Source of the DNA: Burkholderiales bacterium | GTDB lineage: Bacteria > Pseudomonadota > Gammaproteobacteria > Burkholderiales > JAEUOS01 | Direction: 5' to 3' | NCBI GenBank assembly: GCA_031362865.1 | Contig: JANLTH010000107.1 | Coordinates: forward strand, 33,033 to 65,032 | DNA length: 32,000 nt | Shown: positions 1 to 32,000 of the stretch, one piece after another | How the letters are laid out: every line of letters begins with the position of its first letter | Numbering within the stretch: the stretch's first letter is position 1 | Position numbers and translations under genes: made by a program | Notes under the pieces: model-generated | What the model was told of the DNA's origin: nothing | What the model saw: only the letters and a program-made list of their open reading frames with translations | The model's database searches: none

Positions 1-1795
1 CGAAATCGGTTTTGCCGTGATCGCGATGACGATCACCTTGGCGGCGGTCTATGCGCCAGTCGCTTTTATGACTGGACGTACCGGCAAGCTCTTTATCGAA
101 TTCGCTTTGACGCTGGCAGGTGCAGTGCTGGTCTCAGGCTTCGTGGCGCTCACGCTTACCCCGATGATGTGCTCGGTGATGCTCAAACACGACACGCGCC
201 ACGGCTGGCTCTACAACCAGACTGAGCGCTTTTTCAACTGGATGAACCGCGCCTATCGCGCCAGTTTGAGTGTGGCAATTCGCGGCTGGTGGGCGGTGTT
301 GCTGGTGGGCCTGGGCGTGGCGGCAGGCAGCGTGTTTTTCTTCAAGAGCTTGAAGCAAGAGTTGTCGCCGGTCGAAGATCGCGGTGTGATTGTGGCGGTG
401 ATGGTGGGGCCGGAAGGTGCCACGATTGATAACACCGCGCGCTATGCGCAGCGGCTGGAAAACATCGTCAAAAACACCAAAGATGTGGCGAGCTATTTCG
501 TTGTTGCAGGCTTCCCGTCTGTGTCACAAGGCATCTCCTTTATCCGCTTTGACGACTGGGCCGTGCGTACCCGAAAAACGGTCGATATTGCCAAAGAGCT
601 GCAGCCCAAGTTTTTTGGCGGTCTGCCGGGCATTTTGGCTTTTCCAATTACTCCGGCCTCGCTCGGCCAAAGCCCGCGCGACAAGCCGGTGCAGTTCGTC
701 ATCGTCACTTCGTTGGACCGCGAAAAATTGGAGCCGGTGATTGCTCGCATGGTGGGTGAAGCTGCGCGCAACCCGGGCTTGCAAGCGCTCGAATCGGATC
801 TGCGCTTAAACAAGCCGGAAATTCGCGTGAAAGTTGACCGTGATCGCGCCACCGACGCCGGAGTGCAGATCGACACCGTGGGCCGCACTCTGGAAACCAT
901 GCTGGGCGGCCGGCAGGTGACCCGCTTCAAGCAAAACGGCGAGCAGTACGACGTAATCGTGCAGGTGGGCGCGAACGATCGCAATACGCCCGACGACATC
1001 TCCAACATTTTCGTGCGCGGGCGTAACGACGCGATGGTGCCGCTGGCACACCTGGTGGACCTGAAAGAGACCGTCGCGCCGCGTGAATATAACCGCTTCG
1101 GGCAGCGCATCGCCGCCACCATTTCGGCCAACTTAGCCCCGGGCTACACGCTAGGCGAAGCGCTCGCCTTCCTTGAAGAGAGCGCAGCGCGCAATCTCCC
1201 GGCTGGCACGGCCTATGACTACAACGGCCAGTCGCGCGAATTCCGCGATTCCGCCTCGGGATTGGCGATCACTTTTTTGCTGGCGCTTGCCTTCATTTAT
1301 CTGGTGTTGGCCGCACAATTTGAGAGCTTTGTCGATCCTTTCATCATCATGCTCACCGTACCGCTCTCGATGACTGGCGCACTGGCAGCGCTCTTGTGGA
1401 GCGGCGGCACGCTCAACGTGTACAGCCAAATCGGCCTGGTGACGCTGGTCGGGCTCATCACCAAGCACGGCATCTTGATCGTGGAGTTCGCAAACCAGTT
1501 GCAAGATGCCGGAAGAAGCAAGCTGGACGCGGTTCTTGAAGCATCGACCCTGCGCTTAAGGCCGATTTTGATGACCACCGGGGCGATGGTGCTAGGTGCG
1601 ATTCCGCTGGCGCTGGCGCGCGGTGCAGGGGCCGAGAGCCGCTCGCAAATTGGCTGGGTGATCGTCGGCGGGTTGATGCTGGGGACGGTGCTAACGCTGT
1701 TTGTGGTGCCAACGGTATATTCGCTGTTGGCGCGGTCACGCAATGCGACCAAAACGCGGGTGGTTTCTGGTGAACTCGCACCCGGCGTACGCTAA
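1..1795 (+). CDS. RND-family efflux transporter permease subunit (AcrB/MdtB/MdtC-like), C-terminal ~590 aa; 5' end lies outside the window
   Basis: Frame is open from the window edge (pos 2) to TAA at 1793-1795. Translation alternates a large periplasmic loop with hydrophobic TM bundles and has typical RND segments (VIAMTITLAAVYAPVAFM, GLVTLVGLITKHGILIVEFAN, RLRPILMTTGAMVLGAIPLA). Confidence 0.9.
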   Translation, partial: EIGFAVIAMTITLAAVYAPVAFMTGRTGKLFIEFALTLAGAVLVSGFVALTLTPMMCSVMLKHDTRHGWLYNQTERFFNWMNRAYRASLSVAIRGWWAVLLVGLGVAAGSVFFFKSLKQELSPVEDRGVIVAVMVGPEGATIDNTARYAQRLENIVKNTKDVASYFVVAGFPSVSQGISFIRFDDWAVRTRKTVDIAKELQPKFFGGLPGILAFPITPASLGQSPRDKPVQFVIVTSLDREKLEPVIARMVGEAARNPGLQALESDLRLNKPEIRVKVDRDRATDAGVQIDTVGRTLETMLGGRQVTRFKQNGEQYDVIVQVGANDRNTPDDISNIFVRGRNDAMVPLAHLVDLKETVAPREYNRFGQRIAATISANLAPGYTLGEALAFLEESAARNLPAGTAYDYNGQSREFRDSASGLAITFLLALAFIYLVLAAQFESFVDPFIIMLTVPLSMTGALAALLWSGGTLNVYSQIGLVTLVGLITKHGILIVEFANQLQDAGRSKLDAVLEASTLRLRPILMTTGAMVLGAIPLALARGAGAESRSQIGWVIVGGLMLGTVLTLFVVPTVYSLLARSRNATKTRVVSGELAPGVR

Positions 1796-1807
1796 AGCAG
1801 CGCGGCG

Positions 1808-4009
1808 CTACCGCGAAATTTGCCCAAACGCCGTTGGCGCGGGCGGTGGATAGAGTTTTTGCGCACTACCCAATTGCTCATTTGCGAGCAAAAACTCTCT
1901 TGAACTGGTGCGGCGGACACCTTCACTGAGGGCGATGCCGCTTAAGGCCAGCGACTTGAGTGCGTCTTTTCCGGCTGGTGTTGAATCCACCGTCCAGAAT
2001 GCGTTGGTGAGCCGCTCGGCTGCGGCTGGCGGTGTGCCTGGCCCCAGCGCAATGCCGTAGCCGGGAAAGGGCGCGCTGGTGCCGACGCTGCGCAACTTTT
2101 TGTTTGCCAAGGCGCTGGCCGCATCCGGATTGCCTTCAGTGATAGCGATGACATCAATCGTGTTGCGCAGCAGCGCCTGAATCGCTTCGTCTTGGTGGCG
2201 CATTTCGGTGAATGAGGCAAATGACCCCGGAAATTGATAGCCTTGATCAGCCAGCGCCTGCACCGACATCGGCCCCATCGAGGTGGAGCGGCTTTGCACG
2301 CCCAGTCGCAGGCCCTTGAGGTCGGCCAGACTTTTGGCCGGGCTATCGTCGCGCACCAAAAATTGCGCCACTTGGTCTGGCGATTTGCCGACCACCGCGA
2401 AGCCGTGGCTGCGCAGCATCGGGGCGATTTGGTCGAGTGGCGCGGTAATGAGGTCGTAACTGGGGGCGGCGCTGCCGTCGGAGCTGGATAGAAAATCGCT
2501 GACGATGACCATTTCGAGCTGCACTTTTGCCAGCTGCTCCAACTCCGTGACAAGAGGGGTAAACAGAGCCTTGATTTGCAGCGGATCGCCGTCGCGCGCA
2601 CCTCGCGGGATGACACCCCAGCGCAGCGGTCGCGTGAGCTGCTGGCGCTGATACAGCGCATACCCGCCGCCGATTGCGGCAAGGGCGGCCACGGCGGCTG
2701 CGGCGAGCGCAAAATTGCGGCGCGCGGCGATTGGCTTGAGGCTGGTGGGCCCAGGTGTACTGGCGGCCTGGGCTGACGCTTCCGGTGATCCTGACATCCT
2801 CGAGCCGCTCGATTCGCTCGACGGCCCAAGTGCTTGCATGGTGCCAGGTGCTTCGCCACCAGTTCCACCCTTCGTCGCACTGGGCGAGCTACGGGGCGGT
2901 TGCGATTTAAGCCCCGCACCCGACAGCGCGGCAGCGCGAGTCGGCGGTATGCTCACAGGCGCGGGCATGGTGGTCGCCATCCACTCATCGGCCTGCAAGG
3001 CGTAGAGCACGCTTTTGACGTCTTGCGGGCGCTGGTACTCGTCGGGGCTGAGCATGCGGTCTGTCAGCGCCAGAAACGCCGGGCTGTACTTGCCTGCACC
3101 AATCGTGGTCGCCGGGATCTGCGGGTCGGTATGGACCCGCGCCGCCGCCTCCACCGGTTTTTCTCCACTGATGAGCCAATACCACACCCCGCCCATCGCG
3201 TAAATGTCAGACCACGCCCCTTGCCGACCATGCGCGTGATACTGCTCAAACGGTGCGAAGCCGGGCGAAACGATACTGGTCAGGCCGGAGGTGCTGGTAC
3301 CTTCAGGTGTGCGCCGCGCCGCGCCGAAATCGAGCAACACCAGGCTGCCGTCTTCATCGCGCACATAAATATTGGCCGGTTTGATGTCGCGATGCAAAAA
3401 GCCCACTGCATGCACCTTGGTCAGGCCGTCGAGCAGCGGTGTGAACATCTGCTTCATCGCCGCCTCGCCGGGCGCCCCTAAGCCCCGCTCGATACGCTCG
3501 CGCATCCAGTGATGCAAAGAACGGCCAACTTCGTAGTCCATCACCATATACGCGGTGCGATTGGCCTCGAAGAAGCGTGTCACCCGAACAATATTGCGAT
3601 GGCGGAAGGTGGCAAGGGTGCGCGATTCGGCCAGGAATCGCTGTAGACCACCGACAAATTGATCTTCAGAATCTTCGCTGCGCGCGTACACCGCCGGCCC
3701 GTCCAGGCTGCGCACACCTAAGCCTACGGGCAAGTACTCCTTGATCGCCACTTGCAGATTGAGCAGGGTGTCGTAGGCCAGATAGGAAATACCAAAGCCA
3801 CCGATGCCCAGCACGCTCTCGATGCGAAATTCGGCCAGCATGAAGCCTTTGGGCAAGGCATCGCGGTGCGCGGCGGCGCTCTGTGGGTCTTCACTGGCCC
3901 GCTTGAGCTGCGAATACGAAACCTCAGTGACCGCTGTCGCAAACAGCCTGCGCGCCGCCGATGGATCGCCGGAAGTGCGCGCGGGGTCAGCGGGTTTGGG
4001 CGTTTCCAT
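1808..4009 (-). CDS. Transmembrane Ser/Thr protein kinase fused to a PhnD-like (type 2 periplasmic binding protein) sensor domain
   Basis: Hanks kinase motifs: GIGGFGISY, VAIKEY, HRDIKPANIY, DFGAAR, SPGFAPFEQ. These are followed by a Pro/Ser-rich linker and one TM helix (FALAAAAVAALAAIGGGYALY). The C-terminal ~260 aa resemble phosphonate-type binding proteins (DSPAKSLADLKGLRLGVQSRSTSMGPM). The ORF track opens at GTG 4078; ATG 4009 (METPKP...) is the more likely start. Confidence 0.85.
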   Translation of the reverse strand: METPKPADPARTSGDPSAARRLFATAVTEVSYSQLKRASEDPQSAAAHRDALPKGFMLAEFRIESVLGIGGFGISYLAYDTLLNLQVAIKEYLPVGLGVRSLDGPAVYARSEDSEDQFVGGLQRFLAESRTLATFRHRNIVRVTRFFEANRTAYMVMDYEVGRSLHHWMRERIERGLGAPGEAAMKQMFTPLLDGLTKVHAVGFLHRDIKPANIYVRDEDGSLVLLDFGAARRTPEGTSTSGLTSIVSPGFAPFEQYHAHGRQGAWSDIYAMGGVWYWLISGEKPVEAAARVHTDPQIPATTIGAGKYSPAFLALTDRMLSPDEYQRPQDVKSVLYALQADEWMATTMPAPVSIPPTRAAALSGAGLKSQPPRSSPSATKGGTGGEAPGTMQALGPSSESSGSRMSGSPEASAQAASTPGPTSLKPIAARRNFALAAAAVAALAAIGGGYALYQRQQLTRPLRWGVIPRGARDGDPLQIKALFTPLVTELEQLAKVQLEMVIVSDFLSSSDGSAAPSYDLITAPLDQIAPMLRSHGFAVVGKSPDQVAQFLVRDDSPAKSLADLKGLRLGVQSRSTSMGPMSVQALADQGYQFPGSFASFTEMRHQDEAIQALLRNTIDVIAITEGNPDAASALANKKLRSVGTSAPFPGYGIALGPGTPPAAAERLTNAFWTVDSTPAGKDALKSLALSGIALSEGVRRTSSREFLLANEQLGSAQKLYPPPAPTAFGQISR

Positions 4010-4199
4010 TAAGGCGGGTGGGGCGAGGGAGATTGGCGGGATTGTTAAAAGTTGATTCGGAAGCGAGTATAGCCACACTCTCTAGAGCAAATGCGCTTTC
4101 TTACAAGTCTGTCATCCGGGCGTTAGCGTTTGGTTATGGAGCGTCATCACACTGTTTTCCTCAAGTCGCTGATGGTCAACATTTTTCCCGGAGAACCTT

Positions 4200-5003
4200 A
4201 TGCCAGACCAATCCACCTACGTGTCAATCGCTCGTCGCACCTGGCTTAAGGGCCTATGCGCGCTACCCGCATTGAGCGGTGTGGCGGCGCTCTCGGCCTT
4301 TGCCCAGGGCACGCCGCACTCGCTAGCCTCACGTTTTGTCGGTGGGGCGCGCGCTTGGGTGGAAGGCGATTGGCTGCATGTGGGCACGCGCGCCGTGCCC
4401 GACCATGGCAGCCCGTATTTTCCGGCGGGTGATTCGCGCCAAGAAGCCTTTCAAGGCAGCAATCCGATGGGCCACCGTTTTCACCACTCACCAGCGCAAA
4501 TCGCGCCACACGACATGGTGTTGCGGATTCCGCTGAAGCCAGAACGTGCCGCCGCGGTGATGCGCACGCCAATGGGGCCGATTGGCGTGGCCCTGAACGG
4601 TGTGCCGTTTTTCAACCAATATGCGGGCAACGGGCAAAGCTTGTCGCACGAAATCGTCTCGTTCGACCAATACAACGGCCACCCCACGCCGCACGGCATG
4701 TATCACTATCACGCTGAGCCTGCGGCGCTGACCAAACGCTTGGGGCGCGATGCGCTCTTGGGCTTTCTGCTCGATGGCTTTCCGGTCTATGGCGGCATCG
4801 AAAATGGCCGCGAAGTGCGCAATGCCGACCTCGACGAGTGCCACGGCCACAGCCGCGCCACCAAAGACTTTCCCGCAGGCATTTACCACTATCACACCAC
4901 GATGCAAGAGCCGTACTTGAATGGGCGTGGCTTTTATGGGCAGCGCGGGCAGATCATTCGCGCCTCGTTTGATCCCGCAGAGGTGTTCTGCGCGACAGCG
5001 TAG
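4200..5003 (+). CDS. YHYH-domain protein with twin-arginine (Tat) signal peptide
   Basis: N-terminus SIARRTWLKGLCALPALSGVAALSAFAQG matches the Tat motif (RRxWLK). Two YHYH motifs are present (GMYHYHAEP, GIYHYHTT). GGAGAA Shine-Dalgarno lies just upstream of ATG 4200. Confidence 0.8.
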   Translation: MPDQSTYVSIARRTWLKGLCALPALSGVAALSAFAQGTPHSLASRFVGGARAWVEGDWLHVGTRAVPDHGSPYFPAGDSRQEAFQGSNPMGHRFHHSPAQIAPHDMVLRIPLKPERAAAVMRTPMGPIGVALNGVPFFNQYAGNGQSLSHEIVSFDQYNGHPTPHGMYHYHAEPAALTKRLGRDALLGFLLDGFPVYGGIENGREVRNADLDECHGHSRATKDFPAGIYHYHTTMQEPYLNGRGFYGQRGQIIRASFDPAEVFCATA

Positions 5004-5032
5004 CAGCGTAGCAGCGTAGTAGCGTAGTAGCG
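4997..5032. repeat. 8-bp tandem repeat AGCGTAG(C/T), 4 full copies plus a partial one
   Basis: agcgtagc agcgtagc agcgtagt agcgtagt agcg, read directly. The first copy contains the TAG stop of the YHYH gene. The repeat lies in the gap between convergent genes. Confidence 0.9.
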
Positions 5033-5101
5033 CGAGCCACGGTGCTCGCAGGAGTACCACGGTCGCGCGCACGGCGGCTCGCCCTACTGGCTAAAGTGGC
5101 C

Positions 5102-7903
5102 TCAGCCGCTGTTGCGTAAACCCGCCGCCACGCCATTGATCGACATGTGAATCCCGCGTTTAACGCGCTCGTCCACCGGCTTGCCGTCGGCCATCATGCG
5201 GCGATGGCGGCGAAGCAGCTCGACTTGCAGGTGATTGAGCGGGTCGAGATAGGCGAAGCGGTTGCGGATTGACCGTTTGAGCAGCGGATTGCCTTCCAGC
5301 AATTCGCGCTGCTTCAAGATGCTGTTGACGGCATTGCGGGTCAATTCCCACTCTTCGCGGATGCGCGCGAAGATGCGTTTGGCCAGGCGCTTGTCTTTGA
5401 CCAGCTCGGCATAACGCGATGCCACCGCCATGTCGCTTTTAGCGAGCAACATGTCGAGGTTGGACATGAGCGCACGGAAAAACGGCCATTCTTCGTTCAT
5501 CAGGCTCAAGCGCTTGATGCCGTCGCGCGGGTGCTGCTCGATGTAAGCCGCAATCGCGCTTCCCACGCCGTACCAGCCAGGCAACATCACCCGCGCCTGT
5601 GCCCATGAAAAAACCCACGGAATCGCGCGTAAATCTTCAATTCGCGAGGACGGTTTGCGTGACGCGGGGCGGCTGCCGATATTGAGTTCAGCGATCTCGG
5701 CAATCGGGGTGGACTGAAAGAAATAGTCGGTAAAGCCCGGTGTTTCATAGACCAAATTGCGATAAGCGCGGTGGGCGTGGTCTGAGAGCAGCTCCATCGC
5801 GCGGGTGTATTCCTCATGCACCGGGACTGAAGGTGACCACGGCGTGCTTTGGTCGGCCAGCAGCGAAGCTTCGATGGTGGCGGCCACCAAGGTTTCCAGA
5901 TTGCGCCGCCCGTTTTCTGGATTGGCATATTTGGAAGCGATGATTTCGCCTTGCTCGGTCAAGCGGATTTGCCCGGCAACCGTGCCGGGCGGCTGCGCCA
6001 GCACCGCATCATAGGTGGGCCCACCGCCGCGCCCGACACTACCGCCGCGCCCGTGAAACAGGCGCAAGCGAATGCCGCGCGCCCCGAAGACTTCGCTCAA
6101 GCCGATTTCAGCGCGATACAGCGCCCAGGTCGAGGTGAGGTAGCCGCCATCTTTGTTGCTGTCTGAATAGCCCAGCATGATCTCTTGCGACGGCGCGGCT
6201 GATTGGCTGCCAAGCAGCGTTTTGATGAGCGGCAAGTCGAGCCACTGGGCCATGATTTGCGGCGCTGCCTCAAGGTCGGTGATCGATTCAAACAGCGGGA
6301 TCACGTTCATCACCAAATGGCGTGGCGACATCAGGCCGCCTTCTTTCAGCAGCACCAACACTTCGAGCAAGTCTGAGACTGACTCGCAGTGCGAAATGAT
6401 GTAGTTGGGCGCAGCGGCCGCGCCAAAGCGCGCATGCATGGCAGCAGCCATGTGGATGATGCCAAGCTCGCTTTGTGTTTCAGGCGCATAGGCCGCACCC
6501 CGAATCGCGAGCAGGCGCGGCTGGGTCAACTCCTTCAAGAGCAATGACTGGCGTGCTTCTTCAGGCAGCGCCGGGTAGTTATTTTCGACTTCGGCTAAGC
6601 GCAGCAGCTCGGCAATTGAGCGTTCGTGGGTTTCTGAGTTTTGCCGCAAATCGACCGGAGCCAAGTGAAAGCCAAACACCTGCACGGCGCGCACCAGCGG
6701 GCGCACTTTGAGCGCCACCACGCTGCCTGCGCCATAGCGTTCGAGCGACTCGGCAATTGTTTCCAGGTCGCGTGCCAATTCGTCGGGTGTGGAATAGCGC
6801 GGTGCGGCACCGACTGCCTGGCGCACAACCGGCGGCAGGCCCAAGGCGGCCGCAGTTGCAGCCAAGCGTGCGTAAATGCCGATCAGCGCGCGGCGATACG
6901 GTTCGTCTTGCCGGTGCGGCGAGGTGTCGGGCGACACATGCGAGAGCGCTTGCAACGCCGGGGTCACGCCCACCAAGAGGGTAGAGATGGCCAGGCGTGC
7001 GCCCAGCGCATGCACTTCGCTCAGATAGTGTTCAAAAATCAATTCCGCACCGCGCGTGAGTGCGCGTTGCAGCGTGGCGGCGTTGACATTCGGGTTGCCG
7101 TCGCGGTCGCCGCCAATCCAGGTGCCCACGCGCATAAAGGTGGGCACTCGGTCCAGCTCGGCCCGTTGGGCTTGCGGCGGGCGCGGCAGGGTCGCCAAGC
7201 GCGCCTCGAGCTCGGCGTAGAGCTTGGGCAATTCGGCCAAAAAGGTGTAGCGAAAGTAGGCGTGACCATTTTCGATTTCGTCGGCCACAGTCAGCTTGGC
7301 ATCGCGCAGCATGCGGGTTTGCCACAGGGTCATCACGTGGGCGCGCATTTGCGTGTCGAGGTCGGCTTCTTCGTCTGGCGTGAGGGTGACCCGGTCGCGC
7401 CAGTCGAGCAGGCGTGCCACTTCGAGCTCGAGATCGAGAATGCTCTTGCGCTGCACTTCGGTGGGGTGAGCAGTTAGCACCGGCACGACCAGCGCGCCTT
7501 CGAGCAGTGCTTTGACGGCTTTGGCTGGTACTTTGGCCGCCTTCAGTTGGGCGAACGTATGTTCGAGCGAACCTTCTCGCGCGGGCGAGCCAGTCAAGCG
7601 ATGCGCCCGGCGGCGGCGGAAATGATGCTGGTCTTCGGCAATATTGGCCAGGTGCGAAAAGTACGAAAACGCCCGCACCACCGACACGGTTTGATCGCGT
7701 GTGAGCCGGTCGAGCAATTTGCTTAAGGTGGCGCGCGCGGTTTCGTCGGCATCGCGGCGGAATCTGACGGCCAACTGGCGAATTTCTTCGACCCGCGCGA
7801 ACATCGCCTCGCCTTCTTGCGCTTTGAGGGTGTCGCCCAGAATGCGCCCCAAGAGGCGGATGTCGGCTTTGAGCGGTAGGTCTTTGTCAGGAAGGGTGCT
7901 CAT
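5102..7903 (-). CDS. ppc: Phosphoenolpyruvate carboxylase
   Basis: 933 aa with hallmark PEPC motifs: VLTAHPTE, GYSDSNKDGG, FHGRGGSVGRGGGP and a C-terminal ...GLRNSG. Confidence 0.97.
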   Translation of the reverse strand: MSTLPDKDLPLKADIRLLGRILGDTLKAQEGEAMFARVEEIRQLAVRFRRDADETARATLSKLLDRLTRDQTVSVVRAFSYFSHLANIAEDQHHFRRRRAHRLTGSPAREGSLEHTFAQLKAAKVPAKAVKALLEGALVVPVLTAHPTEVQRKSILDLELEVARLLDWRDRVTLTPDEEADLDTQMRAHVMTLWQTRMLRDAKLTVADEIENGHAYFRYTFLAELPKLYAELEARLATLPRPPQAQRAELDRVPTFMRVGTWIGGDRDGNPNVNAATLQRALTRGAELIFEHYLSEVHALGARLAISTLLVGVTPALQALSHVSPDTSPHRQDEPYRRALIGIYARLAATAAALGLPPVVRQAVGAAPRYSTPDELARDLETIAESLERYGAGSVVALKVRPLVRAVQVFGFHLAPVDLRQNSETHERSIAELLRLAEVENNYPALPEEARQSLLLKELTQPRLLAIRGAAYAPETQSELGIIHMAAAMHARFGAAAAPNYIISHCESVSDLLEVLVLLKEGGLMSPRHLVMNVIPLFESITDLEAAPQIMAQWLDLPLIKTLLGSQSAAPSQEIMLGYSDSNKDGGYLTSTWALYRAEIGLSEVFGARGIRLRLFHGRGGSVGRGGGPTYDAVLAQPPGTVAGQIRLTEQGEIIASKYANPENGRRNLETLVAATIEASLLADQSTPWSPSVPVHEEYTRAMELLSDHAHRAYRNLVYETPGFTDYFFQSTPIAEIAELNIGSRPASRKPSSRIEDLRAIPWVFSWAQARVMLPGWYGVGSAIAAYIEQHPRDGIKRLSLMNEEWPFFRALMSNLDMLLAKSDMAVASRYAELVKDKRLAKRIFARIREEWELTRNAVNSILKQRELLEGNPLLKRSIRNRFAYLDPLNHLQVELLRRHRRMMADGKPVDERVKRGIHMSINGVAAGLRNSG

Positions 7904-8460
7904 TGGGGAGTCTTGGGTGGCACGGCAGGGGCGGGGATTGGTGTACTGAGGAGGGCTTGCGCCCGGGCGATGGCTTCGTCGATGTAGGCTTGGTAGAAAT
8001 CCGGAAGTTGCAGGCCTTCAATCGGTTCCACCAGCAGCTTGCCCGAACCATCGACAATCACGATCGTCGGGAAGACGCGCACGCCGTAGCGTTTGGAGAT
8101 GCTCAGCGGCGTGGTTTGCGAACCATCAGGCCGACGCACCAGAGGTAGTGTTCCCGTTGCCAACTCACGCAGCAATAAGGGTTTACCCACCCCCGGTTTT
8201 GACACCGAATTTTCTGCCGCTTCGCGCGCCATCGGGGCGAAAAACTCGCGCCGCGCCTTCTCGCAAAACGGGCAGTTTGGCTGGGTGACAAAAAGCACCA
8301 GCGGCACATTGTCGCGCGCGGCTGCGCGCAGGTCAGCCCCCAAATCGTGGGTAATCACCGGCATTGCCAGCGCCAACCCAGTCCACCAGCAAAACAGGGC
8401 TGTCGCTGTGAATGCGCCGCTTAAAATCTTGCTGCTAATCTTTAACCTTACTCGCCTCAT
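7900..8460 (-). CDS. Secreted thioredoxin-fold protein (CPFC motif)
   Basis: N-terminal signal peptide ([32 protein letters not shown]), a CxxC motif (NCPFCEKAR) and thioredoxin-like length. Its stop overlaps the ppc start as ATGA. Confidence 0.7.
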
Positions 8461-8474
8461 TCAGGGATTCTATT

Positions 8475-9416
8475 TTGCTTGAGCTCTCGCCCCGGTCACT
8501 CGTCATCGCTTCACGTGAAAGCCGCCTTGCTTTGTGGCAAGCCGAGTTTGTCAAAGCCAAGCTCGAAGCGCTCTACCCGCAATGCCAAGTGAGCATTTTG
8601 GGCATGACGACGCAAGGCGACCAGATTTTGGATAGAACCTTGTCCAAGATCGGCGGCAAAGGCCTTTTTGTTAAAGAGTTGGAAGCGGCGCTTGCCGATG
8701 GCCAGGCCCACCTCGCGGTGCATTCGTGCAAAGACGTGCCGGTGTTGATGGACCCGCAATTCGCGCTACCGGTGATTCTGCGCCGTGAGGACCCGCGCGA
8801 CGCTTGGGTTTCGAGCCGTTATGCCGGCCCGGCTGAGATGCCTGCCGGGGCCGTCGTGGGCACCTCCAGCTTGCGTCGTGAAGCGCAGTTGCGGTCGCGC
8901 TTTGCGCACCTCAAGGTCTTGCCCCTTCGCGGAAATCTCGATACGCGGTTGCGCAAGCTCGACGAAGGTCAATACGATGCCATTGTGCTGGCGGCAGCCG
9001 GGTTGAAGCGCTTGGGCGCGGCTGACCGCATTCGCGCGATGCTGCCGCCAGCAGAATCTTTGCCCGCCGTAGGGCAGGGCGCGCTTGCGATTGAAATTCT
9101 CAGCCGTCGCGACGACGTGGCAGCGTGGCTGATGCCGCTGTCGGATCGTGATACCGCCACTTGTATCACGGCTGAGCGTACCGTGAGCCGTGCGTTGGGT
9201 GGCAGTTGCCAAGTGCCTCTGGCAGCTTACGCCGTGCCCGAAGGCAACACCTTGCGCCTGCGGGCGCTGGTGGCAGCCCCAGACGGCAGCCAAGTGCTGC
9301 GCGCTGAGCGTACCGGGCCGATTGGCATGCCAGAAGAACTTGGCCTTGCCGTGGCCGCGGACCTGCGCCGCGATGGCGCGGATCGCATTTTGGCCGCCGT
9401 TGCGGCTGTGCCTTGA
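8475..9416 (+). CDS. hemC: Hydroxymethylbilane synthase (porphobilinogen deaminase)
   Basis: [22 protein letters not shown] and the cofactor cysteine context [12 protein letters not shown]. The only in-frame start before the conserved N-terminus is TTG 8475. Confidence 0.93.
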
Positions 9417-9429
9417 GCCGACGACGGCG

Positions 9430-10197
9430 ATGATTATTCTCACGCGCCCGCAGGCAGACGCGGCGCAAACGGCGGTTCGCTTGGGGCAAGCTGGATTTGC
9501 GTGCACCGCGCTGCCCTTGCTCGAAGTGGGCGCGCTCACCGACCCCGGCGAGCAAACATTGCTGCACCAGGTGCTGGCGCGGCTTGCGGCGTTTGCTGGC
9601 ATCATTTTTGTGAGCCCCAACGCGGTGCGCCTCGGGCTTGCCGACTTGGCCCAGTGGCCTGCTAACACCACGGCCTATGCGGTGGGCGAGGGCACGGCTG
9701 CGACGTTGCGCGCGCGTGGTATCGCTGCCATTACGGCTGATGGCGCAGGTGGCAGCGAAGCGCTGTACCAGCGCATGCGGGCCGATTCGCTGTTTGGCAA
9801 ACACTTTTTGCTCCTGCGTGGGCCAGACGGGCGCGCCTGGCTTGCTGATTCACTACGCGGCGCTGGTACAAGCGTGACCTTGCTCAAGTGCTACGAGCGC
9901 CGCGCCGCCGCGCCCACTGCCTCGCAGTGGCAAGCGCTTTGGGTGGCGCAGCCGACGGGTTGGTCACTCACCAGCTCAGAGGCGGTGCGCCACTTGGGTG
10001 CGCTGCTGGCTGGGTTACCCGCGACCGAGAGCACGAAGCTATCGTGCCTTCCCGCCTGGGTGTCGCACCCGCGCATCGCCACTGCTGCCCGCGCGGCAGG
10101 CTTTACCGACATTCGCTTGACGCAGCCGGGCGATCAAGGTCTGATTGACGCTTTGCGTGCCGCTGCTGCTGGCCTCGCCGATTCTTCCTCCCCATGA
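9430..10197 (+). CDS. hemD: Uroporphyrinogen-III synthase
   Basis: Lies immediately after hemC. The N-terminus MIILTRP... is typical of HemD, and length (~255 aa) and operon context fit. The ORF-track start at 9190 would overlap hemC by 227 nt, so ATG 9430 is preferred. Confidence 0.8.
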   Translation: MIILTRPQADAAQTAVRLGQAGFACTALPLLEVGALTDPGEQTLLHQVLARLAAFAGIIFVSPNAVRLGLADLAQWPANTTAYAVGEGTAATLRARGIAAITADGAGGSEALYQRMRADSLFGKHFLLLRGPDGRAWLADSLRGAGTSVTLLKCYERRAAAPTASQWQALWVAQPTGWSLTSSEAVRHLGALLAGLPATESTKLSCLPAWVSHPRIATAARAAGFTDIRLTQPGDQGLIDALRAAAAGLADSSSP

Positions 10198-11327
10198 CCG
10201 CCTCAGCTTCTGACCCGGCTTCTGACTCAGCTACCGCTGCCGCAACTGCACCTGCTGCGCTAGCGCAGCAGGTGGTGGCCCGCGCCCCTTCGGGGGCGGC
10301 ACGGCTTGGACTGCAGGGTTGTATCATCATTGTGCGGGCCCTGCTGCTCGATTTGCACTGGGCCAGCACACAACGCGATATCCGTAATCTGCAACGGCAG
10401 TTGGCCGAGCGCCTGCGCAGTGGTGATGCGATCAATAGCGAGGCACGCATGTTGGCTCGCGAAGCGCAGGAGCGGGTGCGCGAGGCCACCACCAAGCTGG
10501 CCCTGCTCGAGGCCAAGCTGACCGAGTCGCAAAGCCAGCAAGCGGCGCTCGAACAGCTCTATCAGTCGCTGGCGCGCAACCGTGACGAGTGGGCGCTCTC
10601 TGAAATCGAACAGGTGCTTACCGTCGCTTCGCAGCAGCTGCAACTTGCCGGCAACGTACCGGGCGCGGTGATCGCGCTGCAAAACGCCGATTCCAGGCTC
10701 GCACGCGGCGACCGCGCCCAGTTCATCGCGGTGCGCAAGGCATTGCAAATGGACTTGGAGCGCCTGAAAGCCTTGCCCTACGTCGATGTGCCGGGGATGG
10801 CATTGAAACTGGACGCAATGATTCTCGCGGTTGACAGCTTGCCCTTGATCTTTGACGAACGCTTAGGCGCAGGCGAAGCGCTGGGCACGCCCACCGGCGA
10901 GAAGGGCGGCGCTGACGAAAAAACCTGGCTGGGCAAACTGTTTGGCGAAACCTGGAGCGAGATGAAGCAACTCATTCGGGTGCGCGACATGTCCGGCTCT
11001 GAGCCGGTGGTTTTGCCGCCCACGCAAACCTTCTTCCTGCGGGAAAATCTCAAGCTGCGTTTGCTCAACGCCCGCATCGCGCTGATGCAGCGCAACGAAA
11101 CGGCGTTTCGTGCCGATCTGCTGGCCGCGCAAAACTGGCTGGGCAAGCATTACGACCTGCGCGCCAAATCCACGGTGAATGCGGTGGCGGTACTCAAAGG
11201 GCTTTCGGCCAGCGCACTCGCCATTGAGTTACCGACCTTGGCGGACAGCCTGAACGCGGTGCGCAATTTTCGCGCCGCCCGCGAAGTGGCTCCGGGCGCC
11301 GGGTCCGCCACTGCGCCGCGCCGCTAG
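10194..11327 (+). CDS. hemX: HemX-family protein (often annotated uroporphyrinogen-III C-methyltransferase)
   Basis: ATGA overlap with the hemD stop. It has an N-terminal membrane segment followed by a long coiled-coil region, as in HemX, and sits in the conserved hemCDXY position. Confidence 0.7.
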   Translation: MTASASDPASDSATAAATAPAALAQQVVARAPSGAARLGLQGCIIIVRALLLDLHWASTQRDIRNLQRQLAERLRSGDAINSEARMLAREAQERVREATTKLALLEAKLTESQSQQAALEQLYQSLARNRDEWALSEIEQVLTVASQQLQLAGNVPGAVIALQNADSRLARGDRAQFIAVRKALQMDLERLKALPYVDVPGMALKLDAMILAVDSLPLIFDERLGAGEALGTPTGEKGGADEKTWLGKLFGETWSEMKQLIRVRDMSGSEPVVLPPTQTFFLRENLKLRLLNARIALMQRNETAFRADLLAAQNWLGKHYDLRAKSTVNAVAVLKGLSASALAIELPTLADSLNAVRNFRAAREVAPGAGSATAPRR

Positions 11328-11341
11328 CGCGCCCCTTCGCC

Positions 11342-11761
11342 ATGCGTGGGCTCTTTTGGATTCTCGGTCTTTTTGCGGTAGCGGTCGGCCTCTCGCTGGT
11401 CGCGCGCTACAACGAGGGTTACGTGCTGTTCTTTTATCCGCCGTATCGGATCGAGCTGTCGCTGACTCTGTTTGTTTTGGTGTTGTTGGTGCTGCTCATG
11501 CTGCTTTACGGCATCGGGCACTTGTTCCATTTGCTGATTAATTTCCCTGACCGCGTGCGCGCCTATCGTGCCGCCCAAAGCCGCAAGCAGGGTAAGGCCG
11601 CGTTTGCCGCCGCCGTGATTGCGCAGGTAGAAGGGCGCTTCGAGGACGCGAAGCGCGAAGCGGAAGCAGCGCTCGCCGCCGGGGAGCAAGTTGAATTGGC
11701 AACACGGATTCGGGATGCTGTGTCCATTTCGCAGTCCGGTCAGGCCCCGAGCCCGACTTAG
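11342..11761 (+). CDS. hemY: HemY N-terminal domain protein; appears truncated (139 aa versus the ~400 aa expected)
   Basis: Two N-terminal TM helices and the start of the helical region (RVRAYRAAQSRKQGKAAFAAAVIAQVEGRFEDAKREAEAAL) match the HemY_N architecture. No TPR-rich C-terminal part follows, and the next gene starts 33 nt later. Confidence 0.6.
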   Translation: MRGLFWILGLFAVAVGLSLVARYNEGYVLFFYPPYRIELSLTLFVLVLLVLLMLLYGIGHLFHLLINFPDRVRAYRAAQSRKQGKAAFAAAVIAQVEGRFEDAKREAEAALAAGEQVELATRIRDAVSISQSGQAPSPT

Positions 11762-11793
11762 CTTCGTCTTGCGTCATTCCGAAAAGGTTTCCC

Positions 11794-12699
11794 ATGCCCG
11801 CCGCCGAATCCATCGACTTGGTCCGCATTCAATTCAATCCGGCTGGCTTGCTGGTCTTGAATGCGGTGCTGGCGCTACTCATGTTTGGCATTGCGCTCGA
11901 AGTGCGCTTGGCCGACTTCAAGGCCTTGCTCAAGCGCCCACGCGCGTTTGTGGTGGCGCTCAGTTGCCAATATCTGCTCATGCCGCTCCTGGCATTGGGC
12001 GTGATTGCGCTGCTGCAGCCGCCGCCGTCAGTGGCTTTGGGGATGATTCTGGTGGCGGCCTGCCCGTCGGGCAATCTCTCCAATTATTTGACCCATATCG
12101 CGCACGGCAATACGGCTCTTTCGGTGGGCATCACCTCGCTCTCGACCATTGCCGCGATCATTCTCACCCCAACCATGCTGGGCTTTTTCGGCAGCCTCTC
12201 GCCAACTACCGCACCTTTGATTCAGTCCATCGTGGTGGACCCGTGGCGGATGGCGTTTGACGTCGGTTTGGTGATTGGCGTGCCCCTGGCGGTGGGCATG
12301 CTGGTGGCACTACGCAAACCTGACTTTGCGGCGCGTTATGCCAAGCGGATTCAAATGAGCGCCTTCGTTTTGCTGATCGCCTTTGTGGTGATCGGCTCGC
12401 TAGGCAATTTCGCCACCTATCAAAAGTACCTTTGGCTGGTCTTCTGGATTGTGCTCTTGGGCGATGTGCTGGCCTTCACGCTCGCCTATTCGCTCGGCTG
12501 GGCGACACGCTTGCCTGAAACTGATCGCCGCGCGCTGGCGTTTGAAACCGGCAAGCGCAATACCGGCTTGGGGCTGGTGCTGGTGTTCGGGTTTTTTGAT
12601 GGGCTAGGTGGCATGGCGCTGGTGGCGGCTTGGTGGGGCACCTGGGACATTGTGATGGGCACGGCGCTGGCCCATTGGTGGAAAAAGCGGCCCTTGTAG
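11794..12699 (+). CDS. Bile acid:sodium symporter (BASS/SBF) family transporter
   Basis: 301-aa polytopic membrane protein with an SBF-like core (LVAACPSGNLSNYLTHIAHGNTALSV). Confidence 0.8.
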   Translation: MPAAESIDLVRIQFNPAGLLVLNAVLALLMFGIALEVRLADFKALLKRPRAFVVALSCQYLLMPLLALGVIALLQPPPSVALGMILVAACPSGNLSNYLTHIAHGNTALSVGITSLSTIAAIILTPTMLGFFGSLSPTTAPLIQSIVVDPWRMAFDVGLVIGVPLAVGMLVALRKPDFAARYAKRIQMSAFVLLIAFVVIGSLGNFATYQKYLWLVFWIVLLGDVLAFTLAYSLGWATRLPETDRRALAFETGKRNTGLGLVLVFGFFDGLGGMALVAAWWGTWDIVMGTALAHWWKKRPL

Positions 12700-12818
12700 C
12701 TGGCCTGCATCTGCGCCGCGGCAGACTGCGTACACTATAGACACCCCGCGCCTGACCGTAGCAGTCGAGTGCGGCCGTGACCTTCACAACCTGTCATCCG
12801 CCCGGGAGAGCCACCGCC

Positions 12819-13820
12819 ATGAAATACCCTTTGTTATCCGCCGTCACACTCAGCCTTGCAGCAAGTTTTCTGCCCACACTGGCGCATGCGCAAGCCTCGC
12901 CACCAGAGGCGCAGGTCAACGCGCTGGAAGGATTGTTTGGCAAGCAGCCGTCGTTCCGGCGCTCGCACGCCGCAGGTCTTTGCGCCAGCGGGCATTTCAT
13001 TGGGAATGCGGAGGGTCGAGCGCTCTCCAGCGCCACGGTATTTGGTGGTGACAAGGTTCCGGTGGTTGCGCGGTTCTCGCTGGGCGGCGGTAATCCCAAA
13101 GCTTCCGACAAAAGCAGATCTGCGCGCGGCCTTGCGCTTCAGTTCAGCGCGCCGAATAGCGAAACCTGGCTGATGGCCAACATCTCAACGCCGATGTTTT
13201 TTGTGAGCAAGCCGGAGCAATTCGCTCCGTTTTTGCAGGCGCGTTCGGCTGACCCAGCTACTGGAAAACCAGATCCGGAAAAACTCAAGGCCTTTAATGC
13301 GGCCAACCCAGAGACCATGTTGCAAGGCGCGTACTTGGCCAAGGCGCCAATACCAGCGAGCTATGCCGGAGTCAACTACTGGGGCATCAACGCATTCGAA
13401 TTTGTCAATGCAAAAAACGAGAGCCGCTTCGTCCGGTGGCAGTTCTCGCCGGCGGCGGGCGAGCTGGGCTTGTCGGACGAGCAGTTGAAGACCATGCCAG
13501 ACACTTTTCTCGCTGATGAGCTGCGCAAGCGAGTGGCGGCAGCGCCAGTGTCGTTTGACTTCAAAGTACAACTGGCGGAGAAAGACGATCAACTCACCGA
13601 CCCTACCAAGGTCTGGCCCGACAGTCGTAAAGTGATTACTGTCGGCAGGCTGGTTATCGACAAGGTAGAGCCTGGTGTCGAGACCGCCTGTGTCGGCATC
13701 ACCTTTAACCCGCTGGTCTTGCCAAAGGGAATCAAACCATCGTCCGATCCGGTATTGATGGCGCGCCCGACACCCTATGCGATCTCGTTGGGTCGCCGGC
13801 TGACGGAAACCGCCAAGTAG
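12819..13820 (+). CDS. Secreted catalase-related haem protein (small catalase-family peroxidase)
   Basis: Signal peptide MKYPLLSAVTLSLAASFLPTLAHAQA and a catalase-core-like distal region (FRRSHAAGLCASGHF). A proximal Tyr context is present (RPTPYAISLGRR). GGGAGAG Shine-Dalgarno precedes ATG 12819; the ORF-track start 12777 is less likely. Confidence 0.75.
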   Translation: MKYPLLSAVTLSLAASFLPTLAHAQASPPEAQVNALEGLFGKQPSFRRSHAAGLCASGHFIGNAEGRALSSATVFGGDKVPVVARFSLGGGNPKASDKSRSARGLALQFSAPNSETWLMANISTPMFFVSKPEQFAPFLQARSADPATGKPDPEKLKAFNAANPETMLQGAYLAKAPIPASYAGVNYWGINAFEFVNAKNESRFVRWQFSPAAGELGLSDEQLKTMPDTFLADELRKRVAAAPVSFDFKVQLAEKDDQLTDPTKVWPDSRKVITVGRLVIDKVEPGVETACVGITFNPLVLPKGIKPSSDPVLMARPTPYAISLGRRLTETAK

Positions 13821-13848
13821 GGCACGCGATTGGTGCTATCGATTGCCT

Positions 13849-13875
13849 GAAGAAGCCCGTCCATTGGGCTTCTTC
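13849..13875. terminator. Bidirectional stem-loop between convergent genes
   Basis: GAAGAAGCCC-gtccatt-GGGCTTCTTC, a 10-bp perfect stem. It lies between the catalase-like stop (13820) and the acyl-CoA synthetase stop (13887). Confidence 0.6.
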
Positions 13876-13886
13876 GGGCATTTCTC

Positions 13887-15458
13887 TCAGACTTTTCGAG
13901 TCTGCCCGACCCAGTAAGTGTCGCGCAGTTTGCGCTTGAAAATTTTGCCGCTGTCTTCGCGCGGCAAGTGGGCGCGCAACTCAACTTTGCGCGGCACTTT
14001 GTAGCCGGCGATCCGTGCTGCAAGCCAGGTGCGAATCGCTTCGGGCGACAATGCTGTCCCCTCGCGCAGTTGTACGCACGCGAGCAAAGATTCACCCATT
14101 TCAGCATCTGGAATGCCGAACACGGCGCAGTCAGCCACGCCGGGCATGCCGATCAGCACGGCCTCAATTTCGGCCGGGTAAATATTGACCCCACCCGAAA
14201 TCACCATGTCGCTCTTGCGGTCGGTGATGAAGAGGTAGCCTTCGGCATCGAGATAGCCCATGTCGCCCACGCACAGCAGCTCGCCACTTTTCAACTTGCT
14301 CGTGGCATCCGGGTTGTTGAGATATTCGACCCGGCCATAGGCGGGCTGGCAGCACCAAATCGTGCCGACCTCACCCGTGGGCAGCACTAAGCCTGCATCG
14401 TCGCGGATTTCAATCACGGCATCGCCCACGGCGCGCCCGGCGCTGCCTGGTTTGCGCGCGGCTTCAGCCGAAGAAATTTTGGTGATGTAGCCCGACTCTG
14501 AAGAGGCATAGCCTTCATTGACGATGGGCCCCATCCACTCGACCATTGCGCGCTTGACTTCAGGCGCGCACGGGCTGCCGGTAGAGCCGATGTAGCGCAA
14601 GCTGCTGGTTTCGTAGCGCGTTTTAACCTCTGCCGCCAAGCCCAGCATGCGCACCATCATGGTGGGCACGAGGTAGGCGTGGGTTAAGCGGTGCTCTGCG
14701 ATCAGCGCCAGCGTGCGCTCGGCATCAAAGCGCGGCTCGAGCACCATCAGCGCATCAGCCTGCTGCATCACCAGTGCACCGTAGCCATTGGGGGCGCTGT
14801 GGTAGAGCGGCGCGGAAAGCAGGCAGCGCATACCCGGCTCAATGCCCAACACGGTGGACGTAATCAACATCGCGCGTTGCGCGGCGGCTGCGGCGTCTTC
14901 AGGGGCGAAAGGCACGCGACGCACGCCCTTGGGCCGCCCGGTGGTGCCCGAGGTGTAAGGCATCATGCCGCGCGCCGGTTGGGGGCTGCCGGTGTGAGGT
15001 GGCTGGGCTGCGAGCCAACTGGGCCAATCGTGCCAATCGTGTCGTAGAGGCATGCCTGAAGAAGCAATCTGGGCGCTCGTTTCCACGGCATCCAGCCGGA
15101 AAGCCTTGACGGTGGCGGCGCTTGGCGGTACGACAATAACAGTCATGCCTTCAGGGATGCCGTCGCGGATTTGCGCCACCAACTCCGCGCCCACAAACAA
15201 CACTTTGGCTGCGCAATCCCGCAAGATGTAGCCTGCTTCGTCGGCCTTGAAGTGCCAGTTCATCGGCACGAAGTAAGCCCCCAGCGGGCGCGAGCCCAGC
15301 ATGATTTCAAGCCACGCGGGCTCGTTGCGCAGCATGACGGCGACCACGTCATTTGCGCCGACACCGAGCGCTGTGAGGCCGCCGCCCACGCGGGCGATGC
15401 GACTCTCGAATTGCGCCGGGCTAATGGTCTGCGTGCCGTGCAGCAAGGTTGCGGTCAT
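13887..15458 (-). CDS. AMP-dependent synthetase/ligase (acyl-CoA synthetase family)
   Basis: AMP-binding signature YTSGTTGRPKGV plus GDMGYLDAEGYLFITDRKSDMVISGGVNIYPAEIE. The start overlaps the upstream gene's stop (ATGA). Confidence 0.9.
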   Translation of the reverse strand: MTATLLHGTQTISPAQFESRIARVGGGLTALGVGANDVVAVMLRNEPAWLEIMLGSRPLGAYFVPMNWHFKADEAGYILRDCAAKVLFVGAELVAQIRDGIPEGMTVIVVPPSAATVKAFRLDAVETSAQIASSGMPLRHDWHDWPSWLAAQPPHTGSPQPARGMMPYTSGTTGRPKGVRRVPFAPEDAAAAAQRAMLITSTVLGIEPGMRCLLSAPLYHSAPNGYGALVMQQADALMVLEPRFDAERTLALIAEHRLTHAYLVPTMMVRMLGLAAEVKTRYETSSLRYIGSTGSPCAPEVKRAMVEWMGPIVNEGYASSESGYITKISSAEAARKPGSAGRAVGDAVIEIRDDAGLVLPTGEVGTIWCCQPAYGRVEYLNNPDATSKLKSGELLCVGDMGYLDAEGYLFITDRKSDMVISGGVNIYPAEIEAVLIGMPGVADCAVFGIPDAEMGESLLACVQLREGTALSPEAIRTWLAARIAGYKVPRKVELRAHLPREDSGKIFKRKLRDTYWVGQTRKV

Positions 15459-17077
15459 GCGACGATCCCATCTGCTGCCACGGCATCGGCCCAGGGTTGG
15501 GCCGCTTCGCTGGCACCGTGGTTGATGCCAGCGAAGCGCATGACGCCAGAAGGGCAGGCAAAACGCAGCGGCATGTGTTGCCGACGCGCCGCCACATAAT
15601 CGAATGACGAGGCAAGCCGGGCTTGGGTTTCGGCAGGCAGGTTAGTGTCGCCGATCAAGATTTTTCCCTCTGAAGCGTCGATGCGAGACGTGTGAAATGC
15701 GCGATCCAAATCCATGCCATAGTCCACGATGAATGAAGTCAGCTGCGCCACCGCTGGCAGGATGCGCCTGCCGCCGGAAGCGCCCAGGCCAAAACGCCGC
15801 CCACTTTGCTCACCCAAAATCGGCGTGTAGTTGGTCAAGCAACGTTTGCCGGGTGCTAGTGAATTAGGCTGACCTGGCTCAGGGTCGAACCACATGATGC
15901 CGTTGTTCATCAGTACGCCTGACGTGGGCAGCACATAGCGCGAGCCGAAGATGGAGAGCAGCGTTTGCGTATTCGAGACCATGTTGCCGTGGCGATCCAC
16001 CACGCAAAAATGGGTAGTGCATTGTGGGGCGCGTTCGTCTTTGAGGGGCGCAGCGCCAAGCGTGCGTGCGCCATCAACATCGCCCATCTCGCTTAAGCGT
16101 GCGGCGTAGGCTTCCTGGAGGGCCCGCCCGTAGGCGGCATAGGCGGCGGCATCAGGTGCATCGCCCCGCTGTGGGTTATCGGGCTGCCAAGCGCTCAACT
16201 GCCGCAACGTGTGCGCGAGCGTGGGGCCAGCGGTCAGTTCAGGTGTGGCGAAAATCTGCGCATCACGATACGCAATAACCAGCGGCTCGCGCACCACGGC
16301 GCGGTAGGCGCTCAAATCAGCAACGCTTAAAAATCCGCCGCCCTCCCGCATGTCTTGCGCCAGCACCTGCGCCAGATCGCCGCGATAAAAATCGTCTGCG
16401 CCCCGAGTGGCAACTTGCGCGATTGAATCGGCCAGCGCCCCCAGCGGTACGCGCACCACCGTCTTCACGCCCCAAGCGGCCGTCGGCACTTCGCCGCCTG
16501 GCAGGTAGACCGAGGCGCTGTGCGGGTAGCGCCGCAAATCCGGTGCCCCGGCGGCGATGTTTTCGGTGGTGAACCAATCGACCAGCACGCCTTCTTTTGC
16601 GGCTTGAATGGCCGGTTGCAACAGCTCAGTCCACGGCTTGCTGCCATAGCGCCGATGGAGTTCGCCCATGCCCGCCACCACGCCCGGTACGGCGATTGAC
16701 TTAGGCCCGTGTACATTGCAATCGCCCGCCACCCGTGGCCAGGGGAACAGATCGCCCGATGGCCCGGTGCCCGCGAGCGGGTACGCATCTACTCGCAGCG
16801 AGTCGGGTGCGCGCATGCCATAGTCGATCACTTCGTAGCGCGCCTCACGAGCGCGATACAGCACCATCGCCCCGCCACCGCCCATGCCGCTCATCCAGGG
16901 CTCGAGCGCACCCAGTGCGAACGACACCGCCACGGCTGCATCGGCGGCATCGCCACCGTCGGCCAGCACGGCGGCCCCAATTTCGGCGGCGCGCCGGTGC
17001 TGTGCGGCAACGATGCCATGGGGCGATGAAATTGCGGGTTTGCGCAGCACCTGCGAGGTGCTGAAATTGGTTTGCAT
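15455..17077 (-). CDS. ggt: Gamma-glutamyltransferase family Ntn-hydrolase, apparently without signal peptide
   Basis: GGT family motifs include the nucleophile context QCTTHFCVVDRHGNMVSNTQTLLSIFGS. ATG 17077 is preceded by GGGAGA with 7-nt spacing. The N-terminus MQTNFSTSQVLRKPAISSPHG is not signal-like. Confidence 0.85.
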   Translation of the reverse strand: MQTNFSTSQVLRKPAISSPHGIVAAQHRRAAEIGAAVLADGGDAADAAVAVSFALGALEPWMSGMGGGGAMVLYRAREARYEVIDYGMRAPDSLRVDAYPLAGTGPSGDLFPWPRVAGDCNVHGPKSIAVPGVVAGMGELHRRYGSKPWTELLQPAIQAAKEGVLVDWFTTENIAAGAPDLRRYPHSASVYLPGGEVPTAAWGVKTVVRVPLGALADSIAQVATRGADDFYRGDLAQVLAQDMREGGGFLSVADLSAYRAVVREPLVIAYRDAQIFATPELTAGPTLAHTLRQLSAWQPDNPQRGDAPDAAAYAAYGRALQEAYAARLSEMGDVDGARTLGAAPLKDERAPQCTTHFCVVDRHGNMVSNTQTLLSIFGSRYVLPTSGVLMNNGIMWFDPEPGQPNSLAPGKRCLTNYTPILGEQSGRRFGLGASGGRRILPAVAQLTSFIVDYGMDLDRAFHTSRIDASEGKILIGDTNLPAETQARLASSFDYVAARRQHMPLRFACPSGVMRFAGINHGASEAAQPWADAVAADGIVA

Positions 17078-17198
17078 TGCTTGATCTCCCACAGTGAATG
17101 GCCTTGCAGGATTATCGTGGATGCCACCGTGGCCCGGCGTGCAAATGCGAATGGGCGCTGATGCATCGCGCCCATTCGCCACCACTATCTATGCCGGG

Positions 17199-17828
17199 TT
17201 ACGCCTTCACGGTCGGGTCTTCACGGCGGCGCAATCCAAACACCGCCGCGATCGCCGTTTCCAAGCCGCTCCACACCTTCAAGCGGTCCAGCACCGGATT
17301 CACCAATCCGGTCACTGCGCAGTAGTGGGTATTTTTGCGACCCATGTGGTGCTTGGCATGATGGCGCGGGCTTTGCAGCAGCTTGGTCTTTTGCAACCAG
17401 GTCACCACACGCCCATTTTCACTTGGATTCTGATGCGCCCACTTGTGAATTTGGTTGGCATTGACCGCGACAATCACGAACAGCCATACCTGCCAAGTGA
17501 GCATATCGAGGCCCCATGCGGCGGCCAAAATCACTAGGCCGATCAAGAACAAATCCCACGAACTCTCCCACCAACTGCGCGCAACAAAAGCGCGTGGTTT
17601 GACGTGATGTTCAAGATTGGCCTCACCGATCAGCTTGCCGATGATGGGCGTGTCTTTGCGCGCATAAGCATCTTCTGCCCAATGGATCGCGCCAGACATC
17701 AGGTCGGCAATCACCACCGTTGCAGCCACTTGCATCATGGGTATCATCAAGTTCATCGCCCGCCGGAAATCGTGCTCTGGGAGCGCAGTGCAATGCGCCC
17801 GACACGAGTTTTCCTCTCCCTTTTTCAT
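17199..17828 (-). CDS. CarF/TMEM189-like membrane lipid desaturase family protein (PF10520-like)
   Basis: Small polytopic membrane protein with histidine clusters: IHWAEDAY, EHHVKP, QIHKWAH, RHHAKHH. An alternative start at ATG 17756 (MNLMIP...) is possible. Confidence 0.6.
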   Translation of the reverse strand: MKKGEENSCRAHCTALPEHDFRRAMNLMIPMMQVAATVVIADLMSGAIHWAEDAYARKDTPIIGKLIGEANLEHHVKPRAFVARSWWESSWDLFLIGLVILAAAWGLDMLTWQVWLFVIVAVNANQIHKWAHQNPSENGRVVTWLQKTKLLQSPRHHAKHHMGRKNTHYCAVTGLVNPVLDRLKVWSGLETAIAAVFGLRRREDPTVKA

Positions 17829-17982
17829 GCACGCAGGAAATACTGCGCATGGAGAAAAGTCTGATCTGGCGGTACGTTTTGTGCAAGACTCTGTCGATAG
17901 GTATCGCTAAAAGCTACCGTCGGCGTATTTTCTAGATCAAGCGCCGGTCAGCATCTTGGCAGAAACCGTATCAAGGTTAATC

Positions 17983-18017
17983 AAAAATTGGGCCGAATGG
18001 GAATTTTGGCGGGCCAA
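17983..18017 (-). terminator. Probable intrinsic terminator of tRNA-Thr
   Basis: On the minus strand, directly 3' of the tRNA: TTGGCCCG-N14-CGGCCCAA (8-bp stem, one central mismatch) followed by TTTTT. Confidence 0.45.
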
Positions 18018-18021
18018 GAAT

Positions 18022-18097
18022 TGGTGCCCGTGGACGGAATCGAACCGCCGACCTCTCGCTTACGAAGCGACTGCTCTACCAACTGAGCTACACGGGC
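18022..18097 (-). tRNA. tRNA-Thr (anticodon CGT)
   Basis: The reverse complement folds as a cloverleaf. Acceptor stem is GCCCGTG/CACGGGC, D-arm AGCTCAGTTGGTAGAGC, anticodon loop TTCGTAA, T-arm GGCGGTTCGATTCCGTC, and the encoded 3' end is ACCA. Confidence 0.93.
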
Positions 18098-18210
18098 CGT
18101 GTTGACATGCTGCGCACGCATTTGCTTGCGGACTTGTTCCTTAAGCGTGCAAGCGTGCGGCAAGCCCGTTATTATAGACAATCCAGCCGTAATTTTCTAA
18201 TAGGTGCACC

Positions 18211-19023
18211 ATGATGTTTCGCTCTTGGCAGATTTGCGCCACTCGTTTTTTAATGGCATTCAGCGCAATTATGTTGGGCAGCTTGGCGCTGGCACAAGAC
18301 TTCGAGCGCGAAGCGCGCTGGCGTGCTGAAATTGAGCCGACCGTCGTCGTGGGCGACCCAGTGCTGCTCAAGCATTCCGTGCGAATGGCCGCGCCCGATT
18401 TTTTTGCGATTTACACCGAGGCCAAGGGGCCACCAAAGGCCGGGTTGGTGCTGCTGCACGGGGCAGGCGTACACCCGGATTTCGGCATGATTGGCGCGCT
18501 GCGGATCTCGCTCGCCGAGGTCGGCTACGCCACGCTTTCGGTACAAATGCCGGTGCAAGGCAAAGATGCCAAAGCGGAAGACTATCACCCCAAAGTATTC
18601 CCGAATGCGCTCGACCGGATCGCCCGCGCCGCGATCTACATGCAAGGCCGTGGGCATCGCAAACTGGTGTTGGTCAGCCACAGCATGGGCGCGTGGATGG
18701 CCAATGAATATCTGGATGCCAACCCGACCAATCTCTACGGCGCATGGATTTGCATCGGCATTACCGGTGGCTTCTCCAGCGATCTGGTAGGCAGCCTGCT
18801 CAAAGGCCGCGCGCTACCGGTTTTCGATGTTTACGGGCAGCGCGATTTTGAGGTGACCATGAGCGCCGCCGGGCGACGCTTTCGCGCCATCAAAGACACC
18901 GGCGGCTCGCGTCAAATTCAGGTGCCGGGGGCCGATCACTACTTCGCTGGCAAGGAGCGTGAACTATCAACGGTGCTTGCCACGTGGCTAGGCGAGATTG
19001 CACCCAGTCTGCGGGGGCAGTAA
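18211..19023 (+). CDS. Secreted alpha/beta-fold hydrolase
   Basis: Signal peptide (MMFRSWQICATRFLMAFSAIMLGSLALAQD), an HG oxyanion-type motif (LLHGAG) and a nucleophile elbow (VSHSMGA). Confidence 0.7.
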   Translation: MMFRSWQICATRFLMAFSAIMLGSLALAQDFEREARWRAEIEPTVVVGDPVLLKHSVRMAAPDFFAIYTEAKGPPKAGLVLLHGAGVHPDFGMIGALRISLAEVGYATLSVQMPVQGKDAKAEDYHPKVFPNALDRIARAAIYMQGRGHRKLVLVSHSMGAWMANEYLDANPTNLYGAWICIGITGGFSSDLVGSLLKGRALPVFDVYGQRDFEVTMSAAGRRFRAIKDTGGSRQIQVPGADHYFAGKERELSTVLATWLGEIAPSLRGQ

Positions 19024-19049
19024 TGGGCGATGATCGCGGCATCAGGCTG

Positions 19050-19520
19050 CTATAATCTTGGGCTTCGCTTTCGCAGCGATAGACGACCGAACACCGGAGA
19101 GGTGGCAGAGTGGTCGAATGTACCTGACTCGAAATCAGGCGATGCGGTAACGTATCCGAGGGTTCGAATCCCTCCCTCTCCGCCAGTAGCCTTACGCTGG
19201 GAAGCGTAGCCCTCACTGGGCATCATCATCAAAAAGCTGGCCGCTAGTGCCAGTAGCACCGTCGCCGCCAACTGGCCTGCGTGGGCGGCGCGCTCTTTTG
19301 GGCTTTCGGTCTCGATCTTCCAAATCCATTCAAGCGTTTCGGCTGGTCCCATGTTGGCGATTCTGGCCAGCTTGATGACCTCTACCGGGTTAAGGGCTTT
19401 GATGCCCTTTTTCATTTCACTTATCCGCGCGGGCATGCAGCCAAGCGACTTAGCACATTGATAGTCAGTCGTCAATCCGTGATTTCGCATCTTGAGGATT
19501 AGTTCGTAGCTGCTATTCAT
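19050..19520 (-). CDS. Phage HTH (Cro/CI-type) regulator, putative repressor; the ORF tail runs through attL and the tRNA-Ser gene
   Basis: The N-terminal ~65 aa look like a helix-turn-helix (TDYQCAKSLGCMPARISEMKKGIKALNPVEVIKLARIA), followed by a hydrophobic segment (LAATVLLALAASFLMMM). AAGGA Shine-Dalgarno lies 8 nt before ATG 19520. Residues after ~111 are encoded by the att core and host DNA, so the true functional end is uncertain. Confidence 0.6.
   Translation of the reverse strand: MNSSYELILKMRNHGLTTDYQCAKSLGCMPARISEMKKGIKALNPVEVIKLARIANMGPAETLEWIWKIETESPKERAAHAGQLAATVLLALAASFLMMMPSEGYASQRKATGGEGGIRTLGYVTASPDFESGTFDHSATSPVFGRLSLRKRSPRL
19096..19185 (+). tRNA. tRNA-Ser (anticodon CGA, reads UCG), long variable arm
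   Basis: Acceptor stem GGAGAGG/CCTCTCC, anticodon stem-loop CCTGA-CTCGAAA-TCAGG, long variable arm, T-arm GAGGGTTCGAATCCCTC, 3' GCCA. A perfect TATAAT lies at 19051-19056, about 40 nt upstream. Confidence 0.95.
19162..19185 (+). repeat. attL core: 24-bp direct repeat (3' end of tRNA-Ser)
   Basis: GTTCGAATCCCTCCCTCTCCGCCA is identical to 27481-27504. Confidence 0.9.
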
Positions 19521-19588
19521 TTGAGAATTCCTTTTCGGTATCTGTATTATTCGTGCTTATCGTTTAGTAAGTATTCGATTGAGCCGCG
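19521..19588. promoter_or_regulatory. AT-rich divergent promoter/operator region of the prophage (regulator leftward, replication operon rightward)
   Basis: This 68-nt gap is the most AT-rich stretch of the window. A candidate rightward promoter is TTGAGA (19521-19526) - 18 nt - TATTAT (19545-19550). T(T)AT(T)CG recurs three times (about 19548, 19557 and 19572). Confidence 0.4.
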
Positions 19589-19852
19589 ATGCCGCACTAT
19601 ACCTCCAAACCCTCGCCAACGTCACGCCCGGTCTACGCGATCTGGGTTCGGTACGCTGACGGCAAGGAAACGCTCTACCGGGGCGCGCTAGGCCAGACCT
19701 GGAGCGAGCAATGCCCCGAGTCCATCAAGCTGATGACGGCCCTAGCCAAGGCCGCCAATGTGCATTCAGTGCAGTGGCACCTCCTCGACCCTCGCGATGC
19801 CATGAGCGCCAAGCTACCGCCGAATTCCATCATTCAAGGAGTAACCGCCTGA
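19589..19852 (+). CDS. Phage hypothetical protein (87 aa), first gene of the rightward operon
   Basis: ORF whose TGA overlaps the ATG of the Rep gene (TGATG at 19850-19854). No recognisable motif. Confidence 0.5.
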   Translation: MPHYTSKPSPTSRPVYAIWVRYADGKETLYRGALGQTWSEQCPESIKLMTALAKAANVHSVQWHLLDPRDAMSAKLPPNSIIQGVTA

Positions 19853-21003
19853 TGAACGCACACCAGCAAACCAATGCGCGCCGGTTTATCGAACAACAAG
19901 GCAACGGCGAAGGCTTGCGCGCGCAGCGCGCAGCCGTAGCGGTTGCCGAAGCCGCTGCCGAAGGCGCGCAGCGTCCCCCTGCTCTAACAGGGGGGGAAAG
20001 TACCCCAAATCAAGCACTTAGCGAAAGCTGGAAAGCTCAAAACGTCATCGTTGACTGGTGCCAAGGCACGTTCAAGCGAATCCGGCCGGGAACCAACCCG
20101 ATAGCCATGATTCACCTCTGGTTTTGTCATTTCCTCATGTGCGATGTTCACGGCGAAGAACGGGGGAACGGCATGTGGGGCTACGAATCCCTCACCCACT
20201 TCTACGCCCACGTAGACGGAACCAGGATACTCGTCGGCCTAGCCATGACCGGCGGCGCAAAGACCAACGGAACCCATCTCTTTCAACTAAACGGGCACGG
20301 TTGCGCACTTGTCAAAGACTGGAACGAAGTTCAAAGAGTGCTTGAAGAGCACGATGCCAGCCTAACCCGCGTCGATCTAGCCATCGACACACTCGAAGGC
20401 GCATTTCGGGTAGAAGAAGCCGCAGATTGGTACGTAGACGGCGGGTTTACCCAAGGCGGGCGAAGGCCCAAGTACAAACAAGAAGGTGATTGGTTCCTCA
20501 ACCAAGGCAGCGGTAAAACCTTCTACGTCGGCCTACGCGAACACGGCAAACAAGCCCGCGTCTACGAGAAAGGCAAACAACTCAAAGACCGCTGGTCAAT
20601 GTGGAACCGCTTCGAAGTCGAAATCCACAACACCAACCGCGATATTCCCGCCGAAATCCTCACCAAGCGAACCGAGTATTTCGCAGGCATGTACCCCATT
20701 TGCGCCACACTGGTAGACACCGAACATGCTGAACGGATAGCCACCTTAAAAAAAGAAGGGGAGATCAGCCTTGCGCACCTTATGCACTGGAACAAAGTCG
20801 CATACGGACGTTTGATCTTCCAGCTAACCAGCGCTGGTCACACACCTGAAAGCATCATCCAAGACACGCAACGCGAGGGCGTGCCTAGGAGATTGTCCAA
20901 AGCCTCGCTATTAAAAATCCGCCAAGGCGGCTCCCAGAGGAGTATCAAAGATGAACAACATGACCCAAACCAACCAGCGCATGACCGGCCTGGGATTCTT
21001 TGA
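19852..21003 (+). CDS. Rolling-circle replication initiation protein (Rep_trans/RstA-like, gII analogue)
   Basis: Motifs typical of the Rep_trans family: TRVDLAIDT, ARVYEKGKQL (candidate catalytic Tyr) and RFEVEIH. It occupies the first large gene position of the rightward operon. The ORF-track start at 19711 overlaps the previous ORF, so the coupled ATG 19852 is preferred. Confidence 0.75.
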   Translation: MNAHQQTNARRFIEQQGNGEGLRAQRAAVAVAEAAAEGAQRPPALTGGESTPNQALSESWKAQNVIVDWCQGTFKRIRPGTNPIAMIHLWFCHFLMCDVHGEERGNGMWGYESLTHFYAHVDGTRILVGLAMTGGAKTNGTHLFQLNGHGCALVKDWNEVQRVLEEHDASLTRVDLAIDTLEGAFRVEEAADWYVDGGFTQGGRRPKYKQEGDWFLNQGSGKTFYVGLREHGKQARVYEKGKQLKDRWSMWNRFEVEIHNTNRDIPAEILTKRTEYFAGMYPICATLVDTEHAERIATLKKEGEISLAHLMHWNKVAYGRLIFQLTSAGHTPESIIQDTQREGVPRRLSKASLLKIRQGGSQRSIKDEQHDPNQPAHDRPGIL

Positions 21004-21298
21004 AGGCGAAATTGACGGCAAAGACATCAAGTCCGGCTCGATTTTCGTTGAGTCAGCTCTTGATGAAACCAAGAGCAACGCCAAAGGAACGCGCAGTGTC
21101 GAGCACAAAGTGGATATGGACCTTATCAAAGCGCTCATGCACAACCCCATGCCCATGATGGTCGATCTTGAATTTGAACACCGCGTCACACGCGGCGCTA
21201 TGTCTTTCAGGTGCATCAACGTCCTTCCCAAAGGCGTACCGCAAACCACGACGGTAAAAAGCCCGTTAGCTGGCAAAGCCACCGCAGCAGGCTTCTAA
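20951..21298 (+). CDS. Phage protein in the gV position (putative ssDNA-binding protein), 115 aa
   Basis: Strong GAGGAG Shine-Dalgarno 8 nt upstream of ATG 20951. It overlaps the Rep 3' end by 53 nt. Size and position match inovirus gV; the function is positional inference only. Confidence 0.45.
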   Translation: MNNMTQTNQRMTGLGFFEGEIDGKDIKSGSIFVESALDETKSNAKGTRSVEHKVDMDLIKALMHNPMPMMVDLEFEHRVTRGAMSFRCINVLPKGVPQTTTVKSPLAGKATAAGF

Positions 21299-21316
21299 TC
21301 GTTCCGGCTACGACAC

Positions 21317-21796
21317 ATGCCAACCGTCTACGTATGCAGCAATGCTGCTGTACCTGCAAATCAGGTGCAAGGCAACGCTACGATGCGCACGGCTTGCCCA
21401 AACGGGCAATTCGTGAGCATCAGCTACGACGCTCTGGTAAACGCCGCCCCAGCGTACCAAACCACTCAATCGCAGCTAGCAACTGCGATTGCCACCAACA
21501 CCACGCAAGGCAATCAAATCACAGCCCTGCAAACCGTTAACAACCAGCAGGGCACGGCCATCACGCTGCTGCAATCATCCAATCAAAGCCAAGCCGCCAG
21601 CATCCAGCAACTGCAAACCCAAATCACGCAGCTACAGCAAAGCAACCCAATCGGTGGCGGAATCGTTCCACCGCTGAGCATTTCCGACGCTGGAACCGTT
21701 TTAAGCGCCATAGCGCTCATTTGGGCTGTCGCCTACGGTATCCGAATGATTATCGATTTCATCCGCAGCAGCGCAGCTATCGCACGCGAGAACTAA
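21317..21796 (+). CDS. Phage Q/T/N-rich coiled-coil protein with coat-protein-like C-terminal membrane anchor (159 aa)
   Basis: Heptad-like Q-rich region (ITALQTVNNQQGTAITLLQSSNQSQAASIQQLQTQITQLQQ) followed by DAGTVLSAIALIWAVAYGIRMIIDFIRSS. Lies directly upstream of the major coat gene. No clear Shine-Dalgarno. Confidence 0.5.
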   Translation: MPTVYVCSNAAVPANQVQGNATMRTACPNGQFVSISYDALVNAAPAYQTTQSQLATAIATNTTQGNQITALQTVNNQQGTAITLLQSSNQSQAASIQQLQTQITQLQQSNPIGGGIVPPLSISDAGTVLSAIALIWAVAYGIRMIIDFIRSSAAIAREN

Positions 21797-21858
21797 GAAC
21801 ACGGACAAGCCGCCAGTCCGTGTGGTTCACTACGGCGGCACAAACCTAGGAGCAAATC

Positions 21859-22086
21859 ATGAACAAAGTATTTCAAGCAGTCCGCAAAGGCGGCAAGTGG
21901 CTCGTAGTAGCCGCACCAGCCGCCGCACTGACCACCAACGCTGCTGCCCAAGCTGTTGACACGACTGCCGCTGTCGCTGCGATCACGTCGCAAAGCGGTG
22001 CGTTGACGGCTATCGGCACGGCAGTCGTTGCCATCTCCGTGGTCTACATGATTTTCAAGTGGATCAAGTCGATGATCAAAGGCTAA
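21859..22086 (+). CDS. Major coat protein (gVIII-like)
   Basis: 75 aa. Signal peptide ends AAAQA, and the mature ~44 aa have an acidic N-terminus (VDTT), a hydrophobic helix (ALTAIGTAVVAISVVYMIF) and a basic tail (KWIKSMIKG). TAGGAG Shine-Dalgarno upstream and a strong terminator downstream. Confidence 0.8.
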   Translation: MNKVFQAVRKGGKWLVVAAPAAALTTNAAAQAVDTTAAVAAITSQSGALTAIGTAVVAISVVYMIFKWIKSMIKG

Positions 22087-22108
22087 AAAACGCCGAAGTC
22101 AACGATTG

Positions 22109-22131
22109 AAAGCCGGGGCAACCCGGCTTTT
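22109..22131 (+). terminator. Rho-independent terminator after the major coat gene
   Basis: AAAGCCGGG-gcaa-CCCGGCTTT followed by T; 9-bp perfect stem with a tetraloop. Confidence 0.8.
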
Positions 22132-22150
22132 GTCCTCAAGGAGAAAAGAC

Positions 22151-22210
22151 ATGGAAGGCTGGTTTCTGCTTACAGCAGGCATTGGAGCACTTTGGATTAT
22201 TCTTCGATGA
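22151..22210 (+). CDS. 19-codon hydrophobic micro-ORF (MEGWFLLTAGIGALWIILR) coupled to the pIII-like gene
   Basis: AAGGAG (22138-22143) lies 7 nt before ATG 22151. Its TGA overlaps the ATG of the next gene (ATGA, 22207-22210). It is too short for the supplied ORF track. Confidence 0.5.
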   Translation: MEGWFLLTAGIGALWIILR

Positions 22211-23601
22211 TTAGGCTGTTATTGATCTTGCAAATCTTCGTATTGCTGACCTTGTCAGTCGGCGCGCCGAAGAACGCGGTAGCAGTGACTTACGGTTGTT
22301 CCGTAATAGGTGATCCTACTTCGTGTTCTTGTTCCGATCCCCACTATTCTTTAGCTCCGGGGACTCAGGTTTGCGTGCGGACATCCTGCCCGGCCGGTCG
22401 CCGCGTCCAGGGCGACAGCTGTATTGTGGTATGCCCTGATGGTTCCGATCTTCCAGCATCGGGCGTTTGTCTAGAAGCATGTCCACCTGCACAAACGCGA
22501 GTAAACGGCGTATGCCAATGTCAGGCCGGATTCACGTTCAACACCGTCGAGAATGCCTGCAAAAAAGATGAAACTTGCGCGTCGCGCGGCGACAAAGATC
22601 AAAGCATCACCTGGTACGGCCCGGTCACGGTTCCTCCGACGCTTCCAGGCCCTGGGCGCTTTTGCATCGATGGATGCCGCTATTCTTCTGGCGCGGGCAA
22701 CTGCGGTACATCCGAGTCAGGAAAAACGGCCTGCTGGGCGGGTAAGTTGTGGAACCAGCAGACCGCGTGCACGCCGGGTTCAGGCGATAGCAAAACTGAC
22801 CCACCGCCGAACGATCCAAGCTGCGGCGTTGGCATGTGCCCCGGCAATGTAAACGGTACTAACGTTTGCGTCCCGTGCAAAACGAGGACAACCGATGACG
22901 GCGGCAGTGGAGGCGGAACAGGCGCTGGAACAGGCAGCGGCAATGGCAATGGTGGAACGGTGGGGCCAACGACCACGGATAGTAACGGTGGCTCTGATGT
23001 CCCTGGCGGCAGCACGACTTCGACAAACACAAACACCACAACCGATAGCAGTACAGGGCAAACCACAACGACAACAACCAAGACCACGACGACGAACACC
23101 GATGGCGTGAAGACCACAAAAACGGATACAACAAACACCAGTAAAGATACACCAACATTCTGCAAGGAAAACCCCAACCACACGCTTTGCAAAACGACGA
23201 CAGTCACCGGTCAAGAGTGTTCGCAGACAAGCGTCTGCAACGGCGATGCCGTCCAATGCGCAATTCTGGCCAAAGAAAAAGACATGGCTTGCGCACTCGA
23301 AGCTAGCAAAGGCATGGCCGACGTAGCACTAACGATCGGCACGTCCAGCGACCCGCAAAAGGACACCCTTGCCAAAGGCGGCACTAGCAGAAAAGAGGTA
23401 GACCTGAAATCGTTCGCACCTGGACCAGCAACCGTAAGCGGAGCATGTCCTGCACCAAAAACGATCCCGCTCCCGTTCGGCGGATCGGTAACAGCCTCAT
23501 TCGAGCCATTGTGCAGCCTAGCCCCATATATCCGATTAATGCTGTTATTTTCAACAGCTATATGGTGTATCATTTTTATTAGCAGCAAACAAGGAAGCTA
23601 A
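22207..23601 (+). CDS. Minor coat / adsorption protein (pIII-like)
   Basis: Signal peptide MIRLLLILQIFVLLTLSVGAPKNAVA, Cys-rich N-terminal domains and a long Gly/Ser/Thr linker (GGSGGGTGAGTGSGNGNGG ... TTTTTTKTTTTN). A C-terminal hydrophobic anchor is present (LMLLFSTAIWCIIFI). The position after the coat gene fits pIII. The ORF-track TTG 22192 is less likely than ATG 22207. Confidence 0.75.
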   Translation: MIRLLLILQIFVLLTLSVGAPKNAVAVTYGCSVIGDPTSCSCSDPHYSLAPGTQVCVRTSCPAGRRVQGDSCIVVCPDGSDLPASGVCLEACPPAQTRVNGVCQCQAGFTFNTVENACKKDETCASRGDKDQSITWYGPVTVPPTLPGPGRFCIDGCRYSSGAGNCGTSESGKTACWAGKLWNQQTACTPGSGDSKTDPPPNDPSCGVGMCPGNVNGTNVCVPCKTRTTDDGGSGGGTGAGTGSGNGNGGTVGPTTTDSNGGSDVPGGSTTSTNTNTTTDSSTGQTTTTTTKTTTTNTDGVKTTKTDTTNTSKDTPTFCKENPNHTLCKTTTVTGQECSQTSVCNGDAVQCAILAKEKDMACALEASKGMADVALTIGTSSDPQKDTLAKGGTSRKEVDLKSFAPGPATVSGACPAPKTIPLPFGGSVTASFEPLCSLAPYIRLMLLFSTAIWCIIFISSKQGS

Positions 23602-23603
23602 CT

Positions 23604-23918
23604 ATGGCACTCCCCGCTGTCGGAATGGTCATTGCAGGCGCGCTGAGCTACGTAGCCACGCACTTAGCTTCAAAAGTTATTGTTCACCTAGGCTTAGGCG
23701 TGGTGACCTACGTTGGCATCGACATCCTGATTCAAAAGTTTCAAAATTTCGCGTTCGACCAGCTAAACGGCCTCCCTCAAGACCTGCTTCAGTTTACAAA
23801 GCTCCTAGGTTTTGACACCGCCATAGCCATGATCTTCAGCGCCATTACCGTTCGTTGGACGCTCGGCGGCCTTTTCTCGAGTTCGGTATCCCGTTGGTTC
23901 GTCCAAGGTCGTGAGTAA
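23604..23918 (+). CDS. Minor coat protein (pVI-like, DUF2523-type)
   Basis: 104-aa hydrophobic protein with three predicted membrane segments. It starts 3 nt after the pIII-like stop and lies upstream of the Zot/pI gene, as in other inoviruses. Confidence 0.65.
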   Translation: MALPAVGMVIAGALSYVATHLASKVIVHLGLGVVTYVGIDILIQKFQNFAFDQLNGLPQDLLQFTKLLGFDTAIAMIFSAITVRWTLGGLFSSSVSRWFVQGRE

Positions 23919-24163
23919 GGTACAGGCGCCAATTGCGGGTCTGGGGGATCATCCCCCAGCCGGCCTCCAGTCCGGGAACTGGAGGGGTTTGGGCACCGCC
24001 CAATCGGGGGTTTGGGGTAGAGACTACCCCAATGGGTTTGGGCAAAGTCCAAGGTCTTGCGTGAGGGATAGCAGCCCACTGGTGGAGACTACAGGCTCCA
24101 TGCTCGCACAAAAGCCCGGTTTCGCATGCGAAACACGCCCGTCTTTAACGCAGTAAAAGCCCA
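23919..24163 (+). other. Highly structured non-coding spacer (four hairpins, three GGGTTTGGG repeats) between the pVI-like and pI genes
   Basis: Hairpins at 23941-23959, 23964-23985 and 24012-24032, plus the palindrome GTTTCGCATGCGAAAC at 24119-24134. GGGTTTGGG occurs at 23985, 24008 and 24034. A flanking direct repeat GTCCAAGGTC lies at 23901-23910 and 24047-24056. Confidence 0.7.
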
Positions 24164-25228
24164 ATGATTCGCCTTATTACCGGGCTACCCGGAAACGGTA
24201 AAACCCTACGCGTAGTTTGGGAACTCTCGAAGATCGCCGAAAAAGGCGAACGCCCGATCTACGTCCACGGCATTCCGGATCTGGCCATCCCTGTCAATCA
24301 GCTAGAAGACCCAGAAAAATGGTATGAACACGAAGACCACGCGCTAATCGTCATCGACGAAGCGCAAAGTATCTTCAGGCCACGTGGTACCGGCAGCAAC
24401 GTACCGCCACATGTGGCCCGGCTAGAAAAACACCGTCACCAAGGCATCGACCTCTGGCTCATTACGCAGCATCCCATGCTGCTCGATACCAACGTCCGAC
24501 GACTAGTCGGCGAACACATTCACGTTCATCGACCTTTCGGATTTCAACGAGCAACCATTCTCAAATGGCAAGAAGTCAGCAACCCAAGTAGTAAATCGCA
24601 CATCGCGCAAGCGCAAAAAGAACAATGGTCATTCCCGCAAGATGCTTACAAGCTCTACAAAAGCGCCCAAGTCCACACGCATAAAGCGCAAATTCCGTGG
24701 AAGATGGTCATCCTCGCCATCGGCACGCTAGTTGCGGCAGTAGTCGCCATGGGCTACGCCTACTACCACTTCAGCAAGATGGCCAACGCAGGCAAGCCAT
24801 TGACCGAAGCCACAAAGGCCCAACCCAGTGCCCTCGGTGGCGGCCTCGCAGTCGTTGGAAATAGCGACAAAAAAAAGAGTCCTCAAGAAGATCTCAGAGA
24901 TTGGCTAGACGCCAGGAAGCCAAGAATCGAAGGATTGCCCGAGACTGCGCCGCAATACGACGACGTAATGAAACCGCAAGTCGCCCCGCAGCCCTCGGCT
25001 TGCATCAAAATGCGTGACGAATGCCGGTGCTACACCCACCAAGCCACATTGATCGACATGTCCAGAAATCTCTGCGAGCAAATCGTCAAGAAAGGTTATT
25101 TCGACGCCACGCTAGCTAGGGAAAATCGCAGCTCCACATCTGTGCAGGGGCAAAGCAACCGCGCGCCCACGCAACAAGTGCCAACCGTTACACTAGCGCT
25201 ACCTGATTTCAAGGAAACTAAACCATGA
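24164..25228 (+). CDS. Assembly ATPase pI (zonular occludens toxin, Zot family)
   Basis: N-terminal MIRLITGLPGNGKT (Walker A), ALIVIDEAQ (Walker B) and a central TM helix (MVILAIGTLVAAVVAMGYAYY) followed by a periplasmic tail. This is the classic pI/Zot architecture. Confidence 0.9.
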   Translation: MIRLITGLPGNGKTLRVVWELSKIAEKGERPIYVHGIPDLAIPVNQLEDPEKWYEHEDHALIVIDEAQSIFRPRGTGSNVPPHVARLEKHRHQGIDLWLITQHPMLLDTNVRRLVGEHIHVHRPFGFQRATILKWQEVSNPSSKSHIAQAQKEQWSFPQDAYKLYKSAQVHTHKAQIPWKMVILAIGTLVAAVVAMGYAYYHFSKMANAGKPLTEATKAQPSALGGGLAVVGNSDKKKSPQEDLRDWLDARKPRIEGLPETAPQYDDVMKPQVAPQPSACIKMRDECRCYTHQATLIDMSRNLCEQIVKKGYFDATLARENRSSTSVQGQSNRAPTQQVPTVTLALPDFKETKP

Positions 25229-26046
25229 AAATGGTCATCAGCATCATCCTCGCCTTCACCGTCGTCTTTGGTGCTTTGTTTCTCGCTGACCGCAGCCTAA
25301 AAGGCAATTTTGACGCATCCAAGTCGCGCATCCAAGAAAAAGTCCAAGGCACAATCAAATTCGGCTTCAGCAAGCCAACTGAGCCACCAGCTGCGGTAGC
25401 GCAGCCACGACCTGGTGGAACTCCACCAGGTCGTGGCGATCGCGTCGTCGAGCTGCGCCCGCAGTATGTCCCAGTAGCAGCGGATTCCTTGGTCGCGAAG
25501 ATGATCGACGAAGATCGAAAGACCCGCCCTATTGGTCAACTTCGCCTAACCCTGTTAGAACCCGTAAACGAGCCACCACTTCACGCAAATTCCCGCGCTG
25601 CACCCGAGAAGGTGGGCGACCTCTACAAATGCGCTGTAGGCGGTAAAACGACCTACCAGCAAATTCCTTGCGCCGAAGGCGAAGGAAACGCATTGAAAGT
25701 TACGGATTCGAAGATTGGCAGAGCCGTAACACCGGTCGAGCTACTCCGCGCCACCATGGAAGAAAAAGGCTGGACAAACGGACGTCGCTACGAAAATGGG
25801 CGGCTGGTAGCCGAAGTCAAAGATGGTGGCATCGTCGTTTCACCGCACCAGCTCGCCAATGCTCAAGGTGACCCGCTACAACAAGCAAAATTCCGTTGTC
25901 GTGTTATCGAGGAAGAACTGGAACGCATCAAAGCGCTACAGCGGCAACCATTGTCCGGCTACGAACATGATCGTATCCGGCGGATCAAGGAAGAGTTGGA
26001 TGCAGAGCATTTCAGCCGGAAGTGCAATATCATCAAGAACCAATAA
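25225..26046 (+). CDS. Phage membrane-anchored periplasmic protein with DUF4124-like motif (273 aa)
   Basis: ATGA overlap with pI. N-terminal TM (MVISIILAFTVVFGALFL), a Pro-rich linker, LYKCAVGGKTTYQQIPCAEG (DUF4124-like) and a charged coiled-coil C-terminus. Confidence 0.6.
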   Translation: MKMVISIILAFTVVFGALFLADRSLKGNFDASKSRIQEKVQGTIKFGFSKPTEPPAAVAQPRPGGTPPGRGDRVVELRPQYVPVAADSLVAKMIDEDRKTRPIGQLRLTLLEPVNEPPLHANSRAAPEKVGDLYKCAVGGKTTYQQIPCAEGEGNALKVTDSKIGRAVTPVELLRATMEEKGWTNGRRYENGRLVAEVKDGGIVVSPHQLANAQGDPLQQAKFRCRVIEEELERIKALQRQPLSGYEHDRIRRIKEELDAEHFSRKCNIIKNQ

Positions 26047-26047
26047 A

Positions 26048-26069
26048 AAACCCGCCGGCTGGCGGGTTT
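26048..26069. terminator. Bidirectional intrinsic terminator
   Basis: AAACCCGCC-ggct-GGCGGGTTT with an A-run on one side and a T-run on the other, between convergent genes ending at 26046 (+) and 26089 (-). Confidence 0.8.
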
Positions 26070-26088
26070 CTCAGTGAGTTATCGAGCT

Positions 26089-26346
26089 CTAAACGTGCTG
26101 CGCCGCCTCAACGCGCATCACAGCGTCTGCCAGCGTATCCACCTTCGCAATCAACAGACTGCGCATCCGCGCATCCATCGCCATATCGCGGCGAATTGCA
26201 GCCAAGTCGGCGCGGATTGAAGCATTGTCTTCACGCAAGCTAGAAATTTGCTCATGCACCGCGTTCACGCTTTGGCGTTGACTGGCTTGCTCCGCCTGAA
26301 TCTGTTTCAGAATCTGCAACACAAGGTTTTCGGTTTCGGCAGTCAT
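26089..26346 (-). CDS. Phage coiled-coil protein (85 aa), unknown function
   Basis: AAGGAG lies 9 nt upstream of ATG 26346, which is preferred over the ORF-track start 26370. The protein is a heptad-rich helix (LVLQILKQIQAEQASQRQSVNAVHEQISSLREDNASIRADLAAIRRDM). Confidence 0.6.
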   Translation of the reverse strand: MTAETENLVLQILKQIQAEQASQRQSVNAVHEQISSLREDNASIRADLAAIRRDMAMDARMRSLLIAKVDTLADAVMRVEAAQHV

Positions 26347-26370
26347 GTTGTTCGTCTCCTTCTGATGCAC

Positions 26371-26829
26371 CGAATTGTAGGCTTTTCGCTGGCCAGCCGC
26401 AGCGCTTGCTACATTTGCACGCGCTTACCAGCATTGAATCTCTACAGACCAGCAGCCTCAAAAAGCTCCCCAAGTTCCCCCGCGCCATATCGCACAGGTC
26501 GAAGACCTGCCCCGAAGGGGTGAGCCGGTAGGAGCCGGGTCGGTAGACCTTCGACGGTTGTATCGTCGAACTCCGAAGCCCGGCGAATGCATGGCGCGGG
26601 CTGAGTACCTTCATAAGCCACGAATCGCTTTTCGCTCAAGTCACTACGCATTTCCCACGGCCTGCCGAAGGACAGGCCGCACCAAGGACTGCAACTGGTG
26701 ATATCGTCGGGAGTGCCGAAGGTGTGCCGAGTGAAGATGCGGACAGGGACACGCTTTATCGTCCCTGCCTCATCTTCACGTAGGACACACCGTAGGACAC
26801 GACCAGAGATACCACCAGTTGCAGCCGGG
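26371..26829. other. Large phage intergenic region with clustered hairpins and iterated motifs (candidate origin / packaging signal)
   Basis: No credible ORF. GAA-triloop hairpins lie at 26495-26509, 26510-26520 and 26659-26678, and another hairpin at 26550-26570. An 18-bp imperfect hairpin spans 26731-26779. Tandem CGTAGGACAC x2 lies at 26779-26800, and TGCCGA recurs four times. Confidence 0.6.
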
Positions 26830-27405
26830 TTACTCGAACAGGTCGCCCTTTGCCTTCGCTCTTTTCAAAGCTCGCTTCACTGAAGCAATGTGAATTCCGT
26901 ATCGCCGGGCTAATTCTGATTTGTTGAGCGAACCAGAGACAAACAGGGTGACCAGCTCCAGCTCCTGCTCTTCCGTGATGGCTGGCAATCGACCGAACGC
27001 CACGCCACGCAATCGAGCTGCGCCCATTCCTGCAACCGTTCGCTCCACGATCATTGACCGCTCAAACTCTGCGAACGCACCGAGAATCTGGAACACCACA
27101 CGCCCCGCAGCCGATTTCGTATCCAGATGCTCGGTAAGCGACTCCAGACGTGCACCAGTTTCGTGAATGCGCTCCGTCACGCGCAGCAAGTCCGCCAGCG
27201 AGCGGGCTACACGATCGAGCTTGTAAACGACTACCGTGTCACCCGGTTTGATCTTGGCCAGCAAAGCAATCAGCTCTGGCCTTTTCAGCGACTTACCGCT
27301 TTTTTGCTCCTGAAAAAGAAAATCGACGCCGGATTTCTCCAAAGCGTCGATCTGCAAACCGGTGTTTTGTTCGATGGTGCTTACGCGAGCATAGCCGTAG
27401 CGCAT
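26830..27405 (-). CDS. Small serine recombinase (resolvase/invertase family), putative prophage integrase
   Basis: MRYGYARVSTIEQNTGLQIDAL carries the catalytic Ser context, and VYKLDRVARSLADL is also present. A C-terminal HTH is present (LNKSELARRYGIHIASVKRALKR). 191 aa from ATG 27405, whose 5' end lies 75 nt from the attR core. Confidence 0.9.
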   Translation of the reverse strand: MRYGYARVSTIEQNTGLQIDALEKSGVDFLFQEQKSGKSLKRPELIALLAKIKPGDTVVVYKLDRVARSLADLLRVTERIHETGARLESLTEHLDTKSAAGRVVFQILGAFAEFERSMIVERTVAGMGAARLRGVAFGRLPAITEEQELELVTLFVSGSLNKSELARRYGIHIASVKRALKRAKAKGDLFE

Positions 27406-27480
27406 GATGGTTTCCTGTAAAGGAGTTGAAGGGACTCCTTCAGTAACCGAAACCATGCAAAGCGGCGCGGATCACGAAGA

Positions 27481-27504
27481 GTTCGAATCCCTCCCTCTCC
27501 GCCA
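27481..27504 (+). repeat. attR core: 24-bp direct repeat
   Basis: GTTCGAATCCCTCCCTCTCCGCCA is identical to 19162-19185. Similarity breaks down immediately upstream of the repeat. Confidence 0.9.
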
Positions 27505-27545
27505 AATACCTTTGTACAGGCGCGGGACTCGCAAAACTCTTGCGT

Positions 27546-27555
27546 CCCCCCCCCC
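27546..27555 (+). repeat. Homopolymeric C10 tract
   Basis: Read directly (tgcgt cccccccccc ttgcc). It lies 41 nt downstream of attR in host DNA, just after an imperfect hairpin GGGAC(tc)GCAA-aactc-TTGCGTCCC. Confidence 0.85.
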
Positions 27556-27788
27556 TTGCCAACTGCCTGCGGCCCCCTGCGCGCCCTGACATCACCTCCG
27601 CGCGCGGCTTCCACCGCGACCGCTTCGTGTCGCCGGTTCCTTTTCAATTGCGCTTCGTCCTCCGGCCGCCAGCCAACTCGCCGATTCCGGGCGCTTCAAC
27701 TTCGACATGTTGCCGAAAAGGCATTGCGAGCTCGGATTGCAAGATAATCTGGGAGATCGCAGCTCACAACTTATCGAATTTCAATCTC

Positions 27789-28565
27789 ATGAGTGTCAAA
27801 CAACTCTTCGACCTTTCCAATCGGGTCGCCATCATTACCGGTGGGTCGCGCGGCTTGGGGCTGCAAATGGCGGAAGCCTTGGGTGAATTGGGTGCCAAGC
27901 TGGTCTTGAGCGCGCGCAAAGCCAACGAGCTTGAAGAGGCTCATGCCCAGCTGACCAAGCTTGGTTACGACGTGATGACCATCCCGGCCGACATTGGCAA
28001 GGTCGAGGCGATTCAACCTTTGGTCGATGCGGTGATGGCGCGCCATGGGCGCATTGATATTCTGGTCAACAACGCTGGTGCTACCTGGGGCGCGAATGCT
28101 GAGGATCATTCGCTCGACGCGTGGAATAAGCTGATCGCGGTCAACCTTACCGGGGCCTTTTTGCTCTCTCAAGCAGTGGGGCGCGCCTCGATGATTCCGA
28201 ATCGTTACGGGCGCATCATCAATATCGCCTCGGTCGCAGGGCTGGGCGCTTCGCCGCCGCAAATGGGTGGCACGCTGGCCTACAACACCACCAAAGGCGG
28301 CTTGGTCAATTTCACTCGCCAATTGGCTGCCGAGTGGGGCCGCTACAACATCACGGTGAATGCGATTTGCCCCGGCTTTTTCCCTTCGCGCATGACCCGC
28401 TCGACGCTCGCTGCGCATGAGAAGTTTTTTGTCGATCTCACGCCGATGGGCAAATTGGGTGGCAACGAAGATTTGAAGGGCGCAGTGGCGTTGTTCGCGT
28501 CGAACGCGGGCGGTCACATCACCGGTCAAACGCTGGCGGTCGATGGCGGGGCGATTGTCGTATGA
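27789..28565 (+). CDS. Short-chain dehydrogenase/reductase (gluconate 5-dehydrogenase-like SDR)
   Basis: TGGSRGLG cofactor motif, NNAG and catalytic YNTTK. ATG 27789 (MSVKQLFDL...) is preferred over the upstream-extended ORF-track start 27540. Confidence 0.88.
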   Translation: MSVKQLFDLSNRVAIITGGSRGLGLQMAEALGELGAKLVLSARKANELEEAHAQLTKLGYDVMTIPADIGKVEAIQPLVDAVMARHGRIDILVNNAGATWGANAEDHSLDAWNKLIAVNLTGAFLLSQAVGRASMIPNRYGRIINIASVAGLGASPPQMGGTLAYNTTKGGLVNFTRQLAAEWGRYNITVNAICPGFFPSRMTRSTLAAHEKFFVDLTPMGKLGGNEDLKGAVALFASNAGGHITGQTLAVDGGAIVV

Positions 28566-29041
28566 GCCAAACCATTGCACCCCAGGTCATCATGCCCAAC
28601 GGCCGGCCGATGGGTGCGCGCGCGATTGGCTCACTCAAAGATGTGCCGTTTCTCACGCACCTGGGGGTCAAGGTGATGGAGATGGAGGAGGGCCGTTCAC
28701 TGCTCGTGCTCGACCCCAAGCCTGAACATTACAACTCGTGGGCGTCAGTGCATGGCGGTGTCATCGCGACGCTGCTCGACGTGTGCATGGCGGTGGCGGG
28801 GCGCTCTTACGACCCGGCCAATTTGTCCGGGATTACCGTTGACATGAGCATTCAGTACATCCTGCCAGGCAAGGGGCCGCAATTGGCGCGCGGCAACGTA
28901 GTCGCGCGCTCCGCCACTATTTGGCGCTGCGAAGGTGAAGTGCGCAACGCCGATGGCACTCTGGTCGCCAAGTCGATCGGCTCGTTCAAATTTAAAGATT
29001 TTTCCGCCCGGAAAGACAAACAACCTGTTGGAGATTCGTAG
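28562..29041 (+). CDS. PaaI-family hotdog-fold thioesterase
   Basis: SVHGGVIATLLDVCMAVA motif, ~150-aa size, and an ATGA overlap with the preceding SDR gene. Confidence 0.8.
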   Translation: MSQTIAPQVIMPNGRPMGARAIGSLKDVPFLTHLGVKVMEMEEGRSLLVLDPKPEHYNSWASVHGGVIATLLDVCMAVAGRSYDPANLSGITVDMSIQYILPGKGPQLARGNVVARSATIWRCEGEVRNADGTLVAKSIGSFKFKDFSARKDKQPVGDS

Positions 29042-30031
29042 ATGAATAAGCAATTTGTTTTAGCCAAACGCCCGCAAGGCCAAGTTACGCCTGACTGTTT
29101 CCGCTTGCAGGAAAGTGCCATTCCCGCACCGGCTGATGGCCAAGTGCTGGTCAAGCACCATTACATGTCGCTCGACCCCTACATGCGCGGGCGCATGGAT
29201 GATTCGAAGTCGTATGCGGTTTCGCAGGCTATCGATGCGGTGATGGGTGCTGGCACGGTGGGCGAAGTGGTCGAATCCAAGCTGGACGGTTTCAAGCCTG
29301 GCGACCATGTTGTCGGCATGGGTGGCTGGCAGCAATACTCGCTCGCCAAAGGCGGCGAAATGCGCAAGATCGACACGCGCCAGGTGCCGATGTCTGCTTA
29401 TCTGGGGGTGGTTGGCATGCCCGGAGTTACCGCGTGGGTCGGCACGAATACGATTTGCAATCCGAAGCCGGGCGAAACCTTGGTTGTGAGCGCAGCTTCG
29501 GGCGCGGTGGGCAGTGCGGTAGGTCAGCTTGCCAAGGCGCAGGGCGTGCGTGCGGTTGGTATCGCCGGTGGCGCTGCCAAGTGTGCGTATGTGAAAGACG
29601 AATTGGGCTTTGATGACTGCATCGACTACAAAACCGTAGGCTGGCAAGACGCACTCAAAGCCGCTACGCCCAAAGGAGTTGACTGTGTGTTTGAAAACGT
29701 CGGCGGCGAGATTTTCGACTTCTTGCTCTCACGCATGAACGCCTTTGGGCGCATCGCGGTCTGCGGCCTGATTTCAGGCTACAACGGCGAACCGTATGGC
29801 ATGAAAAACATTCGCTCGCTCTTGGTTAACCGCCTTACCGTGCAAGGCTTCATTGTTTCTGAGCGCATGGAACTGTGGCCCAAGGCGCTGGGCGAGCTTG
29901 GCATGGGCGTAGCGACTGGCAAGCTCAAGTACCGCGAAACGGTGGCGCCGGGGCTGGAAGCCGCGCCGCAAGCCTTTATTGGCCTGCTTAAGGGTGAGAA
30001 CTTTGGCAAGCAGGTGGTGAAGTTGATTTAG
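29042..30031 (+). CDS. NADP-dependent oxidoreductase, MDR superfamily (alkenal/enone reductase, YncB/CurA-like)
   Basis: AASGAVGSAVGQLAK nucleotide-binding motif and family-typical length. It starts directly after the stop of the thioesterase gene. Confidence 0.85.
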   Translation: MNKQFVLAKRPQGQVTPDCFRLQESAIPAPADGQVLVKHHYMSLDPYMRGRMDDSKSYAVSQAIDAVMGAGTVGEVVESKLDGFKPGDHVVGMGGWQQYSLAKGGEMRKIDTRQVPMSAYLGVVGMPGVTAWVGTNTICNPKPGETLVVSAASGAVGSAVGQLAKAQGVRAVGIAGGAAKCAYVKDELGFDDCIDYKTVGWQDALKAATPKGVDCVFENVGGEIFDFLLSRMNAFGRIAVCGLISGYNGEPYGMKNIRSLLVNRLTVQGFIVSERMELWPKALGELGMGVATGKLKYRETVAPGLEAAPQAFIGLLKGENFGKQVVKLI

Positions 30032-30052
30032 TTCTTCAAAAGGAGAGTCGCC

Positions 30053-30892
30053 ATGAATGCCCCCATGAACCCAGCTGAAATGCACGCCGTGTCAGCGCCC
30101 GCACCCTCGGTGGAAGAGAACCGTGCCCTGTTGCCGCAGCCGCCCACGTTTGCCACCGTCGCTGAAGAACGCCTGCACCGCAAGCAGCGGCTCGCTGGCG
30201 CGTTTCGCGTCTTCTCGCGCTTCGGGCTGGACGAAGGGGCGGCCGGGCATATCACCGTGCGCGACCCTGAATTTCCCGACAGCTTTTGGCTCAACCCGTT
30301 CGGGGTGCATTTCAGCCAAGTCAAGGTTTCCAACCTGATCCGCGTTTCTCACCACGGCGAGGTTCTTGACGGCAATCATCCGCTCAATCGCGCAGCATTC
30401 GCGATTCACTCGCGGGTACACCAAGCGCGGCCCGATGCGGTAGCGGCGGCGCACACGCACGGGGTCTATGGGCGTGCTTTTTCAGCGCTGGGCAAGCCGC
30501 TGGCGATGATTAATCAAGACGTGTGCGCCTTCTACAACGACCACGCGGTTTATGACGATTTTGGCGGTGTAGTTTGGGAGCTGGAAGAAGGCGAGCGCAT
30601 CGCCAAGGCAATCGGCCAGAACAAGGCCGCGATTTTGCAAAACCACGGCCTCATTACACTGGGCAAAAGTAGTGTGGACGAAGCGGCCTGGTTCTATATT
30701 TCAATGGAGCGCTGCTGCCAAGTGCAAATGTTGGCCGAATCAGCGTTGCGCCCTGGCGAAAGCCTGAAAATCGTGCCCGAGGCCGCCGCCGCGCAGTCAC
30801 ATGCCATCGTCGGCGCGCCATTCTCAGGCTGGTTCCAGTTTCAATTGCTCTACCAGCGCCAGCTTAAAGAGAATCCAGATTTTCTCGATTAG
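30053..30892 (+). CDS. Class II aldolase/adducin-domain protein
   Basis: GHITVRDP and a metal-binding histidine context (AAAHTHGVYG, LQNHGLITLG). AAGGAGAG Shine-Dalgarno upstream. Confidence 0.85.
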   Translation: MNAPMNPAEMHAVSAPAPSVEENRALLPQPPTFATVAEERLHRKQRLAGAFRVFSRFGLDEGAAGHITVRDPEFPDSFWLNPFGVHFSQVKVSNLIRVSHHGEVLDGNHPLNRAAFAIHSRVHQARPDAVAAAHTHGVYGRAFSALGKPLAMINQDVCAFYNDHAVYDDFGGVVWELEEGERIAKAIGQNKAAILQNHGLITLGKSSVDEAAWFYISMERCCQVQMLAESALRPGESLKIVPEAAAAQSHAIVGAPFSGWFQFQLLYQRQLKENPDFLD

Positions 30893-31002
30893 CGAAGCTG
30901 CGCAGCTCCGCGGTGAGGGGTGAGGAGTACGGCGTGAGGTTCGCGCCGCTCTGAAATGCCCCTGACTTCACCTCACCCCTAACTCCTTACTCTTCACTAA
31001 AC

Positions 31003-31905
31003 ATGCAGATATTCAAAGACAAAATTGCCGTCATCACCGGTGCCGGCTCCGGCTTTGGCCTCGAAGTAGCGCGCATTGGTGCCAAGCGCGGCATGAAGCT
31101 GGTGCTGGCCGACGTGCAACAAGATGCGCTGGATCGTGCTCGCACTGAACTGGAAGCCGCTGGTGCGCAGGTTCTAGCGATCAAGGTCGATGTTTCCAAG
31201 CCTGAAGAAGTGCAAGCCATGGCGGATGCCGCCGTCAAGCGCTTTGGCGTGCCCAATTTTGTGTTCAACAATGCTGGGGTTGGCGCGGGCGGCTTTATTT
31301 GGGAACACGAGTTGGCCGACTGGCAGTGGGTGATGGGTGTCAATCTGTGGGGTGTGGTCTACGGTATCAAAGCCTTTACTCAGCTGATGCTGGATGCCGC
31401 TGCCAAAGACCCAACTTTTGAGGCGCATATCGTCAATACCGCTTCGATGGCAGGCCTGCTCACACCACCCAATATGGGCGTGTACAACGTGACCAAGCAC
31501 GCGGTTGTGGCAATGACCGAGACGCTCTACCAAGACTTAAGCTTGGTGACGACCCAAGTCAACTGCTCGGTGCTGTGCCCGTATTTTGTGCCCACCGGCA
31601 TTCACGCCTCGCACCGCAATCGCCCGAGTGATTTGAAGCACGAAGCGCCGCCCACCAAGTCGCAAAAAGTCGCGCAGGCCATGAGCGAAAAGTCGGTCAA
31701 CTCGGGCAAAGTCAGCGCCACCGATGTTGCCGGATTCATTTTTAAAGCGATGGAAGAAAAGCGCTTCTACATCTACTCGCACCCGCACGCACTGGGCAAT
31801 GTGGAACGCCGGATGACGGACATCGTGAAAGGCAACAACCCGGGTGATCCGTTTGAAGAAACGCCGCACGTGCGCGAGAAATTGGTTGCAGCCTTGAAGT
31901 CCTAG
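31003..31905 (+). CDS. Short-chain dehydrogenase/reductase (SDR)
   Basis: TGAGSGFG, NNAG and catalytic YNVTK; 300 aa. Confidence 0.88.
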   Translation: MQIFKDKIAVITGAGSGFGLEVARIGAKRGMKLVLADVQQDALDRARTELEAAGAQVLAIKVDVSKPEEVQAMADAAVKRFGVPNFVFNNAGVGAGGFIWEHELADWQWVMGVNLWGVVYGIKAFTQLMLDAAAKDPTFEAHIVNTASMAGLLTPPNMGVYNVTKHAVVAMTETLYQDLSLVTTQVNCSVLCPYFVPTGIHASHRNRPSDLKHEAPPTKSQKVAQAMSEKSVNSGKVSATDVAGFIFKAMEEKRFYIYSHPHALGNVERRMTDIVKGNNPGDPFEETPHVREKLVAALKS

Positions 31906-32000
31906 CGGCGCTGCCTGAAGAGGCGCTCTGGATGGCACTCTTCAGCCATTAGTACCTGAAAACCAGCCACTGACAAGCGTCTTGAGGGAGTGCCATTGAT

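Follow-up and report, generated by a model that had tools for sequence, protein, structure and literature searches.

An apparently intact filamentous prophage at the 3' end of a tRNA-Ser gene, probably inserted by its own small serine recombinase

The window analyzed here, a stretch of 32,000 nucleotides from an uncultured betaproteobacterium, carries a host gene for tRNA-Ser(CGA), which reads UCG, at positions 19096 to 19185 of the plus strand (ARAGORN; Rfam tRNA, 59.7 bits). The last 24 nucleotides of this gene, GTTCGAATCCCTCCCTCTCCGCCA, occur exactly twice in the window. One copy is the tRNA 3' end itself (attL core, 19162 to 19185), and the other is a phage-borne duplicate (attR core, 27481 to 27504, plus strand). 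The spacing is 8,319 bp, leaving 8,295 bp between the repeats. Aligning the two boundaries showed that identity ends at both edges, so a perfect repeat with abrupt limits was found where the original prediction had placed one. In 100 shuffles the repeat was never matched, even with 3 mismatches tolerated, and a repeat scan found no second direct repeat of at least 15 nt bracketing the prophage region. The attR junction recurs identically in a contig from an independent read set (L003), and the target tRNA gene stays intact after integration. The interior had also been described as more AT-rich than its surroundings. This is true, but the difference is modest (54.8% G+C within the prophage versus 61.2% and 58.4% in the left and right flanks). 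The plus strand of the prophage has a strong skew of A over T and C over G.

The replication genes lie on the plus strand near the left boundary. An 87-aa ORF (19589 to 19852) sits directly upstream of the Rep gene, and the stop/start overlap between them (TGATG) suggests translational coupling. Family searches gave no match for this ORF; the Ralstonia phage PE226 has an analogous small ORF, ORF8, abutting its own Rep gene. The 383-aa Rep protein (19852 to 21003) is a rolling-circle initiator of the Rep_trans/RstA-like type (PF02486, E = 7.7e-27; phrog_453, E = 1.4e-74). It is 34% identical to the PE226 replicase and 49% identical to that of an uncultured sister prophage, L034, and it also matches CTXphi-type phages. 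The following 115-aa protein (20951 to 21298) occupies the gV position and belongs to phrog_4994, a family with no function assigned. A profile comparison linked its family to PE226 ORF1 (hhalign probability of 99.7%, E = 1e-25), while searches of PDB, Pfam, and known ssDNA-binding proteins yielded no link, and its AF2 model was unusable (pLDDT of 45). The gV label given to it in the original prediction is thus backed by position, size, and PE226 homology but not by kinship with a known ssDNA-binding protein. We regard it as a putative ssDNA-binding protein.

Virion and assembly genes follow on the same strand. A 159-aa minor coat protein candidate (orf159, 21317 to 21796) matches phrog_4644 in its C-terminal part (E = 4.5e-10). 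Its middle resembles a coiled coil, with a membrane helix at the C terminus, and over its last 29 residues it shares 52% identity with PE226 ORF3, which is annotated as “putative minor coat protein.” The 75-aa major coat protein precursor (21859 to 22086; PF05356 Phage_Coat_B, E = 2.5e-10) has a signal peptide ending in AQA and a mature part that runs from acidic through hydrophobic to basic; it is 55% identical to that of L034. An intrinsic-terminator-like hairpin was read from the sequence 3' of the coat gene (22111 to 22136; AGCCGGG-GCAA-CCCGGCT, then TTTGTCCT), and a comparable hairpin and T-run follow the coat gene of L034. Past this terminator is a 19-aa hydrophobic mini-ORF (MEGWFLLTAGIGALWIILR, 22151 to 22210) with an AAGGAG Shine-Dalgarno sequence and a stop that overlaps the pIII start codon. 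The mini-ORF is conserved at the equivalent place in L034 (MVLEYGGWFVALALIGSWWILFR) and may encode a small virion or assembly protein.

The pIII-like adsorption or minor coat protein (22207 to 23601; phrog_4352, E = 3.8e-38) has a signal peptide, Cys-rich domains in its N-terminal part, a linker rich in G, S, and T, and an anchor at the C terminus. It matches the NCBIfam model NF041109 for the TspB C-terminal domain (E = 5.8e-10), is 24 to 25% identical to its counterparts in phage p12J and PE226 (ORF5), and shares 45% identity with L034 over its C-terminal third. A 104-aa pVI-like minor coat protein (23604 to 23918; PF10734 DUF2523, E = 2e-18; phrog_1242, E = 2.7e-22) is followed by a 354-aa pI/Zot assembly ATPase (24164 to 25228; PF05707, E = 6.8e-20; phrog_197, E = 3.8e-83). 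The ATPase is 36% identical to those of PE226 and p12J and 59% identical to that of L034, with a TM helix placed centrally. All five motifs quoted in the original prediction are present in the translations: VDLAID, RVYEKGK, RFEVEIH, and the Walker A (GLPGNGKT) and Walker B (VIDEAQ) motifs of this ATPase. The Rep_trans, Phage_Coat_B, DUF2523, Zot, and resolvase profiles all gave matches, and profile and homology evidence agreed with the identities proposed for the coupled small ORF and initiator, the coat gene with its terminator, the pIII-like, pVI-like, and pI/Zot proteins, and the resolvase. No secretin and no pVII or pIX homologues were identified in the prophage gene set.

Two further ORFs had no assignable family. 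The 273-aa orf273 (25225 to 26046, plus strand) has a start codon that overlaps the Zot stop, and an N-terminal TM helix; its positional counterpart in L034 is 29% identical. Family, PDB, and PADLOC searches gave no match, and its AF2 model reached a pLDDT of 50. Convergent to it is orf93 (26089 to 26370, minus strand), a 93-aa coiled-coil ORF that drew weak coiled-coil matches and nothing else in profile searches and is 36% identical to an L034 ORF at the equal place and strand. Between the two is a bidirectional terminator-like hairpin (26044 to 26073; inverted repeat I6, a 13-bp stem and T-run found by scan).

There are also two noncoding stretches. Between the pVI and pI genes lies a 245-nt insert (23919 to 24163; DNA fold z = −3.2); the two genes abut in L034, L039, L040, PE226, and p12J. 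Short GC hairpins occur five times in the insert, and GGGTTTGGG occurs three times (23985, 24008, and 24034), compared with 0.21 expected over the whole window. This unusual insert may be an origin or have a regulatory role, and it might affect pI expression. The 459-nt intergenic region from 26371 to 26829 (ssDNA fold z = −8.6) includes a long imperfect hairpin of 55 bp (26682 to 26829, plus strand). Over 150 nt, this hairpin differs at 2 positions in the variant contigs L035 and L036, and both changes fall on unpaired bases, compared with 95% identity for the intergenic region as a whole. L034 has a nonhomologous long hairpin at the matching position (z = −7.1). We consider the 55-bp hairpin the best candidate for a packaging signal or a minus-strand (complementary-strand) origin.

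The integration module is split between the two ends of the prophage. At the left, an HTH transcriptional regulator (19186 to 19520, minus strand) with an N-terminal HTH and a hydrophobic segment is a candidate repressor (phrog_638 “transcriptional regulator,” E = 3e-12; HTH family phrog_4441). Its ORF has no stop ahead of the att core and reads through to 19050, giving 156 aa in the integrated state versus 152 aa in the reconstructed circle. This is reminiscent of phiRSS0, in which attP lies inside the repressor ORF and integration alters the repressor C terminus (PMC3816273). A divergent control region (19521 to 19588) separates the regulator from the rightward operon. A consensus scan there found a candidate sigma-70-like promoter, TTGAGA-18-TATTAT, with 10 of 12 consensus matches as a pattern match only. 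At the right, 75 bp from attR, is the gene for a 191-aa small serine recombinase of the resolvase/invertase type (26830 to 27405, minus strand; PF00239, E = 6.4e-39). It has its catalytic Ser within a YARVST motif and an HTH at the C terminus, and it aligns over its full length with the Gin invertase (4m6f, E = 2.8e-36). We presume that it serves as integrase and excisionase.

This recombinase is 55 to 58% identical to the ~190-aa enzymes of the Ralstonia phages phiRSM1 (ORF14), phiRSM3, and Rs551 (genus Habenivirus). These phages likewise have the recombinase beside attP with an HTH repressor oppositely placed across from it (int-attP-repressor), the regulator here holding the position of phiRSM ORF15 and Rs551 ORF14. 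Their target is also a tRNA-Ser(UCG) 3' end, and 12 of 13 core nucleotides are in common (CCCTCTCCGCCA), although the core identity spans 13 nt in phiRSM/Rs551 and 24 nt here. Experiments have demonstrated that phiRSM Int carries out integration and excision at this site (Askora et al. 2011, as summarized in PMC3816273 and PMC4471427). The original prediction suggested that the element may be undescribed; the phage itself is indeed new, but its mode of integration, in which a small serine recombinase targets the 3' end of tRNA-Ser(UCG), is known from the phiRSM phages (PMC3816273, PMC4471427). The analogy is inexact because, with respect to the int and repressor genes, attP has the opposite orientation in the window lineage, and for this reason the repressor, not int, abuts the tRNA. 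The remaining phiRSM/Rs551 genome is unrelated, except that the N-terminal third of Zot is about 30% identical. Rep is of a different type, and its gene lies downstream of Zot in RSM but precedes the structural genes in the window.

The replication and structural backbone instead resembles that of the Ralstonia phages PE226 (Parhipatevirus) and p12J (Porrectionivirus). The core module order is identical: small ORF and Rep_trans, gV-position protein, minor coats, coat, pIII, pVI, and Zot. Homology extends to Rep, the gV-position profile, the minor coat C terminus, pIII, pVI (27 to 29%), and Zot, but core-gene identity is very low (24 to 36%), and there was no nucleotide-level match to any GenBank phage. 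Beyond PE226 and p12J, whose records annotate no recombinase, att site, or repressor, the window adds orf273, orf93, the long hairpin region, and the integration module.

L034 (JGI metagenome contig Ga0654415_0004522) shares the gene order from repressor to resolvase, with 45 to 60% amino acid identity for Rep, gV, coat, the pIII C terminus, pVI, Zot, and resolvase. It also shares the inverted attP, the repressor ORF reading through att, the hairpin by the resolvase, and the mini-ORF. The boundaries of L034 are a perfect 25-nt repeat, in this case of the tRNA-Ser(GCT) 3' end of its own host, and this repeat differs from the window core at two positions. This syntenic element supports the boundaries drawn here. 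It differs in having a repressor without detectable sequence homology, no pVI/pI insert, and two ORFs in place of orf159.

Taken together, we believe, with a probability of about 0.9, that the locus is an apparently intact 8.3-kb inovirus prophage at the tRNA-Ser 3' end, probably inserted by its own small serine recombinase, which supports the inovirus interpretation of the original prediction. In this model, attP is the phage's copy of the final 24 nt of the tRNA, and the recombinase would recombine it with attB, the identical stretch of the tRNA gene; the tRNA would stay intact, and a direct repeat would be left at either end of the prophage. The enzyme would also be expected to carry out excision, as phiRSM Int does. 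The divergently transcribed HTH regulator by attL probably represses the rightward operon. Upon excision or derepression, the Rep_trans initiator would start rolling-circle replication. Its ssDNA product is probably coated by the 115-aa protein, and the hairpin at 26682 to 26829 is the likeliest element to direct packaging or complementary-strand synthesis. Assembly at the membrane would involve the 75-aa coat, orf159, the mini-ORF product, the pIII-like and pVI-like proteins, and the pI/Zot ATPase. Since the prophage has no secretin gene, export would use a host secretin.

Neither an empty attB nor a circular attP junction was found in any collection searched, and so mobility and the activity suggested by the original prediction are properties that we infer. 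The same result favors a defective or domesticated remnant that entered as proposed and can no longer excise, replicate, or assemble, as do the confinement of the exact Zot protein to a single contig of the protein collection and the pVI/pI insert absent from all relatives examined. The missing secretin gene could be read likewise, but many active inoviruses, including CTXphi and the phiRSS and phiRSM phages, have none. Against decay, the att repeats are perfect, and all 11 recognizable genes are full length relative to homologues and free of frameshifts. The hallmark inovirus set is complete, in canonical order, and similar in size to the L034 counterparts. The catalytic-Ser and Walker motifs are intact, and the hairpin is better conserved than its surroundings. 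In addition, two diverged phage variants occupy one site in near-identical hosts: in L035 the resolvase is 98% identical and the host site is the same one, but the phage-side junction sequence is different. We therefore consider a remnant unlikely.

An intact prophage could also have entered through host XerC/XerD at a dif-like site, with the resolvase as an unrelated passenger such as an invertase. CTXphi, phiRSS0, and XacF1 resemble the window in their RstA-like Rep_trans initiator, Zot/pI protein, and temperate lifestyle and integrate via XerCD at dif, and the backbone here is closest to PE226/RSS/CTX-type (Rep_trans) phages, several of which are XerCD users. However, the boundaries here are a tRNA-Ser 3' end repeat, and a search for dif-like sequences found none in the window. 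The recombinase beside attR is a member of the phiRSM Int family. Other members of this family repeatedly lie next to tRNA-Ser where inovirus prophages end, as seen in Variovorax, Cupriavidus, and metagenome contigs. Entry by XerCD is thus highly improbable. Equally improbable is a nonviral genomic island or integrative plasmid with zot-like and rep genes, because although Zot and Rep_trans domains are known outside phages too, Phage_Coat_B, DUF2523/pVI, a pIII-like protein with the TspB C-terminal domain, and pI/Zot occur together here within 8.3 kb, in inovirus order and syntenic with PE226 and p12J.

On sequence grounds, the element between the two repeats is a temperate inovirus that would be new at the genus level, with a phiRSM-type serine recombinase predicted to target the 3' end of tRNA-Ser. 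The original prediction had read this region as a filamentous prophage, and the repeats, the profile searches, and the homology data support that interpretation overall. ARAGORN placed a tRNA-Ser(cga) gene at 19096-19185 on the + strand (Rfam score, 59.7 bits). The window contains just two identical copies of its last 24 nt, GTTCGAATCCCTCCCTCTCCGCCA, at 19162-19185 (attL) and 27481-27504 (attR), and none of 100 shuffles matched this core with 3 mismatches allowed, which bears out the proposed bracketing by exact copies of the tRNA 3' end. A scan of the window found no further direct repeat of at least 15 nt around the prophage region, and alignment of the two boundaries showed that sequence identity stops at both core edges. 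The integrated unit is 8,319 bp. Its interior (19186-27480) had been described as more AT-rich than the flanks, which is correct but modest (54.8% G+C, with 61.2% in the left flank and 58.4% in the right), and the + strand of the interior is markedly skewed toward A over T and C over G. A tRNA-Thr(cgt) gene lies on the - strand at 18022-18097, 1 kb left of tRNA-Ser, with a DUF3530/alpha-beta hydrolase gene (18211-19023) between the two.

From the intactness of the element (the repeats are perfect, the genes full length, the catalytic motifs intact, and the hairpin conserved), we infer that the phage is probably active. A sub-case of the same explanation, that the prophage is a fixed and inactive remnant, we consider unlikely, though to a degree that deserves some weight. 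The attP junction predicted from the prophage ends reads …GGATCACGAAGA / GTTCGAATCCCTCCCTCTCCGCCA / GTAGCCTTACGC…, and the attB junction predicted from the flanks reads …TATCCGAGG / core / AATACCTTTGT…. An exact-pattern scan of the JGI metagenomes for the core joined to the right flank found no empty site, and the exact attP pattern of a circular form was not found in IMG/VR. No tRNA lay near any of the 26 loci recovered from GTDB genomes with the left-flank hydrolase (identity up to 55%); the 80 metagenome loci recovered with the right-flank SDR (identity up to 75%) were syntenic solely to the right of the SDR gene and likewise had no tRNA. We attribute the failure to find either junction to the lack of a sufficiently close host genome in these collections. 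The flanking proteins are at most 50 to 75% identical to those of Burkholderiales and betaproteobacterial MAGs and metagenome contigs, and a search for exact copies of the flanking SDR protein yielded a single contig (L003), identical to the attR junction of the window. In the metagenome relatives of the right flank (L041-L043), synteny runs from the SDR gene rightward (27789-31900) and ends at 27505-27788, just right of the prophage, with no tRNA within 10 kb. Since synteny ends there and these relatives are without the tRNA, the tRNA-Ser/prophage junction coincides with a synteny breakpoint.

The recombinase, whose start is at 27405 (MRYGYARVST), matched the Resolvase profile (PF00239, E = 6.4e-39) and aligned over its full length to the Gin invertase (4m6f, E = 2.8e-36), the alignment spanning both the catalytic-serine motif (YARVST versus YVRVST) and the C-terminal HTH. 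Its best phage matches, at 54 to 58% identity, were from the Ralstonia phages RSM1, RSM3, RSMSuper, Rs551, and "phage 1 NP-2014," with 55 to 58% for RSM1, RSM3, and Rs551. In phiRSM, a small serine recombinase (Int) both integrates and excises the phage, the 13-nt attP/attB core (TGGCGGAGAGGGT) corresponds in reverse complement to the tRNA-Ser(UCG) 3' end, and this Int/attP unit also occurs in prophages of R. pickettii and B. pseudomallei (PMC3816273, PMC4471427). As far as Askora 2011 is reported in PMC3816273, experimental proof of Int-dependent integration and excision is for phiRSM only. The window enzyme has the size (about 190 to 200 aa), N-terminal Ser, and C-terminal HTH of the phiRSM unit, and 12 of the 13 phiRSM core positions are present in the 24-nt core, which is the 3' end of tRNA-Ser(cga). 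Because the anticodon CGA reads UCG, the target is the same tRNA species as that of phiRSM. The order resolvase, attP, repressor of phiRSM-type phages is also that of the reconstructed circle of the window element. Integration by XerCD at a dif site is rejected, since there is no dif-like site in the window and the boundaries are instead the tRNA repeat.

While attP lies between int and the repressor in both phiRSM and the window, its orientation in the window is inverted. The tRNA-sense core is parallel to int in RSM1, Rs551, and four other loci carrying this recombinase family (L039, L040, L121, and L122), so that int abuts the tRNA. In the window and in L034, L035, and L037, the core and int are antiparallel, which puts the repressor next to the tRNA and int beside attR. 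The four inverted recombinases formed one clade in a midpoint-rooted neighbor-joining tree of 11 sequences, a small sample without support values. The inverted attP is a sub-lineage marker, and for a serine recombinase we see no mechanistic consequence of it.

We then compared the element with its relatives in public data. An identical Zot protein is found on one 82.6-kb NCBI contig, and the next relative (59% identical) is on L034, an 11-kb JGI metagenome contig (Ga0654415_0004522) that carries a sister prophage. The genes of this prophage are arranged as in the window element from the repressor through to the resolvase, with 45 to 60% identity for Rep, the gV-position protein, coat, the pIII C terminus, pVI, Zot, and resolvase. 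A 25-nt direct repeat without mismatches, GGTTCAAATCCCTCCGTCTCCGCCA, flanks it and corresponds to the 3' end of a tRNA-Ser(GCT). The sister prophage gives independent support for the boundaries and for tRNA-Ser targeting, and its repeat shows that the att core tracks the sequence of the host tRNA. Two ENA contigs (L035 and L036) encode recombinases 98% identical to that of the window. Positions 1-120 of L035 align with 27405-27533 of the window: the host site is shared, with a single SNP in 29 nt of flank; the phage-side junction of L035 differs from that of the window and is shorter, and its tRNA match is 26 nt. The comparison points to two diverged variants at a single site, and the junction itself suggests either independent integrations or recombination at the junction. 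A relative at 70% identity (L037 and L038) is arranged as in the window. The family members at 55 to 62% identity (L039, L040 from Variovorax sp. W1I1, L121 from Cupriavidus metallidurans, and L122) each mark the end of an inovirus prophage directly beside a tRNA-Ser gene (4 of 4 sampled), with varied Rep types. Two of these, L121 (CP026544.1, 9724-19509) and L122 (1649-12352), are RSM-orientation prophages adjoining a tRNA-Ser(cga) gene located after serS. At the far end of L121 there is an additional resolvase ORF, a truncated one of 103 aa, and pilin-like genes lie on either side of this prophage; L122 encodes a secretin of its own.

The profile searches proposed with the original prediction (Rep_trans, DUF2523, Zot, and Resolvase) were all positive, as was Phage_Coat_B. 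The Rep_trans initiator (E = 7.7e-27; phrog_453, E = 1.4e-74) starts at 19852, with its ATG overlapping the orf87 stop (TGATG). The 75-aa major coat protein matched PF05356 Phage_Coat_B (E = 2.5e-10), and its gene is followed by a hairpin and T-run at 22111-22136. The pIII-like protein, starting at 22207, matched phrog_4352 (E = 3.8e-38), and its C terminus is a TspB C-terminal domain in NCBIfam; TspB is the adsorption-protein analogue in neisserial filamentous phages. The pVI-like protein matched DUF2523 (E = 2e-18), and the pI/Zot ATPase matched PF05707 (E = 6.8e-20) and phrog_197 (E = 3.8e-83), with GLPGNGKT, VIDEAQ, and a TM segment in its translation. The C-terminal part of orf159 had a "tail protein" match in PHROGs. 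The features expected of an inovirus are thus present: a Zot-like ATPase carrying Walker motifs and a membrane-spanning segment, a small alpha-helical coat protein with a signal peptide, a rolling-circle initiator, and pIII-like and pVI-like proteins, in a genome within the 5- to 15-kb range whose genes mostly share one orientation. A non-viral island is rejected by this full structural gene set. A secretin gene is absent from the element. Downstream of the coat-gene terminator and ahead of the pIII gene is a conserved, hydrophobic mini-ORF of 19 to 23 aa (22151-22210, MEGWFLLTAGIGALWIILR; 3924-3995 in L034, MVLEYGGWFVALALIGSWWILFR). It has a strong AAGGAG Shine-Dalgarno, its stop overlaps the pIII ATG in the window, and its length is below the reach of ordinary gene callers.

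The 115-aa protein lies where a gV protein would be expected and has a suitable size, and hhalign related its family to PE226 ORF1 (99.7%); on these three points it is a putative gV protein. It had no match in the PDB (phmmer and a 40-sequence profile), in Pfam (40 members), or by hhalign to p12J ORF1 or the NP-2014 "SSB" proteins, and its AF2 model from a 2-sequence alignment was unusable (pLDDT, 45). For orf273, orf93, and orf87, searches of Pfam, PHROG, NCBIfam, PADLOC, and the PDB gave nothing credible, and a single-sequence AF2 model of orf273 had a pLDDT of 50. The sole Rfam match was the tRNA, with none within the element.

Megablast found no GenBank phage that matches at the nucleotide level. 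Protein matches to PE226 and p12J were 34% for Rep, 24 to 25% for pIII, 27 to 29% for pVI, and 36% for Zot, together with the orf159 C terminus, and Rep also matched CTXphi-type phages. Outside Int, the matches to RSM1 and Rs551 were confined to the first 120 aa of Zot (about 30% identity). Because the backbone matches PE226/p12J while only Int and the Zot N terminus match RSM1/Rs551, the element is a mosaic of a Rep_trans/PE226-like backbone (Rep upstream of the structural genes) and a phiRSM-type integration module. The core genome that Habenivirus members (phiRSM1 and Rs551) share at the nucleotide level was not found in it, and Parhipatevirus (PE226) and Porrectionivirus (p12J) had no nucleotide match, their proteins being 24 to 36% identical. 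The suggestion of an undescribed phage thus holds for the phage itself, given this genus-level distance, but not for its type of integration, which is already known from phiRSM. This adds a new genus-level temperate inovirus from an uncultured betaproteobacterium, probably of the Burkholderiales. The phiRSM Int/attP cassette is a portable module, joined here to a PE226/CTX-like Rep_trans backbone and elsewhere to other Rep types, and it can retarget among tRNA-Ser isoacceptors and can also lie in either orientation. About 12 genes that would otherwise be hypothetical gain functions, and the conserved mini-ORF and a candidate packaging hairpin are flagged. The current understanding of filamentous-phage integration is unchanged, and a specialist would be moderately to only slightly surprised.

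The HTH transcriptional regulator, on the - strand adjoining attL (phrog_638, E = 3e-12), had no tblastn match among the phage collection. Its ORF (19050-19520) has no stop before the att core and reads into tRNA DNA, giving 156 aa with a tRNA-derived tail when integrated versus 152 aa with a phage tail in the reconstructed circle. The L034 regulator (555-914) also reads through, in another frame (119 versus 154 aa). This recalls ORF13 of phiRSS0, whose C terminus changes on integration. That the tail swap, with the inverted attP lying inside the regulator ORF in this sub-lineage, would act as a built-in sensor of the integrated or episomal state is a highly speculative idea.

In all of the relatives examined, the pVI-like gene directly adjoins the Zot gene; here a 245-nt noncoding insert (23919-24163) separates them. 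It contains five short GC hairpins (z = -3.2) and three GGGTTTGGG repeats (at 23985, 24008, and 24034, versus 0.21 expected window-wide), with no Rfam match and no copy elsewhere. We give little credence to its being a relocated replication origin or regulatory element. An 81-aa ORF in this gap (23911-24156) was rejected as a gene; it is low complexity and Gly/Pro rich, and the whole gap is absent from each of the relatives examined.

The 459-nt region between orf93 and the recombinase gene folds strongly as single-stranded DNA (z = -8.6 versus shuffles), and most of this signal comes from an imperfect hairpin of 55 bp (26682-26829) that lies immediately downstream of the recombinase gene. By analogy with the packaging-signal hairpin of Ff phages, we regard this structure as the strongest candidate for a packaging signal or complementary-strand origin. 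L034 has a long hairpin in the same place (about 8223-8398; z = -7.1) that is nonhomologous in sequence. Over the whole region, L035 and L036 are 95% identical to the window, but the hairpin itself is nearly invariant, with only 2 changes in 150 nt, both at unpaired positions.

Follow-up and report, generated by a model that had tools for sequence, protein, structure and literature searches.

A tRNA-Ser attachment core within an ORF13-type regulator gene forms a candidate integration switch ahead of a serine recombinase in a phiRSM-like filamentous prophage

The choice that filamentous phages make between chronic replication and silent integration is still poorly understood. In the Ralstonia inovirus phiRSS0, the dif-like attP lies within ORF13 and integration shortens the encoded protein from 156 to 130 aa, and Yamada proposes that the functions of ORF13 differ before and after integration (Yamada 2013, PMC3816273). 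XacF1 carries its attP within ORF12, which is split by integration; a 5' deletion in ORF12 delays integration and leaves the prophages unstable, and ORF12 has been likened to Cf's "primary immunity determinant" (Ahmad 2017, PMC5666396). An attP inside the regulator is thus on record for both phages, as is, for XacF1, an effect of ORF12 on prophage stability. In phiRSM1 and phiRSM3, attP is the 3' end of tRNA-Ser(UCG) (PMC4471427, PMC3816273), and recombinases of the phiRSM type carry out excision as well as integration (Askora 2011, as cited in PMC4471427). In mycobacteriophage BPs and its relatives, attP is located inside the repressor gene, and the transcript of that gene also covers the integrase gene downstream of it (Broussard and Hatfull 2013, PMC3694055; PMC4557955). 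The viral form of the BPs repressor bears a proven C-terminal degradation tag that integration removes, leaving a shorter prophage form, and the BPs integrase is bidirectional without a directionality factor, stability being set by the integrase level (PMC3694055).

The window analysed here, a 32,000-nucleotide stretch of a Burkholderiales contig (JANLTH010000107.1, assembly GCA_031362865.1), carries a phiRSM-like filamentous prophage of ~8.3 kb, from 19186 to 27504, at the 3' end of a tRNA-Ser(CGA) gene. It is phiRSM-like because its recombinase is 58% identical to phiRSM1/3 ORF14 (tblastn) and its att site is a tRNA-Ser 3' end. The repeated core consists of the last 24 nt of the tRNA, exact at both ends of the element (27 nt if one mismatch is allowed), and between its two copies lies an inovirus gene set that includes a Rep_trans initiator, a Zot-like assembly ATPase and a small serine recombinase. 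The prophage was integrated by this recombinase of its own. The features of the locus are as follows.

19050..19520, minus strand: regulator ORF in its prophage form, 156 aa (ORF list and frame script)
19096..19185, plus strand: host tRNA-Ser(CGA), the integration target, intact at attL (ARAGORN)
19162..19185: attL copy of the 24-nt core, identical to the tRNA 3' end (exact repeat)
19200..19520, minus strand: family-conserved part of the regulator, residues 1-107, with an XRE-type HTH, a hydrophobic helix (74-98) and P-x-x-A-x-A (alignment)
19521..19710: control region separating the regulator from the replication module (consensus scan only)
19711..21003, plus strand: replication initiator (Rep_trans), divergent from the regulator (Pfam PF02486, E 8e-27)
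24164-25228: Zot-like assembly ATPase, inside the prophage
26830..27405, minus strand: small serine recombinase of the resolvase/invertase type (Pfam PF00239, E 6e-39)
27381..27480, minus strand: regulator tail codons found in the episome only, 32 aa, the last 25 nt overlapping the recombinase ORF in another frame
27381..27647, minus strand: stop-free frame across attR, no Pfam match
27401..27459, minus strand: stem-loop predicted in the leader, with the recombinase AUG paired in it (RNAfold)
27481..27504: attR copy of the 24-nt core (exact repeat)

The regulator ORF starts at 19520 behind a good ribosome-binding site, as read from the sequence, and contains no stop upstream of the core. The core supplies codons 112-119, translated as GGEGGIRT, after which the frame continues antisense through the tRNA; the final 36 residues of the prophage form are encoded by the tRNA antisense strand and the 46 nt past the tRNA. 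Our frame script therefore agrees with the original prediction, which had put the core inside this ORF in this frame and had described a prophage tail antisense to tRNA-Ser. It also bears out the assertion that the ORF crossing attR (27647 to 27381) uses the same frame through its core copy, as both frame offsets are 2. This second open frame is a by-product and not a gene, because its upstream half is host DNA. When the circle junction was rebuilt by script, joining 19520..19162 to 27480 downward, a 152-aa regulator ORF was obtained with its stop codon at 27383-27381, 25 nt within the recombinase ORF (ATG 27405); a hand-built circle (27480, core, 19186) had previously given the identical tail and the same stop. 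Thus, the regulator gene possesses two alternative 3' ends, encoding 152 aa in the episome and 156 aa in the prophage, and the reconstructed episome has the order regulator, attP, recombinase, all in the same orientation and with a 25-nt overlap.

Taken alone, an open frame of this kind could arise by chance. The core is stop-free in all three frames and, by our rough estimate, a run of 32 stop-free codons at ~60% GC is expected about one time in three. What raises the read-through above chance is its recurrence in four relatives, at one place and in one frame: the window regulator and the proteins that we designate P0002, P0003 and L018 (29-76% identity) all contain the tRNA-Ser antisense core at an equal position and in an equal frame. 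HMMER, run exhaustively with the closest relative as query, yielded 22 representatives; statements on P0002 to P0022 are drawn entirely from protein sequence. The examples compared as DNA are the window and L018, and the one example of the circle form as a protein is P0002. The latter, a 171-aa metagenomic protein from an independent sequencing run, is 76% identical to the window regulator over residues 1-120, passes through the same core and then extends for 51 more residues. Its last ~20 residues match the translated attR-side phage DNA of the window (E 5e-8), which makes P0002 the regulator of a sister phage in its circular, attP form. P0003 (39% identical) has a C-terminal end that resembles the prophage-form end of L018.

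L018 is a Burkholderiaceae MAG contig recovered by a genome scan with the recombinase, to which its own recombinase is 56% identical. The L018 regulator, 29% identical to that of the window, lies ~9.4 kb downstream of the recombinase on the same strand and continues into a tRNA-Ser(GCT) antisense, in the same frame as in the window. At the other end of the element, the last 21 nt of the regulator, the core and the recombinase leader are found together, forming an attP-type junction; across it the regulator would be 160 aa long and stop 28 nt before the recombinase ATG. The episomal junction is observed directly in P0002 and in this attP-like junction of L018. The L018 element, of ~10 kb, is non-filamentous, with capsid-like, packaging-ATPase and endolysin genes. 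The regulator-core-recombinase arrangement is therefore a conserved cassette present in at least two unrelated elements and in two virus types, and the sequence comparisons indicate that regulator, attP and recombinase form one portable unit.

Profile comparisons place the regulator in the family of phiRSS0 ORF13 and XacF1 ORF12. Although the window protein itself has no match in Pfam, 16 of the 22 family members match HTH_3, and most relatives match HTH_3, DUF3693 or Phage_CI_repr; in PHROGs the window regulator matches phrog_638 (E 2e-12) and phrog_4441 (E 1e-8). With hhalign the regulator family aligns with phiRSS0 ORF13 (99%, E 3e-18) and with XacF1 ORF12 (98%, HTH region, 89 aligned columns), and a profile comparison with phiRSM3 ORF15 shows similarity in the HTH part only. 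The AlphaFold model has a five-helix HTH domain over residues 1-72 (pLDDT above 90 over residues 1-70). A long helix (74-98) comes next, with the hydrophobic stretch 84-102 as its C-terminal part, and the P-x-x-A-x-A motif occupies residues 101-107. The hydrophobic helix, the proline and the small-x-small motif recur in phiRSS0 ORF13, in phiSHP2 ORF150 and in the 22 representatives; XacF1 ORF12 contains the hydrophobic stretch, with no clear small-x-small motif.

In the alignment, conservation of the family ends at about residue 107, five codons ahead of the core, and nothing is conserved beyond. A stop ahead of the att-like codons is found in none of the 22 representatives and in none of the three named phage proteins. 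These two results bear in opposite directions on the proviso of the original prediction that homologues ending before residue ~110 would make the read-through an accident: the end of conservation speaks against a functional tail, yet no homologue stops before its att-like codons. In phiRSS0, phiSHP2 ORF150, XacF1 ORF12 and L012, dif-like codons follow 10-20 residues past the motif, and most of the 22 representatives look to contain strings of a translated dif-like peptide there. The family typically carries its attachment site among the final codons of the regulator ORF. The window prophage departs from the dif-like attP and host XerCD integration of the family: its core is the 3' end of tRNA-Ser, and it encodes a serine recombinase of its own.

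Like the window regulator, phiRSS0 ORF13 combines the HTH, the hydrophobic helix and P-x-x-A-x-A with an attP in its last codons, and its gene is also reverse-oriented in the phage (PMC3816273); in the window the regulator gene lies beside the replication gene. However, phiRSS0 has a dif-like attP, depends on the host XerCD, carries no recombinase gene downstream and has its protein truncated on integration, whereas in the window the site is at tRNA-Ser, one tail is exchanged for another and the ORF extends into the serine recombinase gene of the phage. XacF1, unlike the window prophage, is XerCD/dif-dependent and without a phage recombinase. With phiRSM the window shares the serine recombinase and the tRNA-Ser 3' end, 12 of the 13 published core bases being present, and in the phiRSM1/3 circle the regulator, attP and recombinase are co-oriented as in the window. 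The two differ in that phiRSM1/3 ORF15 reaches its stop some 40 nt short of attP (for phiRSM3, an ORF15 end at 8524 and an attP at 8473-8485) and is left unchanged by integration (PMC3816273). Furthermore, the orientation of the phiRSM core relative to regulator and recombinase is opposite to that in the window: in phiRSM-type prophages the recombinase lies just downstream of the intact tRNA and co-oriented with it, whereas in the window it is the regulator that faces the tRNA. The Ralstonia 'YO' prophage records stop at the ends of the element, which left their regulator ends out of this comparison.

The BPs layout, in which PRep is followed by rep with attP inside it and then by int, matches the order in the window (PMC3694055). 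Shared by the two are an attP in the regulator ORF, a co-oriented downstream recombinase and a divergent replication or lytic promoter, which in the window is a candidate. The proteins differ, as BPs is a tailed actinobacteriophage with a tyrosine integrase and a gp33-like repressor and the window has a PF00239 serine recombinase and an XRE-type regulator; moreover, the window prophage regulator is about as long as the episome form, unlike the shortened BPs prophage repressor. Integration also alters a gene joined across att in lambda sib retroregulation of int and in Mx8 intP/intX, but there the effect is on the integrase transcript or protein, whereas here it would be on the regulator. The principle of an attP within a regulator is thus already published. 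The original prediction had missed this precedent in phiRSS0 ORF13 and XacF1 ORF12 (PMC3816273, PMC5666396). In its proteins and att type, however, the window prophage is unlike every published case. New are a phiRSM-type att, with tRNA-Ser and a small serine recombinase, within an ORF13-type regulator, a core that is always read in one frame, and a cassette found in two virus types.

ATG 27405 is the most likely start codon of the recombinase, because the resulting N terminus, MRYGYARV, resembles that of phiRSM3 ORF14 and the Pfam Resolvase domain begins there. In the prophage, the phage DNA that remains upstream of this start is 75 nt (27406-27480), the length given in the original prediction. 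By simple consensus match, no sigma-70-like promoter was recognised in the leader or host flank (27300-27900), a result that we count as weak evidence. On the regulator side, the consensus scan of the control region returned two promoter-like sites: one on the minus strand (19625-19596) precedes the regulator, and one on the plus strand (19521-19550) faces the replication genes. No operator-like repeats were found within 19500-19720. From core to recombinase start (125 nt), RNAfold predicts a structure more stable than shuffled sequences (z-score -2.05), and by our reading a 7-bp inner hairpin lies within the leader stem-loop, at ~27421-27441. The predicted unpaired probability of the recombinase AUG is 0.05 in the window. 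We dropped a sequestered AUG as a conserved feature, because the unpaired probability rises to 0.38 in L018 and to 0.95 in phiRSM3, where pairing is absent, and we keep the predicted pairing as a hypothesis for the window phage only.

The tails beyond the att site range across the family from 9 to about 60 residues and vary in sequence. Nevertheless, all 13 post-att tails are net basic (77 K+R vs 14 D+E in 393 residues), and eight of their nine tryptophans precede a hydrophobic residue, a value reached in 0.0002 of shuffles for a motif chosen post hoc. The helical hydrophobic moment is 0.74 for the episomal tail of the window compared with 0.24 for its prophage tail. Across 12 post-att tails the helical-moment test was mixed, with four, including that of the window, in the top 5% of shuffles and several no better than shuffles. 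In the AlphaFold models the tail of P0002 forms two helices (pLDDT 60-70), whereas the window's prophage tail has no helix and is unstructured (mean pLDDT about 45-50 over residues 111-140). Thus, the episome-form tail is basic and amphipathic, and the prophage tail is unrelated to it and predicted to be unstructured.

The tails of the window and P0002 share no sequence until their final ~20 residues, and this shared end is also constrained as recombinase leader and first recombinase codons. The differences between the two within this stretch, deduced for P0002 from its protein, are silent in the recombinase frame (both read MRYGYARV) and change the tail. The C-terminal residues, Leu-Ala in the episomal form of the window and Pro-Ala in P0002, are dictated in both by the overlapping recombinase codons. 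Among dif-type members, some end at the TAA of a dif arm; if these are integrated forms, as we read them, they would exhibit truncation and not a tail swap. The phiRSS0 attP carries AAA in place of the TAA of the published host dif repeat (PMC3816273); the frame thereby stays open for a further 26 codons, in the free phage only, and P0021 displays the same pattern.

The joint explanation that we consider best, a two-ended regulator gene combined with integration-dependent shut-off of the recombinase, has in our judgment an even chance of being right. According to it, the regulator promoter of the circle would transcribe through attP into the recombinase gene, and ribosomes completing the regulator tail would run through the stem of the leader in which the recombinase AUG is paired; recombinase would thus be made along with the regulator. 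Recombination at the core would then remove the episome-specific regulator tail and leave the recombinase behind a 75-nt leader without a recognisable promoter. Because phiRSM-type recombinases both integrate and excise, shutting off this bidirectional enzyme would stabilise the prophage, and excision would restore both the episomal tail and the link between regulator and recombinase. The logic would be that of integration-dependent immunity, from unrelated proteins. The functional switch that the original prediction had proposed, acting on both protein sequence and recombinase expression, is plausible from the analogies of BPs, phiRSS0 and XacF1 and stands at about even odds with neutral read-through. 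We hold a more far-reaching version to be rather unlikely: that the cassette is integration-dependent immunity in Proteobacteria, moved between virus types, with a functional basic Trp-Leu tail, and that tail and recombinase are both switched off on integration. The circle-only tail would then be a functional domain (a degron, for example, or a helix for oligomerisation or in the membrane), and its translation would drive coupled recombinase synthesis.

The main competitor, which we rate appreciable but short of an even chance, is that the read-through is tolerated: the functional regulator would end at about residue 107, the tail would be neutral, the recombinase would rely on weak signals of its own in both states, and attP would be packed against the gene end since regulator and att travel as a compact cassette. 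The end of family conservation at P-x-x-A-x-A and the variable tails fit this well, as do the dif-type members, whose att-like codons lie, by our reading, in differing frames and orientations and some of which end within the arm of dif. Recombinase coding and the leader account for the conserved tail end, the chance of open frames is not small, and phiRSM1/3, in which the gene order is the same and the recombinase is proven, do well enough with a regulator ending ahead of attP, which we count against the switch. Harder to reconcile with neutrality are the lack of any family member that stops ahead of its att codons, the single frame held by the tRNA-type members across 29-76% identity, the uniformly basic post-att tails with their recurrent Trp-hydrophobic pair, and the AAA-for-TAA difference that in phiRSS0, and likewise in P0021, adds codons to the free-phage form.

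Two further readings carry less weight. The tail could be clipped off, the hydrophobic helix serving as a membrane anchor and P-x-x-A-x-A as a signal-peptidase-like site, in which case the mature regulator would be equal in both states. Nearly all members do have a hydrophobic stretch (Kyte-Doolittle 19-residue maxima of 1.1-2.0), a proline and a small-x-small motif. However, this hydrophobicity is borderline for a membrane span. Under the positive-inside rule, basic residues disfavour export of the end that bears them, and the residues that follow the motif, like the tails, are strongly basic; we regard clipping as improbable. That the repeat and the continuity of the ORF are coincidental, with no site-specifically integrated phage, is scarcely credible: we found nothing in its support, and it is refuted by the full inovirus set bracketed by a 24-nt exact repeat and by the circle junction seen independently in P0002. 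A recombinase 58% identical to the phiRSM Int and a phiRSM attP that is the same tRNA-Ser end (PMC4471427) tell against it as well.

The two-ended regulator with recombinase shut-off matters beyond this prophage because the cassette sets the phage recombinase right behind the split regulator, so that transcription, translation and tail can be compared between two DNA states. If the switch is true, integration-dependent immunity, so far a topic of actinobacteriophages, would extend to Gram-negative hosts, serine recombinases and inoviruses, and stable lysogens from a bidirectional recombinase without a known directionality factor would be explained. If the tails are neutral, the locus would show how unconstrained a regulator C terminus can be beside an att site.

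Close relatives of the regulator were found neither in viral contigs (P0002 query) nor in genome or metagenome contigs (alignment queries), and a family-level genome search returned the window's own copy only. The whole regulator ORF matched phage records (tblastn) in its tRNA-antisense part only, and P0003 had no match in them. An order-level search of 401 genomes gave five further matches, of which four are distant family members and the fifth is probably just tRNA-Ser antisense. A weak terminator-like hairpin is present within the regulator ORF at 19253-19237. In the L018 contig, the attP-type junction adjoins a fragment of an older recombinase gene.

The regulator / att-in-ORF / serine recombinase cassette of the window is also present in L018:9700-19912 (contig JAVKLS010000013.1, from a Burkholderiaceae MAG), where it is carried by a non-inovirus element of ~10 kb. 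This element targets tRNA-Ser(GCT), and its ORFs have matches to a major head protein family, to a terminase or packaging ATPase, and to an endolysin. Immediately beyond its left junction, and outside the element, a second recombinase gene is represented by a 140-nt fragment, which suggests that the fragment is a relic of an older tandem copy that has since been deleted.

Comparison of both core copies in the window (19162-19185 and 27481-27504) with the phiRSM3 attP (L002:8473-8485) and with L014:7269-7972 shows that, with the regulator and recombinase genes as reference, the tRNA-derived core of phiRSM1/3 is opposite in orientation to that of the window. In phiRSM-type prophages the recombinase gene has the same orientation as the intact tRNA-Ser and lies ~50 nt downstream of it, and therefore could be within reach of tRNA read-through. 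In the window prophage, by contrast, the regulator is convergent with the tRNA, and its transcription would be antisense to the tRNA. The palindromic TTCGAA of the T-loop forms part of the window's identity block. In the host DNA immediately past attR (27505-27560), a hairpin precedes a run of ten C; these probably represent the end that the tRNA-Ser transcription unit originally had, which the prophage has split from the tRNA.

Among the dif-type members, comparison of the dif arms (L013:6750-6780 and L012:1845-1865, and the family proteins P0014, P0021, and P0022) indicates that a single attP base sets whether the regulator tail is made. In L012, P0014, and P0022, which are probably prophage forms, the ORF is closed by the TAA in the dif arm, whereas in phiRSS0 and P0021, which are free-phage forms, AAA stands in this place and the ORF continues into a basic tail.

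In nearly all family members in alignment A2, a proline and small-x-small motif (P-x-x-A-x-A) directly follows the hydrophobic helix. The HTH part of the family is also found in Burkholderia phages with ~35-kb genomes, namely ST79 and phiE12-2 (gp24). The corresponding positions are as follows:

Window 19200-19220, minus strand: P-x-x-A-x-A motif of the regulator, residues 101-107 (alignment A2)
KC462197.1 35077-35328: family HTH in Burkholderia phage ST79, less than ~100 nt from the end of the record

The motif resembles a signal-peptide cleavage region, yet it lies ~100 residues into the regulator, and the basic residues that follow it argue against export. Also inside the regulator ORF, ~50 nt before the core, is a weak terminator-like hairpin (5-bp stem) with a T-run after it (19237-19253, minus strand); if the hairpin were active, regulator transcripts would stop upstream of any stop codon.

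Follow-up and report, generated by a model that had tools for sequence, protein, structure and literature searches.

Inoviruses of the Pf4/Pf5 type carry tyrosine integrases and insert at tRNA genes, and CTXphi and phiRSS integrate through XerCD at dif. The large serine integrases of phages such as phiC31, Bxb1 and TP901-1 are proteins of 450-600 amino acids with recombinase and zinc-ribbon domains; their attP and attB sites differ from each other, and excision requires a directionality factor. Small serine recombinases such as the Gin/Hin invertases and the gamma-delta/Tn3 resolvases act on two sites in one molecule, either inverted or direct repeats, and need Fis and an enhancer, or accessory res subsites. 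To our knowledge, small serine recombinases that serve as true integrases are rare outside the phiRSM-type phage group. Such small serine integrases are attractive as compact genome-engineering enzymes.

The closest described systems are phiRSM1 and phiRSM3 of Ralstonia solanacearum, for which Askora et al. reportedly described, in 2009 and 2011, the recombinase Int (ORF14) and an attP at the 3' end of tRNA-Ser(UCG). The phiRSM core comprises 13 nt at the 3' end of this tRNA gene, and ORF14 mediates both integration and excision (PMC3816273, PMC4471427). The same Int/attP unit has been reported in R. pickettii 12J and B. pseudomallei 668 and predicted to be widespread (PMC4471427, PMC3816273), and serine recombinases figure among the inovirus integration genes that are exchanged across families (Roux et al. 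2019, PMC6813254). The phiRSM-type integration unit is already common in beta-proteobacteria, and its extension to a further host is not new.

Here, we analyze a 32,000-nucleotide stretch of contig JANLTH010000107.1 (hereafter the window), in which a first-pass annotation had pointed to a phiRSM-type integration module. Positions 19186-27504 of the window represent an inovirus prophage that carries a cassette of phiRSM stock and whose small serine Int very probably integrates at a tRNA-Ser gene.

Results

An apparently intact inovirus prophage at the 3' end of tRNA-Ser(CGA)

The interval 19186-27504 is an 8,319-bp inovirus (filamentous) prophage at the 3' end of tRNA-Ser(CGA), delimited and filled by the following features:

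19096-19185, plus strand: intact tRNA-Ser, anticodon CGA (ARAGORN), whose 3' end is the attL core
19159-19185, plus strand: att repeat at attL, spanning 27 nt with a single mismatch, exact over 19162-19185
19711-21003, plus strand: replication initiator of the Rep_trans type (Pfam PF02486, 7.7e-27; phrog_453, 1.4e-74)
21859-22086, plus strand: major coat protein (Pfam Phage_Coat_B, 2.5e-10)
22192-23601, plus strand: candidate pIII-like adsorption protein, 469 aa (phrog_4352, 3.8e-38; genome position)
23604-23918, plus strand: pVI-like minor coat protein, DUF2523 (Pfam, 2e-18; phrog_1242)
24164-25228, plus strand: Zot/pI assembly ATPase (Pfam Zot, 6.8e-20)
26830-27405, minus strand: int, encoding a 191-aa small serine recombinase with nucleophile S9 and a C-terminal HTH (Pfam, alignments, AlphaFold model)
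27478-27504, plus strand: attR copy of the att repeat, the displaced tRNA 3' end, exact over 27481-27504 (24 nt)

The two att copies form a direct repeat, stand 8.3 kb apart and enclose the whole prophage, and the inovirus genes (Rep_trans, Coat_B, pIII-like, DUF2523/pVI-like and Zot/pI) fill the interval between them. The exact 24-nt repeat matches the window twice and was never found in 100 shuffles. GC content falls from ~0.59-0.62 in the flanks to 0.53-0.56 within the prophage. We detected no second recombinase and no transposase between the repeats with Pfam and PHROG profiles, and the prophage ends carry no terminal inverted repeats. In line with the first-pass annotation, Int is therefore the sole recombinase detected in the prophage, and the ARAGORN call together with the exact repeat places its target at the 3' end of a UCG-decoding tRNA-Ser. 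The core extent of 27440-27504 given in that annotation proved too generous, as the true repeat covers only 27478-27504. The ATG of int lies 72 nt from this repeat and, as originally noted, 75 nt from the exact run.

The prophage lies outside Ralstonia. The best named matches of the flanking Ppc, at 59-62% identity, are Burkholderiales MAGs, Noviherbaspirillum, Herbaspirillum, Collimonas and Glaciimonas, and Ralstonia is absent from the best 120 Ppc matches. Because Ppc has no close relative and Ralstonia is missing from these matches, the host is not Ralstonia; judged by this protein, it is a deep-branching, uncultured member of the Burkholderiales. The public runs that contain the window sequence are freshwater-sediment metagenomes. 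The earlier suggestion that the system extends to another host is right as to the host, but the extension itself is not new: besides the published cases in R. pickettii and B. pseudomallei, six or more further genera of Burkholderiales proved to carry the Int/att unit (Variovorax, Herbaspirillum, Cupriavidus, Comamonas, Polaromonas and Aquabacterium).

The prophage could be a fixed, immobile remnant that retains int and the att repeats as relics, with an enzyme or sites that no longer function. In run X1 the prophage is covered at a depth of ~8 and the flanks at ~8-9, and this equality gives no sign of an amplified replicative form, of active replication or of excision. Nor was a circular junction seen in Logan contigs. 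In those from four sediment metagenomes that cover 17500-29500, apparent joints of 19185/19186 to 27478/27486 are short contigs ending in the shared tRNA repeat, which reaches a depth of ~1000 and belongs to many organisms, so that the repeat confounds attP and empty-attB junctions alike. A search of the JGI metagenomes with CTCTCCGCCAAATACCTTTGT returned no match to an empty attB or to another attR. The regulator ORF at the left end of the prophage, which lacks a stop of its own before att, could likewise be taken as a sign of decay. Against these points, the core inovirus genes are all open, the catalytic residues of Int are intact and the att copies are identical over 24 nt. Comparison of int with its counterpart in the metagenomic relative L090 reveals 35 nucleotide differences and only four amino-acid changes (pN/pS 0.045), indicating strong purifying selection on int. 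Moreover, other samples contain a 95%-identical phage at the same site whose arm differs, a pattern suggestive of recent independent activity. We therefore consider a dead remnant quite improbable, and the prophage is apparently an integrated, intact inovirus.

Int is a small serine recombinase of the phiRSM type

The 27405 start of int is preceded by an AGGAAA Shine-Dalgarno sequence and gives the N-terminus MxxGYARVST, as in all 15 aligned homologues; a longer reading of the ORF, from an ATG at 27456 (26830-27456, minus strand), stays open for 208 aa. Int matches Pfam Resolvase (PF00239) with E=4.3e-39, and its residues 2-184 align over the full length with the Gin invertase (PDB 4m6f, E=2.8e-36) and residues 3-185 with Tn3 resolvase. 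In the AlphaFold model (pLDDT 84), a catalytic domain with four strands is followed by a long helix E (99-132), and residues 145-186 form a three-helix bundle at the C-terminus; the best fold matches of the model in the PDB are full-length gamma-delta and Tn3 resolvases and Gin. The serine of the YARVST motif is S9, and S9, R7, D64, R65 and R68 are invariant across the family alignments. These data agree with the first-pass description of a 191-aa resolvase-type enzyme with a YARVST serine and a C-terminal HTH.

The proposed kinship with phiRSM likewise stands. Int shares 58% identity over 183 aa with ORF14 of phiRSM1 and phiRSM3 (E=1e-74), and phiRSM-type Ralstonia records are its best matches in the phage collection. 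Both enzymes are inovirus-encoded small serine recombinases of ~190-196 aa. An exact-sequence look-up found no database record identical to the window Int. The rest of the phage is far less similar: relative to phiRSM3 (genus Habenivirus) it shows no shared synteny, only a 147-aa stretch of Zot matches besides Int (29%), and its Rep belongs to another family than ORF12.

Int has the same fold, catalytic residues and domain order as Gin/Hin and gamma-delta/Tn3, at ~33-40% identity. Whereas these enzymes work within one molecule, Int would join two at a tRNA gene. Its two core copies form a direct repeat, with no inverted sites flanking an invertible segment as for the DNA invertases (Gin/Hin/Pin), and, unlike a Tn3-family resolvase, Int resides in an element with neither a transposase nor terminal inverted repeats. 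With phiC31, Bxb1 and TP901-1, Int shares the serine chemistry and, as we propose, an integrative attP x attB reaction. It differs from them in its length of 191 aa, its simple HTH and its near-identical att sites, and among large serine integrases it gives only distant, partial matches to the catalytic domains of TP901-1 and Bxb1. As in Pf4, a filamentous prophage is inserted site-specifically at a tRNA 3' end; unlike in Pf4/Pf5, CTXphi and phiRSS0, the recombinase belongs to another superfamily with another chemistry, and we found no tyrosine recombinase and no dif-like site.

A single substitution, M114V, is said to render Gin independent of Fis. The position of Gin M114 is occupied by an invariant phenylalanine in the window Int family, which may bear on Fis independence; we regard this correspondence as suggestive only.

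The similarity to invertases also admits a different role for the enzyme, as a phage resolvase or invertase that acts, for instance, on multimers of the replicative form, with integration carried out in trans by XerCD or a tyrosine integrase. Int is slightly closer to DNA invertases (Gin, E=3e-36) than to any named integrase, its NCBIfam and PHROGs labels are invertase-like, and XerCD is used by many inoviruses. However, the prophage ends are a tRNA 3'-end repeat rather than dif, and no dif-like site occurs there within three mismatches of the R. solanacearum and E. coli dif queries, from which the host's own dif may differ. The direct orientation of the core copies, 8.3 kb apart, is not that of inverted sites. 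Furthermore, int adjoins att in this prophage as it does in dozens of relatives that target different tRNA-Ser genes, and the phiRSM orthologue has been shown to integrate and excise (PMC3816273). Taken together, we judge a role confined to resolution or inversion highly improbable, and favor Int as the integrase.

The int/att unit recurs in relatives with two polarities

A protein search for Int retrieved 3,785 relatives at E<=1e-20. Those with at least 45% identity nearly all adjoin Zot genes, and the named ones at 55-62% come from Cupriavidus, Ralstonia, Herbaspirillum, Variovorax and Georgfuchsia. Int lies beside a Zot-containing inovirus module and a tRNA-Ser in Variovorax sp. W1I1, H. 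rubrisubalbicans and C. metallidurans, as well as in Aquabacterium, Polaromonas and Comamonas genomes. In addition, ~40 IMG/VR inovirus contigs of 7-12 kb bear Int relatives, with Zot in nearly all that are long enough to judge. A scan of genome contigs was dominated by generic resolvases at 40-50% identity; it yielded six useful loci and missed the Cupriavidus and Ralstonia relatives.

Eleven complete prophages have a tRNA-Ser at one end and a copy of its 3' terminus at the other. The exact identity to the tRNA 3' end spans 13 nt (14 once) in eight of the 11, which are independent lineages and cover three isoacceptors (CGA, GCU and UGA) and five different 13-mers; it spans 24-26 nt in the window and in loci L088 and L027.

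The window core ends in TCCCTCTCCGCCA, a 12/13 match to the published 13-nt phiRSM core ACCCTCTCCGCCA, so that the alignment of the core with phiRSM attP anticipated in the first-pass annotation holds. In the phiRSM3 record, attP is annotated at 8473-8485 (tggcggagagggt), between ORF14 and the repressor ORF15. The two systems differ in the length of att identity (24 nt in the window versus 13) and in how the core is oriented. The tRNA-sense core (...CTCCGCCA) of phiRSM and of most relatives runs in parallel with int, its end lying ~58 nt upstream of the int ATG, which places int just downstream of the tRNA; accordingly, int directly follows the intact tRNA in the L083, L084, L086, L094, L101 and L107 lysogens. 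On the int strand, the window instead reads TGGCGGAGAGGG..., meaning that the core is antiparallel to int and that int sits at attR, facing inward. The first-pass annotation had missed this polarity.

The antiparallel arrangement is shared by L090/L091 (Int 98% identical), L092/L093 (70%) and L088/L089 (60%). L090 and L091, from two independent ENA metagenomes, carry the same host junction at attR as the window. They are also the closest Int relatives, as every other lineage found reaches at most 70% identity. In a neighbor-joining tree, the window and L088-L093 are monophyletic and sister to the clade that contains phiRSM. A more distant group, L175-L179, is antiparallel too, which indicates that att polarity flipped more than once. 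L088/L089 (JGI 3300079104 and 3300078830) and L092/L093 resemble the window in Int (60-70%), antiparallel att, a 25-nt core and a leader hairpin, and L088 is syntenic with the window along the whole phage (Rep 49%, Zot 59%, pVI 52%). They differ in their hosts, and L088 targets tRNA-Ser(GCU). L088/L089 and L092/L093 constitute an undescribed sister lineage. The antiparallel, longer core is an architectural, not a mechanistic, departure from the phiRSM pattern.

The crossover probably lies within the last 13 nucleotides of the tRNA

The crossover is restricted to 19162-19185 by the single att mismatch (19161 G versus 27480 A) and by the T-arm, which is intact at attL. Comparison with relatives narrows it further:

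19173-19174 (attL) and 27492-27493 (attR), plus strand: predicted crossover dinucleotide TC, tRNA positions 64-65

Among phages with a 13-nt core, each 13-mer tracks the phage's own tRNA, whereas the adjoining tetranucleotide on the left is never that of the tRNA. Selection for identity between phage and tRNA acts only on the sequence that the phage contributes to the attL tRNA. The crossover is therefore most simply placed at the left edge of the 13-mer, and we infer that it falls on this edge, where the last 13 tRNA nucleotides begin, or slightly inside it. Serine recombinase crossover needs a non-palindromic dinucleotide. At tRNA positions 64-65 this dinucleotide is either AC or TC, both of which are non-palindromic. 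Two candidate recognition elements recur in every attP: a T-loop-like TTCGRA box, which precedes the 13-mer by 5-10 nt, and the invariant CCGCCA with which the 13-mer ends on the right.

We found no convincing dyad symmetry about the proposed crossover. Inverted repeats GCCCTAGCG...CGCTAGGGC, which covary among relatives, flank phiRSM-type attP sites and were considered as a mark of the crossover. We rejected them because their center lies in the pseudo-T-loop and the intact attL T-arms of L101 and L107 place the crossover in the 13-mer; the window attP contains no equivalent. A common right-arm motif (TACGCTGGGAAGCGTA in the window, TACGCTAGGGCAACGTA in phiRSM) was also discarded, being shifted by 7 nt and absent from the syntenic L088.

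A regulator and an int leader hairpin accompany attP

Four further features lie around the att sites:

19186-19520, minus strand: HTH transcriptional regulator at the position of phiRSM ORF15 (phrog_638, 1.9e-12; phrog_4441, 1e-8)
19521-19625: divergent promoter-like pair from a consensus scan only, 19521-19550 (plus strand) towards the replication and structural genes and 19625-19596 (minus strand) towards the regulator
27409-27448, minus strand: leader of int, folding into an interrupted hairpin (-14.3 kcal/mol, z = -2.75) with a 3' arm that overlaps AGGAAA, the SD sequence at 27411-27416
27449-27477, plus strand: attR phage-side arm, weakly tRNA-like, replaced and 11 nt shorter in the 95%-identical phage L090/L091

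When the prophage is circularized in silico by joining 27504 to 19186, the regulator, attP and int follow one another in this order, all on the minus strand, as in phiRSM, where the three are likewise on the strand opposite to the structural genes. The two profiles that match the window regulator, phrog_638 and phrog_4441, also match phiRSM3 ORF15 and the att-side regulators of L083 (Variovorax), L086 (Cupriavidus) and L088. The kinship is one of profiles only, as a BLASTP comparison of the window regulator with phiRSM ORF15 was not significant (E=2.4). From the order of its parts and these matches, the regulator-attP-int cassette appears to be homologous to that of phiRSM and to derive from the same stock.

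Unlike phiRSM ORF15, which stops 38 nt before att, the window regulator reads through it. The ORF encodes 156 aa in the prophage form, ending at 19050, and 152 aa in the reconstructed circular form, where it ends at 27381, 25 nt inside int. The tail beyond att is probably non-functional, given the 11-nt difference that L090 shows in the intervening segment. A crude consensus scan found a sigma-70-like promoter upstream of the regulator and none upstream of int. This distribution is consistent with cotranscription in the circular form that integration would cut.

The hairpin noted at first pass (AGGAGT-N7-ACTCCT, 27421-27439) is present, its 6-bp stem forming the core of the longer helix 27409-27448. 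The role assigned to it, as part of attP, has fared less well. Resolvase-type small serine recombinases use accessory sites within ~120 bp, and the hairpin could be such a recombinase-binding site, comparable to res subsites II and III. A GTTACTGAA..AGTCC..CAAC block is conserved across the clade, and in phiRSM, too, a hairpin lies between attP and int, over the ribosome-binding site of int. Yet the window hairpin is at least 39 bp away from the att core and overlaps the int ribosome-binding site. The 29 nt between hairpin and core are replaced, and 11 nt shorter, in L090/L091 despite 98% Int identity, which argues that the crossover site proper stops short of the hairpin. L088 and L092 fold at the same position of the int leader, with one compensatory pair among four sequences lending weak support; between them and the window it is the pairing of the stem and not its sequence that is kept, pointing to an RNA or single-stranded DNA structure. 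Just beyond the hairpin, 27440-27477 is weakly tRNA-like, with a gapped alignment that outscores all 2000 shuffles. An accessory attP site thus seems unlikely to us, and the hairpin is more likely a structure of the int leader that controls expression than a part of the crossover site.

A model for integration and its control

The following scheme takes its architecture from the present analysis and its chemistry from established knowledge of serine recombinases. The phage would enter the reaction as a circular double-stranded replicative form, in which 27504 is joined to 19186 and attP lies between the regulator and int. This attP would present a 24-nt copy of the T-loop, the 3' strand of the T-stem, and the 3' strand of the acceptor with CCA of the host tRNA-Ser(CGA). 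Dimers of Int bound to attP and to the tRNA gene (attB) would come together in a tetramer, Ser9 would cleave four strands at the 2-bp overlap, one half of the complex would turn by 180 degrees, and the ends would be rejoined. The predicted products are attL, an intact tRNA whose last bases are supplied by the phage, and attR, a displaced 3' fragment beside int. Because attP and attB are nearly identical, the same Int should also excise the prophage, as reported for phiRSM Int.

In the lysogen, the inverted core would leave int far from the tRNA gene, facing inward from the host DNA, and integration would separate int from the regulator promoter. Loss of this promoter, together with the leader hairpin over the ribosome-binding site, may keep int expression low in the prophage.

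Discussion

As judged from its sequence, the window contains a genuine, intact phiRSM-type integration module in a new, divergent phage lineage. Its enzyme is 58% identical to the characterized one, and its host is an uncultured non-Ralstonia member of the Burkholderiales from freshwater sediment. Its most useful features are the flipped att polarity, the longer core and, among the relatives, the set of retargeted att sites. The current picture of inovirus integration is unchanged, as it already includes both the mechanism and its spread in beta-proteobacteria. What the window and its relatives add is a natural attP/attB series of retargeted sites with three tRNA-Ser isoacceptors and two polarities, which is usable to map the determinants of crossover and recognition.

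Tentatively, and as a doubtful proposition, we suggest that the comparative pattern defines how this small serine Int family reads the tRNA gene and how it is switched. Every attP may retain a TTCGRA T-loop box, followed after a spacer of 4 nt by the final 13 nt of the targeted tRNA-Ser isoacceptor (CGA, GCU or UGA). If this is true, the 2-bp crossover would lie at tRNA positions 64-65, and the enzyme would have been retargeted repeatedly among isoacceptors. In the clade of the window, integration would then physically split the regulator-attP-int operon, and int would be expressed from the circular form only, giving these phages a topological on/off switch in place of a recombination directionality factor.

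Organization of the attachment sites

In circular phiRSM-type genomes (L001/L002, L104, L106, L110 and L116), attP is bracketed by inverted repeats of 9–11 bp, which enclose a pseudo T-arm and the 13-nt core. The repeat pairs, GCCCTAGCG/CGCTAGGGC, GCCCTAAGCA/TGCTTAGGGC and GCCCTAGGTCA/TGACCTAGGGC, covary in sequence between phages. By contrast, the clade to which the window's prophage belongs has no equivalent of these repeats around attP.

On the host side of the prophage, a run of ten C residues (27546–27555) lies 42 nt from attR and is 5 nt shorter in a related strain (run X4). A second tRNA gene precedes the tRNA-Ser target by 1 kb:

18022–18097, minus strand: tRNA-Thr(CGT)

The 270-aa ORF that separates the two tRNA genes had no NCBIfam match.

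The regulator ORF at the tRNA-Ser boundary

The regulator, the leftmost prophage ORF (19083–19520, minus strand), runs on antisense through the tRNA-Ser gene. Upon reconstruction of the ORF in both configurations, we found that its C-terminal ~35 residues differ between the prophage form and the circular form. A similar integration-linked change has been discussed in reviews for phiRSS0 ORF13 (PMC3816273, PMC4471427). C-terminal to the HTH domain, the regulator also contains a hydrophobic stretch, LAATVLLALAASFLMMM, at about residues 83–100.

Loci carrying relatives of the recombinase

In the Cupriavidus metallidurans prophage L086 (CP026544.1), a second, truncated resolvase fragment adjoins attR, and pilin-like genes (N_methyl/Pilin) are found at both ends. 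Jointly, these features occupy:

10893–11348, 19198–19509 and 19727–20188 of L086: resolvase fragment and pilin-like genes

This arrangement hints at a copy that is either tandem or a remnant, and at a gene that may be cargo.

A longer relative is encoded in Georgfuchsia toluolica (L085):

10001–10822 of L085: Int relative of 273 aa, 55% identity

This protein is extended at its N terminus, and the HTH segment at its C terminus is duplicated. Its gene is not part of an inovirus; the neighbouring genes encode a replication protein (Phage_GPA) and a tyrosine integrase.

Non-coding structures within the prophage

Within the morphogenesis module, the pVI-like and Zot/pI genes are separated by a non-coding gap:

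23919–24163: non-coding gap of 245 nt

It carries the direct repeats D3 and D8, along with a number of short hairpins rich in G+C (z = −3.3).

Immediately past the stop codon of int, 26681–26832 folds as single-stranded DNA into a near-perfect hairpin of ~150 nt (−47 kcal/mol, z = −7.7), the basis of which is inverted repeat I6. The hairpin is nearly unchanged between the window and L090/L091, two metagenome contigs with a closely related Int, whereas int itself differs there at 6% of positions. We consider this hairpin a candidate for a packaging signal or for the origin of the minus strand.
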